DNA of 64,000 nt from Eubacteriales bacterium (GTDB lineage: Bacteria; Bacillota; Clostridia; Oscillospirales; CAG-272): positions 13,226-77,225 of the forward strand of contig JBGVRH010000059.1 in NCBI GenBank assembly GCA_045128275.1. The letters run 5' to 3'. This document shows, piece by piece, positions 1-64,000 of the stretch. How positions within the stretch are numbered: the first letter of the stretch is position 1; every line of letters begins with the position of its first letter. Made by a program: the position numbers and the translations under genes. Under the pieces are notes generated by a model, which worked only from the letters and a program-made list of their open reading frames with translations, was not told the origin of the DNA and did no database searches.

Positions 1-39
1 CCCCCCTCAACATTTGTTGAATATCGTTTTTTTCAATCT

Positions 40-68
40 TTTCAAAATACCCCTTGATATGCTATAAT
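40..68 (+). promoter_or_regulatory. candidate sigma-A promoter upstream of typA
   Basis: TATAAT at 63-68 preceded by TGc (extended -10). The -35 at 40-45 (TTTCAA) is weak. Confidence 0.35.
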
Positions 69-126
69 AAGAGAGGATAATGAAAAATTGTGCGGTTTTT
101 CGGCCGCAGGAAAGAAGGATACAACA

Positions 127-1971
127 ATGGTTCGTAACGACCTCCGCAACGTAGCCATCATCGCCCACGTTGACCACGGTAAGACCACCCTCGTGGACGG
201 TCTTTTGAAGCAGGGCGGCATCTACCGCGACAACCAGGACACCACCACCCGCGTCATGGACTCGGGAGACCTGGAGAAGGAGCGCGGCATCACCATCCTG
301 GCCAAGAATACCGCCGTCCACTACAAGGACAAGAAGATCAACATCATCGACACCCCCGGCCACGCCGACTTCGGCGGTGAGGTGGAGCGCGTGCTGAAGA
401 TGGTCAACGGTGTCATCCTCCTGGTGGACGCCGCCGAGGGCCCCATGCCCCAGACCCGCTTCGTGCTCCAGAAGGCTCTGGCCCTCAACCACCGCGTCAT
501 CGTCTGCATCAACAAGATCGACAAGCCCGACGCCCGCCTGGGTGAGGTGGAGGACGAGATCCTGGAGCTGCTCATCGACCTGGAGGCCTCCGACGAGCAG
601 CTGGATTCCCCCATGCTTTACTGCTCGGGCCGCGACGGCACCGCTTCCTTTGATCCCGACCACATGGGTGAGGATCTGACCCCCCTCTTTGAGACCATCG
701 TGGACTACATCCCCGCCCCCGAGGGCGACGAGGAAGGCCCCCTCCAGCTCCTGGTCTCCTCCATCGACTACAGCGACTACGTGGGCCGTATCGGCATCGG
801 CCGCATCGAGCGCGGCTCCATCAAGGTGGGCCAGGAGGCCATGATCTGCAACTACCACGCAGGCACCGCTCCCCGCAAGACCAAGATCGTCACCGTCATG
901 CAGATCGACGGCCTGGTGCGCAAGCCCGTGGAGGAGGCCACCATGGGCGATATCGTCTGCTTCTCGGGCGCGGGTGAGATCACCATCGGTGATACCGTCA
1001 CCGCCCTGGACTGCGTGGAGCCTCTGGAGTTCGTCAAGGTCTCCGAGCCTACCCTGGAAATGACCTTTGCCGTCAACGACTCCCCCCTGGCCGGTAAGGA
1101 GGGCAAGTTCGTCACCTCCCGCCAGATCCGCGACAGACTCTACCGCGAGCTTCTGAAGGACGTTTCCCTCCGCGTGTCCGACGGCGAGACCACCGACGAG
1201 TTCCGCGTGGCAGGTCGCGGCGAGATGCACCTGTCCATCCTCATCGAGACCATGCGCCGTGAGGGCTTCGAGCTGACCTGCTCCAACCCCCGCGTGCTGT
1301 ACAAGGAGATCGACGGGGTCAAGTGCGAGCCCATGGAGCATATCACCCTGGACGTGCCCAACGATTACGTGGGCCCCGTGGTGGAGAAGCTGGGTCAGCG
1401 CAAGGGCGACCTCTTGGAGATGACTCCCCTTGGCTCGGGCAACCGTATGCGCATCGAGTACAAGATCCCCACCCGCTGCCTCTTCGGCTACCGCTCCGAG
1501 TTCCTCACCGCCACCCACGGCGAGGGCATCATGAACACCCTCTTCGCAGGCTACGAGCCTCACCGCGGTGAGATCGTCATGCGCTTCACCGGCTCTCTCG
1601 TGGCCTCCGAGGCAGGCGAGACCACCCGCTACGGCCTGTACAAGACCCAGGAGCGCGGCCAGATGTTCGTGGGCCCCCAGACCCAGGTCTACGAGGGCAT
1701 GATCGTGGGCGAGAACCCCAAGAACGACGATATCGCCCTGAACCCCTGCCAGACCAAGCACATGACCGCCGTCCGCTCCACGGGCGCGGATGAGAAGCTG
1801 CTCCTGACTCCCCCCCGCATCTTCACCCTGGAGGAGGCCATCGAGTACATCAACGACGACGAGCTGATCGAGGTCACCCCCAAGTCCATCCGTCTCCGCA
1901 AGGTCATTCTGGACACCGAGACCCGCATGAAGGAAATGATGCGGAAGCGTCGCGCCCTGCAGGGGAAGTAA
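127..1971 (+). CDS. typA: translational GTPase TypA/BipA
   Basis: Translation [24 protein letters not shown]...DTPGHADFGGEVER...NKIDK carries the G1-G4 motifs of the EF-G/TypA family over the full length. ATG at 127 has a GAAGGA RBS and is preferred over the upstream TTG at 88. Confidence 0.95.
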   Translation: MVRNDLRNVAIIAHVDHGKTTLVDGLLKQGGIYRDNQDTTTRVMDSGDLEKERGITILAKNTAVHYKDKKINIIDTPGHADFGGEVERVLKMVNGVILLVDAAEGPMPQTRFVLQKALALNHRVIVCINKIDKPDARLGEVEDEILELLIDLEASDEQLDSPMLYCSGRDGTASFDPDHMGEDLTPLFETIVDYIPAPEGDEEGPLQLLVSSIDYSDYVGRIGIGRIERGSIKVGQEAMICNYHAGTAPRKTKIVTVMQIDGLVRKPVEEATMGDIVCFSGAGEITIGDTVTALDCVEPLEFVKVSEPTLEMTFAVNDSPLAGKEGKFVTSRQIRDRLYRELLKDVSLRVSDGETTDEFRVAGRGEMHLSILIETMRREGFELTCSNPRVLYKEIDGVKCEPMEHITLDVPNDYVGPVVEKLGQRKGDLLEMTPLGSGNRMRIEYKIPTRCLFGYRSEFLTATHGEGIMNTLFAGYEPHRGEIVMRFTGSLVASEAGETTRYGLYKTQERGQMFVGPQTQVYEGMIVGENPKNDDIALNPCQTKHMTAVRSTGADEKLLLTPPRIFTLEEAIEYINDDELIEVTPKSIRLRKVILDTETRMKEMMRKRRALQGK

Positions 1972-1991
1972 GAGAAACAACAGAATAGAAA

Positions 1992-2025
1992 ACGGACTGC
2001 GGGAGAGATCCTGCGGTCCGTTTTT
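1992..2025 (+). terminator. intrinsic terminator after typA
   Basis: GC-rich hairpin ACGGACTGCGGGA/TCCTGCGGTCCGT followed by TTTTT. Confidence 0.7.
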
Positions 2026-2082
2026 GGGTGGATCGGGGGTTCAGCGGTCCCTACAACCATGTAAATAATCCCAAACTTCCCC

Positions 2083-2124
2083 AAAAACCGCCAAGCCCCA
2101 TCACACGGACAGGGCTTGGCGGTT
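2083..2124 (-). terminator. intrinsic terminator at the end of the feo operon
   Basis: On the minus strand, ACCGCCAAGCCC...GGGCTTGGCGGT is followed by TTTTT. Confidence 0.65.
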
Positions 2125-2223
2125 TGCTCATTTGTCCCGCCGAAGCGGGTTTTGTGGGGTCGCGGTTTCAGGAAGGATTATGGCATATCTCTTTTCGGAG
2201 GAGATATCGGATAGGGAAGGGAA

Positions 2224-2481
2224 TTACTTTTTGAACAGAGCCTTCAGCCCTCGGGGGCGGTCCTCCTCGCGGGCGGCTCCCAGGAAGGTGTAACCGCTCT
2301 CGGTGATGATCGACTCCAGACAGCTGTCGGGAATATCTTGCTCGGTGAGGATAACGGTCTCCTTCCTTTTGCGGTTGGAGGCCACCTGCTTCACGGGCAG
2401 AGCGCGGCGGAGGGCATCATTGACGTGAGCCTCGCACATCCCGCACATCATGCCGTCCACCTGTACGGTGATGCGGATCAT
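2224..2481 (-). CDS. heavy-metal-associated (HMA, CopZ-like) domain protein, 85 aa
   Basis: MIRITVQVDGMMCGMCEAHV contains the GMxCxxC metal-binding motif of HMA domains. Its ATG overlaps the stop of the upstream gene by 4 nt (ATGA). The long ORF 2224..2970 is an artefactual N-terminal extension. Confidence 0.85.
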   Translation of the reverse strand: MIRITVQVDGMMCGMCEAHVNDALRRALPVKQVASNRKRKETVILTEQDIPDSCLESIITESGYTFLGAAREEDRPRGLKALFKK

Positions 2482-2720
2482 GACCGCACCTCCTCGATGG
2501 GGGCGGCGGTGTTCTCCGACTCGGACTTGGCGGTGCCTTGGGGCTTTGCCGCGTTGGGGTGGCAATGCCCCGCCATGGCACACCCCGCGCACCCGCCGCA
2601 GCAGGAGGACTTCCCCTTCTTTTTGTCGCGGATGAGGGTATACACGAGCCACCCGAAAAAGGCGGCCAGCACGGCGATGATGAGAATGGTGAAAATATGG
2701 TTTTGAAGCCAGATCAGCAT
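2478..2720 (-). CDS. FeoB-associated Cys-rich small membrane protein
   Basis: 80 aa with one N-terminal TM helix followed by KKKGKSSCCGGCAGCAMAGHCH. Lies downstream of feoB and has a GGAGG RBS. Confidence 0.75.
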   Translation of the reverse strand: MLIWLQNHIFTILIIAVLAAFFGWLVYTLIRDKKKGKSSCCGGCAGCAMAGHCHPNAAKPQGTAKSESENTAAPIEEVRS

Positions 2721-2754
2721 GGGAATTTCCTCCTTTCGGGAAATGTTTGATTAT

Positions 2755-2973
2755 TTCAAATTTGGGTTTATCGGTGGGATGCACGTCTCTTTCACAAATC
2801 AACCACACCAATGGGGAAGGGGCCCCATGGGGGTCTCCTCTATGCTGCCCACTATCAAATCTCTTGGCATATCTATGCTTTTTTGAAAGTTTTTGGAGAT
2901 CCAAGAACCTTTTTCCAAAAAGGTTCTTGGCCGCCGGAGGCCGTTCCCCTCGTTCCCCCATAAACTGCAAGTT
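2755..2973. repeat. MITE-like dispersed repeat, copy 1 (minus orientation)
   Basis: Ends are TTCAAATTTGGGTTTATCGG (2755-2774) and TAAACTGCAAGTT (2961-2973). The interior is homologous to copy 5 at 38144..38357 in reverse complement. Confidence 0.65.
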
Positions 2974-2980
2974 ATCGTTC

Positions 2981-5143
2981 TTACTTAATCTTGACGGTCT
3001 GTGTCAGTCTCCCCGACTCCTTATAGGGGCGGAAGAGCTGGAACAGCATACCCACCGCCAGCAGAGCGGCGAGGATCAGCCACAGGATGTTGATCCCGCC
3101 CATGGCACCCGTGAAGAGCAGACCGAACTGGTAGATGATGAGGGAGATGGCGTAGGCGAACACGCTCTGGTAGGCGATGGCGAAGGCCGTCCACTTGCCG
3201 TTGTTCATCTCGCGGCGGATGGCGCCCATGGCGGCGAAGCAGGGGGCGCAGAGGAGATTGAATACCAGGAAGGAGAAGCCGGCCAGCTTGCCCATACCTG
3301 CGAAGTTGGCCACACCGAAGACGGCCACGACCTCCTCCTTGGCGATGAGACCCATGAGGGTCGCCACGGCGGCGGTGGGATCCGAGAAGCCCAGAGGGGC
3401 GAAGAGCCAACCGATGGCGGTGCCGATGTAGTCCAGCACACTCATGCCGCCCTCGGGCATTTCCAGGAAGAGTCCGAAGTGACCGTCGGCTACGCCGAAC
3501 ACGGTGCCCGCCCAGATGATGACGGTGGAGAGCATGATGACGGTGCCCGCCTTCTTGATGAAGGACCAGCCCCGCTCCCACATGGAACGCAGGACACTTC
3601 CGGGGGTGGGCAGATGGTAGGCGGGCAGCTCCATGACGAAGGGAGCGGGAGTGCCCGAGAAGAGCTTGGTCTTCTTGAGCATGATGCCCGAGACAATGAT
3701 GGCGGCGATGCCGATGAAGTAGCAGAGGGGAGCCACCCACCAGGCGTTGCCGAACAGGGTGGAGGCGATCATGGCGATGATGGGGAGCTTGGCGCCGCAG
3801 GGGATGAAGGTGGTGGTGATGATGGTCATGCGGCGATCCCGCTCGTTCTCAATGGTGCGGGAGGCCATGATACCGGGGACACCGCAGCCCGTGCCGATGA
3901 GGATGGGGATGAAGGACTTACCCGACAGGCCGAACTTGCGGAAGATGCGATCCAGCACGAAGGCGATGCGGGACATGTAGCCGCAGGCCTCCAGAAAGGC
4001 CAGCATGATGAACAGCACCAGGATCTGGGGAACGAAGCCCAGCACCGCGCCCACGCCGCCCACGATGCCGTCCAGGATGAGGCTGTTCAGCCACGCGGGG
4101 GTGCCTGCGGCGGTGAGGCCTGCCTCCACCAGCACGGGAATGCCGTTGACCCAGTGGCCGAAGAAGTCAAAGCCCTCTCCGAAGAGCCCGTCGTTCATGA
4201 AGTCGGTGACGAAGGTACCCACGGTGGAGACGGATATGTAGTAGACCAGGAACATGATGGCGGCGAAGATGGGCAGGGCGGCGATGCGGTTGGTGACCAC
4301 CTTGTCGATCTTCTCCGAGGTGGAGAGCTTGCCCACGTGCTTGCGCTTGAAGCAGCCCTTCAGAATGGAGGTGATGTAGTTGTAGCGCTCGTTGATGATG
4401 ATGGCCTCGGCATCGTCGTCCAAAAGACGCTCGGTCTCGCGGATATCCTCCTCGATGTGAGAAAGGATGGCGTGGTCAAGGTTCAGCTCCTCCAGCACCT
4501 TTTCGTCCCGCTCAAAGATCTTGATGGCGTACCATCTCTGGCGGTCGGCGGGCATGCCGTGGACGGCGGCCTCCTCGATGTGGGCCAGGGTATGCTCCAC
4601 CTCGCCCGAGAAGATGTGGTGGGGGATATTGCGACCGTGCTTGGCGGTCTCGATGGCCAGGGCCACGGCCTCCTCCAGTCCCGTGCCCTTGAGGGCGGAG
4701 ATCTCCACGGCGGGACAGCCCAGGCGGTGGGACAGAGCCTCCAGGTCAATCTTGTCCCCCCGCTTGCGGAGGACGTCCACCATGTTGATGGCCATGACCA
4801 CGGGGATGCCCAACTCGGTCAGCTGGGTGGTGAGGTAGAGGTTGCGCTCCAGGTTGGTGCCGTCGATGATGTTCAGGATGGCGTCGGGGCACTCCACCAC
4901 CAGGTAGTTGCGGGCGACCACCTCCTCCAGGGTGTAGGGGGAGAGGGAATAGATGCCGGGCAGGTCGGTGACGATGACGGTCTCGGGGCCCTCGTGACCC
5001 TTGAGCTTGCCCTCTTTCTTCTCCACCGTGACACCGGGCCAGTTGCCCACGAACTGGTTGGAGCCGGTGAGGGCGTTGAAGAGGGTGGTCTTGCCCGTGT
5101 TGGGGTTACCCGCCAGGGCGATGCGGATGGTGCTTGCTTCCAT
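2981..5143 (-). CDS. feoB: ferrous iron transporter FeoB
   Basis: N-terminal G domain IALAGNPNTGKTTLFNALTG...DLPGIYSL followed by a polytopic membrane domain; 720 aa. Confidence 0.95.
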   Translation of the reverse strand: MEASTIRIALAGNPNTGKTTLFNALTGSNQFVGNWPGVTVEKKEGKLKGHEGPETVIVTDLPGIYSLSPYTLEEVVARNYLVVECPDAILNIIDGTNLERNLYLTTQLTELGIPVVMAINMVDVLRKRGDKIDLEALSHRLGCPAVEISALKGTGLEEAVALAIETAKHGRNIPHHIFSGEVEHTLAHIEEAAVHGMPADRQRWYAIKIFERDEKVLEELNLDHAILSHIEEDIRETERLLDDDAEAIIINERYNYITSILKGCFKRKHVGKLSTSEKIDKVVTNRIAALPIFAAIMFLVYYISVSTVGTFVTDFMNDGLFGEGFDFFGHWVNGIPVLVEAGLTAAGTPAWLNSLILDGIVGGVGAVLGFVPQILVLFIMLAFLEACGYMSRIAFVLDRIFRKFGLSGKSFIPILIGTGCGVPGIMASRTIENERDRRMTIITTTFIPCGAKLPIIAMIASTLFGNAWWVAPLCYFIGIAAIIVSGIMLKKTKLFSGTPAPFVMELPAYHLPTPGSVLRSMWERGWSFIKKAGTVIMLSTVIIWAGTVFGVADGHFGLFLEMPEGGMSVLDYIGTAIGWLFAPLGFSDPTAAVATLMGLIAKEEVVAVFGVANFAGMGKLAGFSFLVFNLLCAPCFAAMGAIRREMNNGKWTAFAIAYQSVFAYAISLIIYQFGLLFTGAMGGINILWLILAALLAVGMLFQLFRPYKESGRLTQTVKIK

Positions 5144-5174
5144 AAATAGCGTTTCTCCTTGCTAAGCGCCACCG

Positions 5175-5190
5175 GTTAGCACGCGCTAAC
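5175..5190. promoter_or_regulatory. perfect palindrome GTTAGC-ACGC-GCTAAC in the feoA-feoB spacer
   Basis: Read directly from the sequence. The same half-sites recur at 5514..5529. Confidence 0.4.
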
Positions 5191-5261
5191 TAATGGGCGC
5201 AAAATATCGGGTCATACCCGAAGATCGAAATGGGGAACGGGGATCTCGTCTGCCTGTGGGA

Positions 5262-5483
5262 TCACTCCACCTCAATGCGGGCGGCGTCCTCCTTGCGCAG
5301 GCTCAGCTCGTAGCCTCGGACGGTGACCTCCAGGGGATCTCCCAGAGGGGCGACCTTGGTGATCTTGATGTCCACACCGCGGGTGATGCCCATGTCCATG
5401 ATGCGGCGGCGGACGGCTCCCTCGCCGTGAACCTTGACCACGCGGGCGGTGCCTCCGATCTTGATTTCGCGTAACGTTTTCAT
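5262..5483 (-). CDS. feoA: FeoA family iron transport protein
   Basis: 73 aa SH3-like FeoA sequence (MKTLREIKIGGTARVVKV...GDPLEV...), immediately upstream of feoB. Confidence 0.9.
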   Translation of the reverse strand: MKTLREIKIGGTARVVKVHGEGAVRRRIMDMGITRGVDIKITKVAPLGDPLEVTVRGYELSLRKEDAARIEVE

Positions 5484-5513
5484 ATAATGACCTCCGTGCG
5501 GCGACAGGTACGA

Positions 5514-5529
5514 GTTAGCCGCCGCTAAC
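5514..5529. promoter_or_regulatory. perfect palindrome GTTAGC-CGCC-GCTAAC at the predicted feoA transcript start (operator candidate)
   Basis: Lies 8-23 nt downstream of the -10 hexamer of the feoA promoter. Confidence 0.45.
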
Positions 5530-5536
5530 TGACATA

Positions 5537-5565
5537 ATTATACCCAACGAATGGGGATTTGTCAA
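5537..5565 (-). promoter_or_regulatory. sigma-A promoter of the feo operon
   Basis: Minus strand reads TTGACA (5560-5565), 17 nt spacer, TATAAT (5537-5542). Confidence 0.7.
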
Positions 5566-5654
5566 GTAGGAAATGCAAATTTTTCTAATTTTGTGAGATT
5601 GGATATTTTCTTGCGCGGGGTGAAAAGAGGCGTGCGCTTTTTGCACAAATGGAG

Positions 5655-5909
5655 GAGTAAATTGCAGTTTAGCGGTGCGTTGTCTGACGGTAAGGGGGTG
5701 TCATTTTCCGCGTTCTGCCCTCTCACCGCCTACGGCGGAGCTCCCCCAAAGGGGGAGCCTTTCGCATCACCTTTTTAGGAATTTTCTTTCCCGACAAGCA
5801 TTTCCCTAAGGCTCCCCCTCTGGGGGAGCTCCCGCGAAGCGGGTGAGAGGGCTTACGAGGAAAGTGGCACGCATCATCTGTCAAACAGTTCGACAAACCC
5901 AAATTTGAA
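5655..5909. repeat. MITE-like dispersed repeat, copy 2 (plus orientation)
   Basis: Left end GTAAATTGCAGTTTA (5657-5671) and right end CGACAAACCCAAATTTGAA (5891-5909). The core holds an inverted pair of about 45 bp GC-rich units (5717-5761 and 5808-5852). Confidence 0.55.
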
Positions 5910-5981
5910 TCCCCAGACCGCCGTTTCCCCTCTCTCCCCGCAAAAATCCCCGAAAAACCTTCCCAAATACGGAAAACCCTC

Positions 5982-6010
5982 TTGATTGTTGGCTTTTTTG
6001 GTGGTATAAT
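5982..6010 (+). promoter_or_regulatory. sigma-A promoter of metF-metH
   Basis: TTGATT, 17 nt spacer, TATAAT. Confidence 0.6.
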
Positions 6011-6057
6011 AAAGGAACAGAAAGAATCGCACACGACCCATGCGGAGGTACATACAC

Positions 6058-6945
6058 ATGAAAATTACCGAACTTTTGGCCCGCGACGGGCTGTCCCTCT
6101 CCTTTGAGGTGTTCCCCCCCAAGACCGACACCGCCTTCGCGTCGGTGAAGGCCGCCACCGAGGAGATCGCCGACCTCCACCCCGCTTTTGTCAGCGTCAC
6201 CTACGGCGCGGGAGGCGGTACCAGTCAGTACACCCTGGAGATCGCCAAGACCATCAAGCAGGCTCACGGTGTGCCCACCCTCGCCCACCTCACCTGTGTC
6301 TCCTCCACCCGTGAGACGGTGCGCGCCCGCATCGCCGACATGAAGGCCGCGGGCATCGAGAACGTCATGGCTCTGCGGGGTGATATCCCTGCTGATATGC
6401 AGGGAATGGATCGTTCTAATTGGCCTTACCGCTACGCCGTGGATCTTGTTCGTGAGCTTAAAGAAAGCCGCACCGATGGTGCCGCGGATTTCTGCATCGG
6501 CGGCGCGTGCTACCCCGAGGTGCATCCCGAGTCGGCCCACCAGAAGGAGGATATCCGCTACCTCAAGGAAAAGGTGGACGCGGGAGTGGAATTTCTCACC
6601 ACCCAGATGTTCTTCGACAACAACCTCCTCTACAATTTCCTCTACAAGATCCGCGAGGCTGGCATTACCGTCCCCGTGGTGCCGGGCATCATGCCCATCA
6701 CGGCAGGGAACCAGGTGGCCCGCGCCATCCAGCTCTCGGGATCCTTCATGCCCCGCCGATTCGTGTCCTTGGTGGACAAGTTCGGCGGGAGCCCCGCCGC
6801 CATGAAGCAGGCGGGCATCGCCTACGCTACGGATCAGATCATTGATCTGTACGCCAACGGGGTGAAGAACGTCCACGTGTATACCATGAACAAGCCGGAT
6901 GTGGCGAGGAAGATTCTGGAGAATCTTTCGGAGATTCTTTGCTGA
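6058..6945 (+). CDS. metF: 5,10-methylenetetrahydrofolate reductase
   Basis: MKITELLARDGLSLSFEVFPPKT...VSVTYGAGG... is typical of the MetF family. ATG at 6058 follows a GGAGG RBS. Confidence 0.9.
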   Translation: MKITELLARDGLSLSFEVFPPKTDTAFASVKAATEEIADLHPAFVSVTYGAGGGTSQYTLEIAKTIKQAHGVPTLAHLTCVSSTRETVRARIADMKAAGIENVMALRGDIPADMQGMDRSNWPYRYAVDLVRELKESRTDGAADFCIGGACYPEVHPESAHQKEDIRYLKEKVDAGVEFLTTQMFFDNNLLYNFLYKIREAGITVPVVPGIMPITAGNQVARAIQLSGSFMPRRFVSLVDKFGGSPAAMKQAGIAYATDQIIDLYANGVKNVHVYTMNKPDVARKILENLSEILC

Positions 6946-6964
6946 AAGAAAGGCACCTAACAAT

Positions 6965-9406
6965 ATGAAATTCAAATCCTATTTAGAAAATAACCTCATC
7001 ATCCTCGACGGCGGCATGGGCACCCTCCTGCAAAAGGCGGGCCTCGCCCCCGGGGAGCTGCCCGAGCGGTGGAACCTCACCCACGCCGACGAGGTGACCG
7101 CCATCCACCGCTCCTACTTCGACGCGGGGTCTAACGTGGTCAACACCAACACCTTCGGGGCGAACATCCTGAAGTTTTCCACAGACGAGCTGGACGACAT
7201 TGTCCGCGCCGCCGTGGAGAACGCCCGCGCCGCCGCCGCGCAGTCGGTGGGCACGCAGGCAAAATTCGTCGCGCTGGATATCGGCCCTACGGGGAAGCTC
7301 TTAAAACCCCTGGGGGACTTCGACTTTGAGGATGCCGTATCCGTCTTTGCCGAGACGGTGAAGCTGGGTGTCAAATACGGTGTGGATCTCATCACTGTTG
7401 AGACCATGAACGACAGCTATGAGACCAAGGCGGCACTTTTGGCCGCCAAGGAGAACAGCGACCTTCCCGTGTTGGTGTCCTGCGCCTTCGGGGAGGACGG
7501 CAAGCTCATGACGGGGGCATCCCCCGCCGCCATGGTGGCTCTGCTGGAGGGCATGGGGGCGGATGCCATCGGTGTCAACTGCTCCCTCGGTCCCAAGGCT
7601 CTCGCCCCCGTGGTCAGAGAGTACCTGCGCCTGTCCTCTGTCCCCGTCCTGCTCAAGCCCAACGCGGGACTGCCCACCGTGGTGGAGGGCGAGACGGTGT
7701 ACAACGTCGCCCCCGACGAGTTCGCCCGTGACGTGGCCTCCCTCATCCACGACGGCGTCCGCGTGGCGGGCGGGTGCTGCGGCACTACCCCCGCCTATAT
7801 CGCCGCCCTGACCGCCGAGATCAAAGCGCAGGGGCTCATCGCCGCCCCCATTACCCCCAAGCATGACACCGTGGTGTCCTCCTACACCCACGCCGTCACC
7901 TTTGGCGACGATCCCGCCCTCATCGGGGAGCGCATTAACCCCACGGGCAAGAAGCGCTTCAAGCAGGCCCTCCTGGAGCATGATATCGGCTACATCCTTT
8001 CCGAGGGCATCCGCCAGGAGGAGGCCGGCGCGGATATCCTGGACGTCAACGTGGGACTCCCCGAGATAAACGAGGCGGAGCTTCTGACCGAGGCGGTCTG
8101 TGAGCTGCAGGCCGTCACCGACCTCCCCTTACAAATTGATACCTCCAACCCCGCGGCCATGGAGGCCGCCCTTCGCCGCTATAACGGCAAGGCCATGATC
8201 AATTCCGTCAACGGCAAGGAGGAGTCCCTTCGCGCCGTCCTGCCGCTGGTCAAAAAGTACGGCGGCGTGGTGGTGGCGTTGACCCTGGACGAGAACGGCA
8301 TCCCCGACACCGCCGAGGGACGGGTACAGATCGCCCGCCGTATTCTGTCGGCCGCCGAGTCCTACGGCATCGACAGGAAGGATATCATCTTCGACACCCT
8401 GGCCATGACGGTTTCGGCTTCTCCCAATGCCGCGAATGTCACCCTTGAAGCTCTCTCCCGCATCCGCCGCGAGCTGGGCTGTCACACCTCCCTGGGCGTG
8501 TCCAACATCTCCTTCGGACTCCCCGCCCGCGATGCCATCAACGGCACCTTCTTCGCTATGGCTTTGACGAGTGGCTTGTCTGCCGCCATCATGAACCCCC
8601 ATTCCCCCGACATGATGCGCACCTACCACACCTACCGCGCCCTCAAGGGTCTGGACGAGAGCTTTGCGAGCTACATCCGCTATGCCGAGACCCTCCCCGC
8701 AACCGCCCCCGCCGCCGGGCAGGGAACTACCCCCGTGGATGGTGTGCCCGCCAAAAAGACCGCCGCCGAGGGCTCAACTCTCCTGCAAAAGGCCATCATC
8801 AAGGGTCTGAAGGAGCAGGCCGCTACCCTCACCGCCGAGCTGTTGGTCTCTACCCCCGCCCTCACCGTGGTGCAGTCCGAGATCATCCCCGCCCTGGACA
8901 TCGTGGGGCAGGGCTTTGAGAGAAAGACCACCTACCTCCCCCAGCTCTTAATGGCCGCCGAGGCAGCCAAGGCCGCCTTTGAGGTCATCAAGTCAAGCAT
9001 GACAGCCGCCGAGACCACCGACAACACCGAGCAGAAAATGCCCATCGTGCTGGCCACCGTCAAGGGGGACATCCACGACATCGGCAAGAATATCGTGAAG
9101 CTCCTGCTGGAGAATTACGGCTATCCCGTCACCGACCTGGGTCGCGACGTGGCCCCCGAGGCCGTTGTGGAGGCGACCGTCCGACTCCGCGCTCCGCTGG
9201 TGGGTCTGTCTGCCCTCATGACCACCACCGTCCCCGCCATGGAGGAGACCATCAAAGCTCTCCGCAAGGACGCGCCGTGGTGTAAGATCGTGGTGGGCGG
9301 CGCGGTGCTGACCCCCGACTACGCCGCCGAGATCGGCGCGGACAAGTACGCCGCCGATGCCATGGAGACGGTGCGGTACGCCGAGGAAGTGGCAAGCTCC
9401 GTCTGA
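6965..9406 (+). CDS. metH: cobalamin-dependent methionine synthase, short form (Hcy-binding, pterin-binding and B12-binding domains; no AdoMet reactivation domain)
   Basis: N-terminus ILDGGMGT..., C-terminal B12-binding motif VKGDIHDIGKNIV, 813 aa. The ORF stops directly after the B12 domain. Confidence 0.9.
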   Translation: MKFKSYLENNLIILDGGMGTLLQKAGLAPGELPERWNLTHADEVTAIHRSYFDAGSNVVNTNTFGANILKFSTDELDDIVRAAVENARAAAAQSVGTQAKFVALDIGPTGKLLKPLGDFDFEDAVSVFAETVKLGVKYGVDLITVETMNDSYETKAALLAAKENSDLPVLVSCAFGEDGKLMTGASPAAMVALLEGMGADAIGVNCSLGPKALAPVVREYLRLSSVPVLLKPNAGLPTVVEGETVYNVAPDEFARDVASLIHDGVRVAGGCCGTTPAYIAALTAEIKAQGLIAAPITPKHDTVVSSYTHAVTFGDDPALIGERINPTGKKRFKQALLEHDIGYILSEGIRQEEAGADILDVNVGLPEINEAELLTEAVCELQAVTDLPLQIDTSNPAAMEAALRRYNGKAMINSVNGKEESLRAVLPLVKKYGGVVVALTLDENGIPDTAEGRVQIARRILSAAESYGIDRKDIIFDTLAMTVSASPNAANVTLEALSRIRRELGCHTSLGVSNISFGLPARDAINGTFFAMALTSGLSAAIMNPHSPDMMRTYHTYRALKGLDESFASYIRYAETLPATAPAAGQGTTPVDGVPAKKTAAEGSTLLQKAIIKGLKEQAATLTAELLVSTPALTVVQSEIIPALDIVGQGFERKTTYLPQLLMAAEAAKAAFEVIKSSMTAAETTDNTEQKMPIVLATVKGDIHDIGKNIVKLLLENYGYPVTDLGRDVAPEAVVEATVRLRAPLVGLSALMTTTVPAMEETIKALRKDAPWCKIVVGGAVLTPDYAAEIGADKYAADAMETVRYAEEVASSV

Positions 9407-9411
9407 ATCAT

Positions 9412-9452
9412 ACCGCATCCCCTGTGCCGCATGGACGGGGGATGCGGTTTTT
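9412..9452 (+). terminator. intrinsic terminator after metH
   Basis: ACCGCATCCCC...GGGGGATGCGGT followed by TTTTT. Confidence 0.75.
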
Positions 9453-9535
9453 GTCGCTTTCTGCCGTTTTGTGCGGAAAATACCTGTAAATGGAAAAGAA
9501 AATAAATGGAAACAAGAGAAATTCATCCAAACCCC

Positions 9536-9564
9536 TTGAAAAACACGGAAAGATTTGATATAAT
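9536..9564 (+). promoter_or_regulatory. sigma-A promoter of nagA
   Basis: TTGAAA, 17 nt spacer, TATAAT. Confidence 0.6.
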
Positions 9565-9623
9565 AAGATGATACAGTATACCTAAAATCCCATAGTAGGC
9601 TCTGTTTCCGAAAGGAGCGACTT

Positions 9624-10787
9624 ATGAATACCTGTTTCATCCGCAATGCGCGTATATACAATACCGCCCACCGTGCTTTCTTCGACGGCTCCCTCCTTGT
9701 GGAGAACGGCCGCATCACCGCCCTGTACCCCGCCGACGCCACCCCGCCTGCGGGTGTTCCCGTGTATGACGCCTGTGGCCGCCGCATCATCCCCGGTCTG
9801 GTGGACGTCCATACCCACGGCCGCGCGGGCGGGGACTTCGGCACCGCCGACGTGGCGCAAATGAGGGTCATGGCCAAGTCCTACCTGGACAGCGGCGTGA
9901 CTACCGTCCTGCCCACCCTGGCCTCCGCTCCCCTGTCCGAGCTGGAGACCTCCATTGACTCTATCAATGCCCTCCGCGCCGAGGCCGCCGCCTCTGAGGG
10001 CGAGCTTCCGAGCATCGCGGGTACCCACCTGGAGGGCCGCTACCTCAACGTCAAGCGCCGCGGCGCCCATGCCGCCGATCTGCTGGTGAAGCCCGACCCC
10101 GTCGAGCTGGAGGCTCTGCTGACCCGCATGGATGGTGCCCGTCACGTCTCCGCCGCCCTGGAGCTGGACGAGGACGGACAGGCTCTCCGCCGTGCCCTGG
10201 AGCTGGGGGCTACCGTCTCCCTGGGGCATTCCGATGCCGACTATGCCACAGCTACCGAGCTGATCGCCAAGGGCGTCACCGCCCTGACCCATACCTTCAA
10301 CGCCATGCCCCCCCTCCATCACCGCGACGGCGGTGTGGTGGCGGCGGGACTGACCTCGGATACCGCCCTCTGCGAAATGATCTGCGATGGCTTCCACATC
10401 GCCTCCCACATGGTCAAGCTGGCCTACCGTCTGGCGGGTGAGCGGCTGGTGCTGATCACCGACTCCATGGAGGCCACGGGCTGTCCCGACGGCGAGTACC
10501 GCATTGCGGGCAACCCCGTCACCGTCAAGGACGGCAAGGCCCGCACCCACGACGGCGCCATCGCGGGCAGTACCCTGTCCATGTGGGAGGCCGTGAACAA
10601 CCTCCGCGATTTTGCTGACACCACCCTTGAAAACGCCATTTACGCCGCCACCATGGCCCCCGCTCTGGAGGTAGGGCTGGCGGATGAGATCGGCTCTCTG
10701 GAGGTAGGCAAGCGCGCTGACCTTCTGATCCTGGAGGACGAGGGAGCCATCGGCCGCATCATGTGCGGCGGATACTGGCATACCTGA
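9624..10787 (+). CDS. nagA: N-acetylglucosamine-6-phosphate deacetylase
   Basis: Amidohydrolase motifs GLVDVHTHG..., ...HLEGRYL..., ...LGHSDA...; 387 aa. Confidence 0.85.
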   Translation: MNTCFIRNARIYNTAHRAFFDGSLLVENGRITALYPADATPPAGVPVYDACGRRIIPGLVDVHTHGRAGGDFGTADVAQMRVMAKSYLDSGVTTVLPTLASAPLSELETSIDSINALRAEAAASEGELPSIAGTHLEGRYLNVKRRGAHAADLLVKPDPVELEALLTRMDGARHVSAALELDEDGQALRRALELGATVSLGHSDADYATATELIAKGVTALTHTFNAMPPLHHRDGGVVAAGLTSDTALCEMICDGFHIASHMVKLAYRLAGERLVLITDSMEATGCPDGEYRIAGNPVTVKDGKARTHDGAIAGSTLSMWEAVNNLRDFADTTLENAIYAATMAPALEVGLADEIGSLEVGKRADLLILEDEGAIGRIMCGGYWHT

Positions 10788-10826
10788 ACCCATTTCCCCA
10801 ACCAAGCTACGAAAGGAGAGACCGCT

Positions 10827-11687
10827 ATGAATAACGTGAATTCCGTTACGCCCCCTGCGGCAAGACCCGGTATCGGGCAACAGGCGGCGGACATCCGTCA
10901 CAGAGCCCGCGGCGTGCTGGGCGGATACAGCGGCCGGGTCAGCCATTGGATGACCCTGGTCTTGGCCTTGGCATTCGTCATGACGGCGGCGGTCGCTCTG
11001 TATATGGCCATGGGCGGGCTGGCAACCGCCGGATACCTCCTCTTTGGCGAGGCGGTCTGGGTGGATGCCGTGACCAACGTCCTGCTGGTGGCCTCTTACC
11101 TTGTCTGGATCCTGCCCCTGCTGGCCTCGGTCTGGCGGCTGGCCTGTCTCATGACCGCCCCCGACGGAGCGGTGGTGGACGGCATGGCCGTATCCGTTCC
11201 GCCAGCGACGCTCACCGAGCTGTTCTACCCCTTCACCTCCCTCCGCGCCTACGGGCGCACCATGGCGGTGGCTATGGAGGGACTGGGCTTCGCCGTTCTC
11301 ACGGTGGGCGTTCCCATCCTCCTCTTCCGCCTGGCTCTCCTGCCCCTGGAGCTTTTGAAGGGGAGCTTTCCCTTCCTGCACGGCCTCGCGGTGGCGGCTT
11401 TGGTCTTGATCTGCCTGTCCCTGGGGCTTCTGGCCTTCTTCCTGTCGGGCAAGCGGGCGGGCTTTGGCTATTTCGTTTTTGTCTATGAAGAGATGACCTT
11501 GACCGATGTAGGCCGTTACTATCGCGGCTTCAAGCGTCCCCTGATTCCCGCCTTTATTCAGCGGGTGAGCCTGTGGGGCTGGTACGCCCTGTCGGTGGTG
11601 GGGATCCTGGTGCCCTTCCTGTTCTACACCATCCCCTACGGTCTCTGCTGTGCCGCCGTGTACAGTCGGGAGCTGACCAGAAAATGA
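10827..11687 (+). CDS. hypothetical polytopic membrane protein
   Basis: 286 aa ORF with several hydrophobic helices and a GGAGAG RBS. I recognise no family. Confidence 0.6.
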   Translation: MNNVNSVTPPAARPGIGQQAADIRHRARGVLGGYSGRVSHWMTLVLALAFVMTAAVALYMAMGGLATAGYLLFGEAVWVDAVTNVLLVASYLVWILPLLASVWRLACLMTAPDGAVVDGMAVSVPPATLTELFYPFTSLRAYGRTMAVAMEGLGFAVLTVGVPILLFRLALLPLELLKGSFPFLHGLAVAALVLICLSLGLLAFFLSGKRAGFGYFVFVYEEMTLTDVGRYYRGFKRPLIPAFIQRVSLWGWYALSVVGILVPFLFYTIPYGLCCAAVYSRELTRK

Positions 11688-11732
11688 TCCGCGCGTTACG
11701 CGCCCACAACATAGATTCCGGAGGAATATGAT

Positions 11733-13784
11733 ATGAATTCCAATGAAAATCTCCATACACCCGATGAAAAGGAAGCGGCTGCGGCTCCCCGCAGAGCCAA
11801 TCGATTCCCCGGCCTGAAGCGACGCTTCTGCCTGGGCTTGATTGATGTCCTTTGCTTTGTTGCAGCCTATGCCTTCAACTCGATGTTCCTGGCTATTGCC
11901 TTCCAGATTCCCGTAGGCGAGCTTCTTCTCCGCTGGCCCAACGCCGTGATCCTCATTGGCTTTATCATGGCGGGACGGCTTCTGACCAAGGTTTACCGCA
12001 ACGTATGGCGGTATCCCAACGTCCGCGCCTACATCACCATGGTGGTTTCGGATATGTGCAGCGGCGGTCTGGGCTTCCTGTTCACCTACGCCCTGTCTCA
12101 CATGGGTGTCAGCAAGGTTCACATCGACTTCTGGGAGACCTTTTGCGTGCTGGCGCTCTACGATCTGAGCACCCTGGTGCTGCGCTTTGCTTATCAGCTG
12201 GCTCATCAGAACCGTCACAAGGGTGAGCGGGTCAGCGGTGAGGTCGGCAACATGAACAAGATCGGCATCGCCATCGTGGGCGCGGGGCAGGTGGGCTGTC
12301 ACCTGGCCGAGGAGCTGCGGAATAACCCTTCCTCCCATTACCGTCCCGTTTGCTTCATTGACCGGAATAGAGAAAAGATCGGTATGCGTGTCGCGGACCT
12401 CAACGTCTACGCCGAGGACGATCGCATTCTGAGCAGACTGAAGGCTCTGCCCGTCCAGGAGGTCTTCATCGCCATCACCGATATTTCCGCGGAAGAAAGC
12501 CAGCGTCTCATCAAGCTCTACGGTGAGGCCGGCTACAAGGTCAAGGTCTACGACTTCCCCACCCGTGATATCAGCGATACCGGTTCCGCTCCCGCCCGCC
12601 GCATGGTGCGCGAGCTTCAGCTGGAGGATCTTCTGGGGCGCGAGTCCCTGGAGAACAAGATCAATCCCGAGGAGCTGAAGAGCTACTACGAGGGTCGGGT
12701 CATCCTGGTCACCGGCGGCGGCGGCTCCATCGGCTCCGAGCTGTGCCGTCAGATCGCCAGGTGCAGCCCCAAGAAGCTGATCATCCTGGATATCTACGAG
12801 AACAACGCCTACGCCATCCAGCAGGAGTTGATCCGCAAATACGGAGACAGCCTGGATCTGGCGGTGGAGATCGCCTCGGTCCGTGACGTGGCCCGTATGG
12901 ATTGTATCTTCGATCACTACCGTCCCCAGATCGTTTTCCACGCCGCCGCCCACAAGCACGTCCCCCTCATGGAGCACAGCTCCTGCGAGGCCATCAAGAA
13001 CAACGTCATGGGTACCTATAACGCCGCCAATATGGCCGAAAAGTACGGTGCCGAGCGCTTCGTTCTGATCTCCACCGACAAGGCGGTGAATCCCACCAAC
13101 GTCATGGGCGCCTCCAAGCGGATGTGCGAGATGGTGGTGCTGTGCCGCGCGGACAGCAAGACCGAGTTCACCGCCGTGCGCTTCGGTAACGTCCTGGGCT
13201 CCAACGGCTCGGTCATCCCCCTGTTCCGCTCCCAGATCGAGCAGGGCGGCCCCGTGACCATTACCGACAAGCGCATCATCCGCTACTTCATGACCATCCC
13301 CGAGGCCAGCCGCCTGGTGATGATGGCGGGCTCCATGGCCAAGGACGGCGAGCTGTTCGTCCTGGATATGGGCAAGCAGGTACATATCATTGATCTGGCC
13401 GAGAATATGATCCGCATGATGGGCTACGTGCCCTACAAGGACATTGACATCGTGGAGGTCGGTCTGCGCCCCGGCGAGAAGCTCTACGAGGAGCTGCTCA
13501 TGGACAAGGACAATCTGACCAAGACCTCCAACAGCCTTATTTTCATCGAAAATGACCTGGCTCCCACCCGCGAGGAGGTGGAGGAAAAGATCCGCATCCT
13601 GTGTGACGCCGTCAAGGCCACCGAGCATGAGCTGGCCAGCCCCTGCATCAAGGAGGCTATGAAGCGGGTTGTGCCCACCTTCCACGATCCCGAGGAGGTC
13701 AACTGCAAGGCCGCCGAGACCCGCGAGATGAAGGAAGCCAACGGCGGGGAAGCTCCCGTCGAGGCAGGCGCGACTGTATCGTAA
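11733..13784 (+). CDS. membrane-anchored polysaccharide biosynthesis protein, CapD/PglF/WbpM-like NDP-sugar 4,6-dehydratase
   Basis: N-terminal TM helices, then Rossmann motifs VTGGGGSIGSEL and FHAAAHKHVPLME, and ISTDKAVNPTNVMGASKR. Confidence 0.85.
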   Translation: MNSNENLHTPDEKEAAAAPRRANRFPGLKRRFCLGLIDVLCFVAAYAFNSMFLAIAFQIPVGELLLRWPNAVILIGFIMAGRLLTKVYRNVWRYPNVRAYITMVVSDMCSGGLGFLFTYALSHMGVSKVHIDFWETFCVLALYDLSTLVLRFAYQLAHQNRHKGERVSGEVGNMNKIGIAIVGAGQVGCHLAEELRNNPSSHYRPVCFIDRNREKIGMRVADLNVYAEDDRILSRLKALPVQEVFIAITDISAEESQRLIKLYGEAGYKVKVYDFPTRDISDTGSAPARRMVRELQLEDLLGRESLENKINPEELKSYYEGRVILVTGGGGSIGSELCRQIARCSPKKLIILDIYENNAYAIQQELIRKYGDSLDLAVEIASVRDVARMDCIFDHYRPQIVFHAAAHKHVPLMEHSSCEAIKNNVMGTYNAANMAEKYGAERFVLISTDKAVNPTNVMGASKRMCEMVVLCRADSKTEFTAVRFGNVLGSNGSVIPLFRSQIEQGGPVTITDKRIIRYFMTIPEASRLVMMAGSMAKDGELFVLDMGKQVHIIDLAENMIRMMGYVPYKDIDIVEVGLRPGEKLYEELLMDKDNLTKTSNSLIFIENDLAPTREEVEEKIRILCDAVKATEHELASPCIKEAMKRVVPTFHDPEEVNCKAAETREMKEANGGEAPVEAGATVS

Positions 13785-13802
13785 GCCGAGAAGGCAAAAA
13801 GA

Positions 13803-13837
13803 AGGCATCCTCCCAAGAGACGGGAGGATGCCTTTTA
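13803..13837 (+). terminator. intrinsic terminator after the capD-like gene
   Basis: AGGCATCCTCCC...GGGAGGATGCCT followed by TTTTA. Confidence 0.7.
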
Positions 13838-13883
13838 TGTTGATTCGGTTACGGTGTTATACGAAAAGCTTGAACATATTTTA

Positions 13884-13982
13884 CCCTCTCACCCGCTTCG
13901 CGGGAGCTCTCCCAAAGGGAGAGCCTTTCAAGAGCCTCCCCCCTTGGGGGAGGTGGCATGCCGTAGGCATGACGGAGAGGGC
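13884..13982. repeat. inverted pair of GC-rich palindromic units (REP-like)
   Basis: CCCTCTCACCCGCTTCGCGGGAGCTCTCCCAAAGGGAGAGCC and its imperfect inverse. Same unit family as 5717-5852. Confidence 0.6.
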
Positions 13983-14016
13983 AGATAAGGATCAAACTTT
14001 TCATTGGGAATTCGTA

Positions 14017-15147
14017 TTATTCCCACATTCTGCGTACCGGCTTGTGCGCCTTCACCGAATGCACCATGCCCACCAGGATGTAGGAGGCCAGCAGGGAGGA
14101 GCCGCCACAGGAGAGGAAGGGGAGGGTGATGCCCACCACAGGGAGAATGGCCAGGCACATACCCACGTTCTCTAAGGTCTGGGCGATGATGACCGCCGCC
14201 ACACCCACCGAAATGAGCATACCGTAGTCGTGGCAGGATTCCCGGGCGATCCAGAGGATCCGCATGACCAGAACGGCCAGGGTGATAATGACCAGAAGGC
14301 CACCGATGAAGCCGAACTTCTCGCAGACCGTGGCCAGGATGAAGTCAGTGTGGGAGGCGGTCAGCTCCTCGTAGTCGCCGCCGTTCTGCCAGCCGACACC
14401 CAGGAGACCGCCGTTCTCAATGCACTGCTTGGAGAGGAGAGGCTGCCAGCCCTTGTCCTTGGGATCCAGGGCGGGGTTGAAGCCCACCACGATGCGATCC
14501 TGCTGGTAGGTGGCCAGGAAGTCCCACAGGAAGGGAAAGGCCACCGCGACGGCTCCGCCCACCCCCGCGAAGTAGCCCCAATGGAGTCCCGCGCAAAAGA
14601 GCATGATGAGCACCAGCACCATGTAAACCAGCGCCACGCCCAGGTCGCCCGAGACCAGGATCAGCCCCACGATGAGCAGGGCGTGAGCCCCCAGGAGCAG
14701 GAGGGTCTTGAGCTTGTTGATGGAGGCGCGCACCGTGTGGAGATGCTTGGCAAAGGTGCAGATAAAGGTGATCTTAACGAATTCGGAGGGCTGGATGGCG
14801 ATGCCGATGACGGGGATGGTGAGCCAGCTCTTGTTGGCGGTCTCCATGCCCGCGCCGGTGTCACCCGCCACCAGGGTCAGACCCAAAAGTCCCACCGAGA
14901 AGATGAGCATGAACATCCACAGCCGATCCAGGATGAGATGGTAGTCCAGATTGGCCACAATGAAGGTGAGGATCACCCCCACCACCGCCATGGCAAACTG
15001 CATCTTCAGCTTACTCATGCCGAAGTTGTCCACCGCGCCGTATACCGTCACCAGACTGATGACCGACAGCACCGTGGTGCAGAGCAGAAGCACCCAATCC
15101 ACGCGGCGGACAGCGTCGGTCAAAAATAGTTTGATCTTTTCGCCCAT
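14017..15147 (-). CDS. FtsW/RodA/SpoVE family cell-wall polymerase
   Basis: 376 aa polytopic protein with a SEDS-family C-terminus (...GITLPFLSCGGSSLLASYILVGMV). ATG at 15147 has an AGGAGC RBS. Confidence 0.85.
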   Translation of the reverse strand: MGEKIKLFLTDAVRRVDWVLLLCTTVLSVISLVTVYGAVDNFGMSKLKMQFAMAVVGVILTFIVANLDYHLILDRLWMFMLIFSVGLLGLTLVAGDTGAGMETANKSWLTIPVIGIAIQPSEFVKITFICTFAKHLHTVRASINKLKTLLLLGAHALLIVGLILVSGDLGVALVYMVLVLIMLFCAGLHWGYFAGVGGAVAVAFPFLWDFLATYQQDRIVVGFNPALDPKDKGWQPLLSKQCIENGGLLGVGWQNGGDYEELTASHTDFILATVCEKFGFIGGLLVIITLAVLVMRILWIARESCHDYGMLISVGVAAVIIAQTLENVGMCLAILPVVGITLPFLSCGGSSLLASYILVGMVHSVKAHKPVRRMWE

Positions 15148-15162
15148 GGGGGTGCTCCTTTC

Positions 15163-15358
15163 TTCGAATTTGGGTTTGAGGGGGTCTTCACGCCCGAAGG
15201 GCATCGTTCCTCTCCGTTGCGCCCGACGGGCGCACATCAGTTGCCCCATCGGGGCAACATCATTTCACTGCGGGTCACCGCGGTGAATATCATTGCGCCT
15301 GCGGTTTCATCCGCGGCGCACATCGTTTGCGGTTGATCGGAACGATAAACCGCAATTT
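15163..15358. repeat. MITE-like dispersed repeat, copy 3 (minus orientation)
   Basis: Ends are TTCGAATTTGGGTTTGAGG (15163-15181) and ATAAACCGCAATTT (15345-15358). The interior is a series of short GC hairpins. Confidence 0.5.
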
Positions 15359-15361
15359 ATC

Positions 15362-15390
15362 AAAAGGGAGAGCGGTCGCCCTCCCTTTTT
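15362..15390 (-). terminator. intrinsic terminator after proS
   Basis: Minus strand AAAAAGGGAGGGCGACCGCTCTCCCTTTTG. Confidence 0.7.
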
Positions 15391-15400
15391 CAGATTTCAA

Positions 15401-16843
15401 TTAATACTGACGGCCCCAAACAACCAGGTGCTTGGCGGGCTTACCGCAGCAAGCGCAGACGTCGGAGGGCTTTTCGTGCTCGCCGAAGGGGATGCAGCGG
15501 GACTTCACACCGCCGGTCTCATCCTTGATCTGCTCCTCGCAGGCGGTCTCACCGCACCACATAGCCTTGATGTAGCCGGGCTTGTTGGCGGCGATCTCCA
15601 AAAACTCCTCGTGGTTGTGAGCGATGTGGGTCTTCTCGGCCAGGTTCTTCTCGCAGCGGGAAACCAGCTCGTTGTGCACCTGATCCAGCATAGCCTGCAC
15701 CTCGGCCTCCACGTTGTCCAGAGACACGAAGCTCTTCTCGCGGGTCACGCGGCTGACCAGCACGCAGGAGTTGTTCTCGATATCGCGGGGGCCGATCTCC
15801 AGACGGACGGGCACGCCCTTCATCTCATACTGGCTGAACTTCCAGCCGGCGGAGTTGTCGCTGTCATCCAGCTTGACGCGGATACCGGCGGCGGCGAGAC
15901 GATCCTTGATGGCATTGGCATTCTCCAGCACGCCGGGCTTATGCTGGGCGGCGGGGATGATGACCACCTGGATGGGGGCGATGCGGGGAGGCAGGATCAG
16001 ACCATTGTCGTCACCGTGAGCCATGATGATGGCACCGATCATACGGGTGGACACGCCCCAAGAGGTCTGATGGGGGTGCTTGACGGTGTTGTCGCGGTCG
16101 GTGAAGGTGATGTCGAAGGCCTCGGCAAATCCGGTGCCGAAGTAGTGGGAGGTACCGCCCTGGAGCGCGACACCGTTGTGCATCATGGGCTCGATGGTGT
16201 AGGTCTCCACGGCACCCGCGAACTTCTCCTTCTCGGTCTTCTGACCCGTGATGGCGGGGATAGCCAGGGAGTCGCGGTAGAAGTCCTCGTAGACCTTCAG
16301 CATCTGAATGGTCTCGGCGCGGGCCTCGTCCTCGGTGGCGTGCATGGTGTGACCCTCCTGCCAGAGGAATTCCGAGGTGCGGAGGAAGGGACGGGTGGTC
16401 TTCTCCCAGCGGACCACGTTGCACCACTGGTTGTACAGCTTGGGCAGGTCGCGGTAGGAGTGGATGATGTCCTTGTAATGCTCACAGAACAGGGTCTCGG
16501 AGGTGGGGCGCACGATGAGGCGCTCGGAGAGGGTGTTCTGACCGCCGATGGTGACCACGGCGCACTCGGGAGCGAAGCCCTCCACGTGATCCTTCTCCTT
16601 CTGGAGCAGGCTCTCGGGGATGAACATGGGCATATAGACGTTCTCATGACCCAGAGCCTTGAAGCGGGCGTCCAGATCCTTCTGGATGTTCTCCCAGATG
16701 GCGTAGCCATAGGGGCGGATGACCATACAGCCCTTCACGCCGGAGTAGTCCACCAGCTCGGCCTTCTTGACCACGTCGGTGTACCACTGGGCGAAATCTA
16801 CGTCCATGGAGGTGATTTGTTCTACGAATTTATCCTTTGCCAT
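15401..16843 (-). CDS. proS: prolyl-tRNA synthetase, archaeal/eukaryote-like type
   Basis: [25 protein letters not shown]...[14 protein letters not shown]...; C-terminal Zn-binding tail ending ...WGRQY; 480 aa. Confidence 0.9.
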
Positions 16844-16885
16844 TGTTGTAATGTCCTTTCTTGGCGAAATATCAATAGATAATTT

Positions 16886-16914
16886 ATTATACCGCATAAG
16901 GAGGAATTTGTCAA
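16886..16914 (-). promoter_or_regulatory. sigma-A promoter of proS
   Basis: Minus strand TTGACA, 17 nt spacer, TATAAT. Confidence 0.65.
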
Positions 16915-16937
16915 GGGGGATGGGGGATTTTTTGCGA

Positions 16938-16976
16938 AAAAGAGGGTGTCTCCCAAGAAAAGAGACACCCAAAAAA
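16938..16976 (-). terminator. intrinsic terminator after cassette 1
   Basis: GGGTGTCTC...GAGACACCC with flanking T runs, directly after the TAG stop at 16977. Confidence 0.7.
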
Positions 16977-19109
16977 CTATTTGTTGAGAAATAGAATGCC
17001 ATCGGTACAGGATATCCCTGATGAACCTATCCCGCCAAAGCAGCCGTCCCCCTTTTCGATGGCCTCCCATTCGGCCTTCGTACCATCGAACCGCGCGTTG
17101 ACACTACTGTTCGCAAAGCACTGCTCACCCAGATAAGAAACCGATTTGGGAATACGGATATCCAACGATGTTGCGTTATTCATATCCATCCAAGAAAAGG
17201 CTAAATGTCCAATATGCGTGATACCTTCAGGGAGAATTACACTATTCAACAAAGGACATTTCAAGAACAACCCTTCCGCAATCCGGGTCATACCCGCGGG
17301 CAATTCAGCGGATAACAGATTGCTACAGCCCGTGAACGCGTACGCGCCCACGTTGGTTATCCCTTCGGGGAGGCAGATCGCGGTCAGGCCGTGGCAAAGC
17401 CCAAAAGCGTACTCTTCAATTGTTGTCATTCCGACACGCAACGGGAGATCGGTTAGGGCAGAGCATTGATAGAACGCATAGGCTCCTACGGTCGTTACCG
17501 CATCCGGCAGATGAACGGCACGAAGGGAGGTACAACCGTAAAAGAAACGATCGGGAATACGTGTTATGGTGTCGGAGAAGGTGAAGGAGGTCAGTTGGGT
17601 ATTATCCTCAAAGGCTCCCCCCACCACAATGCACACATCCTTGTGAAGGCCGGCTGTGGTTACATCCTTACGGCCAAATGCGAGGATAGCGTACGGGTTC
17701 TCTCCAATTGCCAGATAGTAACCCCCGTCATACTCGGTATAAGAAAGAGAGGAGCACCCGCGGAAGGCGTGGTAGCCAATATGGGTCAATCCGTCAGAAA
17801 GAGATAGTTCGGAAAGAGAGGAACACTCCGTGAAGGCCTCGGGACCGATGTGGGTCAAGCCGGCGGTGTTCTGTACCGCGGCCAGTTGCGTACAGTCTGC
17901 GAAGGCCATAGATTCAATTTTCGTTACACTGTAGGGCAGACGAAGTTCCTTCAGAGCGGTGTGGGCGAATGCCGTGGAACCGATCGTGGTCACCGAATCA
18001 GGGAGTGTGATCGCGGCGAGAGGAGTGTTTACTGCGAAGCACGCGGGGATAGTCGGGAGTTGGATTCCCTCCCCGAAGGTGATCTCGGTCAGGGTGGTCA
18101 CGCCCTCGAAGGCGTTTTGACCAATCTCGGTCACGGATGCGGGAATGTGTATTTTGGTGATCCTGCGGCAATAGGCAAAGGCACTTTTTCCGATGGAGGT
18201 AAGACCGTCAGGCAGGGCAAAGCCTTCGGGCAAATTGCATTCCGAAAAAGCCATCTCGCCGATCGATGTCAGCTTTTCGGGCCATACGAGGGAATCAAAG
18301 CTGCCGGAGAAGGCGTTCTTTCCGATGGCAATGACCAGATCCCCCTCTGGCGAGTAGTTGGGAATCACCATATCTCCCCGTACCCGTCCCGCGTCCTTGA
18401 CACAGCAGGTGCCGTCACCGTAGGAGGTGAACTCCATGCCCGTCATGCTTTCACCGCACACAGAGCAGGAACGGCCGTCAAAGGTATGCAAGCCCGCAGG
18501 CATATCCTCGTCCTCGGTTTTACCGCAAAGGGAGCATTCACGGGTGCGAACACCTGTCTCCGTGCAGGTGGGCACCGCGGCAAATTGCCAATTACCGAAA
18601 GTGTGTGCACAGGATTCGGGATCGGGCTTGGTTTCGGTCTCTGTTTCGCTTTCGGACTCGGTGTCGCTTCCGCTCTCGGCGGCGGTCTCACTTTCGGATT
18701 CACTGTCGGTCTCGGGTTTGCTTTCGGTCTCGCGTTCACCTTCGTCGGTCATAGCATCTGTGGTGGTACTCTCCTCCGTTTCAAAGGAGGTCACGTCTCC
18801 CGATTCCACAGGCGGCAGATCCCCGCCCTTACCGAAGAAGAACACCCCCGCGGCCACACCCGCGGCCACAACTACGCCCGCCGCCAGGGCGATCCAACCG
18901 CCCTTGGCGACCCACGCCCCAAAGCCCGTCTTAACGGTGGTCTCGGTGTGGGACAACGAGTATAAGGTAGACGGATCCACAGCTGCGCCGCTCGCCGCGC
19001 CCACGGCTCCCGCCGCGCCCACAGCCACAAGCCCCAGCTTCGCGCCCACTTCGGTGATGTACTCGTCACGAATGCCGTTCATGGCTTCCAAAATGATCTC
19101 TCTGCTCAT
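16977..19109 (-). CDS. cassette 1 partner protein: putative anti-sigma/sensor membrane protein with Cys-rich region and BspA-type leucine-rich repeats, 710 aa
   Basis: N-terminus [20 protein letters not shown], a Gly/Ala-rich hydrophobic segment and a TM helix, an acidic E/S/T linker, a CxxC-rich stretch, then about 23-residue repeats of the form IPxSVTxIGxxAFxxCxxLxxI. Start overlaps the sigma gene stop by 4 nt. Confidence 0.8.
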
Positions 19110-19648
19110 ACCCGATACCCCCTTTCCGCAAGGTACGCCCGTAGTTTCTCGCGGGTCTTGCTGAGCCGCTTATAGACCGTCTTGGGTGCCAGCTTCACGG
19201 CCTCCGCCAGCTCCTCCACGGGATAGGAGAACCAGTAGCGTCCCATAAAGATCACGCGGTCGCTCTCCTCCAGGTCGGCCAGAAAGCCGTTGAGCAGCTC
19301 GGCCAGCTCGCTTGCATCCTCCATGGAGGCGGGGATGCAGTTCTCCAGCTCGTCCAGGGGAAGGGTCATGTCCCGATCCCGCCGTTCTCTTCGCAGATCG
19401 CGGAGGCGATTGAGGGACAGGTTGCGGGCGATGCGGCAGACAAAGGCGCAGAGGGAGTCGGGCCTCGTGGGGGGGATGGTGTTCCAGGTCTTCAGGTAGG
19501 TGTCGTTGACGCACTCCTCGGCGTCGGGGCGGCTTTGCAGGATGTTCATGGACACCTGCATACAGGCTTTGCCGTAGCTCTTGTCGGTCTCGGCGATGGC
19601 CTGCTCGTTGCGGTCAAAATACAGAGCAATGATATCTTGGTCGTTCAT
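19106..19648 (-). CDS. ECF-type sigma-70 family sigma factor, cassette 1, 180 aa
   Basis: Region 2 (...DAEECVNDTYLKTW...) and region 4 (...TVYKRLSKTREKLRAYL) are present. Length and two-domain layout are typical of group 4 sigmas. Confidence 0.85.
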   Translation of the reverse strand: MNDQDIIALYFDRNEQAIAETDKSYGKACMQVSMNILQSRPDAEECVNDTYLKTWNTIPPTRPDSLCAFVCRIARNLSLNRLRDLRRERRDRDMTLPLDELENCIPASMEDASELAELLNGFLADLEESDRVIFMGRYWFSYPVEELAEAVKLAPKTVYKRLSKTREKLRAYLAERGYRV

Positions 19649-19764
19649 GTTTACCTCCTTGATGGGATCTCTGTACTCTATATGACACCGTTCCCTGTCT
19701 TTTTTCTCCCGTTTTTGCAGAAAAAAACAAAGTTTTTCGGTAAATGCCGTTCGTATTCCCTTAT

Positions 19765-19793
19765 ATCATACGGCGTGGCGGAGGATTTGTCAA
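19765..19793 (-). promoter_or_regulatory. sigma-A type promoter of cassette 1
   Basis: Minus strand TTGACA, 17 nt spacer, TATGAT. Confidence 0.6.
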
Positions 19794-19824
19794 GGGGATG
19801 GGGGATATTTTGCGAAAAAGGGGA

Positions 19825-19855
19825 CAAAAAAGGCCACCGCGCGGGGCGGTGGCCT
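19825..19855 (-). terminator. intrinsic terminator after cassette 2
   Basis: Minus strand AGGCCACCGCCCCGCGCGGTGGCCTTTTTT. Confidence 0.75.
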
Positions 19856-19862
19856 GTAGGGA

Positions 19863-20831
19863 TCAGCTCTCGGGGTCGGGCTGATTATAGCTGTTGAAAA
19901 TGGTAAACGGAAAATCGGGGATGGAATCCGCGGGGGTGTTAATGGCCTCCTCGCCGTCCACGTAGCGGTAGAGGATCGTATACTCGCAGGAGCCAAGGTC
20001 ATTATAAGCATCCCGAATGTCCTTGACACGGTCGAGCATGGCTTCGTTGTACCGATACTGCGCCAGGGTCACGGTCTTTTCCGGATTCCCCGTAAAGTGG
20101 CAGGTTCTGGTATTGAGGTCGGGGTTGAAGAAGACATTCCCCGCTTTGTCAAATCGGAGGTGATACCCCTCCATCATGACCGTGATCTCCTCCCCCTCGC
20201 CGGTCAGCAGATCCCCCGTGACCACTCTTTCATACATATAGATGAAGCCGTACCGGGTATCGGTTTTAAAGGCAACGATCTGGATGTTGGCCTCGCTGTT
20301 TTTGGGAGAGGCAAACGTGAGAACGGAGCGAAGCCCCGAGGAGCCGTTCACCAGAAATTCCACCGTCTTGCACCCATTATTTCCCGAGTCGGTGATGGAG
20401 ACGTAGCTGGTGGTATCGTCGGCACTCGTCAAGGGAAATTGGAAGTAGCTGAGATCGGGGGCTTCGGTCTCCTCCTCGGTCTCGGACTCGTTGGAGGCGG
20501 TCTCCGTTGTCTCGATCCCCTGGGGGAAGGAGGGCCATTCAAAGCCGTCGGAGCCCAAAAGGAACGCTCCCACCGCGATTCCCGCGGCGGCCACGGCACC
20601 CGCTACCAGCGCGATCCAGCCGCCCTTGGCGACCCACGCCCCAAAGCCCGTCTTGACAGCGGCCTCGGTGCCGGACAGGGAGTATAGGGTAGACGGATCC
20701 ACAGCTGCGCCGCTCGCCGCGCCCACAGCACCCGCCGCGCCCACAGCCAAAAGCCCCAGCCGTGTGCCTGCCTCGGTGATGTATTCGTCACGGATGCCGT
20801 TCAAGGCCTCCTGAATGATCTCTCTGCTCAT
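19863..20831 (-). CDS. cassette 2 partner protein: same N-terminal module, unrelated C-terminal domain of unknown family (about 190 aa), 322 aa total
   Basis: The N-terminal 95 aa are nearly identical to cassette 1 ([20 protein letters not shown]...[14 protein letters not shown]...). The C-terminal part has no LRR periodicity. Confidence 0.8.
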   Translation of the reverse strand: MSREIIQEALNGIRDEYITEAGTRLGLLAVGAAGAVGAASGAAVDPSTLYSLSGTEAAVKTGFGAWVAKGGWIALVAGAVAAAGIAVGAFLLGSDGFEWPSFPQGIETTETASNESETEEETEAPDLSYFQFPLTSADDTTSYVSITDSGNNGCKTVEFLVNGSSGLRSVLTFASPKNSEANIQIVAFKTDTRYGFIYMYERVVTGDLLTGEGEEITVMMEGYHLRFDKAGNVFFNPDLNTRTCHFTGNPEKTVTLAQYRYNEAMLDRVKDIRDAYNDLGSCEYTILYRYVDGEEAINTPADSIPDFPFTIFNSYNQPDPES

Positions 20832-21370
20832 ACCCGATACCCCCTTTCCGCAAGGTATGCCCGTAGCTTCTCACGGGTCTTGTGGAGCCGCATATACACC
20901 GCCTTGTCGGTCAGTCCCATCTGTGCGGCCAGGTCGTCGATGGCGTAGGAATACCAGTACCGTCCCATGAAGAGCACGCGGTTGGTCTCGTCCAGACTCT
21001 CTAAAAAGCTATTGAGCAGGGAAGCAAGCTCCCCAGCGTCCTCCATTGCGGCGGGGATGCAGGCCTCCAGCTCCTCAAAGGACACCGTCAGCCCTTGGTT
21101 GCGCTTCTCACGGCGCAGGTCGCGGAGGCGGTTGAGGGACAGGTTGCGGGCGATGCGGCACACAAAGGCGCACAGGGAGCCCGGCTTGGTGGGGGGAATG
21201 GAATTCCAGGTCTTGAGATAGGTGTCACTCACGCACTCCTCCGCGTCGGGACGGCTGTCCAGTATGTTCATGGACACCTGCATACAGACCTTGCCGTAGC
21301 TCTTGTCGGTCTCGGCGATGGCCTGCTCGTTGCGGGCGAAGTACAGGTCGATGATGTCTTGATCGTTCAT
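20828..21370 (-). CDS. ECF-type sigma factor, cassette 2, 180 aa
   Basis: Paralog of 19106..19648 with the same length. Confidence 0.85.
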   Translation of the reverse strand: MNDQDIIDLYFARNEQAIAETDKSYGKVCMQVSMNILDSRPDAEECVSDTYLKTWNSIPPTKPGSLCAFVCRIARNLSLNRLRDLRREKRNQGLTVSFEELEACIPAAMEDAGELASLLNSFLESLDETNRVLFMGRYWYSYAIDDLAAQMGLTDKAVYMRLHKTREKLRAYLAERGYRV

Positions 21371-21482
21371 GATTTCCTCCTTGCTTGGGATATGGTACCT
21401 ATTATGACACCGTTTTCTCGGATTTTTTTCTTGTTTTCGGAAAATATTTCAAAAAATTGTTTTTTTACGGGTGGCTACCTAT

Positions 21483-21511
21483 ATCATACAGGGAAAACGG
21501 GGGTGTGTCAA
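21483..21511 (-). promoter_or_regulatory. sigma-A type promoter of cassette 2
   Basis: Minus strand TTGACA, 17 nt spacer, TATGAT. Confidence 0.6.
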
Positions 21512-21535
21512 GGGGGAGGGGGATTTTTGTGAAGA

Positions 21536-21560
21536 AAAAGGAGCGGCCGAAGGCCGCTCC
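21536..21560 (-). terminator. intrinsic terminator after cassette 3
   Basis: Minus strand GGAGCGGCCTTCGGCCGCTCCTTTTT. Confidence 0.75.
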
Positions 21561-21567
21561 CAAAAGA

Positions 21568-23148
21568 TCAAGGAACGTAATTGTAATGAAAGGTGGCATT
21601 GGATAAGGTGTTGTTGAACTGACCGATGCGGATCCTTCTCCACTGTTTCTCAGAGCCGGCGTAGTAGATGTCCTTTACCCGATAAGCGTAAAATGCACTG
21701 TCGCCAATGAAATCTAAGCTGGTGGGGATCGTGATGGCCTTCATGTAGAAGCAATCCTCAAACGCACCGTTTGCGATCCCGATGGTCCCTTCGCGGCAAA
21801 CCACCTCGGCGACCGATTCATCACACGCCACGATCCAATTCCCTACGTAGGTGACTCCGCCTTCTTGGGCTAAGCCGGTACAGCCCTCAAATGAATTCGC
21901 TCCAATGTGGGTGACACTGTCGGGAATGGTCATGGAGGTGAGGGCCGAGCAGTCTTTGAACGCTCCGTAGTCAATATCCTTTAGACCGCCGGTGACGGTG
22001 ACAGAGGTCAGAGAGGAGCAATTTTTGAATGCGTTCTCGCCAATGGATGTGACCCCTTCGGGAATGACAACGGAGGTCAAGTCGGAGCAGTTCAAAAACG
22101 CATTTTCCCGAATGGCGGGGAAGTCACCGGCAAGGGTAATGGTGGTCAGAGAAATGCAATCCTCGAACGCAGAAGCGCCAAGCTCGGTCACGCTGTCGGG
22201 AATGACCACCGAAGTCAGGTATCGGCAATTTGAGAACGCATGATCTCCGATCACGACCACACCGTCGGGGATCTCGATGGAGGTCAATTTATAACAGCCT
22301 TCAAAAGCATTTTCCAAGATCCCCTTGGTGCCTTCCTTCCACGTGACTTCACTCAGATACAAGTCGCAGTCCACGACCCAATTCCCCACGTAATACAAGC
22401 CTTTTTTCCTTCTTCGGATCTTGGGGGATTCGTCAAACGCCTTATGGCCAACGCTGACCACGCTGTCGGGAACTACGATGGAGGTCAGATCGCAGCAGAA
22501 GAAGAATGCGTATTCTTCAATGTGTGTGACGGTATCGGGAATCACCACCGAGGTGATGGCCCGACCACTGAATGCCTCCCTGCCAATGGCGGTCACGATA
22601 TCCCCGTCGGGAGATACGGGTGGGATCACAATATCCATGTTCGGCCAGGGGTCGTTACTTTCTGCGACATAGCAGGTCCCGTCGCCGTTGGAGACGTATT
22701 TCAGGAACTCAGAGGGGGCAAGGGTCTCGGATTCAATCTCGGGTTCGGTTTCAGTTTCGGTTTCAGCTTCGGTTTCAGTTTCGGTTTCGGTTTCCGACTC
22801 GGGCTTGCTCTCGCCCTCGCCCTCCTCGAATCGGCTCTGCTCCTGCTCGGCGGAAGTCTCGTCCTCCGTCCCCACAGGCGGCGTATCCCCGCCGTTGCCC
22901 AGCAGGAACGCTCCCACAGCCACCCCCGCGGCTACCACCACGCCCGCTACCAGCGCGATCCAACCGCCCTTAGCCAGCCACGCGCCAAAGCCTGTCTTGG
23001 CGGCGGTGCCGCTCCCCGCGGCAGAAAGGGAATAGAGAGGCGCGCCCGCCGCGCCGCCCAGCAGGGACAGGGGCAGAGCCTCGGTCACGAACTCGTCGGG
23101 GAGCTTCCCCATGATCTCAAAAAGCTGTTCGCCCGTCAGTCGGCTCAT
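21568..23148 (-). CDS. cassette 3 partner protein: related N-terminal module, acidic E/T linker and BspA-type LRR domain, 526 aa
   Basis: Start taken as MSRLTGEQLFEIMGKLPDEFVTE, whose ATG at 23148 overlaps the sigma stop by 4 nt as in cassettes 1 and 2. Contains repeats IPDSVTxIGxxAFxxCxxLTSV. Confidence 0.8.
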   Translation of the reverse strand: MSRLTGEQLFEIMGKLPDEFVTEALPLSLLGGAAGAPLYSLSAAGSGTAAKTGFGAWLAKGGWIALVAGVVVAAGVAVGAFLLGNGGDTPPVGTEDETSAEQEQSRFEEGEGESKPESETETETETEAETETETEPEIESETLAPSEFLKYVSNGDGTCYVAESNDPWPNMDIVIPPVSPDGDIVTAIGREAFSGRAITSVVIPDTVTHIEEYAFFFCCDLTSIVVPDSVVSVGHKAFDESPKIRRRKKGLYYVGNWVVDCDLYLSEVTWKEGTKGILENAFEGCYKLTSIEIPDGVVVIGDHAFSNCRYLTSVVIPDSVTELGASAFEDCISLTTITLAGDFPAIRENAFLNCSDLTSVVIPEGVTSIGENAFKNCSSLTSVTVTGGLKDIDYGAFKDCSALTSMTIPDSVTHIGANSFEGCTGLAQEGGVTYVGNWIVACDESVAEVVCREGTIGIANGAFEDCFYMKAITIPTSLDFIGDSAFYAYRVKDIYYAGSEKQWRRIRIGQFNNTLSNATFHYNYVP

Positions 23149-23687
23149 ACCGTGTACCCCCCTTCGGTCAGAAAGTCTCGGAGCTTGTTGCGGGTCTTTT
23201 GGAGGCGCAGAGCCACGGCGTTGGGGGTCAGCTCCCAATGGGTAGCCAGATCCTTCACCGACATACCGTGCCAGTAGCGACCTACGAAGAGCCTACGCTC
23301 GGCCTCGTCCAGCCCCCGCAGGAATTCCGCGAGAAGCTCGGGGAGGATCTCGGCGTGGGACTCGTCCACGGGGATGCAGTCCTCCAGCTCCTCGAAGGAC
23401 ACCGTCAGCTCGCGGTTGCGGCGGTCACGGCGCAGGTCGCGGAGACGGTTGAGGGACAGATTCCGCGCGATACGGCAGACGAAGGCGCACAGGGAGTTGG
23501 GCTTGGTGGGCGGGATGGAGTTCCACGTTTTCAGATAGGTATCGTTGACGCACTCCTCGGCGTCGGGATGGCTTTGCAGGATGTTCATGGATACCTGCAT
23601 ACAGGCCTTGCCGTAGCTCTTGTCGGTCTCGGCGATTGCCTGCTCGTTGCGAGCAAAATACAGAGCGATGATCTCTTGGTCGTTCAT
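23145..23687 (-). CDS. ECF-type sigma factor, cassette 3, 180 aa
   Basis: Paralog of the two sigma genes above. Region 2 is conserved and region 4 has diverged. Confidence 0.85.
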   Translation of the reverse strand: MNDQEIIALYFARNEQAIAETDKSYGKACMQVSMNILQSHPDAEECVNDTYLKTWNSIPPTKPNSLCAFVCRIARNLSLNRLRDLRRDRRNRELTVSFEELEDCIPVDESHAEILPELLAEFLRGLDEAERRLFVGRYWHGMSVKDLATHWELTPNAVALRLQKTRNKLRDFLTEGGYTV

Positions 23688-23811
23688 AGGTTCCTCCTTT
23701 TTGGGTTTGAAATGTCTCTGTACTTATATTGACACTCTTTGGTGTCGGTTCATGTCCGATATTTGCTTCTTTTTTGAAAAAAAGAAAAAATCTTGGTGTG
23801 CGGCTACCCAT

Positions 23812-23840
23812 ATCATACAGGGTGGGAGAACGCTTGTCAA
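23812..23840 (-). promoter_or_regulatory. sigma-A type promoter of cassette 3
   Basis: Minus strand TTGACA, 17 nt spacer, TATGAT. Confidence 0.6.
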
Positions 23841-23912
23841 GGGGAAAACGCTCTTTTGTCGGAGACATTCCTCAAAGGGCCGGCGATTTTTTGCGAAATC
23901 CCCTTTGCTATC

Positions 23913-23941
23913 TTGATTTTTATCCCATTTTATGATATACT
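23913..23941 (+). promoter_or_regulatory. sigma-A promoter of sdaA
   Basis: TTGATT, 17 nt spacer, TATACT. Confidence 0.55.
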
Positions 23942-23983
23942 GAAGGGTAGAACAAAATCCACACCGAAAGGAAGGCTTTCGCC

Positions 23984-25207
23984 ATGAAATCCGTCCGCAC
24001 CATATACAAGATGGGCATGGGCCCCTCCTCCTCCCACACCATGGGCCCCGCCTTTGCCGCCCGTACCTTCAAGGACACCCACCCCGAGGCCGACCGCTTC
24101 ACCGTCATCCTCTACGGCTCTCTGGCCAAGACGGGCAAGGGTCACGGCACTGACCGCGCCATCACCGATACCCTCGCCCCCATCCCCGCCGAGATCGTGT
24201 TCAATATGGACGATGAGATCGCCGCCACCCTCCCCCACCCCAATACGCTGGATTTCATCGGCTATTCGGGAGACATCGAGATCGGACGGATGCGTTTCCT
24301 GTCCATCGGCGGCGGTGAAGTGCGAATGGACGGGGAAGAGAGCCGCTTTGCCCTGCCTCCCGAGCTGTACAAGGAGGAGAGCTTCACCGAGATCGCGGAT
24401 TTGTGTAAGTCCCGGGGTATCCGCCTCTCGGACTACGTCTTCGAGCATGAGGACGCGGATTTCCCCGCCTTCCTGCTGGACGTGTGGCACACCATGACCG
24501 CCGCCATCCGCGAGGGCCTGACCCATACGGGCATCCTCCCCGGCGGCCTGGAGGTGGAGCGCAAGGCCCAAAGATTGTACAACCAGCGCCACATCGACGA
24601 GTCCCCCCAGACCCGCGAGAACCGCCTGGTCTGCGCCTATGCCTTCGCCGTCAGCGAGCAGAATGCCGACAACGGGGTCATCGTCACCGCCCCCACCTGC
24701 GGCTCCTGCGGAGTCCTCCCCGCCGTCCTGAGGTATATGCAGGACAAGAACGGCTTTTCCGACCGCGACGTTGTCCGCGCCCTAGCCGTGGCGGGTCTGA
24801 TCGGTGACCTGGTGGCCACCAACGCCTCCGTCAGCGGCGCGGAATGCGGCTGTCAGGCCGAGGTAGGCACCGCCTGCTCCATGGCCGCCGCCGCCCTCTG
24901 CGAGCTGTTCGAGATGGGCATCGACCAGATCGAGTACGCCGCCGAGATGTCCCTGGAGCATCACCTGGGACTGACCTGCGACCCCGTCTGCGGGCTTGTG
25001 CAGATCCCCTGCATCGAGCGCAACGCCGTGGCCGCCATGCGCGCCATCAACGCGCTCTCCCTGGCCAACTTCCTGTCGGGAAGCCGTAAGATCTCCTTCG
25101 ATCTGGTGGTGGAGACCATGTACCGCACCGGCCTCGACCTGTCCCACCTGTACAGAGAGACCTCCGAGGGCGGGTTGGCAAAGCTGTATCGGCATCCGGG
25201 GAGTTAA
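23984..25207 (+). CDS. sdaA: L-serine ammonia-lyase (iron-sulfur dependent, single chain)
   Basis: MKSVRTIYKMGMGPSSSHTMGPAFAA...YGSLAKTGKGHGTD...; Cys-containing alpha domain (TAPTCGSCGV). Confidence 0.9.
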   Translation: MKSVRTIYKMGMGPSSSHTMGPAFAARTFKDTHPEADRFTVILYGSLAKTGKGHGTDRAITDTLAPIPAEIVFNMDDEIAATLPHPNTLDFIGYSGDIEIGRMRFLSIGGGEVRMDGEESRFALPPELYKEESFTEIADLCKSRGIRLSDYVFEHEDADFPAFLLDVWHTMTAAIREGLTHTGILPGGLEVERKAQRLYNQRHIDESPQTRENRLVCAYAFAVSEQNADNGVIVTAPTCGSCGVLPAVLRYMQDKNGFSDRDVVRALAVAGLIGDLVATNASVSGAECGCQAEVGTACSMAAAALCELFEMGIDQIEYAAEMSLEHHLGLTCDPVCGLVQIPCIERNAVAAMRAINALSLANFLSGSRKISFDLVVETMYRTGLDLSHLYRETSEGGLAKLYRHPGS

Positions 25208-25272
25208 AGAGAGCAACGGGAACGCAAAGCTTCATAAAGGATCATGAAATACGAGTTGGGGGAGATGAGAGT

Positions 25273-25821
25273 ATGCGTTTTAAGATCTTCAAAAGAACAT
25301 TTGTCGTTTTCATTATCTTGATGGCAATTTTTTTGGTTGGCTGTCAAAAAACACAGGAATACCACATACACGCCCAGCAATGTGAGTGGATTTTTGGTCA
25401 AACTCCGAAACAACTGATGAGATCGAAGCATGATTGTATGGACACGGTCGGAGATTTCCGAAGAAAATCATATGTCGATAAAAACGGCCATTTATGCCTT
25501 GTGCTGACCGAATCTCAAGCAGAGGCCATGAAAGAGTGGTTGGTGGAATTTTCCGAATTGGATAACAGATCGGATGTAGAAGTGAGCGAGGATCTGTCAA
25601 GTGTAACAGTGTACTTTTCTCCTAAATTGTTAGAAGAAGGCGGCTCCGAATTGGATTCCTTGGTACGGGTGGTAAATACCGTAGCGGGAAAAATCATGTT
25701 GAAACAAAGGCTTGATGGAGTTCCACCAGAGGAGGTTTCATTCCTATACACAGAAAGGAATATTGAAACGGGAGAGGTTATATATACTGAGGTCTATAAG
25801 CCGATATTGGTTGATCCATAA
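25273..25821 (+). CDS. hypothetical lipoprotein on a low-GC islet
   Basis: Signal peptide with lipobox (FLVGC). GC content is visibly lower than that of the neighbouring genes. I recognise no family. Confidence 0.65.
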   Translation: MRFKIFKRTFVVFIILMAIFLVGCQKTQEYHIHAQQCEWIFGQTPKQLMRSKHDCMDTVGDFRRKSYVDKNGHLCLVLTESQAEAMKEWLVEFSELDNRSDVEVSEDLSSVTVYFSPKLLEEGGSELDSLVRVVNTVAGKIMLKQRLDGVPPEEVSFLYTERNIETGEVIYTEVYKPILVDP

Positions 25822-25828
25822 ATATTTG

Positions 25829-26081
25829 TTCAAATTGGGATTTGTCGGTCTGTCGGGCACGATGGCACGGCTGCCAATAACCCATTGTAGGGAGCGACGC
25901 CCTCGTCGCTCCTCAACCTGAAAATTGTCCTTTATCTATTGTCAGATATATGTTTTTGCCTGTACACCCAAAACATATTGGTGTGTGCTATGTGGCGGAG
26001 CGACGAGGGCGTCGCTCCCTACGTTGGGTTGTCAAATATCAAACAGTCGTGCCAAAACCCACCGACAAACCCAAATTTGAA
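25829..26081. repeat. MITE-like dispersed repeat, copy 4 (best-preserved TIRs)
   Basis: Left TIR TTCAAATTGGGATTTGTCGG (25829-25848); right TIR, reverse-complemented, TTCAAATTTGGGTTTGTCGG (26062-26081). The core holds two inverted hairpin units GGAGCGACG-CCCT-CGTCGCTCC. Confidence 0.7.
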
Positions 26082-26097
26082 ACATCAAGGAGCCTGT

Positions 26098-27393
26098 ATG
26101 TCTCTGCCAACTCATATCCAACAAACCTACACCGCCATCCTCCGCGAGGAGCTTGTCCCCGCCATGGGCTGTACCGAGCCCATCGCCATTGCCTACGCCG
26201 CTGCCATCCTCCGCCACGCCCTGGGGGCTGACCCCACTGCCCTGCGGGTGGAGCTGAGCGGAAACATCATCAAGAATGTCAAGTCCGTCATCGTCCCCGC
26301 CACCGACGGCATGCACGGCATCGAGGCCGCCGTGGCCGCGGGCATCGTGGCAGGCTGTCCCGATCGCAAGCTGGAGGTGCTGTGCGCCCTGAAGCCCGCC
26401 GATGCCGACCGCATCCGCGACTTTCTGAACACCACCACTCCCGCCGTCAGCGAGCTGGAGACCAAGCACCCCTTCGAGCTGGTCATGACGGGGGAGGCTA
26501 CCGTGGAGGGGCAAGCCGTGACCGTCACCGTCCATCTCATTGACCGCCACACCAACGTGGTATCCGTGGACAGAAACGGCCAAGACCTCACCGACCGCTA
26601 CCTCTACGGCGAGTCCCTCGTACATACTGAGCCCGCCGACCGCTCCCTCCTCAACGTGCAGGATATCATCACCTACGCCGAGGAGGTGGAGCTGGACGAG
26701 GTCAGACCCCTGCTGGAGCGGCAGATCGCCATGAATATGGCCATCGCCGAGGAGGGTCTGCGGTGCGAGTACGGCGCGTCCATCGGCCGTCTGCTCTACA
26801 ATGGCGGTCACAGCGACCTCCGCACCAAGGCCCGTGCCTACGCCGCCGCAGGGTCGGATGCCCGCATGAACGGCTGTGAGCTGCCCGTGTGCATCATCTC
26901 GGGGAGCGGCAATCAGGGCATGACCGCCTCTGTCCCCGTGGTGGTCTACGCCAAGGCTTGGCACACCGACAACGAGACCCTCCTCCGCGCCCTGCTGGTG
27001 TCCAACCTCATCACCGTCCACCAGAAGACGGGCATCGGCTGTCTCTCGGCCTACTGCGGTGCCATCAGCGCGGGATGCGGGTGCGGATGCGGCATCTGCT
27101 ACCTGGCAGGGGGGCGGTTCAACGAGATCGCCCACACCCTGGTCAACGCAGTGGCCATTCTGTCGGGCACCATCTGCGACGGAGCCAAGGCCTCCTGCGC
27201 CGCCAAGATCGCCATGGCGGTGGAGGCGGGCATCATGGGCTATGACATGATGCGCTCGGGCCGCCAGTTCTACGGCGGTGACGGCATCGTCACCAAGGGG
27301 GTGGAGAACACCATCCGCAACATCGGCCGATTGGCCCGCGACGGCATGAGCGAGACGGATCGGGAGATCATCCGCATCATGCTGGGGGAGTAA
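26098..27393 (+). CDS. UPF0597 / L-cysteine desulfidase-like (serine dehydratase alpha-like) protein
   Basis: MSLPTHIQQTYTAILREELVPAMGCTEPIAIAYAAA... resembles the YhaM/CyuA family. ATG at 26098 follows AAGGAG. The upstream part of ORF 25939.. runs across the repeat element and is rejected. Confidence 0.8.
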   Translation: MSLPTHIQQTYTAILREELVPAMGCTEPIAIAYAAAILRHALGADPTALRVELSGNIIKNVKSVIVPATDGMHGIEAAVAAGIVAGCPDRKLEVLCALKPADADRIRDFLNTTTPAVSELETKHPFELVMTGEATVEGQAVTVTVHLIDRHTNVVSVDRNGQDLTDRYLYGESLVHTEPADRSLLNVQDIITYAEEVELDEVRPLLERQIAMNMAIAEEGLRCEYGASIGRLLYNGGHSDLRTKARAYAAAGSDARMNGCELPVCIISGSGNQGMTASVPVVVYAKAWHTDNETLLRALLVSNLITVHQKTGIGCLSAYCGAISAGCGCGCGICYLAGGRFNEIAHTLVNAVAILSGTICDGAKASCAAKIAMAVEAGIMGYDMMRSGRQFYGGDGIVTKGVENTIRNIGRLARDGMSETDREIIRIMLGE

Positions 27394-27396
27394 GAT

Positions 27397-27435
27397 AAAA
27401 AACAGGGTGTCGCTTTTCGGGCGGCACCCTGTTTT
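27397..27435. terminator. bidirectional intrinsic terminator
   Basis: AAAAAACAGGGTGTCGC...GCGGCACCCTGTTTT between convergent genes. Confidence 0.75.
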
Positions 27436-27441
27436 CATGGG

Positions 27442-28278
27442 TCAGGCCTCGGCAAAGACCTGACGGAGCTTGTCAGCCTCTATGGGATCGCGGATGTTGC
27501 GGTCGATGTACTCTTCCACGCTCCCCTCCATCTCGTAGCGGATCAGGGAGGGGGAGACGCGGGATTTGATATACAGCATGGTATCCGCATCGGGTTTGAA
27601 GGTGTATTTCCGACCGTTCTCCATGGTCAGCGTGACTTGTACGGAAAGACTGGAAAGCCAACTGATGCCACGATTTCGGCGGACTCGGTATCGATCGATG
27701 GAAAACGTGACCGCTTCGATCTCCTCCGCCTCCATGCGTTTGGTCTCCGTGTTGAAGCCGTTTTTGACCGTGACCGACAGATCTCCATGGAGATCCACTC
27801 TCCCGTACACGCTCAGAACCGAGAGTATTATGGACACCAGAAGCGCCACCGCCACCAGCACGGCGGCCAGTCCCCGCTCCCGCTTCTTCGCGGGCTTCAA
27901 GGGGGTCTCCCGCTTGCGAAACAGGGGGTGGATATCCACACGCCCGCCGCGGAAGCCGTAGATCACGTCCTTGCGCCCGAAGAAGGGCTGGCGGTTGACC
28001 ATGCCGACGGCCAGTACCGAGAAGAGGGGGACACCCGAAACGAACATGGACAGAAGCACCCACAGAGCGAACCGCCCGGGTTTGGTGGAGCCGATCACCG
28101 TGGGATCCGAGAAGGACACGCGGTCGCCCAGCAGAAGGGCGGCGATGAGGGGGCTGAAGGCGATGCAGAAGGCCAGAACCGAAAGGAACACGTAGATGCC
28201 CTTATCCAGCCGCGACAGCGGGGGAGCCTTACGCAGAGAGTTTGCGGGGGAGGAACGCTTGCGATGCTTCTTGGCCAT
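27442..28278 (-). CDS. hypothetical membrane protein (3 predicted TM helices)
   Basis: ATG at 28278 has an AAGGAGC RBS; basic N-terminus; 278 aa. I recognise no family. Confidence 0.6.
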   Translation of the reverse strand: MAKKHRKRSSPANSLRKAPPLSRLDKGIYVFLSVLAFCIAFSPLIAALLLGDRVSFSDPTVIGSTKPGRFALWVLLSMFVSGVPLFSVLAVGMVNRQPFFGRKDVIYGFRGGRVDIHPLFRKRETPLKPAKKRERGLAAVLVAVALLVSIILSVLSVYGRVDLHGDLSVTVKNGFNTETKRMEAEEIEAVTFSIDRYRVRRNRGISWLSSLSVQVTLTMENGRKYTFKPDADTMLYIKSRVSPSLIRYEMEGSVEEYIDRNIRDPIEADKLRQVFAEA

Positions 28279-28397
28279 GATCTGCTCCTTTCGGTGGAAT
28301 GAGTCCAGTATACCACAATCCCGCGAAAATGTCAATCAACAATTTTGAGAAAGGGAACGCCCCCGCACTCGCGGGGGCGTTCGGTATGGTCGGAAAA

Positions 28398-30044
28398 TTA
28401 CTCGTCCTTCTTCTGCAACGCCACAGCGGCGGCCATAGCCACCAGCACAGCGGTCACGCCAAAGCCAACCACAGAGCCGCAGCCCTTCTTCTCTACGGGC
28501 GCGTCGGTGGGAGCCTCGGTGCCCGCGTCGGGGGCGTCGGTGGGGGCCTCGGTCACGTCGGGAGCGGCGGTAGGAGCCTCGGTAGGAGCCTCGGTCTCCT
28601 CGGCGGTGGTGTCCTCTACCACCGAGTCGGGATCGAAGAAGTCACCCTCGAAGAGGTCGGTGGGATCGTTCTGATAGAACTTGATCCAGGCCACGTCAAA
28701 GGTCTCCTGGGCGAAGTCCTCCGCGCCGTAGAAGGGGATCAGGCAGAGGTTCAGGATGAAGTTGGCTCCGTTCCAGCCCGGCTCGCCCGACATGTAGAAA
28801 ATGACGGTGTGCCACTCGCCGTCGGTTCCCACGGAATCGTAGTAACACATTTCGAGATCGTACTCGGGAGTCTCGCCGGTGCGGTAGGACATACCCAGAT
28901 CCTCGCCCTTGGCGGAGGAGGTGCGGTAGCGGATCACCACATAGTCGCCGCGCGTGCCCACGATGTTGCGGGGATACTTGGAGCTGAAGGCGTAGGCGTA
29001 GCCCTCGGAGGTCAGGGAGGTGATGCGCATGAAGGAGATCCCGTCCTCGGTGACGTAATCCACGGCGGCGTTCTCGCCCTCAAAGGTCTTGACCACCGAC
29101 TCGTCGGCCATGTCGATTACTTCCATGAGCATGTATTCCTTGTCCTCCGCGCTCATGCCGGGGATCTCCACGGGCTTGATGTCCAGGCCGTCGGGCTTAC
29201 CCGCAAAGGTCACCAGGGCGAACTTGGACACGTCCTTGGAGCCGGGGCCGCTGACGCCGCGGGCGAACATGAGGTGCCAGTAATCGTTGGGAGTCTCGGC
29301 CTCGCCATTGATGGACAGTACCCAGGCGTAGTTCATGGTGTCGCCGTTCTCCACGGTGCGGTCAGAAAGCCCCAGAACGGTCTGGAGGTGAACGCGGATC
29401 TCGTAGCGAAGCACCTGGTTCTCCTGGTCGTAGTAGCCCACGAAGTCCTCGCCGGGCTTGGGCAGGTAGGTGCCGAACCAGTTGAAGGTCATGGGCTCGT
29501 TGGTCTCGCTGTGCACGCCGTAGCCCAGCTCAATGTAATCGGTGGTTCCCTTGGCATCGGCGGGAGCAAAGCCCAGCTGGAGGCAGTTGTAAGCCCACAG
29601 GTACATATCGCCGCCCATGGCCTCGGGGGTGCAGGAGAAGCCGTTGATGAGGTTGACCTCAAAGGCCAGGTACAGGTAGGTGCCGTCCCAACCCCAGTAG
29701 GGCTTGATGGCATCGCCCTGGGTACCCTCGTAGAAAGTATGGAAATCCTCTTCGGTGCAGCCGTCGGAGCCGGAGTTGACCAGCCAGGACAGGTAGTCCT
29801 CGTACAGCTCGAAGGGCAGATACTCGTTCTTGTCGATGGTGCCGTCCAGTTTCGGAGCGATGTGCAGGAAGGGGACCTCCCAAGCCACCTCGCCCTCGCC
29901 GGCCTGACCGGCCATGACCTCATCGATCTTCGCGCCTTCCTCGGTGTAGTGGCCGTCCTTGTTGACCATGGCGGCAGACGCGGTTACGGTGCAGAGGATC
30001 AACAGAGCAGTCAAGCAAAGGGCAAATGTGAATAGCTTTTTCAT
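28398..30044 (-). CDS. secreted protein with signal peptide, T/A/P/E-rich linker and C-terminal TM anchor; possible carbohydrate-binding (CBM9/DOMON-like) fold
   Basis: Signal peptide MKKLFTFALCLTALLILCTVTASA, linker repeats TEAPTEAPTAAPDVTEAPTDAP, C-terminal helix then KKDE. The domain guess rests only on the ...APKLDGTIDKNEY... motif. Confidence 0.6.
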   Translation of the reverse strand: MKKLFTFALCLTALLILCTVTASAAMVNKDGHYTEEGAKIDEVMAGQAGEGEVAWEVPFLHIAPKLDGTIDKNEYLPFELYEDYLSWLVNSGSDGCTEEDFHTFYEGTQGDAIKPYWGWDGTYLYLAFEVNLINGFSCTPEAMGGDMYLWAYNCLQLGFAPADAKGTTDYIELGYGVHSETNEPMTFNWFGTYLPKPGEDFVGYYDQENQVLRYEIRVHLQTVLGLSDRTVENGDTMNYAWVLSINGEAETPNDYWHLMFARGVSGPGSKDVSKFALVTFAGKPDGLDIKPVEIPGMSAEDKEYMLMEVIDMADESVVKTFEGENAAVDYVTEDGISFMRITSLTSEGYAYAFSSKYPRNIVGTRGDYVVIRYRTSSAKGEDLGMSYRTGETPEYDLEMCYYDSVGTDGEWHTVIFYMSGEPGWNGANFILNLCLIPFYGAEDFAQETFDVAWIKFYQNDPTDLFEGDFFDPDSVVEDTTAEETEAPTEAPTAAPDVTEAPTDAPDAGTEAPTDAPVEKKGCGSVVGFGVTAVLVAMAAAVALQKKDE

Positions 30045-30106
30045 GTGTGTGACCTCCTTGATTGTTTTCGGTAGAAAATACCGCTTTATGGGCGGTTGGT
30101 ATTTTT

Positions 30107-30134
30107 ATTATAGCAGAATTACGGGATTTGTCAA
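30107..30134 (-). promoter_or_regulatory. sigma-A promoter of the 28398..30044 gene
   Basis: Minus strand TTGACA, 16 nt spacer, TATAAT. Confidence 0.55.
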
Positions 30135-30220
30135 TAGAAATGGGTGAATTTTGTGCAGTTTGTTTTCGGAAAATCTTACTGAACAGTTACCCTCCGAAGA
30201 AGATTCAAATTCGTGAGGTG

Positions 30221-30545
30221 TGGCCTACCTGAAAGGATTCTGAACCCCGCCCTCGCTTTGCGAGGGCAGGAAGCACCTCCCAAGCAAAAATATTCTTTTT
30301 TGGCCACTTGATGCTTCCACGAATCTTCTCACCCTCACAAATAGGCCAACAGAAAAGACACCCGCGAGGGGTGTTTTTCTATTGGCCTACCCGAAAGGAT
30401 TCTGAACCGCGCCCTCGCAAAGCGAGGGCAGGAAGCACCTCCCAAGCAAAAATATTCTTTCTTGGTCACTTAGTGCTTCCACGAATCTTCTCGCCCTCAC
30501 AAATAGGCCAACAGAAAAGACACCCACAAGGGGTGTCTTTTCTGT
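30221..30545. repeat. two tandem copies (about 162 bp each) of a unit beginning with the last 24-25 nt of tRNA-Arg
   Basis: Units start at 30221 and 30383. Each starts TGGCCTACC(T/C)GAAAGGATTCTGAACC, matching the tRNA 3' end at 30546-30570, and each ends with a terminator-like hairpin. Confidence 0.8.
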
Positions 30546-30622
30546 TGGCCTACCCGAAAGGATTCGAACCTTCGACCTTCAGAGTCGGAGTCTGACGCGC
30601 TATCCAGCTGTGCCACGGGTAG
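30546..30622 (-). tRNA. tRNA-Arg (anticodon CCG), CCA encoded
   Basis: Manual cloverleaf fold: CTACCCG/CGGGTAG acceptor stem, anticodon stem-loop TCAGA-CTCCGAC-TCTGA, T arm GAAGG-TTCGAAT-CCTTT, 77 nt. Confidence 0.85.
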
Positions 30623-30641
30623 GTGTTTCGTATACCTTGGT

Positions 30642-30670
30642 ATTATACCACAAAGCAGGGAAAAATGCAA
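30642..30670 (-). promoter_or_regulatory. sigma-A promoter of tRNA-Arg
   Basis: Minus strand TTGCAT, 17 nt spacer, TATAAT, about 20 nt upstream of the mature 5' end. Confidence 0.6.
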
Positions 30671-30759
30671 CCCCTTTTTGAAAAAAAGTCGGGCCGCAAG
30701 GTCTCTTTTCGCCCGCCTGTTCCCGACAAAAGATCCCCCTCGGAGGGGGGCTTGACTCC

Positions 30760-30972
30760 TGTGGAAAACTCCCCCTCCTCCTGTGGATTTTTCCACAGCT
30801 GTCCCGAAAAGTTTCCCACAACCTGTGGAAAACTCTGTGGACATCTCATCCAAATTCTTGAAATTTCCGCGTAAAATAAGGCATTTTCGGGGATTCAGTC
30901 GGATAAAGTCGATTTTGGGGGGTGTGGAATAGCATCATACGGATATAAATTCCTGTTGATAACTTTTCCACA
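30760..30972. promoter_or_regulatory. cluster of 8-9 DnaA-box-like 9-mers
   Basis: TGTGGAAAA at 30760 and 30824; TGTGGATTT at 30782 overlapping TTTTCCACA at 30789 (together a perfect palindrome CTGTGGATTTTTCCACAG); TTTCCCACA at 30812; TGTGGACAT at 30836; TGTGGAATA at 30923; TGTTGATAA at 30954; TTTTCCACA at 30964. Confidence 0.6.
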
Positions 30973-31060
30973 GAAAGAAGGGAACGACAGTGAATTTTCC
31001 GGTGTTTTTCTACAGGCTTCCCAAAAACGGGCACGCGGCGGCGGTAGGAGCGGGGCAAAG

Positions 31061-31089
31061 AAAAAAGGGTAGGCGAGCTACCCTTTTTT
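31061..31089. terminator. intrinsic terminator after holA (symmetrical A/T runs)
   Basis: AAAAAAGGGTAGGCGAGCTACCCTTTTTT. Confidence 0.75.
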
Positions 31090-31094
31090 GAAGG

Positions 31095-32138
31095 TCAGAG
31101 CGTGCAGATGAGCCGTTCAATGATCCCGTACCCGTCGGCGGCGGAGCGCTTCAAGGCCTTGTCAGCGGTCTCGGCGGCGGCGACGGCGTTGCGGAGGAGG
31201 GAGGCATCGGTCTTGCGTGCCTGCTTGAGGTAGAGGCCCACCCGGTATTCGTGCATCTTCAGCTCGCTCCCGATCTCGGCGGGGGTGCGGCCACCGTCGG
31301 CCATGGTGCGGATGGCCAGGAGATCGCAGACCACCCGGGAGACCTCGGACAGGATGAACAGGGGCTCCACGCGGCGGAGCTTGAGGTCGGCCAGGATATC
31401 CAGCGCGTCGGCCCGTCTCCGCTCCATGATGGCGTTGGTAAAGGCGAAGGCATCGTACTCCATGGCGGGGATGGCGGCGGTACGGATATCGGCCTCGGTG
31501 AGAGTGTCCCGCCCGTGGGCGCGGATATAGCAGGCCACCTTGTCCACCTCATTGGCCAGGGTGAACATATTCCGCCCGCAATACTCAATGGTGAACTGGC
31601 AGAGCTTGGGATCGGCCTGTACCCCGCCGTGGAGGTAGTGCTTCTGCACCCAGCCCGCCAGCTTGGCGGGGGTGTTGCGCTCGAAGTATACGGGAGTGAG
31701 GTACTCACCGAGGGTGGTCAGTAGCTCCGAGGGCTTTTTGGGGAGATTACCGGGGTCAAAGGTGTCGGCGGCGGCGGAAATGATCACCAGATTGTAGGGG
31801 TAATCGGGGATCTCGGAGAGTGCCTCGCAGAGCTTGTCCATATCGGCGGCGCGAAGGGTGGACAGGTTCAGTCCCGTCACGGTAATGACCTTGCGATCCG
31901 CCCCCATGGGGGGGACGGTCATGGCATCCAGCAGGGCGGCGGGGGTGAAGTCCAGCCCGTCCAGACGGATATCGTTGAAGGCGGCCATGGCGGGGTCAGC
32001 CTCGGTGACCGACTGGCGAGCCATGCGGAGGGCGGCGGACTTCATGTAGTCCTCCTCCCCGAAGAAGAGGTAGCCTCCCGTGGGGTTGGTTTTCAGAGCC
32101 TTGCGGAAGTCGGCCTCCTTGAGAATGGTCAGGGCCAT
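31095..32138 (-). CDS. holA: DNA polymerase III delta subunit
   Basis: 347 aa, MALTILKEADFRKALKTNPTGGYLFFGEEDYMK... is a typical HolA N-terminus. Confidence 0.8.
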   Translation of the reverse strand: MALTILKEADFRKALKTNPTGGYLFFGEEDYMKSAALRMARQSVTEADPAMAAFNDIRLDGLDFTPAALLDAMTVPPMGADRKVITVTGLNLSTLRAADMDKLCEALSEIPDYPYNLVIISAAADTFDPGNLPKKPSELLTTLGEYLTPVYFERNTPAKLAGWVQKHYLHGGVQADPKLCQFTIEYCGRNMFTLANEVDKVACYIRAHGRDTLTEADIRTAAIPAMEYDAFAFTNAIMERRRADALDILADLKLRRVEPLFILSEVSRVVCDLLAIRTMADGGRTPAEIGSELKMHEYRVGLYLKQARKTDASLLRNAVAAAETADKALKRSAADGYGIIERLICTL

Positions 32139-32141
32139 GGC

Positions 32142-34214
32142 TTACCTCCTCCCTTTGCCGCTCTTGGGGGCGGGCTTACCACCCTTTTGGGGTGTGTTCC
32201 CTCCCTTGGCGGCGGGCTTGGCGGTGGGTCTTGCGCCTCCCTTTGCGGTGGGAGCGGAGACTTTACCGCCCTTGGGCGCGGAATGGCTGTTCTTGGGCGC
32301 ATACCCGCCCTTGGTATCGGTCTTGCCGCCCTTGCGGTCGCCGTCGCCCTTCTTGGGGGCAGGCTTGCCGCTATGAGGCGCGGTACCGTAAGGTGCGGGT
32401 CTTCCTCCCGCGGGCTTGACCAGACACTCGGGGCCGAAGCCGATGAGGTCGGTTCTCCCCGCCTTGGTCAGCGCTTCACGGACGAGGTCGGCGTTCTCGG
32501 GGCGGTTGAACTGGAGCAGGGCGCGCTGGAGCTGCTTTTCGTGGTAGTCGGTGACCACGTGGACGGGCTTCATATCCATGGGGTTGATGCCCGTGTAGAA
32601 CATGACGGTGGAGGCGGTGCCGGGGGTGGGGTAGTAGTCCTGCACCTGCTCGGGGGCGTAGTGATCCCGCTTCAGACACAGGGCGAGGTCGATGGCCTCG
32701 TTCAGGGTCGAGCCGGGGTGGCTGGACATGAGGTAGGGAACGAGATACTGCTCCTTGCCGCAGGCCTCGGACAACTCGAAATATTTCTTGCGGAAGGTCT
32801 CGTACACGTGGAAATCGGGCTTGCCCATGCACCGTAGGACGGGGGAGGCGCAATGCTCGGGGGCGACCTTGAGCTGCCCCGACACGTGATCGCGCACCAG
32901 CTTGCGGAAGAAATCGTCCTTGGGATCGGCCAGCAGGTAGTCGAAGCGGATGCCGGAGCGGATGAAGACCTTCTTCACCTTGGGGAGAGCCTCGATGGCC
33001 TTCAGCAGTTCGATGTACTCGCTGTGATCGGCGATCAGATTGGGGCAGGGCTTGGGGGCGAGGCACTTGCGGTTGGCGCAGACGCCATGCTCCAGCTGCT
33101 TCTTGCAGGCGGGATAGCGGAAGTTGGCGGTGGGGCCGCCCACGTCGTGGATGTAGCCCTTGAAGTCGGGCATCTCGGTGATCTGCTTGGCCTCGGCCAC
33201 CACCGACTCAATACTGCGGGAGCGGACGGTACGCCCCTGATGGAAGGCCAGGGCGCAGAAGTTGCACGCGCCGAAGCACCCGCGGTTGTGGGTCACGGAA
33301 AAGCGCACCTCCTCGATGCCGGGGACACCGCCGTCCTTCTCGTAGGAGGGGTGGTAGGTGCGGGTGTAGGGCAGGGCGTAGACCGCGTCCAGCTCCTCAC
33401 GTTCCAGGGGAGGCATGGGGGGATTCTGGACGAGGAGCTTGTTATCGTAGATCTCGCAGATGGCCTTGCCGCCGATGGCATCCTGGTTCTTGTACTGCAC
33501 CCCGAAGGCCTCGGCATACTTGCGCTTGTCGGTCTTGAGGTCATCGTAGTTGAAGGTGGCGGCCACGGGGAAGTGGATCTGATCCTGCTCCTCGGTCTTG
33601 CAGAGGTAGCAGGTGCCTCGCACGTCCCGGATCTTGCGGATGGGCACACCCTTGTCCAGGAGCTTGGCGATGCGGCGGAGGATGTTCTCCCCCATGCCGT
33701 AGGTCAGGATGTCGGCACGGCTGTCCACCAGCACCGAGCGGCGCACCTTGTCGTCCCAGTAATCGTAATGGGCGAAGCGGCGCAGGGAGGCTTCCAGACC
33801 GCCCAGAATGATGGGCACGTCACCGTAGGCCTCGCGGATGCGGTTGGAGTAGACGATGGTGGCGCGGTCGGGGCGGTTTCCCATCTTGCCCCCTGCCGAG
33901 TAGTAATCGTAGGTGCGCTTGCGCTTGGCGGCGGTGTAGTGGGCCACCATGGAGTCGATGTTGCCCGCCGTTACCAGAAAGCCCAGACGGGGACGGCCGA
34001 ACTCCTTGAAGGCCTCGGCTGACTTGTAGTCGGGCTGGGACAGAATGGCCACACGGAAGCCCTCGGCCTCCAGCACGCGGGAGATGATGGACACGCCAAA
34101 GGAGGGGTGATCCACGTAAGCGTCACCCGTGACGTACACGAAATCGGGGCGATCCCACCCGCGGGCATCCATGTCGGCGCGGGTCAGGGGAAGGAAGTCG
34201 GTGATGGTAGGCAT
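32142..34214 (-). CDS. ygiQ: YgiQ family (UPF0313) radical SAM protein with a Lys/Gly/Pro-rich C-terminal tail
   Basis: MPTITDFLPLTRADMDARGWDRPDFVYVTGDAYVDHPSFG..., radical SAM cluster CFGACNFC, basic low-complexity tail. ATG at 34214. Confidence 0.85.
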   Translation of the reverse strand: MPTITDFLPLTRADMDARGWDRPDFVYVTGDAYVDHPSFGVSIISRVLEAEGFRVAILSQPDYKSAEAFKEFGRPRLGFLVTAGNIDSMVAHYTAAKRKRTYDYYSAGGKMGNRPDRATIVYSNRIREAYGDVPIILGGLEASLRRFAHYDYWDDKVRRSVLVDSRADILTYGMGENILRRIAKLLDKGVPIRKIRDVRGTCYLCKTEEQDQIHFPVAATFNYDDLKTDKRKYAEAFGVQYKNQDAIGGKAICEIYDNKLLVQNPPMPPLEREELDAVYALPYTRTYHPSYEKDGGVPGIEEVRFSVTHNRGCFGACNFCALAFHQGRTVRSRSIESVVAEAKQITEMPDFKGYIHDVGGPTANFRYPACKKQLEHGVCANRKCLAPKPCPNLIADHSEYIELLKAIEALPKVKKVFIRSGIRFDYLLADPKDDFFRKLVRDHVSGQLKVAPEHCASPVLRCMGKPDFHVYETFRKKYFELSEACGKEQYLVPYLMSSHPGSTLNEAIDLALCLKRDHYAPEQVQDYYPTPGTASTVMFYTGINPMDMKPVHVVTDYHEKQLQRALLQFNRPENADLVREALTKAGRTDLIGFGPECLVKPAGGRPAPYGTAPHSGKPAPKKGDGDRKGGKTDTKGGYAPKNSHSAPKGGKVSAPTAKGGARPTAKPAAKGGNTPQKGGKPAPKSGKGRR

Positions 34215-34253
34215 AAGGCGTGTCCTTTCGGGGTGGATTTCAATACTGTGTAT

Positions 34254-34282
34254 ATTGTAGCATATTTTGCGGGGATTTGCAA
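34254..34282 (-). promoter_or_regulatory. sigma-A promoter of ygiQ-holA
   Basis: Minus strand TTGCAA, 17 nt spacer, TACAAT. Confidence 0.5.
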
Positions 34283-34391
34283 GGGGGGCGGGAAAAACTT
34301 CTGTCCTGCTGTCAAAAAATCCCCTCCAAAACGGAGGGGATTTATACAGATGGATGATTTCTGCGTGTGGGTAATTCTCAAAAGTTTGCAA

Positions 34392-34862
34392 TTAGTCAAG
34401 AAGCTGTCTTGCTTCAGCCATGCCCTTTACAGCGATCTCTCTTTGCTTCATCCATTCGGAATATGCGGCTTCGTACTCTTTGTTGGCTTGAGAACGTCTC
34501 CAGAATTTGTATACAAGATAAAGCACACCGGGGGCAACGTAGAGCAGGAGGCCGATGATGGTGATGACCGCGCTGATCTTGACCTCACGCTTGACAGGCT
34601 CCTGCTCCATAATGGAGAAATACTGCTTTTCAAGCTTGACGATCTGATTGTAGTTCTTCATAGCGGTGTCGCGTTCCAAGACCAGCTTAACGTAATGCTC
34701 CTTGGTGGTTACATTGTAAACAGTACCGCCACGATTTTCCAAGTGAGAATCTGTGTTGTTGATCTCCTGGCTGGATTTCAGATTCCAACCAAAGTTGGAA
34801 GCCAAATCGATGGTTGCTTGCTCGTTTTCGGGGCTGACGGTAAATGTTTTAGTTTCTAACAT
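34392..34862 (-). CDS. hypothetical single-pass membrane protein on a low-GC islet
   Basis: 156 aa: soluble N-terminal part, one TM helix (ISAVITIIGLLLYVAPGVLYLVY), charged C-terminus. A terminator hairpin lies at 34313-34345. Confidence 0.6.
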   Translation of the reverse strand: MLETKTFTVSPENEQATIDLASNFGWNLKSSQEINNTDSHLENRGGTVYNVTTKEHYVKLVLERDTAMKNYNQIVKLEKQYFSIMEQEPVKREVKISAVITIIGLLLYVAPGVLYLVYKFWRRSQANKEYEAAYSEWMKQREIAVKGMAEARQLLD

Positions 34863-34881
34863 ATGCGTTCCTTCCTTTCAA

Positions 34882-34913
34882 TTTTTGGTACCATTTGCAC
34901 AATATACCAAAAA
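34882..34913. promoter_or_regulatory. inverted repeat TTTTTGGTA-N14-TACCAAAAA in a divergent promoter region (operator candidate)
   Basis: Read directly from the sequence. A third half-site TTTGGTA lies at 34944-34950. Confidence 0.4.
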
Positions 34914-35043
34914 ATTAGTACGATGCAATTATAGCATAAAATATTTGGTATGTCAAGAGGTTGTAGAAAAAATATAGTAAAATATGAATATTAGAATCGA
35001 AACAACACATCATATGTCACACGGTGTGAAGCAAGGAGCCATT

Positions 35044-35331
35044 ATGCAGAACCGAATTCGAGAATTGCGTGAGGATCGGGATCTACGACAGGTAGACGTG
35101 GCCGAAAAAACAGGCATTGATCAGCGGACTTTGTCAAATTACGAAACTGGAAAAACCAACCCCGATAGTTATGCTATCATTCAATTGGCAAAATTTTACG
35201 GTGTAAGTACGGATTATCTGTTAGGGATCACCGATTACAATATTCACGATATGCAAGATGTTGCGGCCGAGCTGAAAAAGATTGCGATCAGATTGGAGGC
35301 TCTACAGAAATATATTTCGGGTAAGGAATAA
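35044..35331 (+). CDS. XRE-family helix-turn-helix transcriptional regulator
   Basis: MQNRIRELREDRDLRQVDVAEKTGIDQRTLSNYETGKTNPD is a canonical HTH_3 sequence. ATG at 35044 follows AAGGAG. Confidence 0.85.
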   Translation: MQNRIRELREDRDLRQVDVAEKTGIDQRTLSNYETGKTNPDSYAIIQLAKFYGVSTDYLLGITDYNIHDMQDVAAELKKIAIRLEALQKYISGKE

Positions 35332-35438
35332 CGAAGCCGCTGACGGGCTGTCAAGAACGAGCGAATCTGCCGAAGGTGGGGAGGTTTCACATTTTGGACA
35401 GTCGTTCTTTTTGCCGTATCCCATTTTAATGAGATATA

Positions 35439-35470
35439 AAAAGCCCTTCCCGTTTTTGGGAAGGGCTTTT
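35439..35470. terminator. bidirectional intrinsic terminator
   Basis: AAAAAGCCCTTCCCGTTTTTGGGAAGGGCTTTT. Confidence 0.8.
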
Positions 35471-35484
35471 ACATGGATATTTCA

Positions 35485-37542
35485 TTAGTGCAGTCTCGTA
35501 CCCTCAGGCACGCGCTCGTCCACGAAGATGACCTGACAGCCGCAGGCGTTGTTGGTGGCGGCCAGCAGCATACCGTTGGAGGTCACGCCCGTGATACGGG
35601 TGGGAGCCAGGTTGGCCAGAACGATGATCTTCTTGCCCAGCAGCTCCTCGGCGGTGTAGTCGTGCTTGATGGAGGACACGATGACGCGCTCGCCGATACC
35701 GTCGTTCAGGGTCAGCTTGTAGCAGGAGTGAGACTTGCGGATCTCCTGCACCTTGACGATCTTGCACACGCGGATATCCATCTTGCCGAACTCGTCGATG
35801 GAGACCATCTCCTCGGAAATGGGCTGGACGGGGTCAGGCTCGCCGTAGACCTTCTCCACAGGGGCGTTGGCGGCGGCCTCGGCATCGGCTACGGCCTGAT
35901 CGGCGGCGATCTCCTCGGCGGTCTGCTCATAGGAGAAGTCCAGGAGACGGACGTAGCGGGCGGGGTCGATGGCGTAGAGGAAGAGGTACAGACGGGGGCC
36001 GCGCTCCTTGTCGATGAGGAGCTTGTAGACGGTCTTGAAGAAGTTGCCCTGGAGACCCTTCAGCTCCTTGTCGGGCTTGTCCTCGCCGAAGACCCGCTTG
36101 GGAATGGCGTACAGCTCGGCGTTCAGAGCGTCCAGATCGTAGCCGCCTGCGGCCAGATAGGCGTGGAGCAGGGCGATCTCACGCTTCTCCTCGTCGGAGA
36201 GGGTGTTGTAGACCTCAAAGTTGCGGGTCTCGCGCAGTCTGTTGACCTGCTCGGGAGCGCACTGCTCCAGCCAGTACTTGGCGCGGTCGAGACGGCCCAT
36301 GAACTGCTCGGCGGTGTAGGGAGTGCCGATCTTCTCAAAGACGGTCTCCAGCATGGGGACGTTGAAGTCCACGATGGAGCCCAGCTGCACCAGAAGACCC
36401 TGGGGCACGGTGCTGACCTCGTGACCCTCCACCACGCAGTTGTACATGATGGCGGCGTCGCGCTCGTTGCACTTGCCCGCGCGGTAGTCCTCGTACATCT
36501 TGTCGAACTCGAAGTACTGGCGCAGGATACCGTCATCGAAGCAGAAGTCGAAGGCCTTGGTGGGCTCGGTCTTGGAGTAGAGCCACAGAATGACCTCGGG
36601 CTCGTAGAGCTTGAGCATGGTGTCGGGAGTCAGATTCAGACCCGAAGAAGAGGACATCTTGCCCGCCAGACCCTTGATGCCGATGAACTCATAGCCCTGG
36701 AACAGGGGAGGCTCATAGCCGAAGATCTTCTTGGAAATCACCTTGGCATTGGAGTAGGAGCCGGTGGGCGCGGCGTGATCCTTTCCGCCGGGCTCGAAGT
36801 CAACGCCCTCGTGTCTCCAGCGCATGGGCCAGTCGATCTTCCAGCCCAGCTTGCAGTTGAAGTTCTCGGTGAAGTTGATGTGGCCGTGGTAGCCGCAACG
36901 GCAGGTGTAGTCGGCCTCGGTGCAGTCATCCGAGATGTTCTCCAGGGTGGTGAAGTCGGTGCCGCACTCGGGGCAGAAGACGGAGACGGGGGAGTACTTG
37001 GCCTTCTCGGCATCGTGCTCGGCGGCTCTCTCCTCCTCGGACTTGGTCATGTCCTTGGTCTTGAAGGAATCCAGGATCTCAAAGATCTCCTCGCGCTTGC
37101 GGAGGGACTCGATGATGGCCTGGGTGTACGCGCCGGAACGGTACATGGATCCCTGATGGCGGTAGTCCATCTCAATGCCGAACTTCTTCATGGACTCGGT
37201 GAACTCGGCCTTGAAATGCTCGGCGTAGTTGGCGTGACAGCCCCAAGGATCGGGCATGTCCACGTAGGGGGTACCGATGTACTTGTCGTAAGCGTCGCCC
37301 ACAACGGCCTGCACGTTGGCAGGGATCTTGCGGCAACGGTCAAAGTCATCCCAGGAGAACAGAAGGCGAGCCTTCTTGCCCTGCTTCTCGATGGCCTTGC
37401 AGACAAAGAGGGAGGTGGCGATATCGCGGAAGTTACCGATATGCACCGAGCCCGAGGGGCTGATGCCCGCGGCGCAGACGTACTCTTCCTTTTCGGGGTT
37501 TCTGGCGATCACTCTCTGGGCGATCTCTTCTGACCAATGCAT
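35485..37542 (-). CDS. lysK: class I lysyl-tRNA synthetase fused to a C-terminal Trbp111/EMAP-like tRNA-binding domain
   Basis: HWSEEIAQ...GISPSGSVHIGNFRD..., ...KIDWPMRWRHEGVDFEPGGKDH..., ...KMSSSSG match class I LysRS as I recall the Borrelia and archaeal enzymes. The last about 110 aa (...DIRVCKIVKVQEI...KLTLNDG...IVLANLAPTRI.GV.S.GMLLAA) look like a tRNA-binding OB fold. Confidence 0.85.
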   Translation of the reverse strand: MHWSEEIAQRVIARNPEKEEYVCAAGISPSGSVHIGNFRDIATSLFVCKAIEKQGKKARLLFSWDDFDRCRKIPANVQAVVGDAYDKYIGTPYVDMPDPWGCHANYAEHFKAEFTESMKKFGIEMDYRHQGSMYRSGAYTQAIIESLRKREEIFEILDSFKTKDMTKSEEERAAEHDAEKAKYSPVSVFCPECGTDFTTLENISDDCTEADYTCRCGYHGHINFTENFNCKLGWKIDWPMRWRHEGVDFEPGGKDHAAPTGSYSNAKVISKKIFGYEPPLFQGYEFIGIKGLAGKMSSSSGLNLTPDTMLKLYEPEVILWLYSKTEPTKAFDFCFDDGILRQYFEFDKMYEDYRAGKCNERDAAIMYNCVVEGHEVSTVPQGLLVQLGSIVDFNVPMLETVFEKIGTPYTAEQFMGRLDRAKYWLEQCAPEQVNRLRETRNFEVYNTLSDEEKREIALLHAYLAAGGYDLDALNAELYAIPKRVFGEDKPDKELKGLQGNFFKTVYKLLIDKERGPRLYLFLYAIDPARYVRLLDFSYEQTAEEIAADQAVADAEAAANAPVEKVYGEPDPVQPISEEMVSIDEFGKMDIRVCKIVKVQEIRKSHSCYKLTLNDGIGERVIVSSIKHDYTAEELLGKKIIVLANLAPTRITGVTSNGMLLAATNNACGCQVIFVDERVPEGTRLH

Positions 37543-37612
37543 AGCTGGTCTCCTTTCTCTGTATATGGCATAAAAGTTTTCAAATAAAATGTGAATGACA
37601 CATAGATAATAT

Positions 37613-37641
37613 AGTATAACACATTTTTTCGCGCTTTGCAA
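37613..37641 (-). promoter_or_regulatory. sigma-A promoter of lysK
   Basis: Minus strand TTGCAA, 17 nt spacer, TATACT. Confidence 0.5.
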
Positions 37642-37872
37642 GAGGATGACGCGATTTTTTTGCCCTCACATAAGGAAAAAATTTGAGTGAATGCCCGTAG
37701 CTTTCGGTACATAAACACCAAATTCTCGCGCCAAACTATGATTGGACGAAAACGCCGCCGCGCGGACACGGTACCGCCCGGACGTTTCCGCCGCGGGTGC
37801 TTCGCGTACAAGCCCTCGCATACAAATCGAGGCGGTACCCACCGTACCCTTCGGAAAGGATAGGTTTCTCAC

Positions 37873-38088
37873 ATGATGATCTTGGATCGCATCGCGCTGA
37901 TTGTTTCCATCATCGGCGCGCTCAACTGGGGCAGCATCGGTCTGTTCCAATTCGATCTCGTTTCTTGGGTATGCGGCGGGGCCTCCACCGTGGTCGCCCG
38001 CATCATCTATACCGTAGTCGCTCTGGCAGGCGTGTGGTGCATCTCCCTGCTCTTCCGCTCCCGCGATTACGCCCTGGAGGACCAGTAA
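37873..38088 (+). CDS. DUF378 family small membrane protein
   Basis: 71 aa, ...IALIVSIIGALNWGSIGLFQFDLV... is typical of DUF378 (YuzA-like). Confidence 0.75.
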   Translation: MMILDRIALIVSIIGALNWGSIGLFQFDLVSWVCGGASTVVARIIYTVVALAGVWCISLLFRSRDYALEDQ

Positions 38089-38101
38089 GCCTCCCGCCCC
38101 G

Positions 38102-38136
38102 ACCGCCGTCCGCCTTTCGCGGATGGCGGTTTTTTG
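38102..38136 (+). terminator. intrinsic terminator after the DUF378 gene
   Basis: CCGCCGTCCGC...GCGGATGGCGG followed by TTTTTT. Confidence 0.7.
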
Positions 38137-38143
38137 TGTGGAG

Positions 38144-38357
38144 TTCAAATTGCAGTTTATGGGGAACGAGGGGCTCTGCCCCTGACCCCCGCTTAAACCC
38201 TTCTTGAAAGAAGGGTTTAAGAATCCCAAGAACTTTCAAAAAGGCATTGACAAGCCAAAAGATTTGACAGTGGGAAGCATAGGGGAACCCCCCATGGGGC
38301 CCCTTCCCCATTGGTATCGGCATGGTTATTTACCTCACCGACAAACCCCAATTTGAA
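38144..38357. repeat. MITE-like dispersed repeat, copy 5 (plus orientation)
   Basis: Left end TTCAAATTGCAGTTTA (38144-38159), right end CCGACAAACCCCAATTTGAA (38338-38357). Interior homologous to copy 1. Confidence 0.65.
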
Positions 38358-38364
38358 GACCCGA

Positions 38365-38402
38365 CAAAAAACAGCCGACGGACGCACATCCATCGGCTGT
38401 TG
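38365..38402 (-). terminator. intrinsic terminator after ftsH
   Basis: Minus strand AACAGCCGATGGATGTGCGTCCGTCGGCTGTTTTTT. Confidence 0.75.
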
Positions 38403-38416
38403 TGATTCAGTTGCGA

Positions 38417-40603
38417 TCAGTCCTTATCCTCGGGACGGTTGTAATCGAAGGGATTCTCACCGCCGTTGTTCTCGGGGCTGTAGTCGAAGGGGTTGGCCTT
38501 GCTGTCGTCCGACTTGGACTCCTCGGCGGGGGTCTCGGATGCCTCGGACTTCTTGCTCTTCTCGGCGGCCTTCTTCTTCTCGTTGGCCTCGCGGGAAGCC
38601 CGCTCCTTCTCGGCGGCGATCTCCTCGATCATCTCCACGGTAACGTACTCGTTCTCCATGACGGCCTTGAACTGGTCGCCGTCCATGTCCTCGTGACCCA
38701 AGAGGTACTCCGCGATGAAGTGGAGCTTACCGATGTGGGTAGCCAGCAGGGACTTGGCGCGGTCGTAGGCCTCGGAAATGATGGCGTGGATCTCCTCGTC
38801 GATCACCGCGGCCATAGCCTCGGAGTAGTCGGCGTTGGAGGAGAAGTCACGGCCCAGGAACACCTCGTTCTGATCCGAGCCGAAGCGGCGGGGACCCAGC
38901 TTATCCGACATACCGAAGAGGGTGACCATGCGCTTGGCGGTCTCGGTGGCATGCTGGATATCCGAGTAGGCACCGCTGGTGACGTCCCCGAAGATGATCT
39001 CTTCGGCGGCACGTCCGCCCAGGCCCATGGCGATCTCGTTCTTGTAGTCCTGCTTGTACATCTGGTAGCGATCCGCCTCGGGACGGAAGCTGGTGTAGCC
39101 CAAAGCACCCCGGCCCGTGGGGACGATGGTGATCATGTGGACGGGATCGCAGCCCACCAGGTAGCCCACCACGGCGTGACCCGCCTCGTGGTACGCGGTG
39201 TTCTTCTTCTCGGCGTCGCTCATGACGTTGGTCTTCTTCTTGGGACCCATGATGATCTTGTTCAGGGCATCCTCGATCTCCTCCATGCCGATGAGGCTCT
39301 TGTTGTGTCGGGCAGACAGCAGAGCGGCCTCGTTGAGGAGGTTAGCCAGGTCGGCACCCGTAAAGCCTACGGTGATCTTGGCCACGCGGGCGAGATCCAC
39401 ACCGGGCTCCAGGGGCTTGTTGCGGGCGTGAACCTTCAGAATGTCCTCGCGTCCCTTGAGGTTGGGGCGGTTGACCTGGATCTGACGGTCGAAGCGGCCG
39501 GGACGGAGCAGTGCGGGATCCAGGACGTCGGCGCGGTTGGTGGCGGCGATGACCACGATGCCCTCGTGAGAGCCGAAGCCGTCCATCTCCACCAGCAGCT
39601 GGTTCAGGGTCTGCTCGCGCTCGTCGTGACCGCCGCCCAGACCTGTGCCTCTCTGGCGGCCGACGGCATCGATCTCGTCGATGAAGATGATGGCCGATCC
39701 TGCCTTGCGGGCGGTATCGAACAGGTCGCGGACACGGGACGCGCCCACGCCCACGTACATCTCCACGAAGTCGGAGCCCGAGATGGAGAAGAAGGGAACG
39801 CCTGCCTCGCCTGCCACAGCCTTTGCAAGGAGGGTCTTACCCGTACCGGGAGGGCCCATGAGCAGAACGCCATGGGGAATGCGCGCGCCCAGACGGGCGA
39901 ACTTGGTGGGAGCCTTGAGGTAATCCACGATCTCCACCAGCTCTTCCTTTTCCTCGTCAGCGCCGGCTACGTCGCGGAAGGTGATCTTGTTCTTGTCATC
40001 GGTAGGCATCTTGACGTGGGCCTTACCGAAGCCGCCCATCTTGGCACCGCCGGGGCCGCCGTTCTGCATCATCTTCTTCATGGCGAAGTAGTACAGAGCG
40101 ATGAGGGCCACCACCACCAGGATGGCGGGGATGAAGGAGACCCACCAGGGGAAGCTGTTGGCGGGGCGGATGTCGTAGCTGTCCAGGATGCCCACGCCGT
40201 TGCCCGCCTTGGCCTGCTCCACCGACAGCTGGTCGATGTAGGTCAGTCGGGAGGCGGAGATGTCCGCCAGCTTGATCTGCTTGTTGTCACCCAGCTTCAG
40301 CTCCACGCCCTCGGGAAGGGTGTAGTCCACGTTCCCCTCGCTGTCGGTGGGGAAGGTGACGATATTTCCCTGGGTATCCAGGAAATTACCGCTTGCGTCC
40401 CGCTCAAAGAGGCGGTAGATGAGGTAGCCTCTGCTGTAATCGATGGTATAGGTAGCCACGTCACCCTCCACCAGGGAGGCGACGAAATCCGCCTCGGTGA
40501 CCTTCTCCTGCCCGCCCGTGGTACTGCGGTAGAACAGCGCGATGGCGCCGATCAGCACGGCGATGGCCAGGGCGTAGCCGAGAAAGAGTTTGAAATTCTT
40601 CAT
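38417..40603 (-). CDS. ftsH: ATP-dependent zinc metalloprotease FtsH
   Basis: Two N-terminal TM helices, Walker [20 protein letters not shown] zinc motif. ATG at 40603 follows GGAGG. Confidence 0.95.
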
Positions 40604-40787
40604 TATATCCTCCAATCGTTGCCGAAATTTGTTATCTGGCAGGCTTGGCGGGCCTGCTCTCCATACGCGCGGCCCTTTGTGAGGCCGCGGAAATGACACA
40701 GTGTTAAGTATAACACACGACTATGAATTTTCTATGAAATCCATTTTATATTCCCGTGAAAGTTTTTCCACAGGGAATCGAGTAGCC

Positions 40788-41357
40788 TTACTTTTCGTAG
40801 ACCTCTCTCCTGAGAACACCCACGAAGGGGAGGTTGCGGTACTTCTCGTCGTAGTCCAGTCCAAAGCCGATGACGAATTCGTCGGGGATGGTGGCACCGC
40901 AGAAGTCGGGCACGAATTCCACCTCGCGGCGGGAGGGCTTATCCAACAGGGTGCAGGTGCGCACGCTGTGGGCGTTGCGGTTCTTGAGAAGCTGGGTCAG
41001 ACGGGACAGGGTGCGGCCCGAGTCTATGATATCCTCCACAACCAGAAGGTCAATATCCTGGAGATCATCCCGCTTGAGATCCAGGGAGATCTTGATCTCA
41101 CCCGAGGTCTTGGTACCCGCGCCGTAGGAGGAGACCTTCATGAATTCCAGCTCCAGGGGCAGGGGCAGACGCTTCATCAGCTCGGCGGCGAAGGGCATAG
41201 AGCCCTTGAGGATGACCACCATGACCAGACGGCGGTTGCTGTCCTTGTAGGTGTCCAGGATTTCGGCGGCCAGGCGGTCGCAGATGGCGGCGATCTCCTG
41301 CTCGGAGACCAGGGTTCTGGCGCAATCGTTGTAGATGGCTGGCATGTTATTTTCCAT
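40788..41357 (-). CDS. hpt: hypoxanthine phosphoribosyltransferase
   Basis: PRPP-binding motif LLVVEDIIDSGRTL; 189 aa; canonical tilS-hpt-ftsH synteny. Confidence 0.9.
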   Translation of the reverse strand: MENNMPAIYNDCARTLVSEQEIAAICDRLAAEILDTYKDSNRRLVMVVILKGSMPFAAELMKRLPLPLELEFMKVSSYGAGTKTSGEIKISLDLKRDDLQDIDLLVVEDIIDSGRTLSRLTQLLKNRNAHSVRTCTLLDKPSRREVEFVPDFCGATIPDEFVIGFGLDYDEKYRNLPFVGVLRREVYEK

Positions 41358-41389
41358 GGTATGTAGTATGTCCTTTCACGGAATGAAAA

Positions 41390-42823
41390 TTACAGGGAAT
41401 GGCGGTCTCGGGGATACCGAACCGTGATCCGCAGGCAGGGACCCTCCTCGGGGGTAGGGTATCCGTCCCGATAGACGGCGCGGGGGTACCACAGGGGCGA
41501 TCCGTCGGGCAGACAGATCAGGGGAATACGATCTCGGTGGTGGAGGGGAATGCCCTTTTCGTTCAGAACCTTTTTCAGTTTCTTGTGCATCCCGTGGGAG
41601 AGGATGATATCCCCCTCCTGCCGTTTTCGTGCCAGCAGGGGCGTGGGAAGCTCGGCGGGGAACACCGCAGAGGCGTAGACGTCGTAGCCCTTGGCAGGGG
41701 GCAGAGGTGTGTCGGCATGCTCCACCGTGACCGAGAAGCCCGAGGCCAGAAGCGTCTCTCCCTCGGCCAGGGGCACGGGCTCGTCGGAGAGGGGAGGCAG
41801 GCTTGCTTCCTCGGCGGGGAGCATATACAGGAACTCACCCCGCACCACCGCGCGGATGCCGCCGGGGAGATCCAGTCCCGATTCGGGAATGGCCTTGCGC
41901 CCCAGCTCCAAAAGCGCGTGCAGCTGGACGGAGGACAAAAACAGCTCGGTTTCGGCACCCCGATGGTGCAGACGCAGGGTATTCCGGTAGAGCACCATGA
42001 GCATCCGCTTGGAGAGGGAAGGACTGAAATGCTCCAGATCCGATAGGGACACGGCCTCGCCTCCGGGGGCGACGGTGCGGCCCACGCTTTGCTCGGCCTG
42101 ATACCACAGGTAATCCTCGTCCTCCTCCGCGGCGTGAGCCATGCGAGCGGCGGCGCGCTGGGGGGCGTCCTCGCCCGCGATCGCCTCCAGCTCGGGGATG
42201 ACGGTATGGCGGATACGGTTGCGGATGCAATGATCCTCCAGGTTGGTGGAGTCGGTGACGAAGTCCAGGGAAAGCTCCTCGCAGGCGGCCAGGATGTCCC
42301 GCTTGGTAAAGTCCAGGAGGGGACGGTGAACCAGCTTGATCTGCCTGTCGGTCCAGTATCCCAGCATACGGGTGGTGGGAATGCCGCGCATGCCCCGCGT
42401 GCCGCTTCCGCGGATGAGCTGGGCCAGTACGGTTTCCAGATTGTCGTCGGCGTGGTGAGCGGTCAGGAGGATCCCGATCCCCCTCTCGTCCATGACCCGT
42501 CCGAAGAAACCGTACCGCGCTCTGCGGGCGACGGTCTCCATGCTCTCCCCGGTCTCCTCAGCCATGGTGGGGATATTCACCCGCTCACAGATCAGCTCCA
42601 CGCCAAGACCTTCGCAGACCTTGCGGCAGAAGGCCTCGTCGCGGTCAGCCTCCTCCCCGCGGATGCCGTGGTGGAGGTGGAGGGCGATCACATGGCTGCG
42701 TCCGTCCTCCCCAAGCCGCTCCAAAAGGGCGCGGACAGTCAGCTCCAGCAGGAGTCTGGAATCCGCGCCGCCCGAGAAGGCGACGGCGTATGAGGGGGAG
42801 TCGGGAAGGGTGAAGGGAAGCAT
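41390..42823 (-). CDS. tilS: tRNA(Ile)-lysidine synthetase
   Basis: PP-loop AFSGGADSRLLL; 477 aa; sits next to hpt and ftsH. Confidence 0.85.
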   Translation of the reverse strand: MLPFTLPDSPSYAVAFSGGADSRLLLELTVRALLERLGEDGRSHVIALHLHHGIRGEEADRDEAFCRKVCEGLGVELICERVNIPTMAEETGESMETVARRARYGFFGRVMDERGIGILLTAHHADDNLETVLAQLIRGSGTRGMRGIPTTRMLGYWTDRQIKLVHRPLLDFTKRDILAACEELSLDFVTDSTNLEDHCIRNRIRHTVIPELEAIAGEDAPQRAAARMAHAAEEDEDYLWYQAEQSVGRTVAPGGEAVSLSDLEHFSPSLSKRMLMVLYRNTLRLHHRGAETELFLSSVQLHALLELGRKAIPESGLDLPGGIRAVVRGEFLYMLPAEEASLPPLSDEPVPLAEGETLLASGFSVTVEHADTPLPPAKGYDVYASAVFPAELPTPLLARKRQEGDIILSHGMHKKLKKVLNEKGIPLHHRDRIPLICLPDGSPLWYPRAVYRDGYPTPEEGPCLRITVRYPRDRHSL

Positions 42824-42853
42824 AATGTTATCCTTATATCAATATGCGTGAGG

Positions 42854-44227
42854 TCAGGAGGGGATCTGACTCTCGTCCGCCAGGGTGCGGAACTTGGTGT
42901 AGCGGCCTACCCAGCCCATCTTGACGGTGCCGGTGGAGCCGTGACGGTTCTTGGCGATGATGACCTCGGCGATGGAGGCGGCGGCATCCGAGTTGGGGTC
43001 GGAGGACTCGTTGGTCTTGTAGTACTCGTCGCGGTAGAGGAAGAGAACCACGTCGGCGTCCTGCTCGATGGATCCCGATTCACGGAGGTCGGACATCATA
43101 GGCCGCTTGTCGTTACGGGACTCGGGGCCTCGGGACAGCTGGGAGCAGCAGATGACGGGGACGTTCAGCTCCTTGGCCATGAGCTTCATGGCACGGGAGA
43201 TCTCGGCCACCTCCTGGACACGGTTATCGTTGCGGCTGTCGCCCTGCATGAGCTGGAGGTAGTCGATGACCACCAGGCCAAGGTTCTTGACGCGGCGGAG
43301 CTTGGCCTTCATGCCCGTGGCGGTGATGCCAGCGGTATCGTCAATGAGAATATCGCACTTGGCCAGTCGGGAGGTGGCGATGGCGATGTTCTCCCAGTCC
43401 TCGTCCTTCAGCTCGCCGGTACGCATGGCGTAGCTATCCACCATGGCCTCGGAGGAGATGATACGGTTGACCAGCTGCTCGGCGGACATCTCGAGAGAGA
43501 ACATGCACACCGTCTTGCCGGTGAGGGCAGCCACGTTGGTACCGATGTTCAGACAGAAGGAGGTCTTTCCCATACCGGGACGGGCACCCACCAGAATGAG
43601 GTCGGACTTACCCATACCCGCCAGCACTCGATCCAGCCCCGAAAAGCCGGTGGAGGTACCCTGGGAGGCTTCCTTATCGGTGTTCAGCTCGTGGAGGTGG
43701 GCGTAGACGTCCCCGATGACCTCGCGGATGTGGCGGAAGTTCTTGGTGTCCTTGCCCTGGGCGATGGCGAAGATCTTGTTCTCGGCGGAGTCCAGCACGT
43801 GAGCCACGTCGTCCTGCTCGGAGTAGGCCACGTCGGTGACCTCCTCGCAAGCCCCGATGAGCTGACGGAGGACGCTCTTGTCCTTGACGATGCGGGCATA
43901 GTCCTTGACGTTGAGGGCATTGGGAACCACCTCGGCGATGGTGCGGATGTACTGCTCACCGCCCGACTTGGTATAGATGCCCTTCTGCACCAGCATATCG
44001 ATGAGGGTGACCACGTCGATATCGCGGCTGGTGAGGAACAGCTCGTGCATGGCGGCATAGATCTGCTGATGCTCCTCCATGTAGAAGTCGGTCACCGCCA
44101 CCAGATCCGCCACCTCGTTGAAGGACTCGGGATCCACCAGCACAGCACCCAGCAGGGACTGCTCGGCGATGAGGGAGAAGGGTAGCTTGCGTACCAGAGA
44201 ATCGGATGCGTTTGCGTTATCGTTCAT
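42854..44227 (-). CDS. dnaB: replicative DNA helicase (DnaB family)
   Basis: LPFSLIAEQSLLGAVL..., Walker A GARPGMGKTSF, ...SQLSR...; 457 aa. Confidence 0.95.
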   Translation of the reverse strand: MNDNANASDSLVRKLPFSLIAEQSLLGAVLVDPESFNEVADLVAVTDFYMEEHQQIYAAMHELFLTSRDIDVVTLIDMLVQKGIYTKSGGEQYIRTIAEVVPNALNVKDYARIVKDKSVLRQLIGACEEVTDVAYSEQDDVAHVLDSAENKIFAIAQGKDTKNFRHIREVIGDVYAHLHELNTDKEASQGTSTGFSGLDRVLAGMGKSDLILVGARPGMGKTSFCLNIGTNVAALTGKTVCMFSLEMSAEQLVNRIISSEAMVDSYAMRTGELKDEDWENIAIATSRLAKCDILIDDTAGITATGMKAKLRRVKNLGLVVIDYLQLMQGDSRNDNRVQEVAEISRAMKLMAKELNVPVICCSQLSRGPESRNDKRPMMSDLRESGSIEQDADVVLFLYRDEYYKTNESSDPNSDAAASIAEVIIAKNRHGSTGTVKMGWVGRYTKFRTLADESQIPS

Positions 44228-44339
44228 AATTTTCCGTATCCTTTGCTTGGGAAGGGGGGATTCCCCTGCTTTTTGCGGGATCCTCCAATCAAGGATCCTA
44301 TGTAGCGGCGGCGATCAGCCGCCACGGGTCCGGGACGTC

Positions 44340-44783
44340 TCAGTTACAGACCAGCACGTGAACCTTGCCGACAATGTCGGTGTAGAGCTTGACGTCCAGG
44401 TCATACTTGCCGTAGGCGCGGATGGGATCCGAGAGCTGGATCTTGCGCTTGTCAACGGTGATGCCGTACTCCTTCTGGAGCTGCTCGGCGATATCCTTGG
44501 CGGTGATGGAGCCGTAGAGACGGCCGTCAGCCCCCGAGGAGGCGGGGATCTTCACCAGGATGGTGTCCAGCTTGGCGGCCAGAGCCTTGGCCTCGGCGGT
44601 CTCCACCTCGATCTTATGCTTGATGGAGGCCTCGCGGCCCTTGATCTCGTTCATGACCTTGGCGTCAGCCTCAACGGCCAGCTTGCGGGGGAGGAGGAAA
44701 TTGCGGGCGTATCCGTCGGATACGTTGATGACATCGTTCTTCTTTCCTTGACCCTTAACGTCAGCGAGCAATACTACTTTCAT
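44340..44783 (-). CDS. rplI: 50S ribosomal protein L9
   Basis: [32 protein letters not shown]... Confidence 0.95.
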
Positions 44784-44834
44784 GATGGGATTTCCTTTCT
44801 GTGTATGGGAGATGATTTTTTTGTTGGGTTGGAT

Positions 44835-47033
44835 TTATGCGGTGGCGCCGTCCTCGCGGGAGGAGCGGTCGTCTGCTTTGAACTGATCGGGGAACTGGAG
44901 CTTGTATTCGGCGATGGCGGCTATCAGAAGCTCGTAGGCCTCGGCAATACCGCCACTGACCTGGGCTCCAGCCATGTCGAAGTGTCCGCCGCCCTCCAGC
45001 TTTTCCATGATGAGCTGGACGTTGATCTTTCCCTTGGAGCGGGCGGAGATGGCGATGCCGCCGCTGACGGGAGCGAAGGCGAAGGAGGCCTCCACGCCCC
45101 GCAGGCTGAGGAGCTTATCCGCGGCCTTGGAGGCGGCGATGCGGTCGTTGGGGGTGGGGATGTGATCCTCGCTCAGCCAGGTGATGGCGAAGACCTCGGC
45201 GTGGACGTGGGTGTGGGCGTCGAAATCGCCCGCCACCAGCAGCTCGTCGATGCGCTCGTTGAAGAACTCCCGGGCGACACCCGTATGGGCGTTGCGGCTG
45301 TACAGGTAGTAGGTCACGTCGAAGGTCTGGGCGCCTGCCGAGCGGGTGAAGTTGTGGGTGTCCAGCATGATGCCCGAGAGGAGCAGGTTGGCCTCCTCCT
45401 TGTGGAGGGTCTCGGCGTATTCGCTCTGCTGGAGGATCTCGGCGATGATCTCGCTGGCCGAGGACTTGGTGGCCTCGATATAGTGGAGGAAGGGAGTGAA
45501 GGGAAGCTCATCCACCAGGCGGTGGTGGTCAATGACCGCGATGCCCGATACACCGTCCGCGGCGGGGATACAGCTCACCAGCTGGGGAGCCTCGAAGATG
45601 GCGGGGTTGTTGACGTCGGTGATGATCAGCACCGTGTGGGTGGTGACCGATTGCTGGGCGGCGGCCTTGTCGATGAAGACACTCTCGTACTCGGGCAGGG
45701 TGGCCAGATGAGCCCGACAGATGGCGAAGGTATCGCAGGTCTTGTTGGTGACGATGTGAACGGGCACCCGCTCCTTGCCCTTGGCCGCCAGGATACTGCG
45801 GCACAGGCGGTAGGCGCCTACGGCCGAGCCGATGGCGTCGAAATCGGGATTGGCGTGACTCATGATGAGGACGCGGTCGCAGTCGGACAGACGCCGCTCC
45901 AGGAGATGGGCGCTGACACGGGAGGAAATGGAGGTGTTGGACTCCAGGGTCTTGTGGGTGCCGCCAAAGTAGGACAGGCCGCCCACACCGCTGCGCTGGA
46001 GGGCTACCTGGTTTCCGCCTCTTTGCAGAGCCATATCCAGAGCCGCCGAGGCCGCCTTTTCCTTTTCCTGCATACTGCCGTCGATATCCGCGATGCCCAT
46101 GGACACCGACAGAGGGAAGGAGTTGTCACCCACGCGGATGTTCATGATATCGTCCAGGATGGAGAAGCCGTCGCGGACGCAGTCGCCCAGCCTTTCAGCC
46201 GAGAAGAGGGCCAGGTACTTGTCGCGGTCATACTCGCGGAGCATACCCCCCATGCCCTCCACCCAGGCGGTGAGGGTCTCCTCGATGAGGTTGGCGGTGG
46301 CGCGGTAGTTGGCACGGACGAACTGGGTCAGCTCCTGGAGGTTATCCAGCATGATGTAGGCCAGCACGACCCGCTCTCGGGCGGTCTCCTCGGCCAGCTC
46401 CAGGTAGTCGTTGACGTCACGGAACAGAAGGAAGAAGTAATGATCCCGCTCGCGGGGCATGAGGTAGCAGTCCAGGCTGTAGCGGCGGCCGTCGGTGAGG
46501 CGGGCTACGGTGTCCTCCCCGTCGCTCTCGTCGGTGGGGGCAGGGGACAGCACCGAGGGCGCGTCCTCCCCCGCGGATTCGGGGGAACGGGCGGCGGCGG
46601 TGACCTTTTCAAAGGAGATGCCGGGGCAAAGCTCCTCCAGGGGGATGTTGCAAACAGGAGAGCGGAAGCCCAGGATCCGTTGCAGGGCGGTGTTGATGAC
46701 CCGCACCATGCCGTCGCCGTTGACTACGGCGTAGGGAATGTCCACCTCGGCGCGGAACATACGGTAGACGTCCCCGCTGAGCTGCTCGGCGGCCTCCTCG
46801 GCTCGCTTCATTTCGGCGTACCGCAGGACGTAGGAGAGCAGGATGGCACCCGCCGTTACCAGGTAGAACACCAGCACGGCCAGGGCGATGAGGGGAAGAC
46901 GGGGAAGCTTCAGGTAGGCCATGAGGGAGACCAGGCCCAGAAGCAGCAGACCCTCGGCCACGGTGATGGCGAAGGGGAGACGGAGATCCACCCACATGGA
47001 GCCGCGGGCGGAGGAATTCTTCTTGGGAGACAT
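44835..47033 (-). CDS. gdpP: GdpP/YybT-like DHH-DHHA1 phosphoesterase (c-di-AMP phosphodiesterase family)
   Basis: Two N-terminal TM helices, PAS-like and degenerate GGDEF-like middle region, DHH (...IDHHR...) and DHHA1 (GGGH) C-terminus. Conserved yybS-gdpP-rplI-dnaB order. Confidence 0.85.
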   Translation of the reverse strand: MSPKKNSSARGSMWVDLRLPFAITVAEGLLLLGLVSLMAYLKLPRLPLIALAVLVFYLVTAGAILLSYVLRYAEMKRAEEAAEQLSGDVYRMFRAEVDIPYAVVNGDGMVRVINTALQRILGFRSPVCNIPLEELCPGISFEKVTAAARSPESAGEDAPSVLSPAPTDESDGEDTVARLTDGRRYSLDCYLMPRERDHYFFLLFRDVNDYLELAEETARERVVLAYIMLDNLQELTQFVRANYRATANLIEETLTAWVEGMGGMLREYDRDKYLALFSAERLGDCVRDGFSILDDIMNIRVGDNSFPLSVSMGIADIDGSMQEKEKAASAALDMALQRGGNQVALQRSGVGGLSYFGGTHKTLESNTSISSRVSAHLLERRLSDCDRVLIMSHANPDFDAIGSAVGAYRLCRSILAAKGKERVPVHIVTNKTCDTFAICRAHLATLPEYESVFIDKAAAQQSVTTHTVLIITDVNNPAIFEAPQLVSCIPAADGVSGIAVIDHHRLVDELPFTPFLHYIEATKSSASEIIAEILQQSEYAETLHKEEANLLLSGIMLDTHNFTRSAGAQTFDVTYYLYSRNAHTGVAREFFNERIDELLVAGDFDAHTHVHAEVFAITWLSEDHIPTPNDRIAASKAADKLLSLRGVEASFAFAPVSGGIAISARSKGKINVQLIMEKLEGGGHFDMAGAQVSGGIAEAYELLIAAIAEYKLQFPDQFKADDRSSREDGATA

Positions 47034-47066
47034 GGATTCAGCTCCTTTCGAAATGGTGTTGGGGGA

Positions 47067-48332
47067 TCAGCTCCCTCCAAAGGGGTCGTCGTCATCCTCG
47101 TTGAATTTCAGCTTGGAGGTGACGGCCTCGAAGATATGGCCGATGACCTCTACGGCGGCCAGGACGAAGGGGGCGATGAAAATGAGACAGAAGGCCAGGA
47201 TGATGACGTAGAACAGGCAGCCCATGGCGCGGGGGCCCTTCTTGGACAGACCTCGGGTGACCCGAAGCAGTCCCGCCAGAGCCAGCCCGGGGAGCAGGAT
47301 CAGGTAGATGTTCTCAAAGACCACGCCCGAGAGGGTAGAGGTGGTTCCCAGATCCAGCATGACCGCCAGGTAGGCGATGAGGAAGACCACGCAGGAGATG
47401 AGGCTCATTTCAAAGGCCTTGACCCGATCGGTGACGCACTCCTCGAACTCAAAGGCCCGCAGAGCGGCGTGCTGGATGGACTGGCAGGCGGTGGAGAAGA
47501 TGAGAACCGTCACCACGCAGGCGCCGGGGAGGAGGTTGAAGGCGTTGTTGACCTTGTTCTCCACGCTCTCATAGGCGGTCATCTTCTCCCACAGCTCGAT
47601 CATCTCGGGAGTGAGATCCTCGGGCATGGGCTGGGTGTGGATGGACAGGATCAGCTCCTGACGGAAGCCCTCCAGAGCCTCGGCCAGCACGGTGGGCTCC
47701 AGAGTCCCCAAGGCGCGGAGCAGGGAGATCACGAGGGGCACGGCCAGGGACAAGCCCAGGGCCAGAGCTGTTGCGCAGATCACACCGGTACGGGTGGGGC
47801 CGTCCTCCTTTTCGGCGGCGCGGCGGGTACCCGAGGCCAGGGCCCAGGCGGCGGGCCAGGGAACCAGCACCGCCAACGCCCCGATGGGATCGCGGGACAG
47901 AAGGGACGTGACACCGTAGGCCAGCAGAGGGATCAGGGGGATCCAGGGAATATGGGCTTTCTTTTGGGTGGCGATCAGCACCGAGCCTTCGCCCACCACG
48001 AAGACCAGTCCGCAGAGAAGCCCCGCGGGGAAAATGCTTCTTGTGTAGAAGGTCAGGAACGCTCCCACCGTGATGAGCAGGAGAAGGGTTCCCTTGGCCG
48101 TGCGGGTCGCCCGCCACAGGTGGAAGACCAACAGCAGAATGGCAACGGCGGCGAAGATCTCGGGGACGCCGGGGGCTTCCTCGGGGGCGGGAACAAAGCA
48201 GGTCGCGCTGACCCCCAGGAGGGCCGAGGCGAGGAGCAGGAACAGGTGGAGTATGATACCCGCGGCACCCTGTATCCCGCGGCGGGGAATGGGGCAGAGG
48301 GGCGCGGGGGCGGCTTTCGGAGTGGGATTCAA
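47067..48332 (-). CDS. YybS-like (DUF2232) polytopic membrane protein; start uncertain
   Basis: Membrane protein directly upstream of gdpP, as in Bacillus. There is no in-frame ATG near the 5' end, so I chose TTG at 48332, 9 nt after AAAGGA. Confidence 0.6.
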   Translation of the reverse strand: MNPTPKAAPAPLCPIPRRGIQGAAGIILHLFLLLASALLGVSATCFVPAPEEAPGVPEIFAAVAILLLVFHLWRATRTAKGTLLLLITVGAFLTFYTRSIFPAGLLCGLVFVVGEGSVLIATQKKAHIPWIPLIPLLAYGVTSLLSRDPIGALAVLVPWPAAWALASGTRRAAEKEDGPTRTGVICATALALGLSLAVPLVISLLRALGTLEPTVLAEALEGFRQELILSIHTQPMPEDLTPEMIELWEKMTAYESVENKVNNAFNLLPGACVVTVLIFSTACQSIQHAALRAFEFEECVTDRVKAFEMSLISCVVFLIAYLAVMLDLGTTSTLSGVVFENIYLILLPGLALAGLLRVTRGLSKKGPRAMGCLFYVIILAFCLIFIAPFVLAAVEVIGHIFEAVTSKLKFNEDDDDPFGGS

Positions 48333-48398
48333 GGCCGGGCATCCTTTCTTCGGTCTACCGATGGGAAACAGTATCCGAGCATACTTATAGATTATAAT

Positions 48399-48427
48399 AG
48401 TATACCATAATTTTTCGGATTTGTAAA
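48399..48427 (-). promoter_or_regulatory. candidate sigma-A promoter of the yybS-gdpP-rplI-dnaB block
   Basis: Minus strand TTTACA, 17 nt spacer, TATACT. Confidence 0.4.
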
Positions 48428-48641
48428 CATGCTTTCGAGGAATTTTTGGAAATTTCCCTGCGAGAATTGTGAATTTTCTTTCTTTATGGTATAGAACACA
48501 TCCCCACACGGGGGAAAATCCTCCCCGAAGCCCTTTGGAAGGACGCCCGAGCCGTCCTGCTTCATCCTCACCGATCCAAGGGGGCTTTTTGTCTATTTTT
48601 ATCAAATTCAAAAAATATCCAAAATATTTTGCGAAAACCCC

Positions 48642-48670
48642 TTGACAATACTTGCTTTCTGTGATAAAAT
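48642..48670 (+). promoter_or_regulatory. sigma-A promoter of rpoB-rpoC
   Basis: TTGACA, 17 nt spacer, TAAAAT. It leaves a leader of about 318 nt. Confidence 0.6.
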
Positions 48671-48988
48671 AGTAAACTGCATTATAATCGCTTTCACTAT
48701 GGGCATCTCTGCCCTTCGGCAGGGTATCCGGTCAAAGAAAGGCGATTTTACGAGGCTTTCCTTGTGCAATTCAACGAAACCGCGGAGCGAGCGTTCCATA
48801 CGACTTCGACCGAGACATTTGCCGTGTCCTTGGGCTGTCCGTTTGGCTCATGAGGTCCCTGACGTGCGCGTGACGCGATTTCCGGGAATGTACAGCGAGA
48901 TCCTCCCATATATCCCCCGCCGCCGTCCGGGAATTCGCCCGCTCGGTGCCACCTTCGATCAATGATTTGAAATGGAGTGATTAACCGA

Positions 48989-51900
48989 ATGATCAACCTG
49001 AAAGATCAGAGACTCGGCGAGAATGTCCGTAAGTCCTTCTCCCGCACCCGCTTCAATCTGGAGCTGCCCGACCTGGTAGAGATCCAGACCAAGTCCTACA
49101 AGTGGTTCCTCGAGGAAGGCCTGACCGAGGTCTTGCACGAGGTCTCCCCCATTACCGATTTCTCCGGTAATCTCCTCATTGAGTTCATTTCCTACAGCCT
49201 GGACACCTCCAACCCCAACTATTCCGTGGAGGAGTGCAAGGAGCGCGACGTCAACTACGCCGCCCCCCTGAAGGTCAACGTCCGTCTGACCAACAAGCAG
49301 ACGGGCGAGGTCAAGCAGACCGACATCTTCATGGGCGAGTTCCCCCTCATGACCGAGAACGGTACCTTCGTCATCAACGGTGCCGAGCGCGTCATCGTTT
49401 CCCAGATCATCCGTTCTCCCGGTATGTACTACGCCTCCGAGATCGACAAGACCCGTAAGCGTACCTACGCCGCCCAGATCATCCCCTAGCGCGGCGCATG
49501 GCTGGAGTATGAGACCGATATCAACGGCGTCATCTACGTCCGCATCGATAAGACCCGTAAGGTTCCCATGACCATGTTCATCCGCGCCCTGGGCCCCGAG
49601 ACCCGCGACGAGATCTACGCCCTGCTGGGTGAGGACGAGCGTCTGAAGGTCACCTTCGACAAGGACGAGTGCGAGAACCTGGCCGCCGCCAACCACACCT
49701 CCGCCCACGTGGAGGCTCTGAAGGAGATCTACAAGAAGCTCCGTCCCGGTGAGCCCGCCATCGTGGAGTCCGCCGAGACCCTCATCAACAACTACTTCTT
49801 CGATCCCAAGCGTTACGACATCGCCCCCGTCGGCCGCTACAAGTTCGACAAGAAGGTCGCCATCTCCTCCCGTATCTCCGGCCGCAAGCTGGCCGAGGCA
49901 GCCGTGTCTCCCTTCACCGGTGAGGTGATCTACGAGGCCGGCACCGTTCTGACCCACGATATGGCCCTCCAGGTGGAGCGCGCCGGTGTCAACGAGGTCG
50001 TGCTGGAGCTGGACAACGGCGAGACCATGAAGGTCCTGTCCAACAACACCCTGGAGCCCGAGTACATCATCGGTATGGATCTGGCTGACTGCGGCATCAA
50101 GGAGAGAGTCCGCATCGCTGTCCTCAACCAGATCATGCAGGATGCCGAGGGCGATCTGGACGTGATGAAGCAGCTTGTCAAGGAGAGAGCCGCCGAGCTT
50201 TGCCCCAAGCACATCACCAAGGACGATATCTTCGCTTCCATTAACTATATGCTGAACCTGACCCACGGCGTGGGCGAGGTGGACGACATCGACCACCTGG
50301 GTAACCGCCGTATCCGTTCCGTGGGCGAGCAGCTCCAGAACCAGATCCGTATCGGCTTCGTCCGTATGGAGAAGATCATCAAGGAGCGCATGACCACCCA
50401 GGATAACGATAAGCTGACCCCCCAGGCGCTCATCAACATCCGCCCCGTGGCCACCGTCATCCGTGAGTTCTTCGGTTCCTCTCAGCTGTCCCAGTTCGCT
50501 GACCAGAACAACCCCCTGGCCGAGCTGACCCACCGCCGCCGTCTGTCGGCTCTGGGCCCCGGCGGTCTCTCCCGTGACCGCGCCTCCTTCGACGTCCGTG
50601 ACGTGCACTACACCCACTACGGCCGTATGTGCCCCATCGAGACCCCCGAAGGTCCCAACATCGGTCTGATCTCCTACCTGACCACCTACGCTCGCATCAG
50701 CGAGTACGGCTTCATCGAGGCCCCCTACCGTAAGGTGGTTCACGAGACCGACGAGAACGGCAACCCCGTCCACCGCGTCACCGACGAGGTGGTGTATATG
50801 ACCGCTGACATGGAGGATCGCTTCATCGTCGCCCAGGCAAACGAGCCTCTGGACGAGAACGGCTGCTTCGTGAACAAGAAGGTCACTGCCCGCGAGACCA
50901 CCGAGATCGCCTCCATCGACGCCGCCAAGATCGACTACATGGACGTGTCTCCTAAGATGGTGGTGTCCGTGGCAACCGCTATGATCCCCTTCCTGGAGAA
51001 CGACGATAACTCCCGTGCACTGATGGGTGCGAACATGCAGAAGCAGGCAGTGCCTCTGATGGTCACCGACTCTCCCATCGTCGGTACCGGTATGGAGTAC
51101 AAGGCCGCCGTGGATTCCGGCGTGGTCATCGTCGCCCGCAACGCAGGCCGCGTGGAGCGCGTGGAGGCCGACAAGATCGTCATCGTCACCGACGAGGGCG
51201 TCAAGGACACCTACCAGCTTCGCAAGTTCAAGAGAACCAACCAGGGCACCTGCTTCAACCAGAGACCCATCGTCAAGTTCGGTCAGTTGGTGGAGAAGGG
51301 CCAGGTCATCGCGGACGGCCCCGCTACCTCCAAGGGTGAGGTCGCTCTGGGTAAGAACGCCCTCATCGGCTTCATGACCTGGGAAGGCTACAACTACGAG
51401 GACGCAGTCCTGCTCAACGAGAGACTGGTCCGCGACGACGTGTACACCTCCCTCCATATCGAGGAGTACACCCACGAGGCCCGCGACACCAAGCTGGGCC
51501 CGGAGGAGATCACCCGTGAGATCCCCAACGTCGGCGAGGACGTGCTGAAGGATCTGAACGCCGAGGGTATCGTCAAGAAGGGTACCGAGGTTCGCGCCGG
51601 TGACATCCTGGTGGGTAAGATCACCCCCAAGGGCGAGACCGAGCTGACCGCTGAGGAGAGACTCCTTCGCGCCATCTTCGGGGAAAAGGCCCGCGAGGTT
51701 CGTGATACCTCCCTCCGCCTGCCCCACGGTGAGTCGGGCGTGGTGGTGGACATCCGCGTCTTCTCCCGCGAGGCCGGCGACGATCTGCCCGCCTCTGTCA
51801 ACCGTGTGGTCAAGGTCTACATCGCCCAGAAGAGAAAGATCTCCGTGGGTGATAAGATGGCAGGCCGCCACGGTAACAAGGGTGTCGTTTCCCGCATCCT

Positions 51901-52957
51901 GCCTCCCGAGGATATGCCCTTCCTGCCCGACGGCACTCCCCTGGATATCGTTCTGAACCCCCTGGGCGTGCCTTCCCGTATGAACATCGGTCAGGTGCTG
52001 GAGGTTCACCTGGGTATCGCCTCCCGCCGCCTCGGCTGGAAGATCATGACCCCCGTGTTCGACGGTGCCAACGAGCGAGACATCTCCGAGTGCCTCCAGA
52101 TGGCTGACTACAGCCGTCCCCTGTTCGCCGGTGAGAACCCCGAGGGTAAGGATCTGTTTGAGCTGACCTACGACGAGGAAGGCAACAAGCAGTATCGCAA
52201 GCTCACCCCCGACGAGAAGGGCAACACCGCCTACGTGGAGTCCCTCCGCGTGGCCGACGGCCTGCGCCTCTTCGACGGTAAGACCGTGCTGTACGACGGC
52301 CGTACCGGTGAGCCCTTCGATAACCCTGTTACCGTGGGTATCATGTACTACCTCAAGCTGCACCACCTGGTTGACGATAAGATCCACGCCCGCTCCAACG
52401 GTCCCTACTCGCTGGTCACCCAGCAGCCTCTCGGCGGTAAGGCCCAGTTCGGCGGACAGAGATTCGGTGAGATGGAGGTCTGGGCCCTGGAGGCCTACGG
52501 CGCCGCCTACACCCTGCAGGAGATCCTCACCGTCAAGTCCGACGATATCACCGGCCGCCGCAAGGCTTATGAGGCCATCATCAAGGGTCAGAACATTCCT
52601 ACCCCCGGTGTGCCTGAGTCCTTCAAGGTGCTGGTCAAGGAGCTCCAGGCTCTGGCCCTGGATATCCGCGTCCTGAACAGCAAGGGCGAGGAGATCGACC
52701 TGGCTACCCTGGGCGCAGACGACGACGGTCCTACCTACCGCCGCCACAATCCCCGTCTGGATCGCCACATCATGGATGAGGACGATACCGACGCCGCCGT
52801 GGGCCAGACCGTGGCCACCGACGCTCTCTCCGAGGGCTACCTCGTGGAGAAGAGCGAGCTGGACGGCTACGAGATGAGTGGCCGCGAGGATGACTTCTAT
52901 GAGGAGGAGATCGAGTTTGAGGCCGAGTCCTACGAGGACGAGTCCTACGACGAGTGA
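48989..52957 (+). CDS. rpoB: DNA-directed RNA polymerase beta subunit, interrupted by a single in-frame TAG at 49487..49489
   Basis: ORFs 48977..49489 and 49568..52957 share one frame. Reading through gives an uninterrupted RpoB sequence (...[16 protein letters not shown]...RIDKTRKVP...FIRALG...), and all downstream conserved blocks are present. Confidence 0.9.
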
Positions 52958-53064
52958 TCCCCGACAGTCTCCCGCAACCGTGAGCTTTTCAATCCCGTCG
53001 GGGCAGGAAATACGCCCTGACCCCGACGGCAGACCACAATATATATAATGAATGGAGAAGAACT

Positions 53065-56000
53065 GTGGAGCGTAACGAAATTTCATCCATTAAGATCGGT
53101 TTGGCATCTCCGGAAATGATCCGCAAGTGGTCCTTTGGCGAAGTCGAAAAGCCTGAGACCATCAACTACCGCACCCTGAAGGCCGAGATCGGCGGCCTCT
53201 TCTGCGAGCGTATCTTTGGCCCGACCAAGGACGGCGCTTGTATGTGCGGCAAATATAAGAATTCCCACAGTAAAGAGGTCATCAAGTGCGAGAAGTGCGG
53301 CGTGGACGTCACCACCAAGAAGGTGCGCCGCGAGCGCATGGGTCACATTGAGCTGGCCTCCCCCGTATCCCACATCTGGTACTTCAAGGCCATCCCCTCC
53401 CGTATGGCCCTGGTGCTGGATATCTCCCCCAAGCAGCTGGAGCAGGTGCTGTATTTCGCTGAGAACGTGGTGCTGGATCCCGGCAACACCCCCCTCATGA
53501 CCGGTACCGTCCTCTCCGAGAAGCAGTACGTGGAGTACCGTGAGATGTACGGCAACGAGTTCCGCGTGGGCATGGGTGCCGAGGCCATCAAGGAGCTGCT
53601 GGCCGCCATCGATGTAAACGAGCTCTCCGCTCAGCTCAAGAGCGATCTGGAGCGCGCCTCCGGTCAGAAGAAGACCCGTATCATCAAGCGTCTGGAGGTC
53701 ATCGAGGCCTTCCGCACCTCCGGCAACAAGCTGGAGTGGATGGTGCTGGACGTTCTGCCCGTCATTCCCCCCGACATCCGTTCCATGGTGCAGCTGGACG
53801 GCGGCCGTTTCGCCTCCTCCGACCTCAACGAGCTGTACCGCCGTGTCATCGCCCGTAACAACCGTCTCAAGAAGCTTCTTGAGATCCATACCCCCGACAT
53901 CGTCATCCGCAACGAGAAGAGAATGCTCCAGGAGGCTGTCGATGCTCTGATCGACAACGGCCGCCGCGGTAAGCCCGTTACCGGCCCCTCCAACCGTCCC
54001 CTCAAGTCTCTGTCCGAAATGCTCCGCGGTAAGCAGGGCCGTTTCCGTCAGAACCTGCTGGGTAAGCGCGTGGACTACTCCGGCCGTTCTGTTATCGTCG
54101 TCGGTCCTACCCTGAAGATCTACCAGTGCGGTCTGCCTAAGGAGATGGCTCTGGAGCTCTTCAAGCCCTTCGTGGTCAAGAGACTGGTGGAGATGGGCAA
54201 GGCTACCAACGTCAAGGAAGCCCAGAAGAAGATCGAGCGCGTGTTCCCCGAGGTCTACGACGCCCTGGAGAACGTCATCAAGGAGCATCCCGTGCTTCTG
54301 AACCGCGCACCTACCCTGCACCGTCTGTCCATCCAGGCCTTCGAGCCTGTGCTGGTTGAGGGCCGCGCCATCAAGCTGCACCCCCTGGTGTGTACCGCAT
54401 TCAACGCCGACTTCGACGGCGACCAGATGCCTGTACACGTCCCCCTGTCCGTGGAGGCTCAGGCCGAGGCCCGCTTCCTCATGCTGTCCGCCAACAACCT
54501 GCTGAAGCCTGTGGACGGTAAGGCCGTCACCGTGCCTACCCAGGATATGATCCTCGGCTCCTACTACCTCACCATGGATAAGCCCGGTGAGCCCGGCGAG
54601 GGCCGTTGCTTCCGCAACGTGGACGAGGCTATGATGGCCTACGCCAACCATCAGCTGGGTATCCACGCTCCCATCAAGGTGCGTATCACCCGCGAGTTCG
54701 AGGAGACCGACGCCGAGGGCAATACCGTCACCGTCGAGCGCACCAAGCTGGTGGAGAAGAACGTCACCCTTGGCCGTCTGATCTTCAACGAGGCCATTCC
54801 TCAGGGCATCGGCTTCAACAAGAAGCGCACCGACGACTTCGATCTCGAGGTCTCCGAGGTGGTCAAGAAGAAGCAGCTGGGTCAGATCATCGACTGCTGC
54901 ATCCGCGCCCGCGGTACCGCCGAGTGCGCCGAGATGCTGGATAAGATCAAGGCTATGGGTTACAAGTATTCCACCCAGGCTTCCTTCTCCATCTCGGTCT
55001 ACGATATGACCATTCCTCCCGAGAAGAAGGGCTTCCTCGACGAGGCTCAGAAGAAGGTGGACGTCATCACCCGTCACTTCATGCGCGGTGAGCTGTCCGA
55101 GGAGGAGCGTTACCAGGCCGTTATCAAGATCTGGAACCAGACCACCGATAACGTCACCGGCGCGCTGACCAACTCCTTCTCCACCTACAATCCTATCAAG
55201 ATCATGGCAGACTCCGGCGCCCGTGGTTCCATGACCCAGATGAGACAGCTGGCCGGTATGCGCGGTCTGATGTTCTCTGCCACCGGTAAGACCATGGAGC
55301 TTCCCATTAAGTCCAACTTCCGCGAGGGTCTGAACATCACCGAGTACTTCATGGGTGCCCGTTCCTCCCGTAAGTCCCTGTCGGATACCGCACTTCGTAC
55401 CGCAGACTCGGGTTACCTGACCCGCCGTCTGGTGGATGTCTCCCAGGAGGTCATCATCCGCGAGATCAAGTGTAACACCACCAAGGGCGCTTGGGTCAAC
55501 GACGTCATCGACGAGAAGGACAAGAACGTCCTGGAGCCTCTGGCAGACCGTATCATCGGTCGCTTCACCATGGGTGAGGTTGTCCATCCCGAGACCGGCG
55601 AGATCCTGATCCCCGACGATACCATGATCACCGAGGAGATGGCTTCCGCCATCACCAAGGCCGGTATCACCTCGGTTCAGATCCGTACCGCCATCCAGTG
55701 CCACGCCCGCTACGGCCTCTGCGCTCACTGCTACGGTGCCGACCTGGCATCCGGTAAGCTGGTTTCCGTCGGTGAGGCCGTCGGTATCATCGCCGCTCAG
55801 TCCATCGGTGAGCCCGGTACCCAGCTGACCATGAGAACCTTCCACTCCGGTGGTGTCGCAGGTTCCGATATTACCCAGGGTCTTCCCCGAGTCGAGGAGC
55901 TCTTCGAGGCTCGCGCTCCCAAGAAGGCCGCTATCATGGTTGAGCAGAACGGTATCGCCCGCATTCAGCCCAATCCCGACGTGCCTGGCATGAACGACGT

Positions 56001-56661
56001 CACCGTCCACGACGAGAACGGCGTTGAGCTGGCTAAGTACCCCATCCCCTACGGCATGCGTCTCGCCATCACCGACGAGCAGCCCGTGGAGATCGGTCAG
56101 TCCCTCACCGAGGGCTCCAAGGCTCCCGCCGATATCATGCGTATCCAGGGCCTGGATGCTGTCTACGAGTACATCATCAAGGAGATCCAGAAGGTGTACC
56201 GTTCCCAGTCGGTTAACGTCAACGATAAGCACATCGAGATCATCGCCCGTCAGATGACCCGTAAGCTCCGCATCACCGACCACGGCGATACCACCCTGCT
56301 GGACGGCTCCACCGTCGACCTGTCCGACCTCGAGGAGGCAAATGCCGAGCTCGACGTCCGCATCGAGGCCGGTGAGACCGAGCTCAAGCACGCCGAGGGC
56401 GAGCCTGTGCTGCTGGGTATCACCAAGGCATCTCTGGCTACCGAGTCCTTCATGTCCGCCGCCTCCTTCCAGGAGACCACCAAGGTGCTGGCCGAGGCCG
56501 CGATCCGCGGTAAGGTCGATCACCTCCGCGGTCTGAAGGAGAACGTCATCATCGGTAAGCTCATCCCCGCCGGTACCGGTATGTCCTGCTATAAGGAGAT
56601 CACCGTCGAGGAGACCGCCAAGCTGGAGGCCGCCGAGGAGAGCGACGAGTCCGCTTCCTGA
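53065..56661 (+). CDS. rpoC: DNA-directed RNA polymerase beta' subunit
   Basis: GTG start after GGAGAAG; zinc motif CMCGKY...CEKCGV; catalytic NADFDGDQM; 1198 aa. Confidence 0.95.
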
Positions 56662-56715
56662 TCCATGAGTGTGACGAAATTCACCTCCGTGGATTGAGCA
56701 GTTTTCACAAAATTT

Positions 56716-56748
56716 CCCGCCCCTGTGATCCACGGGGGCGGGTCGTTT
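56716..56748 (+). terminator. intrinsic terminator after rpoC
   Basis: CCCGCCCCTGTGATCCACGGGGGCGGG followed by TCGTTTG. Confidence 0.6.
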
Positions 56749-56874
56749 GCCCTTTAAAACCCCGATTTTTGGGTTTTTCGGGGCTCTTTTCGTGTGAAAT
56801 TTCACAGGAAAAGCCCCACCGCGATTAGGGAAATTGTATAATAGGGAAAAATTTTTCGGCTTGCGAATGTCTTC

Positions 56875-56903
56875 TTGACAAACGGAAAACCTTATGATAT
56901 AAT
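56875..56903 (+). promoter_or_regulatory. sigma-A promoter of the rpsL-rpsG-fusA-tuf operon
   Basis: TTGACA, 17 nt spacer, TATAAT. Confidence 0.7.
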
Positions 56904-57029
56904 AAATCTGTTCGCGCGTATACCCGAAGTGTGTCCAAACGCGAATTTCAGGCAGTCCCGCGGGTTTCCGAAAGGAAAAACGCGTCTGTATATACACACA
57001 AAAATTCACGAAGAAGGAGGAAATGAAGC

Positions 57030-57452
57030 ATGCCAACCTTTAACCAGCTTGTGAGACAGGGCCGTAACGCCCGCGTGTACAAGTCCAAGTCGCCTGTTCT
57101 CCAGAAGGGCTACAACAGCCTGGAAGGTAAGACCACCGACCAGTCCTCTCCTCAGAAGAGAGGTGTCTGCACCAAGGTTTCCACCACCACGCCCAAGAAG
57201 CCTAACTCCGCGCTCCGTAAGATCGCAAGAGTTCGTCTGACCAACGGCATGGAAGTCACCACCTACATCCCCGGTATCGGCCACAGCCTTCAGGAGCACT
57301 CTGTTGTCCTGATCCGTGGCGGCCGTGTACGTGACCTCCCCGGTGTGCGTTACCACATCGTCCGCGGTACCCTGGATGCACAGGGCGTCGCAAACCGCCT
57401 GCAGAGCCGTTCCAAGTACGGCGCAAAGCGTCCTAAGGCCGCTAAGAAGTAA
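57030..57452 (+). CDS. rpsL: 30S ribosomal protein S12
   Basis: [12 protein letters not shown]...[10 protein letters not shown]... Confidence 0.97.
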
Positions 57453-57697
57453 TTAGCAGATAGGACTTGCGGGGAAAGACCCGCCGCCGCTCGCGGCGTA
57501 AAAGCGAGTGTCCGCAATAGGACAGAGGGAGACGAGAGAGCAGTTTCATTCAAATCACACTCCGTGTGAGCGTTTCCTCGTGAATTTCTGTGTGTGTGTA
57601 CGGAAGATTGCGAGAACCCACCCGGTACGTGGACAAGAGAAGAATGCTTTTGAGTACCTATGATTTCATGTAATACTAATGAAGGAGGGAAGTTACA

Positions 57698-58168
57698 GTG
57701 CCGAGAAGAGGTTCTATATCCAAGAGAGATGTATTGCCGGATCCTTTGTACAATTCCAAGCTGGTCACCAAGCTTGTGAACAACGTTATGTACGACGGCA
57801 AGAAGGGCGTGGCTCAGACCATCGTGTACGATGCGTTCAAGATGATCGAAGAGAAGCTGGGTCAGAATGCCCTTGAAGTTTTCCAGGCCGCGCTTGACAA
57901 CATCAAGCCCGAGCTGGAGGTTAAGGCTCGCCGCGTGGGTGGTTCCACCTACCAGGTGCCTATGGAGGTCCGCCCTGAGCGCCAGCAGACCCTGGCTCTC
58001 CGTTGGCTGATCAACTATTCCAGAAACCGTTCCGAGAGAACCATGGCTGAGAGACTGGCGGGCGAGATCATGGACGCCAAGAACAGCATGGGCGGCGCCT
58101 TCAAGAAGAAGGAAGAGACTCACCGTATGGCCGAGGCCAACAAGGCTTTCGCCCATTACCGTTATTGA
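57698..58168 (+). CDS. rpsG: 30S ribosomal protein S7
   Basis: GTG start after GAAGGAGGG; [20 protein letters not shown]... Confidence 0.97.
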
Positions 58169-58219
58169 TTTTCGGGCTATCGCTTGAAAGTCTAGCGCAT
58201 AAAAGCAAGGAGAAAATCA

Positions 58220-60304
58220 ATGGCAAGAGAGTATTCGCTTGAGCATACTCGGAATATCGGCATCATGGCTCACATCGATGCCGGTAAGACCACTACGACC
58301 GAGCGTATCCTGTTCTACACCGGTAAGACCCATAAGCTGGGCGAGACCCACGAGGGTGGCGCCACCATGGACTGGATGGAGCAGGAGCAGGAGAGAGGTA
58401 TCACCATTACCTCCGCGGCTACCACCTGTTACTGGAACGATAACCGCATCAATATCATCGACACCCCCGGCCACGTGGACTTCACCGTTGAGGTGGAGCG
58501 TTCCCTGCGCGTCCTGGACGGTTCTGTGACCGTCTTCTGCGCTAAGGGCGGTGTTGAGCCCCAGTCTGAGACCGTTTGGCGTCAGGCTGATAAGTATCGC
58601 GTGCCCCGTATGGCTTACGTCAACAAGATGGACATCACGGGCGCCGACTTCTATCATGTTCTGGACATGATGAGAGACAGACTCCACGCAAATCCCGTGC
58701 CCCTGCAGCTGCCCATCGGTAAGGAGATGACCTTCCGCGGTATCATCGACCTGCTGAACATGGAGGCTGACGTCTACTACGACGAGCTGGGTAAGGACGT
58801 CCGCATTGAGCCTATCCCCGAGGACATGGTTGAGCTGGCTGAGCAGTACCGCGCCGAGCTGGTGGAGGCTGTCGCTTCTACCGACGAGGAGCTGATGGAG
58901 AAGTACCTCTGCGACGAGGAGCTGACCATCGAGGAGCTCAAGGGCGCTATCCGCCGCGCAACCATCAACAACGAGATCGTTCCCGTCGTTTGCGGTTCCT
59001 CTTACCGCAACAAGGGCGTGCAGAAGATGCTGGACGCCGTCGTCGACTATATGCCCTCTCCTCTGGACATCCCCGCTATCAAGGGTGTGAACCCCGATAC
59101 CGGTGACGAGGACGAGCGCCCTGCTTCCGATGACGCTCCCTTCTCCGCTCTGGCGTTCAAGATCATGACCGATCCCTTCGTGGGTAAGCTCTGCTACTTC
59201 AGAGTCTACTCCGGTATGATCAATGCCGGCGAGACCGTCTACAACTCCACCAGAGGTAAGCGCGAGCGTCTGGGTCGTATCCTCATGATGCACGCAAACA
59301 CCCGTCAGGATATCGATGCCTGCTACACCGGTGACATCGCTGCCGCTATCGGCGTGAAGAACACCACCACGGGTGATACCTTCTGCGACGAGAAGAACCC
59401 CATCATCCTCGAGTCTATGGAGTTCCCCGAGCCCGTTATCCGCGTGGCTATTGAGCCCAAGACCCGCGCCGGCCAGGAGAAGATGGGCATCGCCCTCGCC
59501 AAGCTGGCTGAGGAGGATCCTACCTTCCGTGCCTACACCGACGATGAGACCGGTCAGACCATCATCGCAGGTATGGGTGAGCTTCACCTGGACATCATCG
59601 TTGAGCGTCTGCTCCGCGAGTTCAAGGTGGAGGCAAACATCGGTAAGCCTCAGGTTGCCTACAAGGAGACCATCCGCAAGGCAGTCGATCAGGATACCAA
59701 GTACAAGCGTCAGTCCGGTGGTTCCGGTCAGTACGGTCACGTTAAGATCACCATCGAGCCCAACGAGCCCGGTAAGGGTTACGAGTTCGTCAACGCTGTG
59801 GTGGGCGGTGCAATTCCCAAGGAGTACATCCCCGCTGTTGACAACGGTATCCAGGGCGCTATGCAGACCGGTGTTCTGGCAGGCTACAACGTCGTTGACG
59901 TGAAGGTCACCCTGAACGACGGTTCTTACCACGACGTCGCCTCGTCCGCGATGGCGTTCCTGATCGCCGGCTCCATGGCCTTCAAGGAGGCTATGAGAAA
60001 GGCCGATCCCGTCCTCACCGAGCCTATGATGAAGGTCGTTACCATCGTCCCTGAGGAGTACATGGGCGACGTCATCGGTGACTTCAACTCCCGCCGCGGC
60101 CAGATCCAGTCCATGGAGGCCGGTAACGGTGGTATCGAGGAGATCACGGCCTACGTGCCCCTCTCCTGCATGTTCGGCTACGCGACCGACCTGCGTTCCA
60201 AGACCCAGGGTCGCGGCCTCTACTCCATGGAGCCCAGCCACTTCGCAGAAGTGCCCAAGAGCATCCAGGAGGAAATCGTTAAGGCTCGCGGTAAGAACAA
60301 CTGA
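58220..60304 (+). CDS. fusA: elongation factor G
   Basis: [21 protein letters not shown]...DTPGHVDFT...; 694 aa. Confidence 0.97.
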
Positions 60305-60398
60305 CCCGCATCCTTATAGTCCGCGCTGCCCCATGACAGGCGGCGCGGTCACCAAACAAAAAACTTTTTAAAATTTTATTTTATGGAGGAAGTTTACA

Positions 60399-61604
60399 AT
60401 GGCAAAGGCTACATTCGAGCGCACCAAGCCCCACGTTAACATTGGTACCATCGGTCACGTCGACCACGGTAAGACCACTCTGACCGCTGCTATCACCAAG
60501 ACCCTGTCTCTGGGCAACGGCAATGTCGAGGCTATGGCTTACGACCAGATCGACAACGCTCCCGAGGAGAAGGCTCGTGGTATCACGATCAACACCCGTC
60601 ACGTTGAGTACGAGACCGAGAACCGTCACTACGCTCACGTCGACTGCCCCGGCCACGCCGACTACGTTAAGAACATGATCACCGGTGCTGCCCAGATGGA
60701 CGGCGCTATCCTGGTCGTTGCAGGTACTGATGGCCCTCTCGCCCAGACCCGTGAGCACGTTCTGCTGGCTCGTCAGGTTGGCGTTCCCGCAATCGTTGTC
60801 TTCATGAACAAGACCGACCTCGTCGACGACGAGGAGCTGCTGGATCTCGTCGAGATGGAGGTCCGTGACCTGCTGTCCGAGTACGATTTCCCCGGCGACG
60901 ACATTCCGATCGTTCGCGGTTCCGCTCGTGAGGCTCTGACCTCCGACTCCAACGATCCTTCTTCTCCCGAGTACGCTCCTATTCTCGAGCTGATGGCTGA
61001 GGTTGACTCTTACATTCCTACTCCCGAGCGTAAGGCTGACCTGCCCTTCCTGATGCCCGTCGAGGACGTCTTCTCCATCTCCGGCCGTGGTACCGTTGCT
61101 ACCGGTCGTGTGGAGAGAGGTACTCTGAAGGTCAACGACACTGTCGAGATCGTCGGTCTGGTCGACGAGAAGGAGACCACCGTCGTTACCGGTGTCGAGA
61201 TGTTCCACAAGCTGCTGCCTCAGGCTGAGGCCGGTGACAACATCGGTGCTCTGCTCCGTGGTATCGCTAAGGACGGCATCCGCCGCGGCCAGGTTCTGGC
61301 TAAGCCCGGTTCCGTCAACCCCCACACCAACTTCAAGGGCAACGTGTACGTTCTGTCCGAGAAGGAGGGTGGTCGTCAGAAGCCCTTCTTCGCTGGCTAC
61401 CGTCCTCAGTTCTACTTCAGAACTACCGACGTGACCGGTGTCATCTCTCTGCCTGAGGGTGTCGAGATGTGCCGCCCCGGCGATAACGTTGAGATGACTG
61501 TCGAGCTGATCGCCCCCATCGCTTGCGAGAAGGGTCTCCGCTTCGCTATCCGTGAGGGTGGCCGTACCGTCGGTTCCGGCGTCGTTTCCGAGATCATCAA
61601 GTAA
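60399..61604 (+). CDS. tuf: elongation factor Tu
   Basis: [33 protein letters not shown]...; 401 aa. Confidence 0.97.
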
Positions 61605-61627
61605 TTAACCCTTTCAGGGAAAATTCG

Positions 61628-61676
61628 CCCCGCAGCAACGTAGCAATGCTCGCATTGCCCGCGCATTGCTGCGGGG
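61628..61676 (+). terminator. terminator hairpin after tuf
   Basis: CCCCGCAGCAA...TTGCTGCGGGG long hairpin; the T tract is weak. Confidence 0.55.
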
Positions 61677-61707
61677 TCTTCATATTCTATTACTACATTC
61701 TAATACA

Positions 61708-61880
61708 TCTTTGAGAATTGGTGAAATTCCATACCGGTGGTTATAGCCCACAAACACACCGCCTAAGACGGCAGGTGTGCCTGGCAGGTGTGATTCCTGC
61801 GCCGACGGTCGAACTCAGCAGAGCTGAGTTCAGAAAGTTTTCTCCGCTTCGCTACGCAAACTTTCGCCGCGGAGATTTTT
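61708..61880 (+). promoter_or_regulatory. FMN (RFN) riboswitch candidate with terminator expression platform
   Basis: Conserved RFN blocks as I remember them: GGTGAAATTCC.TACCGGTGGT...AGCCCAC ... GGTGTGATTCC...GCCGACGGT. A hairpin TCTCCGC...GCGGAGA plus TTTTT follows at 61841-61880. The downstream gene is a RibU-like ECF S component. Confidence 0.7.
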
Positions 61881-61983
61881 GAGTGAGGAAACTTCCGCGT
61901 TCTCCGTTCAAATGTTGATTTTTATCTTCATGAACATCGAAAGAGAACGCGCTACAGTCCGGATGGGAAAGGATAACATTTTT

Positions 61984-62742
61984 ATGTCTGCTCACAAAAA
62001 GAACCGCGTGCGTCTGCGCGCTCTTGTTTTGATGGCGGTCTTTGCCGCGCTGGCCTACGCCGCTATGTTCGTCTTCCGCTTCAACGTCACCTTCCTGACC
62101 TTTGATCTGAAGGATTCCATTATTACCCTGTCGGGTCTTCTGTTGGGCCCCGTTGCCGCTGCCGTCGGCTCGCTTCTGGTGGCTACCCTGGAATTCATCA
62201 CCATCGGGGACACAGGCTGGTACGGCTTTCTCATGAATTTCGCGTCCTCCGTCACGTTTTCGGTGGTGTGTGCTGTGATGTACCGCCGCAATAAGAAGCT
62301 CTCGGGGGCGATTTTGTCCCTGGCTTCGGGCGTGGTCGCCCTGGTGGCCGTTATGCTGACTCTGAATCTGGTGGTGACCCCCTTCTACATGGGTGCCCCC
62401 CGTTCCGCCGTCATCGACATGATCCCCACCCTGCTCCTGCCCTTCAACCTCATCAAGGCCCTGGTCAACGCCACCCTGGTGCTGATCCTCTACAAGCCTG
62501 TCCGCCGCGCCATGCAAGCGGCCAACCTTCTGCCGAGAGCCGTCTCGGGTGAAGGGGACTCTGCCGATCCCGCTGAAAAGAAAAAGCAGGCTCGCAGGAG
62601 CCTCTGGATCACCTTGGGCGGTCTGGTCTTCATGGCCGTCGTCATTTTCCTGTTCGTCACCCTGCTCCACGGTAGCTTCTCCTGGGTAGGCGACTTCACT
62701 TGGTTTGAAAATCTCACCGATCTGTTCGGTGCTTCCCAATAA
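61984..62742 (+). CDS. ribU: ECF transporter S component, riboflavin (RibU-like) by riboswitch context
   Basis: Polytopic small membrane protein (MSAHKKNRVRLRALVLMAVFAALAYAA...). The start at 61984 is chosen from RBS spacing, and ATG at 61963 is also possible. Substrate is inferred only from the FMN element. Confidence 0.65.
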   Translation: MSAHKKNRVRLRALVLMAVFAALAYAAMFVFRFNVTFLTFDLKDSIITLSGLLLGPVAAAVGSLLVATLEFITIGDTGWYGFLMNFASSVTFSVVCAVMYRRNKKLSGAILSLASGVVALVAVMLTLNLVVTPFYMGAPRSAVIDMIPTLLLPFNLIKALVNATLVLILYKPVRRAMQAANLLPRAVSGEGDSADPAEKKKQARRSLWITLGGLVFMAVVIFLFVTLLHGSFSWVGDFTWFENLTDLFGASQ

Positions 62743-62756
62743 AGAAAGGTTTTTCT

Positions 62757-63272
62757 ATGAAAGAAGCTATTATGCTCTTTTTCGAGGAGGCTGTCGGCCA
62801 AGAGCTGTCGGTCATCCTCTGCTCCATGATCCCCATCATCGAGCTGCGAGGCGCCATCCCTGTGGGCTGGTTCATCTTCGATATGCCTTGGTGGCAGAGC
62901 TTTCTGTTCGCTGTCATTGGTAATATGATCCCCGTCCCCTTCATCCTCCTCTTCATCCGCAAGGTGCTGGACTGGATGGAGCATTGTCGGGTGGGGTTCT
63001 TCAATAAGATTGCAGGCTGGCTCCGCCGCAAGGCCGATAAGAACGTGGACAAGATCACTAAGTACGGCTTCTGGGGTGTCTGCTTTTTCATCGCTATCCC
63101 ACTGCCTGTTACGGGCGCGTGGACAGGCTCTCTGGTAGCCGCCACCATCAAAATGAACTTCTGGAAGGCGCTTCTTTCCGCCCTTCTGGGTGTTCTCATC
63201 GCCGGTGTGATCGTGACTCTGATTTGTCTGGGCATCAGCAGTGGTGTCACTTGGCTTGAATGGCTGATCTGA
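62757..63272 (+). CDS. small multidrug-export-like membrane protein (COG2426/Sm_multidrug_ex family)
   Basis: ...SMIPIIELRGAIPVG... and 4-5 TM helices; 171 aa. Confidence 0.6.
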   Translation: MKEAIMLFFEEAVGQELSVILCSMIPIIELRGAIPVGWFIFDMPWWQSFLFAVIGNMIPVPFILLFIRKVLDWMEHCRVGFFNKIAGWLRRKADKNVDKITKYGFWGVCFFIAIPLPVTGAWTGSLVAATIKMNFWKALLSALLGVLIAGVIVTLICLGISSGVTWLEWLI

Positions 63273-63292
63273 ACGTAATGGAGGTTTTTTAT

Positions 63293-64000
63293 ATGACGAC
63301 CAAACGCATTCTGTCCCTTCTTCTGGCTCTCCTTATGGCTGTGAGCCTGCTGCTCACCGTTGTTTCCTGCGGTGAGTCCACCGAGGATCCCGCCGATCAA
63401 GGCGGCAGTACCGAGGCGGGAAGCCAGTCCGAGACCGAGACTGCCTCCCCCTACGATCTGCTGGACAAGGAATCCTTCGACCGTGAATTCTCCGTCCTCG
63501 TCCGCGATGACTGCGTGGATGACTTCGTCGTCGAGGGCATGAAGGGCGACATCCTGGGCGATTCTCTCTACGAGCGCAATACTGTGGTTGCCGAGGATTT
63601 TGGCGTGGAATTCGTCTTCAACTACCAGGGCAATTCCTACAGCGCGGTCAACGAGGCCGTCAAGCAGCAGGTCAACGGCGGTCTGGATGACTACGACAGC
63701 TACATTGGCCACAAGTATTCCTTCACCAACCTGGCCATGAGCAACTACCTCTACGACATGGGCAAGATCGCCTCCATGGATCTGACCGGTGCCTGGTGGG
63801 ATCAGGGCTGCTATGAGAACCTCACCGTGGGCGGTCACACCTACGTCATGACGGGTGATATCCTCCCCGATTCCTCCATGCGTATCTCCTCCTGCATGGT
63901 CTTCAACAAGGATCTCATGGTGGAGCTGAACAAGTCGGTGGACGAGCTGAACGCCACCGCCCAGAACGGCGGCTTTACCCTGGACGTGCTGAACACCTAC
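63293..64000 (+). CDS. lipoprotein, probably an extracellular solute-binding protein; 3' end beyond the window
   Basis: My own translation from ATG 63293: MTTKRILSLLLALLMAVSLLLTVVSCGESTEDPADQGG... with lipobox VVSC. The frame stays open to position 64000, so the ORF has no stop and is absent from the supplied track. Confidence 0.65.
   Translation, partial: MTTKRILSLLLALLMAVSLLLTVVSCGESTEDPADQGGSTEAGSQSETETASPYDLLDKESFDREFSVLVRDDCVDDFVVEGMKGDILGDSLYERNTVVAEDFGVEFVFNYQGNSYSAVNEAVKQQVNGGLDDYDSYIGHKYSFTNLAMSNYLYDMGKIASMDLTGAWWDQGCYENLTVGGHTYVMTGDILPDSSMRISSCMVFNKDLMVELNKSVDELNATAQNGGFTLDVLNTY

Follow-up and report, generated by a model that had tools for sequence, protein, structure and literature searches.

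Tandem ECF sigma factor cassettes with exchangeable outer domains in an uncultured gut Clostridia bacterium: a putative family of sigma-coupled membrane receptors

The cassette array

The window analysed here is a 64,000-nt stretch of DNA from an uncultured gut Clostridia bacterium, and its minus strand holds three independent sigma/partner units at positions 16977-23840 (Table 1). Each unit runs from a sigma-70-type promoter through a leader of about 115 nt into a gene encoding a 180-aa ECF sigma factor, the stop of which overlaps the start of a membrane-protein gene (ATGA), and closes with a terminator. A sequence-only reading had described three cassettes, each with its own promoter (TTGACA-17-TATGAT), leader and terminator, and all these structural claims were borne out almost to the base (Table 1), the leader, put at about 115 nt, measuring 112-124 nt. 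The 4-nt overlap that it had also reported is seen in all three window pairs and, in addition, in 19/19 further cassettes extracted from the related loci L001-L012.

Table 1. Features of the cassette array (window coordinates)
Feature	Coordinates	Strand	Details
Sigma 3	23145..23687	-	180-aa ECF sigma factor (ORF and family models)
Sigma 2	20828..21370	-	180-aa ECF sigma factor (ORF and family models)
Sigma 1	19106..19648	-	180-aa ECF sigma factor (ORF and family models)
Partner 3	21568..23148	-	526 aa; N-helix 1-27; TM ~residues 64-84 (22897-22959); acidic linker; FLKYVSNGDGTCYV; BspA LRR_5 (~21649-22581)
Partner 2	19863..20831	-	322 aa; N-module 1-95; short linker; 197-aa beta-rich domain, residues 126-322 (19866-20456)
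Partner 1	16977..19109	-	710 aa; N-helix 1-28 (19026-19109); box and TM residues 59-93 (18831-18935); acidic linker
Partner 1, outer part		-	Cys-rich segment 167-236 (18402-18611); ~18 BspA LRR units (~17040-18347)
Cassette 3 sigma-70-type promoter	23812..23840	-	TTGACA-17-TATGAT
Cassette 2 sigma-70-type promoter	21483..21511	-	TTGACA-17-TATGAT; copy of proS-type promoter
Cassette 1 sigma-70-type promoter	19765..19793	-	TTGACA-17-TATGAT; copy of proS-type promoter
proS promoter	16886..16914	-	TTGACA-17-TATAAT; paralogous to cassette promoters; downstream edge of array hotspot
Cassette 3 candidate ECF-type autoregulatory promoter	23726..23757	-	GGACAT, 16 nt, GTGTCAATAT; 48 nt before ATG
Cassette 2 candidate ECF-type promoter	21401..21432	-	AAGAAA, 16 nt, GTGTCATAAT; 40 nt before ATG
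Cassette 1 candidate ECF-type promoter	19679..19710	-	GGGAGA, 16 nt, GTGTCATATA; 40 nt before ATG
Cassette 3 intrinsic terminator	21539..21561	-	
Cassette 2 intrinsic terminator	19831..19855	-	
Cassette 1 intrinsic terminator	16944..16970	-	

Blocks of DNA homology 330-880 nt long link the paralogues, so the repetition of the cassette is no chance match. That the array is an assembly artefact, or consists of decaying, functionless duplicates, might be suspected from the many database copies that are fragments on short contigs and from one chimeric ORF (P0024). This explanation is effectively refuted: the same three-cassette order recurs on an independent metagenome contig (L013), identical cassette proteins form clusters of 2-60 members, some on several contigs, and all six ORFs of the array are intact, as are its promoters, ribosome-binding sites and terminators. 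Against decay also stand the dS (0.57-0.94) and dN/dS (0.06-0.5) values between paralogues; these are old and under purifying selection, with a dN/dS of 0.06-0.08 in the sigma-2 half.

The sigma factors

All three sigmas pass the cut-offs of Sigma70_r2 (Pfam, 35.7-36.2 bits; cut-off 24), Sigma70_r4_2 (Pfam, 29-30.4 bits; cut-off 25.7) and TIGR02937 (68.5-75.4 bits; cut-off 42.9), and no region 3 match was obtained with the Pfam or NCBIfam models. They are ECF (group IV) sigma-70 factors, as had been proposed. Every NCBIfam subfamily and equivalog model scored below its cut-off, and the closest solved-structure relative is CnrH, a weak match (E 7e-7). Among the paralogues the sigma-2 half is nearly invariant (91-93% aa identity) and the sigma-4 half divergent (47-63%). 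Recent gene conversion was rejected as an explanation of the sigma-2 identity, dS being 0.57-0.68.

Promoters and leaders

The extended promoter pattern has seven matches in the window, against 0.02 expected. Within the leaders, an aligned element with the consensus ggaAAaA, ~18 nt, GTCATAAT precedes most sigma ATGs by 34-81 nt, and of the 15 matches to GTGTCA[AT]4 in 150 kb (both strands) 12 are found 40-51 nt ahead of a sigma ATG. ECF autoregulatory promoters typically carry a GGAAC/AAC-like -35 and a GTC/CGT-like -10 element. A second promoter of this kind, ECF-type and putatively autoregulatory (GGAAA-like, ~18 nt, then the conserved box), is most likely present in the leader, as suggested by its sequence and by the retention of the box even in cassettes that have no sigma-A promoter. 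The -35-like part of this candidate promoter, rich in A, is of low information content. The invariant -10-like box is paired with the nearly invariant sigma-2 half, and the variable -35-like hexamer with the divergent sigma-4 half. No further copies of the candidate promoter occur in the 64-kb window, nor before other genes in ~90 kb of related loci, in line with the earlier observation that no obvious regulon genes lie beside the cassettes. A riboswitch or other structured RNA in the leader was rejected (no Rfam match at E<=1; folding z-scores -1.0 to +0.9).

Partner proteins and their topology

The three partners have a 95-aa N-module in common and diverge completely after the acidic linker. 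The shared parts named in the sequence-only reading were all found: the N-terminal segment, which forms a predicted helix, then the Gly/Ala stretch, the box TGFGAW(V/L)AKGGWIAL with its TM helix, and the acidic linker (D/E/S/T shares of 65%, 46% and 55%). The N-terminal motif was first given one residue out of register and should read (N/G)(G/K)(I/L)(R/P)DE(Y/F)(I/V)TE. Partner 3 truly begins at 23148, and the TTG-extended ORF from 23238 has the wrong start. Matches to PADLOC models were weak and of low complexity (E 2e-4 and 5e-4), confined to the TM/linker, and a defence-system reading was rejected.

Whether the partners have one or two hydrophobic membrane segments had been posed as a check on topology. 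Summed insertion free energies (dGapp) of -0.4 to -1.2 were obtained for the second hydrophobic segment, against +3.4 to +7.8 for the Gly/Ala stretch; in partner 3 the latter is shorter, and in a related protein (P0042) charged sequence takes its place. The partners are accordingly predicted to be single-pass proteins with one real TM helix; since the Gly/Ala stretch is not a TM helix, the C-terminus is placed outside. A two-TM topology with the C-terminus inside was rejected because of the hydropathy, the differing lengths of the first stretch and the lipoprotein homologues.

A word-indexed search with the N-module gave 14 fragments, low-complexity Gly/Ala words filling the candidates, and an exhaustive profile search was used instead, which found 33 representatives among 1.84 billion proteins. 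The N-module matches no Pfam or NCBIfam model. Class I anti-sigma domains (RsiW, RseA, ChrR; zf-HC2/ZAS) are cytoplasmic four-helix bundles of ~80-90 aa, often with an HxxxCxxC motif. The partners fall outside this class, with a single predicted helix of ~27 aa, no Cys or His ahead of the TM helix, and no match to zf-HC2, RskA or RseA_N even at E<=10; nor was an RsgI_N domain detected in a Pfam search. Thus the description of a short anti-sigma part without a zf-HC2 signature holds, and 'unusually' does not, because class II anti-sigma factors such as CnrY and NepR bind their sigma with a very short cytoplasmic part of one or two helices and no zinc motif (PMC6101532).

It is quite improbable, in our estimate, that the partner is no anti-sigma factor at all, being a membrane-anchored surface protein merely co-transcribed with a sigma that is controlled otherwise (transcriptionally or by an unlinked regulator), its N-module serving as an anchoring, sorting or export signal. 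The lack of any resemblance between the N-module and an anti-sigma domain in Pfam, NCBIfam or the PDB would fit this explanation, as would the shortness of the N-helix (~28 aa, no Cys or His) and the fact that the juxtamembrane box and TM helix, not the N-helix, are the best-conserved part of the module. On the other hand, the start/stop overlap is strictly kept (22/22 cassettes), the N-module was found solely beside these sigmas in the loci examined, and an N-in orientation leaves ~60 cytoplasmic residues, superfluous for an anchor. Moreover, the N-helix motif survives in distant cassettes in which box and TM are altered (e.g. MKGQVAFEA..L.D.LI.EA, MTSRDIYIAMEGIDPRFILDA), and the two-helix class II domains prove that short anti-sigma domains exist.

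Outer domains and their exchange

In partner 1, six Cys lie at residues 167-218 and a further two at 235-236, ahead of the LRR_5 repeats (E 9e-94, 310.5 bits; cut-off 27.7). The Cys-rich segment and the BspA-type LRRs foreseen for cassette 1 are thus present, with units nearer 18 than the 20 first counted. BspA-type LRRs (PF13306) are built of tandem units of ~23 aa, and a 69-nt periodicity is apparent in the LRR-coding DNA. The shorter LRR domain noted in cassette 3 likewise matches LRR_5 (E 2e-78, 260.7 bits; same cut-off). The unrelated domain of cassette 2, estimated at 190 aa, has 197 aa and no Pfam family match, LRR_5 included; a structure model of moderate confidence (pLDDT 63-91) retrieved nothing with Foldseek at E<=0.001 in PDB or BFVD. 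An outside location of this partner-2 domain is shown by proteins in which the same domain follows a lipoprotein signal peptide (P0205, P0207-P0209). The naming of the partners in public records goes no further than 'leucine-rich repeat domain-containing protein' or 'hypothetical protein'.

At this site upstream of proS the number of cassettes varies from 1 to 4 among relatives, L016 having four in tandem. The claim that large C-terminal domains are swapped is demonstrated directly by such relatives: in L001, which matches the window at 97.9% identity over cassette 1 and proS, the outer domains are nevertheless re-assorted, the partner-2 domain standing behind a cassette-3-type sigma/N-module, and the crossover maps within the TM-coding box. 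Recombination in this box re-assorts outer domains among sigma/N-module types. From their sequences, the cassettes fit a family of putative sensors diversifying by outer-domain exchange.

The outer domain could instead be the output. In such self-contained display circuits, the regulon of each sigma would be its own operon only, the LRR adhesin or other binding domain would be displayed instead of sensing, and the N-module would tether the sigma until the surface protein was lost, shed or cleaved, whereupon the freed sigma would replace that protein, the array being a variable surface-protein repertoire with private feedback. Such an arrangement is unlikely, and a number of observations speak for it: BspA-type LRR proteins are traditionally known as surface adhesins (in NCBIfam the LRR partners match HupY/LrrG-type adhesins, far below cut-off), outer domains turn over fast between close relatives, and the LRR parts have a lower GC3 (0.61-0.65) than sigma and N-module (0.77-0.82). 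In L015, furthermore, the partner-2 domain is encoded as a free lipoprotein by the third gene of a sigma/partner operon and looks like cargo. The promoter box also precedes no other gene in the window and related loci; however, this is weak evidence against a wider regulon because a small fraction of the genome is covered. Against such circuits, the divergence of the sigma-4 halves and the matching -35-like differences suggest distinct promoter sets and not self-regulation alone, and with a strong constitutive sigma-A promoter in each cassette a private sigma is not obviously needed for expression.

Relation between sigma and partner

Gene order, ATGA coupling and the single TM helix match the pattern of a cognate membrane anti-sigma factor at position +1, a single-pass protein at this position being the commonest predicted anti-sigma arrangement (82 ECF groups; PMC7826278). 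Identities of sigma and N-helix are correlated (Spearman 0.73-0.76), as against 0.10-0.26 for the outer domains, a co-variation that could simply reflect DNA adjacency. Between cassettes 1 and 2, the N-helices share 22/28 residues (79%) and the sigma-4 halves are only 63% identical, which argues against a simple sigma-4-specific pairing code. In an AF2 model of the natural chimera P0024, in which the N-module is joined to its cognate sigma-4, the latter was well modelled (pLDDT 88-95), the N-helix was not (34-41) and no confident docking was obtained. The absence of docking might be taken to favour a partner that is no anti-sigma factor; since sigma-2 is absent from the chimera and the alignment was shallow, the result is uninformative on binding.

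We consider it moderately probable that the array consists of three paralogous operons in which an ECF sigma factor is translationally coupled to its own single-pass anti-sigma/receptor, oriented N-in/C-out. The cytoplasmic helix (~28 aa) would bind the sigma and the Gly/Ala stretch would act as a flexible spacer of variable length, followed by the conserved juxtamembrane box (K-T/A-GFGAW-x-AKGGW) and one predicted Gly/Ala-rich transmembrane helix. An acidic stalk would then carry the interchangeable outer domain, either a BspA-type LRR solenoid with or without the Cys-rich module, or the 197-aa beta-rich domain. Basal expression would come from the copy of the housekeeping proS-type sigma-A promoter, and positive autoregulation from the ECF-type promoter in the leader. 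The partner would be removed when its outer domain meets a ligand or is damaged, by analogy most likely through regulated intramembrane proteolysis, and the freed sigma would transcribe its own operon and a regulon elsewhere.

Comparison with known systems

SigI/RsgI systems are marked by a SigI-C domain replacing sigma-4, an RsgI_N anti-sigma domain and a conserved autoproteolytic outer domain. According to the reports on C. (Acetivibrio) thermocellum (PMC6582324, PMC10328401, PMC12203970), one genome holds several paralogous autoregulated operons, in which a single-pass anti-sigma factor with a conserved cytoplasmic N-part and interchangeable outer modules is activated by proteolysis. On that description, the cassettes share with SigI/RsgI the several paralogous sigma/partner operons and the single-pass partner with conserved N-part and interchangeable outer modules, anti-sigma role and autoregulation being putative here. 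Unlike SigI, the sigmas are canonical ECF factors lacking SigI-C; unlike RsgI, with its CBM, PA14 or GH modules, the partners lack a detected RsgI_N domain and display BspA LRRs and unknown folds; and the cassettes, in contrast to SigI/RsgI, stand in tandem at one hotspot. The likeness drawn in the sequence-only reading therefore stands for the modular logic and fails for family membership, Sigma70_r4_2 being present and RsgI_N not found.

Class II anti-sigma domains embrace sigma-2 and sigma-4 with a short two-helix clamp. As in these factors, the cytoplasmic N-part is short and without a zinc motif, its length is compatible, and the best solved-structure match of the sigmas is the partner of CnrY; the N-module has no sequence similarity to CnrY or NepR. 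CnrY is a small single-pass membrane protein that has no large outer domain and acts with a periplasmic partner, CnrX, unlike the partners described here, which carry a large outer domain.

Receptor-type anti-sigma factors, which themselves receive the signal, as proposed here for the partners, include RsiV and Rsi24C, the latter from C. thermocellum and with a GH5 module, and use a class I anti-sigma domain. In RsiV/SigV, lysozyme bound at the outer domain leads to proteolysis and release of the sigma (PMC5014341). In contrast to these single systems, the cassettes form a shuffling array. Partners 1 and 3 resemble BspA-type LRR surface proteins in their strong LRR_5 matches, and differ from the usual ones in that the LRR follows a type-II membrane anchor, with no signal peptide or wall anchor, the cytoplasmic end of the anchor being translationally coupled to an ECF sigma. 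A search of the literature for anti-sigma factors with a BspA or leucine-rich repeat ectodomain found nothing relevant. The best reading is ECF sigma/anti-sigma signalling in a variant form that shares the modular logic of SigI/RsgI, the anti-sigma role being putative.

Significance

ECF sigma/anti-sigma pairs are a major route of bacterial signalling, and the signal is known only for a minority of them. Here the putative sensing half is exchanged as a module between near-identical genomes, with the recombination junction visible and the chromosomal hotspot fixed, and BspA-type LRR domains, usually filed as adhesins, occupy the position of a receptor ectodomain. If confirmed, the cassettes would provide a compact anti-sigma module of ~95 aa outside all curated protein families, together with several paralogous sigma/anti-sigma pairs whose -35 specificities may differ, and defined ectodomains with which to screen for ligands in uncultured gut Clostridia. 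A further and rather doubtful possibility is that bacterial receptors with LRR ectodomains, wired to transcription by a tethered sigma, are a prokaryotic counterpart of LRR pattern-recognition receptors, with a repertoire diversified by cassette recombination at a hotspot, the TM-coding box serving as the crossover site at which ligand-binding outer domains are re-assorted onto a few sigma/anti-sigma output modules. If this were true, a gut anaerobe could rapidly change the pairing between triggering macromolecules, whether of host, dietary or microbial origin, and transcriptional programmes.

Organization of the cassettes and their genomic context

Three identically designed units follow each other on the minus strand (table), each with a TTGACA-17-TATGAT promoter, a sigma gene, a partner gene and a terminator of its own, and in all three the sigma stop and the partner start overlap in ATGA, as the sequence-only reading had described. 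For the extended promoter pattern CCCTTGACA-N17-TATRAT the window has seven matches where 0.02 would be expected. The flanks of the array are housekeeping in character, as it lies between genes for L-serine dehydratase and proS, with FtsW/RodA, MetH and MTHFR genes farther away. Between the L-serine dehydratase gene and a second gene of that family sits an ORF of 182 aa with a lipoprotein-like signal peptide (…FLVGC), no match in Pfam and a GC3 of 0.44 (neighbours about 0.8), which is probably foreign DNA.

Positions of the cassettes, their surroundings and features of related loci (L-numbers)
Sequence	Feature	Position	Strand
Window	proS, border of array	15401-16843	
Window	proS promoter	16886-16940	minus
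Window	Cassette array	16944-23840	minus
Window	Cassette 1 terminator	16944-16970	minus
Window	Partner 1 (710 aa)	16977-19109	minus
Window	Sigma 1	19106-19648	minus
Window	Cassette 1 promoter	19765-19793	minus
Window	Cassette 2 terminator	19831-19855	minus
Window	Partner 2 (322 aa)	19863-20831	minus
Window	Sigma 2	20828-21370	minus
Window	Cassette 2 promoter	21483-21511	minus
Window	Cassette 3 terminator	21539-21561	minus
Window	Partner 3 (526 aa)	21568-23148	minus
Window	Direct repeats in partner 3 gene	21890-22487	
Window	Sigma 3	23145-23687	minus
Window	Cassette 3 promoter	23812-23840	minus
Window	L-serine dehydratase, border of array	23984-25207	plus
Window	182-aa ORF	25273-25821	plus
Window	Second serine-dehydratase-family gene	25939-27393	
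L007	Displaced leader box	846-1106	
L009	Distant sigma/partner pair and following genes	2727-7349	
L015	Sigma/partner pair and lipoprotein gene	4159-6816	
L016	Four tandem cassettes	1-12594	

Sigma factors and their leaders

The three sigmas, 180 aa each, all score above the curated cut-offs for Sigma70_r2, Sigma70_r4_2 and TIGR02937, which bears out their earlier assignment to the ECF type, and every subfamily and equivalog model in NCBIfam stays under its threshold for them; they are plain ECF members without a named subfamily. CnrH is their closest relative of solved structure (E 7e-7), followed by SigL, SigE and SigW, and among the 2331 relatives at E<=1e-10 the best 120 are all at least 66% identical. 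The paralogues share 69-77% identity, unevenly distributed: codons 1-87 (sigma-2) are 91-93% identical with a dN/dS of 0.06-0.08, codons 88-180 (linker and sigma-4) 47-63% with a dN/dS of 0.33-0.52. As dS amounts to 0.57-0.94 throughout, the cassette copies are old and the identity of sigma-2 reflects purifying selection; recent gene conversion as its source is ruled out by the same values. The sigma-4 recognition helix differs among the window sigmas (KRLSKTRE, MRLHKTRE, LRLQKTRN).

Upstream regions were aligned for 21 cassettes from the window and related loci. The TTGACA-17-TATGAT promoter is absent from several of these, and nearly all contain a box (C/G)GTGTCATAAT followed by GTACAGAGA, 34-81 nt before the ATG. 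GTGTCA[AT]4 occurs 15 times in 150 kb (both strands), in 12 cases 40-51 nt upstream of a sigma ATG, while the 13th is this box in L007, where an insertion may have shifted it. There the GTGTCATAAT box precedes the sigma ATG by 260 nt, compared with the usual distance of about 40 nt, and about 220 nt of unrelated GC-rich sequence, possibly a small insertion, separate the two. The GTC-anchored non-redundant consensus, aTTt..aaAAtcggaAAaAaa.cgacA.aaAAcgGT|GTCATAATagGTACAg, contains a GGAAA-like hexamer, rich in purines, which precedes the GTC by about 18 nt. Four divergent cassettes (L003, L008, L009 and L015) have the exact GGAAAG-N16-GTGTCATAAT, and the window hexamers at the same spacing are GGGAGA (cassette 1), AAGAAA (cassette 2) and GGACAT (cassette 3). 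The element resembles ECF promoters of the GGAA(C/T)-N17-18-GT(T/C) type; in conservation, its -10-like box matches the sigma-2 half (both invariant), and its -35-like hexamer the sigma-4 half with its recognition helix (both variable). We infer that the candidate GTCATAAT leader box may serve as an ECF promoter for autoregulation, with a constitutive sigma-A promoter upstream of it. Rfam gave no match in the leader, and folding no significant structure.

Partner proteins and membrane topology

An N-terminal module of about 95 aa (N-module) is common to all three partners. It begins with a predicted helix (residues 3-29) containing (N/G)(G/K)(I/L)(R/P)DE(Y/F)(I/V)TE and continues with a Gly/Ala stretch, the box K(T/A)GFGAW(V/L)AKGGW, a hydrophobic helix rich in Gly, Ala and Val, and an acidic D/E/S/T-rich linker (46-65%). 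The module has no match in Pfam even at E<=10, and none in NCBIfam or the PDB. Beyond the linker the partners are unrelated, and the complete divergence first read from the sequence thus holds, with LRRs, with or without a Cys-rich segment, set against a family-less domain. In partner 1, six Cys (residues 167-218) and two more (235-236) precede about 18 BspA LRR units (LRR_5, E 9e-94); the repeat type is as first reported, the number somewhat below the 20 or so then counted. Partner 3 carries 'FLKYVSNGDGTCYV' followed by LRR_5 (E 2e-78). The 197-aa outer domain of partner 2 has no match in Pfam or NCBIfam; its AF2 model is beta-rich with one long helix (pLDDT 63-91), and Foldseek retrieved nothing for it at E<=0.001 in PDB or BFVD. 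The GC3 of the LRR-coding parts is 0.61-0.65, compared with 0.77-0.82 for the sigma and N-module parts. Five 52-nt direct repeats within the partner 3 gene, spaced by multiples of 69 nt, are the DNA trace of 23-aa BspA LRR units.

Summed insertion free energies (dGapp) from a 19-residue scan are -0.4 to -1.2 kcal/mol for the segment that follows the box and +3.4 to +7.8 for the Gly/Ala stretch. This stretch is not of constant length (partner 3 has about 12 aa), and in the distant relative P0042 its place directly before the TM helix is taken by a Lys/Arg-rich sequence, which fits the positive-inside rule. The partner-2 domain is also found behind classical lipoprotein signal peptides (MKKLILTLLLLLAVVCTAAACA...) in the database proteins P0205 and P0207-P0209 (36-50% identity). 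The free energies, the variable stretch and the lipoprotein homologues together point to type-II single-pass proteins, predicted to have about 60-70 cytoplasmic residues, one TM helix and the variable domain outside; of the one or two membrane segments considered earlier, one is favoured, with the C-terminus external.

Distribution, expansion and module shuffling

An exhaustive profile search among 1.84 billion representative proteins retrieved only 33 with the N-module at E<=1e-3 (28 at E<=1e-10), 59 to 2284 aa long, the full-length partner-like ones being about 190-770 aa. Among 185,579 species, each represented in the scan by one genome, eight loci were found, all in uncultured Clostridia or Eubacteriales MAGs; where the title names a source, it is roe deer, water deer or goat gut. 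Publicly, the partner proteins are called 'leucine-rich repeat domain-containing protein' or 'hypothetical protein'. The domain swapping noticed in the window extends to this census, in which the N-module carries at least seven kinds of outer domain, most without a match in Pfam: Cys-rich with long LRR, 'NGDGTCYV' with LRR, the partner-2 domain, a 'FDVTASLAAIDRL' domain, a large 'LSLFSAEQG' domain with short LRR, and two kinds found only in more distant MKGQ/MTGQ-type partners (e.g. L001_235, L003_2421). The motif hydrophobic-x-x-A-hydrophobic-x-x-I-x-x-x-hydrophobic-I-x-E/D-A in the first 28 or so residues (N-helix) may define a much wider Clostridia anti-sigma family. L009 encodes a more remote pair, made up of an ECF sigma of 184 aa and a 511-aa partner whose N-terminus, MTSRDIYIAMEGIDPRFILDAAP, leads into a stretch rich in Lys and Pro. 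Behind this pair come a HAD hydrolase and a glycosidase of the GH123 family, and the glycosidase may be a regulon member.

The relatives' cassettes occupy the same site directly upstream of proS, which is a conserved insertion and expansion hotspot. L009 has one cassette, L002, L003 and L004 two each, L010 at least two complete and one partial at the contig end, L013 and the window three each, L001 four, and L016 four in tandem on a contig which ends before any downstream gene. The proS promoter (TTGACA-17-TATAAT) lies 42 nt before the proS ATG, and CGCAAAAAATCCCCCATCCCCC is found upstream of it and of the internal cassette promoters alike (window, L001-L005, L009, L010). To judge by this common sequence, the cassette promoters seem to be copies of the housekeeping promoter of proS, and unequal exchange is the probable means by which the array gains and loses units. 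In L016 the four partners measure 341, 560, 409 and 670 aa, and two of them have LRRs. Upstream of these cassettes come RuvX and a protein of 249 aa and, about 2.5 kb before the first cassette, an SPP1-type phage portal gene, so the hotspot of this genome may have a prophage next to it.

A block of 880 nt, 81% identical between cassettes 1 and 2, extends from the ECF-like box to where the TM helix ends, while cassette 3 has only the sigma-2 half and the box/TM segment in common with them. Across 21 cassettes, N-helix identity follows that of the sigmas (Spearman 0.76 for sigma-2, 0.73 for sigma-4), a co-variation that adjacency alone could explain, and outer-domain relatedness follows neither (0.10 with sigma-4, 0.26 with the N-helix). 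Some pairs have sigma-4 halves 94-100% identical and unrelated outer domains, others outer domains 90% identical and N-helices only 48% identical. The clearest case of re-assortment is L001, 97.9% identical to the window across cassette 1 and proS, where the order is [sigma3-N3][partner-2 domain][sigma2-N2][a different domain] as opposed to [sigma3-N3][LRR][sigma2-N2][partner-2 domain] in the window, the switch point lying inside the TM-coding box. In the metagenomic protein P0024 (206 aa), a complete N-module (helix, box, TM helix and linker start) continues in frame into a sigma of the cassette-2 type, of which the linker and the sigma-4 half are present; the protein arose either by real recombination or through chimeric assembly of adjacent cassettes.

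Putative mechanism and relation to known systems

With cassette anatomy, ECF identity, topology and module shuffling established, the best-supported reading, which we hold to be moderately probable, is that the cassettes form a family of ECF sigma/anti-sigma receptor pairs. Among predicted ECF anti-sigma arrangements, the one with a single-pass protein at +1 is the most frequent (PMC7826278), and short anti-sigma domains with two helices are known (PMC6101532). The putative anti-sigma part of the partners does not match class I. AF2 applied to P0024, which lacks sigma-2 and has an alignment of only 13 rows, gave a pLDDT of 88-95 for sigma-4 and 34-41 for the N-helix. Cassettes 1 and 2 have 79% identity in the N-helix but only 63% in the sigma-4 half; with N-helices so alike, cross-talk between the two pairs is possible.

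The main rival, to which we give a rather low probability, takes the outer domain as output instead of sensor, in a private feedback circuit that would maintain the display of a single surface protein. No more copies of the candidate promoter were found in the window and related loci, which agrees with such a circuit, as does L015, where a lipoprotein gene 40 nt behind the sigma/partner pair encodes a free partner-2-type domain; seen as a gene-fusion clue, the same arrangement may also mean that the lipoprotein and the putative anti-sigma act together. In this locus the sigma (185 aa) and partner (415 aa) genes precede that of the lipoprotein (271 aa, 39% identical to the domain of window partner 2) and then proS, and no terminator was noticed in the 91 bases inspected. 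The partner-2 domain thus comes in two forms, one fused to the anti-sigma module and the other encoded by a third operon gene of its own.

The modular logic resembles that of SigI/RsgI, as proposed earlier, but the cassettes lack the marks of that family: sigma-4 is of the canonical kind in the sigmas, and no RsgI_N domain is present in the partners. The literature searched held no paper linking an anti-sigma factor to a BspA or LRR ectodomain. The system is real, coherent and more dynamic than the first reading could tell, and is probably a variant of ECF sigma/anti-sigma signalling with a still putative mechanism.

What the first reader, a model, noticed from the sequence alone, without database searches (positions are those of the whole stretch)
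30757..30975. A dense cluster of DnaA-box-like sites lies between holA and tRNA-Arg, far from any dnaA gene in the window
Within about 215 bp of non-coding DNA I count seven copies of the core hexamer TGTGGA/TCCACA, plus TTTCCCACA and TGTTGATAA. Each falls in a 9-mer with 1-2 mismatches to the DnaA box TTATCCACA, and TTTTCCACA occurs four times counting both strands. Two boxes form the perfect palindrome CTGTGGATTTTTCCACAG (30781-30798), and CCTGTGGAAAACTC occurs twice. By chance the core hexamer should appear about 0.1 times in such a stretch. Genes on both sides are on the minus strand, so this does not look like the point where leading strands diverge. A secondary DnaA-binding cluster (like the B. 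subtilis DBCs or E. coli datA), DnaA-dependent control of neighbouring genes, or an origin relic therefore seems more likely than the primary oriC. An unconventional oriC cannot be excluded from this window alone.
Basis: partly seen in the sequence, partly recalled or inferred. Interest (0 to 1): 0.6.

Follow-up and report, generated by a model that had tools for sequence, protein, structure and literature searches.

The report
Conserved non-origin DnaA-box cluster after holA
A real cluster of binding sites for the replication initiator DnaA lies just past the holA gene of an uncultured gut Clostridia bacterium. It is not the replication origin; it is a conserved extra DnaA docking site of the kind known from Bacillus subtilis and E. 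coli, so it is a new example of a known kind.

Summary
Window 30757-30975 holds 7 TGTGGA/TCCACA cores, 5 boxes within 1 mismatch of TTATCCACA and 11 within 2. Only three loci in the 3.0-Mb genome look like this. The other two are the dnaA-dnaN spacer on another contig and a gyrB-mreC gap 5.7 kb from it. The dnaA-dnaN spacer is the true oriC: it has DnaA-trios, and a parS array lies nearby. The holA cluster has no DnaA-trios, no AT-rich unwinding element and no dnaA/dnaN.

The cluster is conserved downstream of holA across most of the genus and in several sister genera. It is not found in 27 holA loci from other families of the order. Boxes are conserved and spacers drift. The invariant core is a box trio, ->3bp<-3bp<-, that occurs in this genome only in the three clusters. 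The downstream neighbour varies (tRNA-Arg, or convergent recD2, mgsA or XRE genes). In two species the module survives 3-9 kb away from holA. It therefore behaves as an autonomous DnaA docking site.

The most likely role is that of a B. subtilis-type DnaA-box cluster (DBC) that sequesters or modulates DnaA; this is inferred, not shown. It probably descends from an operator upstream of an HPr-like-trmE operon. A DARS-like role cannot be excluded. The scan found the same kind of holA-adjacent cluster before, in a related genome. Verdict: new member of a known kind, moderate interest.

The parts
30757..30975 (.). DnaA-box cluster as a whole (9 boxes with <=2 mismatches listed below; 5 with <=1)
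30760..30768 (-). DnaA box TTTTCCACA. Present in the nearest relatives and several others
30781..30798 (.). Inverted repeat CTGTGGA-TTTT-TCCACAG, made of two overlapping boxes: AAATCCACA (-) and TTTTCCACA (+). The (+) box is conserved; the (-) box is found only in the nearest relatives
30812..30844 (.). Invariant core trio: TTTCCCACA(+) - 3 bp - TGTGGAAAA (a - strand box) - 3 bp - TGTGGACAT (a - strand box). The pattern C[CT]ACA-N3-TGTGG-N7-TGTGG occurs only 5 times in the genome, all inside the three clusters
30866..30922 (.). Spacer of about 57 bp conserved only in the close group (holA >=76% identity): CCGCGTAAAATAAGGCATTTTCGGGGATTCAGTCGGATAAAGTCGATTTTGGGGGG. Its role is unknown. I found no ORF, no RNA structure and no convincing promoter in it
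30923..30931 (-). DnaA box TATTCCACA (TGTGGAWWA in relatives), conserved across the genus
30954..30972 (.). Box pair TGTTGATAA-C-TTTTCCACA. The right-hand box, 30964-30972(+), is conserved; the left-hand one is specific to this genome
31095..32138 (-). holA (DNA polymerase III delta subunit). Its 3' end is the conserved anchor of the cluster
31064..31090 (.). Hairpin flanked by A and T runs (AAAAAAGGGTAGGCGAGCTACCCTTTTTT): a likely two-way terminator that closes holA
   Evidence: read from sequence; aligned
30735..30749 (-). Terminator-like hairpin CCCCCTCCGAGGGGG followed by ATCTTTTG, between the cluster and the tRNA promoter. Not conserved in relatives
30638..30689 (-). The tRNA-Arg gene's own promoter block: ACTTTTTTTCAAAAAGG, then TTGCAT, a 17-nt spacer and TGGTATAAT (-35 at 30670-30665, -10 at 30647-30642). 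A similar block precedes tRNA-Ser on contig C110
30546..30622 (-). tRNA-Arg(CCG), the downstream neighbour. It is the neighbour only in this genome and in the relatives nearest by holA identity (loci L056/L084 and L059/L087)

Best explanation
Window 30757-30975 is a non-origin DnaA-box cluster (DBC): an autonomous, vertically inherited platform on which the initiator DnaA assembles away from oriC. Shown: the boxes are the same TTTTCCACA(G)-type sites that fill this genome's dnaA-dnaN origin; they are under box-specific purifying selection; and the module persists whatever gene lies downstream, even when it is separated from holA. Inferred: several DnaA molecules bind cooperatively to the tightly spaced trio (3-bp gaps) and to the flanking boxes. 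The locus would thereby hold back or modulate free DnaA and damp replication initiation, as B. subtilis DBCs do collectively. Its likely origin is an operator of 2-3 boxes in front of an HPr-like-trmE operon that followed holA in the family's ancestor. In this subclade the HPr-like gene is gone and the array has 4-7 boxes.
For: (1) Only three loci in the genome carry such arrays. TGTGGAAAA occurs 44 times in the genome, and 17 of those lie in the three loci. (2) The true origin is elsewhere. On C42, dnaA(-) and dnaN(-) flank 11 boxes, followed by TTTTCCACA-TTTTCCATG-GG-TACTACGGATACTACTTC. This is DnaA-trio-like; compare the C. difficile trio in PMC7561715. Five parS sites lie about 7 kb away. 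(3) Conservation: 17 of 27 congeneric genomes have >=3 boxes within 900 bp after holA. In 68 public loci there are about 110 boxes in the 1 kb downstream against 6 in the 1 kb upstream. Five of 29 other genera of the family have the cluster, and none of 27 loci from other families does. (4) Box columns are 71-89% identical to the window in the close group. Spacers are 46-76% and holA third codon positions 55-74%. The trio is kept in 12 relatives in one orientation. (5) The downstream context varies: tRNA-Arg, convergent recD2 (whose stop lies 53 bp past the last box), convergent mgsA, or convergent XRE genes. In G018 the module lies 3.06 kb from holA, and in G002 it lies 8.8 kb away on the other side. 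(6) Precedent: B. subtilis has 6 DBCs outside oriC with 4-12 sites each, one of them between two 3' ends (gcp-ydiF) and one upstream of trmE. Deleting all six causes early initiation (PMC3245932; PMC4447404; PMC2533591).
Against: About a third of congeners lack the cluster next to holA, so it is dispensable or relocatable. In B. subtilis no single DBC deletion had a clear effect. In a single-contig congener (G022) the cluster lies about 318 kb (about 18% of the chromosome) from dnaA, whereas DBC complementation in B. subtilis worked best close to oriC. DnaA here differs at two base-contact positions (T->S and H->S), so its affinities are unknown.
Confidence: 0.6

Rival explanations
1. DnaA acts here as a transcription factor. 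The boxes would be an operator that tunes a neighbouring transcription unit: tRNA-Arg in this genome, the HPr-like-trmE operon in relatives, or holA through 3'-end or antisense effects.
For: In distant genera 2-3 boxes lie 2-130 nt after holA and 200-300 nt before an HPr-like ORF followed by trmE. In B. subtilis DnaA binds upstream of trmE and appears to repress trmE-noc (PMC4447404). In locus L097 good promoters (TTGCCA-17-TATAAT) follow the boxes; I read this from the sequence. The tRNA-Arg promoter lies about 90 bp from the last box. DnaA control of a clamp-loader operon (dnaX) is reported in Borrelia (PMC9879097; title and abstract only).
Against: In this subclade the HPr-like gene is absent, and trmE sits in rnpA-yidC-jag-trmE with no boxes upstream. 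The downstream neighbours differ, and in at least four lineages they are convergent, so there is no promoter to control. The module survives apart from holA. A hairpin and the tRNA's own UP-like promoter block, which is also used by tRNA-Ser, separate the boxes from the tRNA. No conserved promoter was found inside the module.
Confidence: 0.2
2. The cluster is a DARS-like site. Its oppositely oriented box trio would assemble ADP-DnaA head-to-head and promote nucleotide exchange, regenerating active ATP-DnaA and so stimulating initiation instead of damping it.
For: The most conserved element is a trio in which box 1 is opposite to boxes 2 and 3. That is the defining topology of the DARS core (PMC5742627). 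The E. coli DARS1 core, read directly, is TTATCCACT-5bp-TGTGGATAA-3bp-TGTGTATTA, against TTTCCCACA-3bp-TGTGGAAAA-3bp-TGTGGACAT here. A conserved flanking 'regulatory' spacer exists in the close group.
Against: The gap between boxes I and II is 3 bp, not 5. The same trio also occurs inside this genome's oriC and in the gyrB cluster, so it may simply be this lineage's usual DnaA assembly unit. No DARS has been described in Firmicutes or Clostridia as far as I know, and DARS2 needs IHF and Fis.
Confidence: 0.1
3. The cluster is a replication origin: a primary origin, a second origin, or the displaced half (oriC1) of a bipartite origin.
For: Its box density equals that of an origin. The region upstream of dnaA in this genome has only one box, so the oriC1 half that is typical of clostridia (PMC7561715) appears to be missing next to dnaA.
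Against: There is no dnaA or dnaN nearby. There is no DnaA-trio and no GC cluster next to any box, and at most 68% AT in any 40-bp window. Genes on both sides run the same way. In G022 the cluster is about 318 kb from dnaA, too far for origin looping. The gyrB cluster, 5.7 kb from oriC, is a better candidate for an oriC1-like partner.
Confidence: 0.03
4. The cluster is a neutral remnant or chance clustering with no present function.
For: It is absent next to holA in about a third of congeners. The original downstream gene has been lost.
Against: Boxes are conserved above the level of synonymous sites while spacers decay. The geometry is fixed in 12 species. The module is retained after relocation. 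It has more boxes here (4-7) than in the ancestral-type context (2-3).
Confidence: 0.05

Closest known systems
[quoted passage not shown]
   Same: It has several TTATNCACA-type boxes (<=1 mismatch) in a short intergenic stretch outside oriC. It is conserved among relatives. It can lie between 3' ends, as gcp-ydiF does. Its ancestral context is upstream of trmE, as for the thdF-jag DBC. There are only a few such loci per genome.
   Different: This genome has only two such loci, not six. This one is probably not close to oriC (about 318 kb away in a single-contig congener). It is anchored to holA, which is not a DBC neighbour in Bacillus. Its conserved core is an oppositely oriented trio with 3-bp gaps. 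Binding and function are untested.
E. coli DARS1/DARS2 (DnaA-reactivating sequences); PMC5742627
   Same: The core has three closely spaced boxes, with box I opposite to boxes II and III. The II-III gap of 3 bp is identical to that of DARS1. A conserved flanking segment is present.
   Different: The I-II gap is 3 bp against 5 bp. No IHF or Fis sites are known or tested here. The same trio is also present inside this genome's oriC. The phylum is different, and no nucleotide-exchange activity has been tested.
E. coli datA
   Same: It is a non-coding cluster of about 5 good DnaA boxes downstream of genes, and it is a candidate negative regulator of initiation.
   Different: datA function depends on an IHF site between boxes 2 and 3 and on DnaA-ATP hydrolysis. 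Nothing equivalent was identified here.
Firmicute oriC (dnaA-dnaN oriC2 with its box pair, DnaA-trios and DUE); PMC7561715
   Same: It has the same box sequence and the same ->3bp<-3bp<- trio as this genome's own oriC.
   Different: It lacks DnaA-trios, an AT-rich DUE and dnaA/dnaN adjacency.

Membership tests
Chromosomal replication origin (Firmicute type) | Cluster of DnaA boxes | tested here: met
   5 boxes with <=1 mismatch and 11 with <=2 in 219 bp
Chromosomal replication origin (Firmicute type) | Adjacent to dnaA/dnaN | tested here: not met
   dnaA is at C42:43073-44563 and dnaN at C42:41175-42359, on another contig. In G022 dnaA is about 318 kb from holA
Chromosomal replication origin (Firmicute type) | DnaA-trio repeats after a box pair and a GC cluster | tested here: not met
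   I inspected the 3' side of every box by eye in the sequence and found none. The trio-like run TACTACGGATACTACTTC is present at the dnaA-dnaN spacer
Chromosomal replication origin (Firmicute type) | AT-rich DNA-unwinding element | tested here: not met
   The cluster is 57% AT overall, and no 40-bp window exceeds 68% AT. No stress-induced destabilisation (SIDD) calculation was run
B. subtilis-type non-origin DnaA-box cluster (DBC) | Multiple TTATNCACA boxes (<=1 mismatch) in a short stretch outside oriC | tested here: met
   the criterion is taken from PMC2533591
B. subtilis-type non-origin DnaA-box cluster (DBC) | Stable DnaA occupancy in vivo or high affinity in vitro | not testable with these tools
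B. subtilis-type non-origin DnaA-box cluster (DBC) | Conserved among related genomes | tested here: met
   negative control at order level
B. subtilis-type non-origin DnaA-box cluster (DBC) | Close to oriC (true of 5 of the 6 in B. subtilis) | tested here: inconclusive
   The distance is unknown in this fragmented assembly. It is about 318 kb of 1.8 Mb in the single-contig congener G022
B. subtilis-type non-origin DnaA-box cluster (DBC) | Deletion advances initiation | not testable with these tools
   Requires genetics in a cultured relative
E. coli DARS | Core of three boxes, box I opposite to boxes II and III | tested here: met
   30812-30844 has the arrangement + - -; the definition is in PMC5742627
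E. coli DARS | Same inter-box spacing as DARS1/DARS2 | tested here: not met
   DARS1 has gaps of 5 bp and 3 bp; this cluster has 3 bp and 3 bp
E. coli DARS | ADP-DnaA preference and ADP release | not testable with these tools
   Requires a biochemical assay
E. coli datA | Essential IHF-binding site between boxes; promotes DnaA-ATP hydrolysis | not tested
   I did not search for an IHF site or an IHF gene. The conserved spacer 30866-30922 has no known assignment

The most novel reading that the evidence does not exclude
The conserved ->3bp<-3bp<- box trio plus its conserved spacer is a DARS-like DnaA-recharging element in a Clostridia lineage. It would have been exapted from a transcriptional operator after loss of the gene it once controlled. 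That would be the first DARS-type site outside Proteobacteria.
Probability: 0.1. Interest if true: 0.65.

Novelty: new member of a known kind. Interest (0 to 1): 0.35.

Why it matters
Control of the initiator DnaA by chromosomal sites outside the origin is worked out only in E. coli (datA, DARS1/2) and partly in B. subtilis (six DBCs). Here an uncultured gut Clostridia lineage appears to run on just two such sites. One of them has a clean evolutionary record: an operator-like pair of boxes before an HPr-like-trmE operon becomes a larger orphan array that is retained, with fixed geometry, after its gene is lost. That gives a compact, synthesisable 220-bp test fragment, together with its cognate DnaA, for asking whether such clusters act as sinks, recharging sites or operators. 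It does not change current concepts.

Tried and rejected
(1) Origin: rejected (see the membership test).
(2) Small ORF in the gap: the 33-aa GTG ORF at 30989-31090(+) and the 70-aa ORF at 30846-31058(-) are not conserved. The 70-aa ORF has no Pfam hit, and the spacer carries stop codons on both strands.
(3) Small RNA: Rfam at E<=1 finds only the tRNA. RNAalifold on the conserved spacer gives -4.4 kcal/mol with a covariation term of zero. The hairpin at 30735-30749 is not conserved.
(4) Internal promoter: the only sigma-70-like hit (TTATCA-17-TATGAT, 30962-30934, - strand) lies in a segment that varies among relatives.
(5) GC skew: within the window it follows gene orientation (the coding strand is C-rich), and there is no minimum at 30.8 kb. 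The assembly has 112 contigs, so no genome-wide skew could be made.
(7) Motifs other than boxes shared by the three clusters: none.
(8) Positional orthology with the B. subtilis jag-trmE DBC: only partly tenable. In this genome trmE follows jag and has no boxes upstream.
(9) Mobile-element origin: unlikely, because the module is inherited with holA across genera. The tRNA-end repeats lie on the other side of the tRNA.
(10) Spo0A site in the spacer (AGTCGGG-TAA-AGTCGAA against TGNCGAA x2): spo0A is present, but the match is weak and I did not test it further.

Full report
**1. What is in the sequence**

holA lies at 31095-32138 on the minus strand (Pfam DNA_pol3_delta_C). The tRNA lies at 30546-30622 on the minus strand.

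- TTTTCCACA occurs four times, at 30760(-), 30789(+), 30824(-) and 30964(+).
- TTATCAACA occurs at 30954(-).
- Four boxes with two mismatches lie at 30782(-), 30812(+), 30836(-) and 30923(-).
- CCTGTGGAAAACTC is present twice.
- The 'palindrome' at 30781-30798 is an inverted repeat with 7-bp arms around TTTT.

On the minus strand the order of features is as follows.

- holA.
- A hairpin with A and T runs on both sides (31064-31090).
- The boxes (30975-30757).
- A terminator-like hairpin (30749-30735).
- A promoter block, ACTTTTTTTCAAAAAGG-TTGCAT-17-TGGTATAAT (30689-30638).
- The tRNA and its terminator.

A similar promoter block precedes tRNA-Ser on contig C110. The tRNA therefore has its own stable-RNA promoter.

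**2. More than chance**

The window is G000:C59:13226-77225, in a 2.998-Mb assembly of 112 contigs with 58.6% GC.

- The core hexamer occurs 0.51 times per kb genome-wide, and boxes with <=1 mismatch occur 0.176 times per kb.
- A sliding 250-bp scan finds just three outliers: C42:~42.7k (7 boxes), C42:~36.8k (5 boxes) and this locus (5 boxes). Every other place in the genome has at most 2.
- TGTGGAAAA occurs 44 times in the genome, and 17 of those lie in these three loci, which together span about 1.7 kb.

**3. Where the origin is**

dnaA (C42:43073-44563, minus strand) and dnaN (C42:41175-42359, minus strand) flank a 713-bp spacer with 11 boxes of <=1 mismatch. They are followed by recF, a small ORF and gyrB.

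At the dnaN end of the spacer the sequence reads TTTTCCACA-TTTTCCATG-GG-TAC TAC GGA TAC TAC TTC TGG TAT, followed by an AT-richer stretch. This has the layout of a box pair, a GC cluster and DnaA-trios. It is close to the trio reported for C. difficile oriC2, CACCTACTACTATTACTACTATGA (PMC7561715). Five parS sites sit at C42:51604-51752, and none occurs elsewhere in the genome.

The holA cluster has none of these features. No trio-like run follows any of its boxes, and AT content never exceeds 68% in a 40-bp window. I conclude that oriC is the dnaA-dnaN spacer and that this locus is not an origin.

In G022, a single-contig genome of the same genus, dnaA is at 903 kb and holA with its boxes is at 1,220-1,222 kb. 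That is about 318 kb apart, roughly 18% of the chromosome, and holA is co-oriented with the fork.

**4. Conservation**

The relatives are all uncultured Clostridia or Oscillospiraceae-labelled MAGs from ruminant and other herbivore guts.

- Within the genus, 17 of 27 genomes have >=3 boxes in the 900 bp after holA, and almost none before it.
- In 68 public holA loci I count about 110 boxes in the first kb downstream and 6 in the first kb upstream.
- In a one-genome-per-genus sample of the family, 5 of 29 other genera have 3-5 boxes within 20-420 bp of the holA stop.
- In 27 holA loci from other families of the order none has a cluster. This also serves as a negative control.

Alignments show a fixed module: TTTTCCACA ... 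TTnnCCACA-N3-CTGTGGAAAA-CTC-TGTGGACA ... ~80 bp ... TGTGGAWWA ... TTTTCCACA. Against the window, box columns are 71-89% identical in the close group. Spacer columns are 46-76% identical and holA third codon positions 55-74%.

The pattern C[CT]ACA-N3-TGTGG-N7-TGTGG occurs five times in the whole genome. All five lie in the three clusters: two in the gyrB gap, two overlapping in oriC and one here. Twelve relatives keep it after holA, always in the same orientation.

**5. Context and history**

In the more distant genera (holA 46-52% identical) the order is holA, then 2-3 boxes (2-130 nt after the stop), then a small HPr-like ORF (Pfam PTS-HPr, borderline score), then trmE, then a further conserved ORF.

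Deep branches of the genus keep holA, the boxes and the HPr-like gene. In the subclade of this genome (holA >=74% identical) the HPr-like gene is not found. trmE sits in rnpA-yidD-yidC-jag-trmE with no boxes upstream. The array there has 4-7 boxes.

In this subclade the gene downstream of the module varies:

- tRNA-Arg in this genome and in its nearest relatives by holA identity;
- a convergent recD2 whose stop lies 53 bp past the last box (L089);
- a convergent mgsA (L088, L090);
- convergent XRE-type regulator genes (L093, L094).

In G018 a gene is inserted between holA and the module, which lies 3.06 kb away. In G002 the module lies 8.8 kb away on the other side of holA. In both cases the trio is intact and 4-5 boxes remain. 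The module is therefore kept for its own sake, not for a particular neighbour.

**6. Mechanism**

What is shown:

- the sites are of the same kind as those in the origin;
- they are selected as sites;
- they form a self-contained module.

What is inferred: DnaA binds them cooperatively, and the locus acts on DnaA availability. The DnaA here has a standard domain IV apart from two changes, described in section 8.

The best-supported model is the B. subtilis DBC. Eight high-affinity regions with 4-12 sites are known there, including one between two 3' ends (gcp-ydiF) and one upstream of trmE (PMC4447404). The cluster downstream of gcp is conserved, but its role is not clear (PMC2533591). Deleting all six non-origin DBCs raises ori/ter 1.37-fold, and this is rescued by re-inserting one DBC (PMC3245932). 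I put this reading at about 0.6.

A purely transcriptional role (0.2) fits the ancestral context but not the present one.

A DARS-like role (0.1) is raised by geometry. I read E. coli DARS1 from MG1655, and it is TTATCCACT-5bp-TGTGGATAA-3bp-TGTGTATTA. That is the same opposed-trio topology that defines the DARS core (PMC5742627). However, the first gap differs, and the same trio is also part of this genome's oriC.

**7. Known or new**

Non-origin DnaA-box clusters are an established class, so this is a new member in an unstudied lineage. My paper searches found no report of a holA-linked cluster.

The scan itself has already described a holA-adjacent DnaA-box block in a related gut/rumen Clostridia genome (earlier finding e1-4614950). 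My results agree with it and were obtained independently on this genome.

**8. Limits**

There are no experimental data. The assembly is fragmented. The counts of relatives are not independent samples.

The DnaA of this organism aligns well with B. subtilis DnaA (8BTG, E = 7e-106). It reads RDHSTVISS where B. subtilis has RDHTTVIHA. By my own mapping of the list in PMC2533591, these are two of the six base-contacting positions. This may relate to the preference for TTTTCCACA over TTATCCACA.

Noticed in passing
window 30221-30570: A tandem repeat of 162 bp, 2.2 copies, 92% identical. Each unit starts with the last ~25 nt of tRNA-Arg (TGGCCTACCCGAAAGGATTC.GAACC) and continues through the tRNA's terminator. 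Duplicated tRNA 3' ends like these often mark integration or excision scars, or a local tandem duplication.
   Followed up: partly
G000 contig C42:36823-37286 (L005 2824-3286), outside the window: A second non-origin DnaA-box cluster (7 boxes with <=1 mismatch, in two sub-groups) fills the 680-bp gap between the gyrB stop and the mreC start, 5.7 kb from oriC. Equivalent box hits lie about 6-9 kb from dnaA in G001, G023 and G022, so it is conserved in the genus. It could be the functional partner (oriC1-like) of the dnaA-dnaN origin.
   Followed up: partly
G000 contig C42:44564-45079 (L005 10565-11080): The region upstream of dnaA has only one box and is followed by a pyruvate:ferredoxin oxidoreductase gene. 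rnpA-yidD-yidC-jag-trmE lie on another contig (C37). The usual clostridial bipartite layout (rpmH-oriC1-dnaA-oriC2-dnaN) appears to be broken here.
   Followed up: partly
G000 contig C42:51604-51752: Five parS sites (TGTTNCACGTGAAACA with 0-2 mismatches) spaced 31-36 bp apart in about 150 bp, about 7 kb from dnaA. They are the only parS matches in the genome.
   Followed up: no
G000 contig C42:43073-44563 (DnaA protein, residues ~459-470): DnaA domain IV reads RDHSTVISS where B. subtilis has RDHTTVIHA. A Thr and a His that contact bases in the E. coli complex are both Ser here. This may fit the dominance of TTTTCCACA(G) over TTATCCACA in all three clusters.
   Followed up: no
window 30638-30689 (minus strand); also G000 C110:23456-23507 and C71:19239-19288: A promoter block of about 50 bp recurs: ACTTTTTTTSAAAAAG, then TTGCNT, a 17-nt spacer and TGGTATAAT. 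It precedes tRNA-Arg here and tRNA-Ser on C110. It has dozens of matches in congeners and looks like a lineage-wide stable-RNA promoter with an UP-like element.
   Followed up: partly
window 30897-30913: The conserved spacer contains AGTCGGA-TAA-AGTCGAT (AGTCGGG-TAA-AGTCGAA in relatives). This is two direct repeats at 10-bp phase that loosely resemble tandem Spo0A boxes (TGNCGAA). spo0A is present in the genome (C90).
   Followed up: no
G022:C1:874221-875215 and 933979-934201: The single-contig congener has two further arrays of same-orientation TTTTCCACA within about 30 kb either side of dnaA, several of them about 54 bp apart, plus a cluster at 414.5 kb. The number of extra DnaA-box clusters therefore differs between species of the genus.
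   Followed up: no
L060/L062 (G103, G012), between holA and the box module: An insertion of about 250 bp carrying a long GC-rich hairpin (GGGGAAGGGGGCGAGAACC...GGTTTCTCGCCCCCTTTCCCC) separates holA from the module in two species. It may be a small mobile repeat.
   Followed up: no

Follow-up and report, generated by a model that had tools for sequence, protein, structure and literature searches.

An in-frame TAG interrupts rpoB, the gene of the RNA polymerase beta subunit, in a bacterial chromosome segment. Is this codon read as an amino acid, does it divide or silence an essential gene, or does it not belong to the genome at all? The initial annotation had listed four explanations without ranking them: a sequencing, assembly or consensus error, a nonsense variant within the population, tolerated read-through by amber suppression, and recoding of a rare codon. 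The presence of TAC and an intact RpoB in conspecific contigs favours the first two, and the last two found no support. The comparisons of sequence described below suggest that the feature is most likely a private one-base defect of one assembly and not a change of the genetic code. All coordinates are relative to the first letter of the window, which is the full 64,000-nt stretch analysed.

Reading frame and stop codon usage in the window

With about 60% G+C, the window is an unremarkable piece of chromosome, and its closest database matches place it in an uncultured gut member of the Clostridia/Oscillospirales. It carries typA, feoAB, metF, metH, proS, three modules of ECF-type sigma factors and leucine-rich repeat (LRR) proteins, holA, a class I lysS, ftsH, hpt, tilS, dnaB, rplI, gdpP and yybS, followed by rpoB-rpoC-rpsL-rpsG-fusA-tuf. 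All of these genes match their Pfam models from end to end, and the window is therefore neither generally decayed nor ridden with frameshifts. The features on which the argument turns are:

48989..52957, + strand: rpoB (RNA polymerase beta subunit), 1322 codons, frame uninterrupted except at codon 167
49454, + strand: G156R (GGT to CGT), found in the window only, 35 nt upstream of the TAG; the Gly is conserved throughout the genus
49487..49489, + strand: in-frame TAG, codon 167 of rpoB, read directly from the sequence
53065..56661, + strand: rpoC, immediately following rpoB, 1198 codons and intact, with an ortholog of the same length in contigs L087 and L088
16977-16979, - strand: the only gene-end TAG of the window, stop codon of a gene for a BspA-type LRR protein (Pfam LRR_5)
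16970-16944, - strand: intrinsic terminator hairpin, beginning 6 nt past the TAG at 16977

As the initial annotation had stated, the open reading frames 48977..49489 and 49568..52957 share one frame, rpoC is intact, and translation across the TAG yields a continuous RpoB. Relatives open with MINLKDQ or MLNLKDQ, and the true start of rpoB is therefore the ATG at 48989, which places the TAG at codon 167 of 1322. In a six-frame scan that took in every stop with 50 open codons on either side, the coding signal at this TAG amounts to 1.03 bits per codon upstream and 1.05 downstream. It is a clear outlier and the sole stop of the window with a strong coding signal on both sides. The runner-up of the scan lies at the yybS/gdpP boundary, an ordinary gene junction: yybS (DUF2232, 47067-48611) and gdpP (44835-47033), both on the - strand, share one frame and are separated by a TGA and 33 nt, and since the two are known as separate neighbours the shared frame is due to chance. 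A count of in-frame TAGs in other conserved genes, proposed at the outset as a check, brought no second case within the window, so that the rpoB codon remains the only in-frame TAG with a two-sided coding signal in about 18,000 codons.

TAG also serves as a terminator in this genome. The stops at 42 gene ends of the window comprise 21 TGA, 20 TAA and a single TAG, the one at 16977, in agreement with the earlier remark that TAG ends only one gene here and is followed at once by a terminator. The position of the hairpin 6 nt past this codon identifies it as a genuine stop. Against an expectation of about 10%, a single TAG in 42 stops is no significant deficit (P ~0.07, an estimate); this baseline was taken from the relatives with a crude ORF filter whose results, affected by shadow ORFs, are too unreliable for any other use.

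The same codon in related assemblies

Among 80 loci from GTDB species representatives with an RpoB identity of 62-80% to the window, the homologous codon is TAC in 23, TAT in 14, AAC in 41 and AAT in 2, and it is a stop in none. This bears out the initial assignment of the position to Tyr or Asn. The 25 loci closest to the window all have Tyr. A full-length RpoB query returned 19 protein clusters at 88-100% identity with about 150 member sequences, all of them uninterrupted. The closest cluster, P0250, is 1322 aa long and located on contigs of up to 78 kb; it is listed at 100% identity, a rounded value, as the codon comparison counts seven amino-acid differences to the RpoB of the window, codon 167 included. 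P0251 follows at 99%, and 17 further clusters at 88-96%. Look-ups of the exact sequences of the RpoB fragments and of RpoC from the window gave no recorded entry.

Four close contigs, each from a different ENA sample, cover the locus: L087 shares 98.5% DNA identity with the window over 22.9 kb, and L088, L089 and L090 share about 95%. All four have TAC (Tyr) at codon 167 and a complete RpoB of 1322 aa. The window differs from the TAC of these contigs, and from that of the sister-species contigs L082 and L083, by one base, a C to G at 49489, so that the stop is indeed a single substitution away from a Tyr codon. TAC likewise occurs in the more distant contig L081, recovered when metagenomes were scanned with a degenerate pattern for the sequence surrounding this codon. 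According to the initial annotation a sense codon at this position would have overturned the stop as a feature of the genome; such a codon, TAC, is present in other assemblies of the species, the source reads of this one lying outside the comparison.

Searches with partial RpoB queries have to be read with care. The matches listed for queries of 583 and 166 aa extend to no more than about 1.75 times the query length, and consequently only broken or contig-truncated rpoB could appear among them. The closest of these matches, P0001 and P0044, are RpoB proteins that end at in-frame TAGs elsewhere in the gene (L082; L083/L084). Truncated matches of this kind hinted at a TAG recoding throughout the genus, an idea that we dropped in view of the abundant intact RpoB obtained with the full-length query. 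A recurrent stop at codon 167 was likewise suspected from matches of 166-172 aa. These turned out to be contig ends or termini of adapter-derived junk, and some of them end past the Tyr (…IPYRGA, …IPYRGAWL). A stop shared by relatives at codon 167 was found neither in the 80 distant loci nor in the close contigs.

Changes that are private to the window relative to L087, L088, L089 and L090 show how the gene has evolved. The rpoB of the window has 19 private codon changes, 17 of which are synonymous. The only non-synonymous ones are G156R and the stop itself, both G/C transversions, 35 nt apart; the probability of such proximity by chance is about 2% (2x36/3969, an estimate). In the 1155 codons downstream of the TAG there is no private non-synonymous change, and the gene has thus never drifted as a truncated gene would. 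The rest of rpoB is under strong purifying selection.

The contig as a whole does not stand out. Private substitutions over 24 kb number 144 in the window and 123 in L087. Their spectrum is normal and dominated by transitions, and G/C transversions account for 15 of the 144. Such symmetric divergence and natural spectrum indicate that the contig is not globally error-rich. On the evidence of this alignment, the two damaging changes in rpoB appear as a local anomaly, and their clustering may reflect either a local patch of errors or a multi-nucleotide mutation. A methylation motif or restriction site as their cause was considered and rejected: the two transversions destroy an ACCGGT and a CCGCGG, the window retains 20 and 53 such sites, respectively, and the other private G/C changes share no common motif. 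Tight clusters of private substitutions are also present at 55582-55603 in rpoC and at 59206-59254 and 59935-59961 in fusA. They include several amino-acid changes and resemble short tracts acquired by recombination from a less closely related strain.

Origin of the stop at codon 167

We consider it probable that the TAG is a consensus or sequencing error, probably one that arose together with G156R. Under this interpretation the real rpoB of the species would encode Tyr-167 and would be translated normally under the standard code. The TAG would then be an isolated C to G at 49489 (TAC to TAG), confined to one assembly, and the wrong consensus base would stem from sequencing, polishing or assembly; G156R, 35 nt upstream, would probably have the same cause. 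As expected of a singleton error, the TAG is private to one assembly and lies one base from a conserved codon. A misassembly through a repeat was discarded, the 45-mer around the site being unique in the window.

The TAG resembles isolated consensus errors of metagenome-assembled genomes (MAGs) in these two respects and in the strong purification of the remaining gene, and comparable singletons are found in other assemblies. In L025 (JAFQEG010000003.1, a goat caecum MAG) an in-frame TAG interrupts rpoC at 7909-7911, in the PTQDM motif. The site is Gln in all 59 other aligned loci, and the TAG is one base from CAG. The rpoB of L059 (JAZUQZ010000031.1, Candidatus Aphodoplasma sp.; 42% G+C) contains a TGA in frame at 5803-5805, at the invariant Trp of a 12-residue RpoB motif. 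Of the other aligned Trp positions in L059, three are TGG and the fourth is Tyr (TAC), and this TGA may be either one more singleton error or a Trp codon as in code 4. Both of these loci belong to the 80 GTDB representatives. Frameshifts split rpoB and fusA in L085 (ERZ28658069 scaffold_842, 37 kb; at 12067 and 19787-19790), and rpoB is also frameshifted in L086 (3.2x coverage), in P0203 (a MAG contig of 1.78 Mb) and in P0227. Broken copies of essential genes are no rarity in such public assemblies. In addition, a single-base change can create a stop in the rpoB of the window in 369 ways, and 289 of these (78%) give TAG, the gene being rich in G+C at third codon positions, so that TAG is the stop to be expected from a random hit.

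However, two observations speak against an error. The contig to which the window belongs is long, 64 kb or more, its divergence statistics are normal and it is not generally error-ridden, which distinguishes the case from isolated consensus errors in MAGs; the error step in our interpretation is one that we infer. Furthermore, contigs of sister species, whose RpoB is about 91-95% identical, carry lone TAGs elsewhere in rpoB: L082 at 2150-2152, at a Tyr/Phe/Leu site, and both L083 and L084 at 11279-11281, at a Gly/Asp/Glu site, so that the TAG positions differ between the two. Counted along the RpoB of the window from the ATG at 48989, the stops fall at codon 650 in L082 (ERZ27316545 k141_115473) and at codon 427 in L083 and L084 (ERZ27297580 k141_948639 and ERZ28633469 scaffold_1539). 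The latter stop was reproduced by two assemblers, in contigs separated by 11 clustered SNPs. It follows that at least some stops of this kind are backed by most reads of their sample. Judging by the naming of the records, L083 and L084 may come from one sample, and their independence is doubtful.

We therefore also have to consider that the TAG is real and marks a dead-end allele, a reading that we regard as rather unlikely. The nonsense mutation would be recent and might have arisen together with G156R in a single multi-nucleotide event. Its carriers would be relic DNA or a subpopulation that is in the minority or does not grow; the assembler would have followed this allele, while the viable population has TAC. 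Two clustered transversions fit a single mutational event, and the agreement of L083 and L084 on another lone TAG suggests that alleles of this type can make up most reads of a sample, a point weakened by their possible origin from one sample. With no non-synonymous change downstream, the allele would have to be very young. Against this reading, a lethal allele should not become the majority path of an assembly graph. Sequence alone does not separate a dead-end allele from a base-calling error.

A viable TAG, read through by a suppressor tRNA, appears very unlikely. Such a tRNA would have a CUA anticodon and would most plausibly insert Tyr, as supF does; it could be encoded on the chromosome or by a prophage in which TAG is a sense codon. 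The change of TAC to TAG at a conserved Tyr is exactly the type of mutation rescued by a supF-like suppressor, and the locus shares this feature, in an essential gene, with suppression by the E. coli supF / tyrT su3+ tRNA-Tyr(CUA). Two of the three lone TAGs in the genus fall at Tyr positions, TAG is a rare terminator in the window and rpoB shows no decay, all of which would suit suppression. By contrast with the E. coli system, no tRNA with a CUA anticodon was found in the window, whose only tRNA is Arg-CCG, or in eight related loci. The rpoB codon is the only in-frame TAG, the TAG at 16977 is followed by a terminator, and the conspecific strains lack the allele, their RpoB and the roughly 150 sequences from the genus being free of in-frame stops. 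The scarcity of TAG terminators is not significant against the baseline of about 10%. The third TAG of the genus at a Gly/Asp/Glu site and the TAG of L025 at a Gln site, moreover, indicate no single amino acid. It is accordingly only a slim prospect that the strain carries an rpoB with both Y167amber and G156R and survives on an amber suppressor tRNA, for example from a TAG-recoded prophage. If this were true, an essential host gene would naturally depend on a suppressor, and the TAGs of L082 and L083/L084 would be further instances.

Programmed readthrough would call for a stop conserved in relatives and a stimulatory structure downstream. The relatives have no such stop, and the 121 nt at 49480-49600 fold no better than shuffled sequences (z = -0.26). 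Rfam gave no match to a known RNA element at the TAG. Both a readthrough-stimulating structure and a known RNA element were thus dropped as explanations.

That rpoB is naturally split into two polypeptides, or is a pseudogene backed by a second rpoB elsewhere, seems highly improbable. Split beta subunits exist in nature, and the two open reading frames in one frame would be consistent with such a gene. A split gene would, however, be expected to restart just past the break, to retain its conserved segments and to be split in relatives as well. From 49490 up to 49568 the frame offers no ATG, GTG or TTG; the first in-frame start after the TAG, the ATG at 49568, lies 26 conserved codons downstream and would drop these 26 residues, and rpoB is continuous at this site in the relatives. 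The initial doubts about a split subunit are thereby upheld, and so is the argument against a decaying pseudogene, for which non-synonymous changes, frameshifts and more stops downstream would be expected: the private changes are synonymous apart from the two named above, and the frame has no shift. The conserved rpoB-rpoC-rpsL-rpsG-fusA-tuf context of the gene likewise argues against a pseudogene backed by a second copy.

A reassignment of TAG to a sense codon throughout the genome or genus, or the use of pyrrolysine, is scarcely credible. The papers found in a literature search report that bacteria have reassigned UGA, that UAG stands for Gln in gut phages, and that archaea have reassigned UAG to pyrrolysine (Pyl) genome-wide, but none of them describes UAG reassignment in a bacterial chromosome. 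The archaeal case concerns some archaea (Kivenson et al. 2025, as cited in the preprint bioRxiv 10.64898/2026.05.24.727570). The TAG inside a frame of an essential gene and the few TAG terminators are reminiscent of the gut phages (code 15, Gln) and of the archaea, and the lone TAGs in sister-species contigs might be added in favour of a reassignment. In contrast to recoded genomes, which have many in-frame TAGs that are conserved among relatives and which would have dropped TAG as a terminator, the window has one in 64 kb. This TAG is private, as L087-L090 have TAC and intact rpoB is abundant in the genus, and TAG still ends a gene at 16977. The genes for pyrrolysine use, which the initial annotation suggested to look for together with a tRNA(CUA), are absent from the Pfam scans of the window ORFs, pylT was likewise not found in the window, and the segment at the TAG folds into no PYLIS-like structure. 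The impression of TAGs in three lineages is an artefact of searches enriched for broken genes.

Consequences for annotation and further features of the window

A genuine and viable TAG would mean that amber suppression occurs naturally, or that UAG is beginning to be reassigned, in the chromosome of a gut member of the Clostridia. Judged by the literature found, a genuine case in a bacterial chromosome would be new, and the data presented here do not support it. As a private one-base defect, the feature has mainly practical value. Annotation pipelines will call rpoB of this genome a pseudogene or two fragments, and base 49489, probably also base 49454, needs checking or correction. Lone in-frame stops in essential genes recur at about the percent level in metagenome assemblies, and for this reason one stop is no evidence for an altered code.

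The remaining features of the window that we recorded are all located on the - strand:

16886-16914: perfect sigma-70 consensus promoter (TTGACA, 17 nt, TATAAT), between the terminator of the LRR gene and proS
16977-23687: three tandem modules, each with an ECF-type sigma factor (180 aa) first and a larger protein after it
19106-19648, 20828-21370 and 23145-23687: the ECF-type sigma factors, 180 aa each
16977-19109 and 21568-23238: two of the three larger module proteins, with BspA-type leucine-rich repeats
35485-37641: lysyl-tRNA synthetase, class I (Pfam tRNA-synt_1f), with a C-terminal tRNA_bind domain

The G+C content of the module region is reduced to about 55-58%. The position of the promoter implies that the start of proS probably lies downstream of the ATG at 17002 that opens its reading frame.
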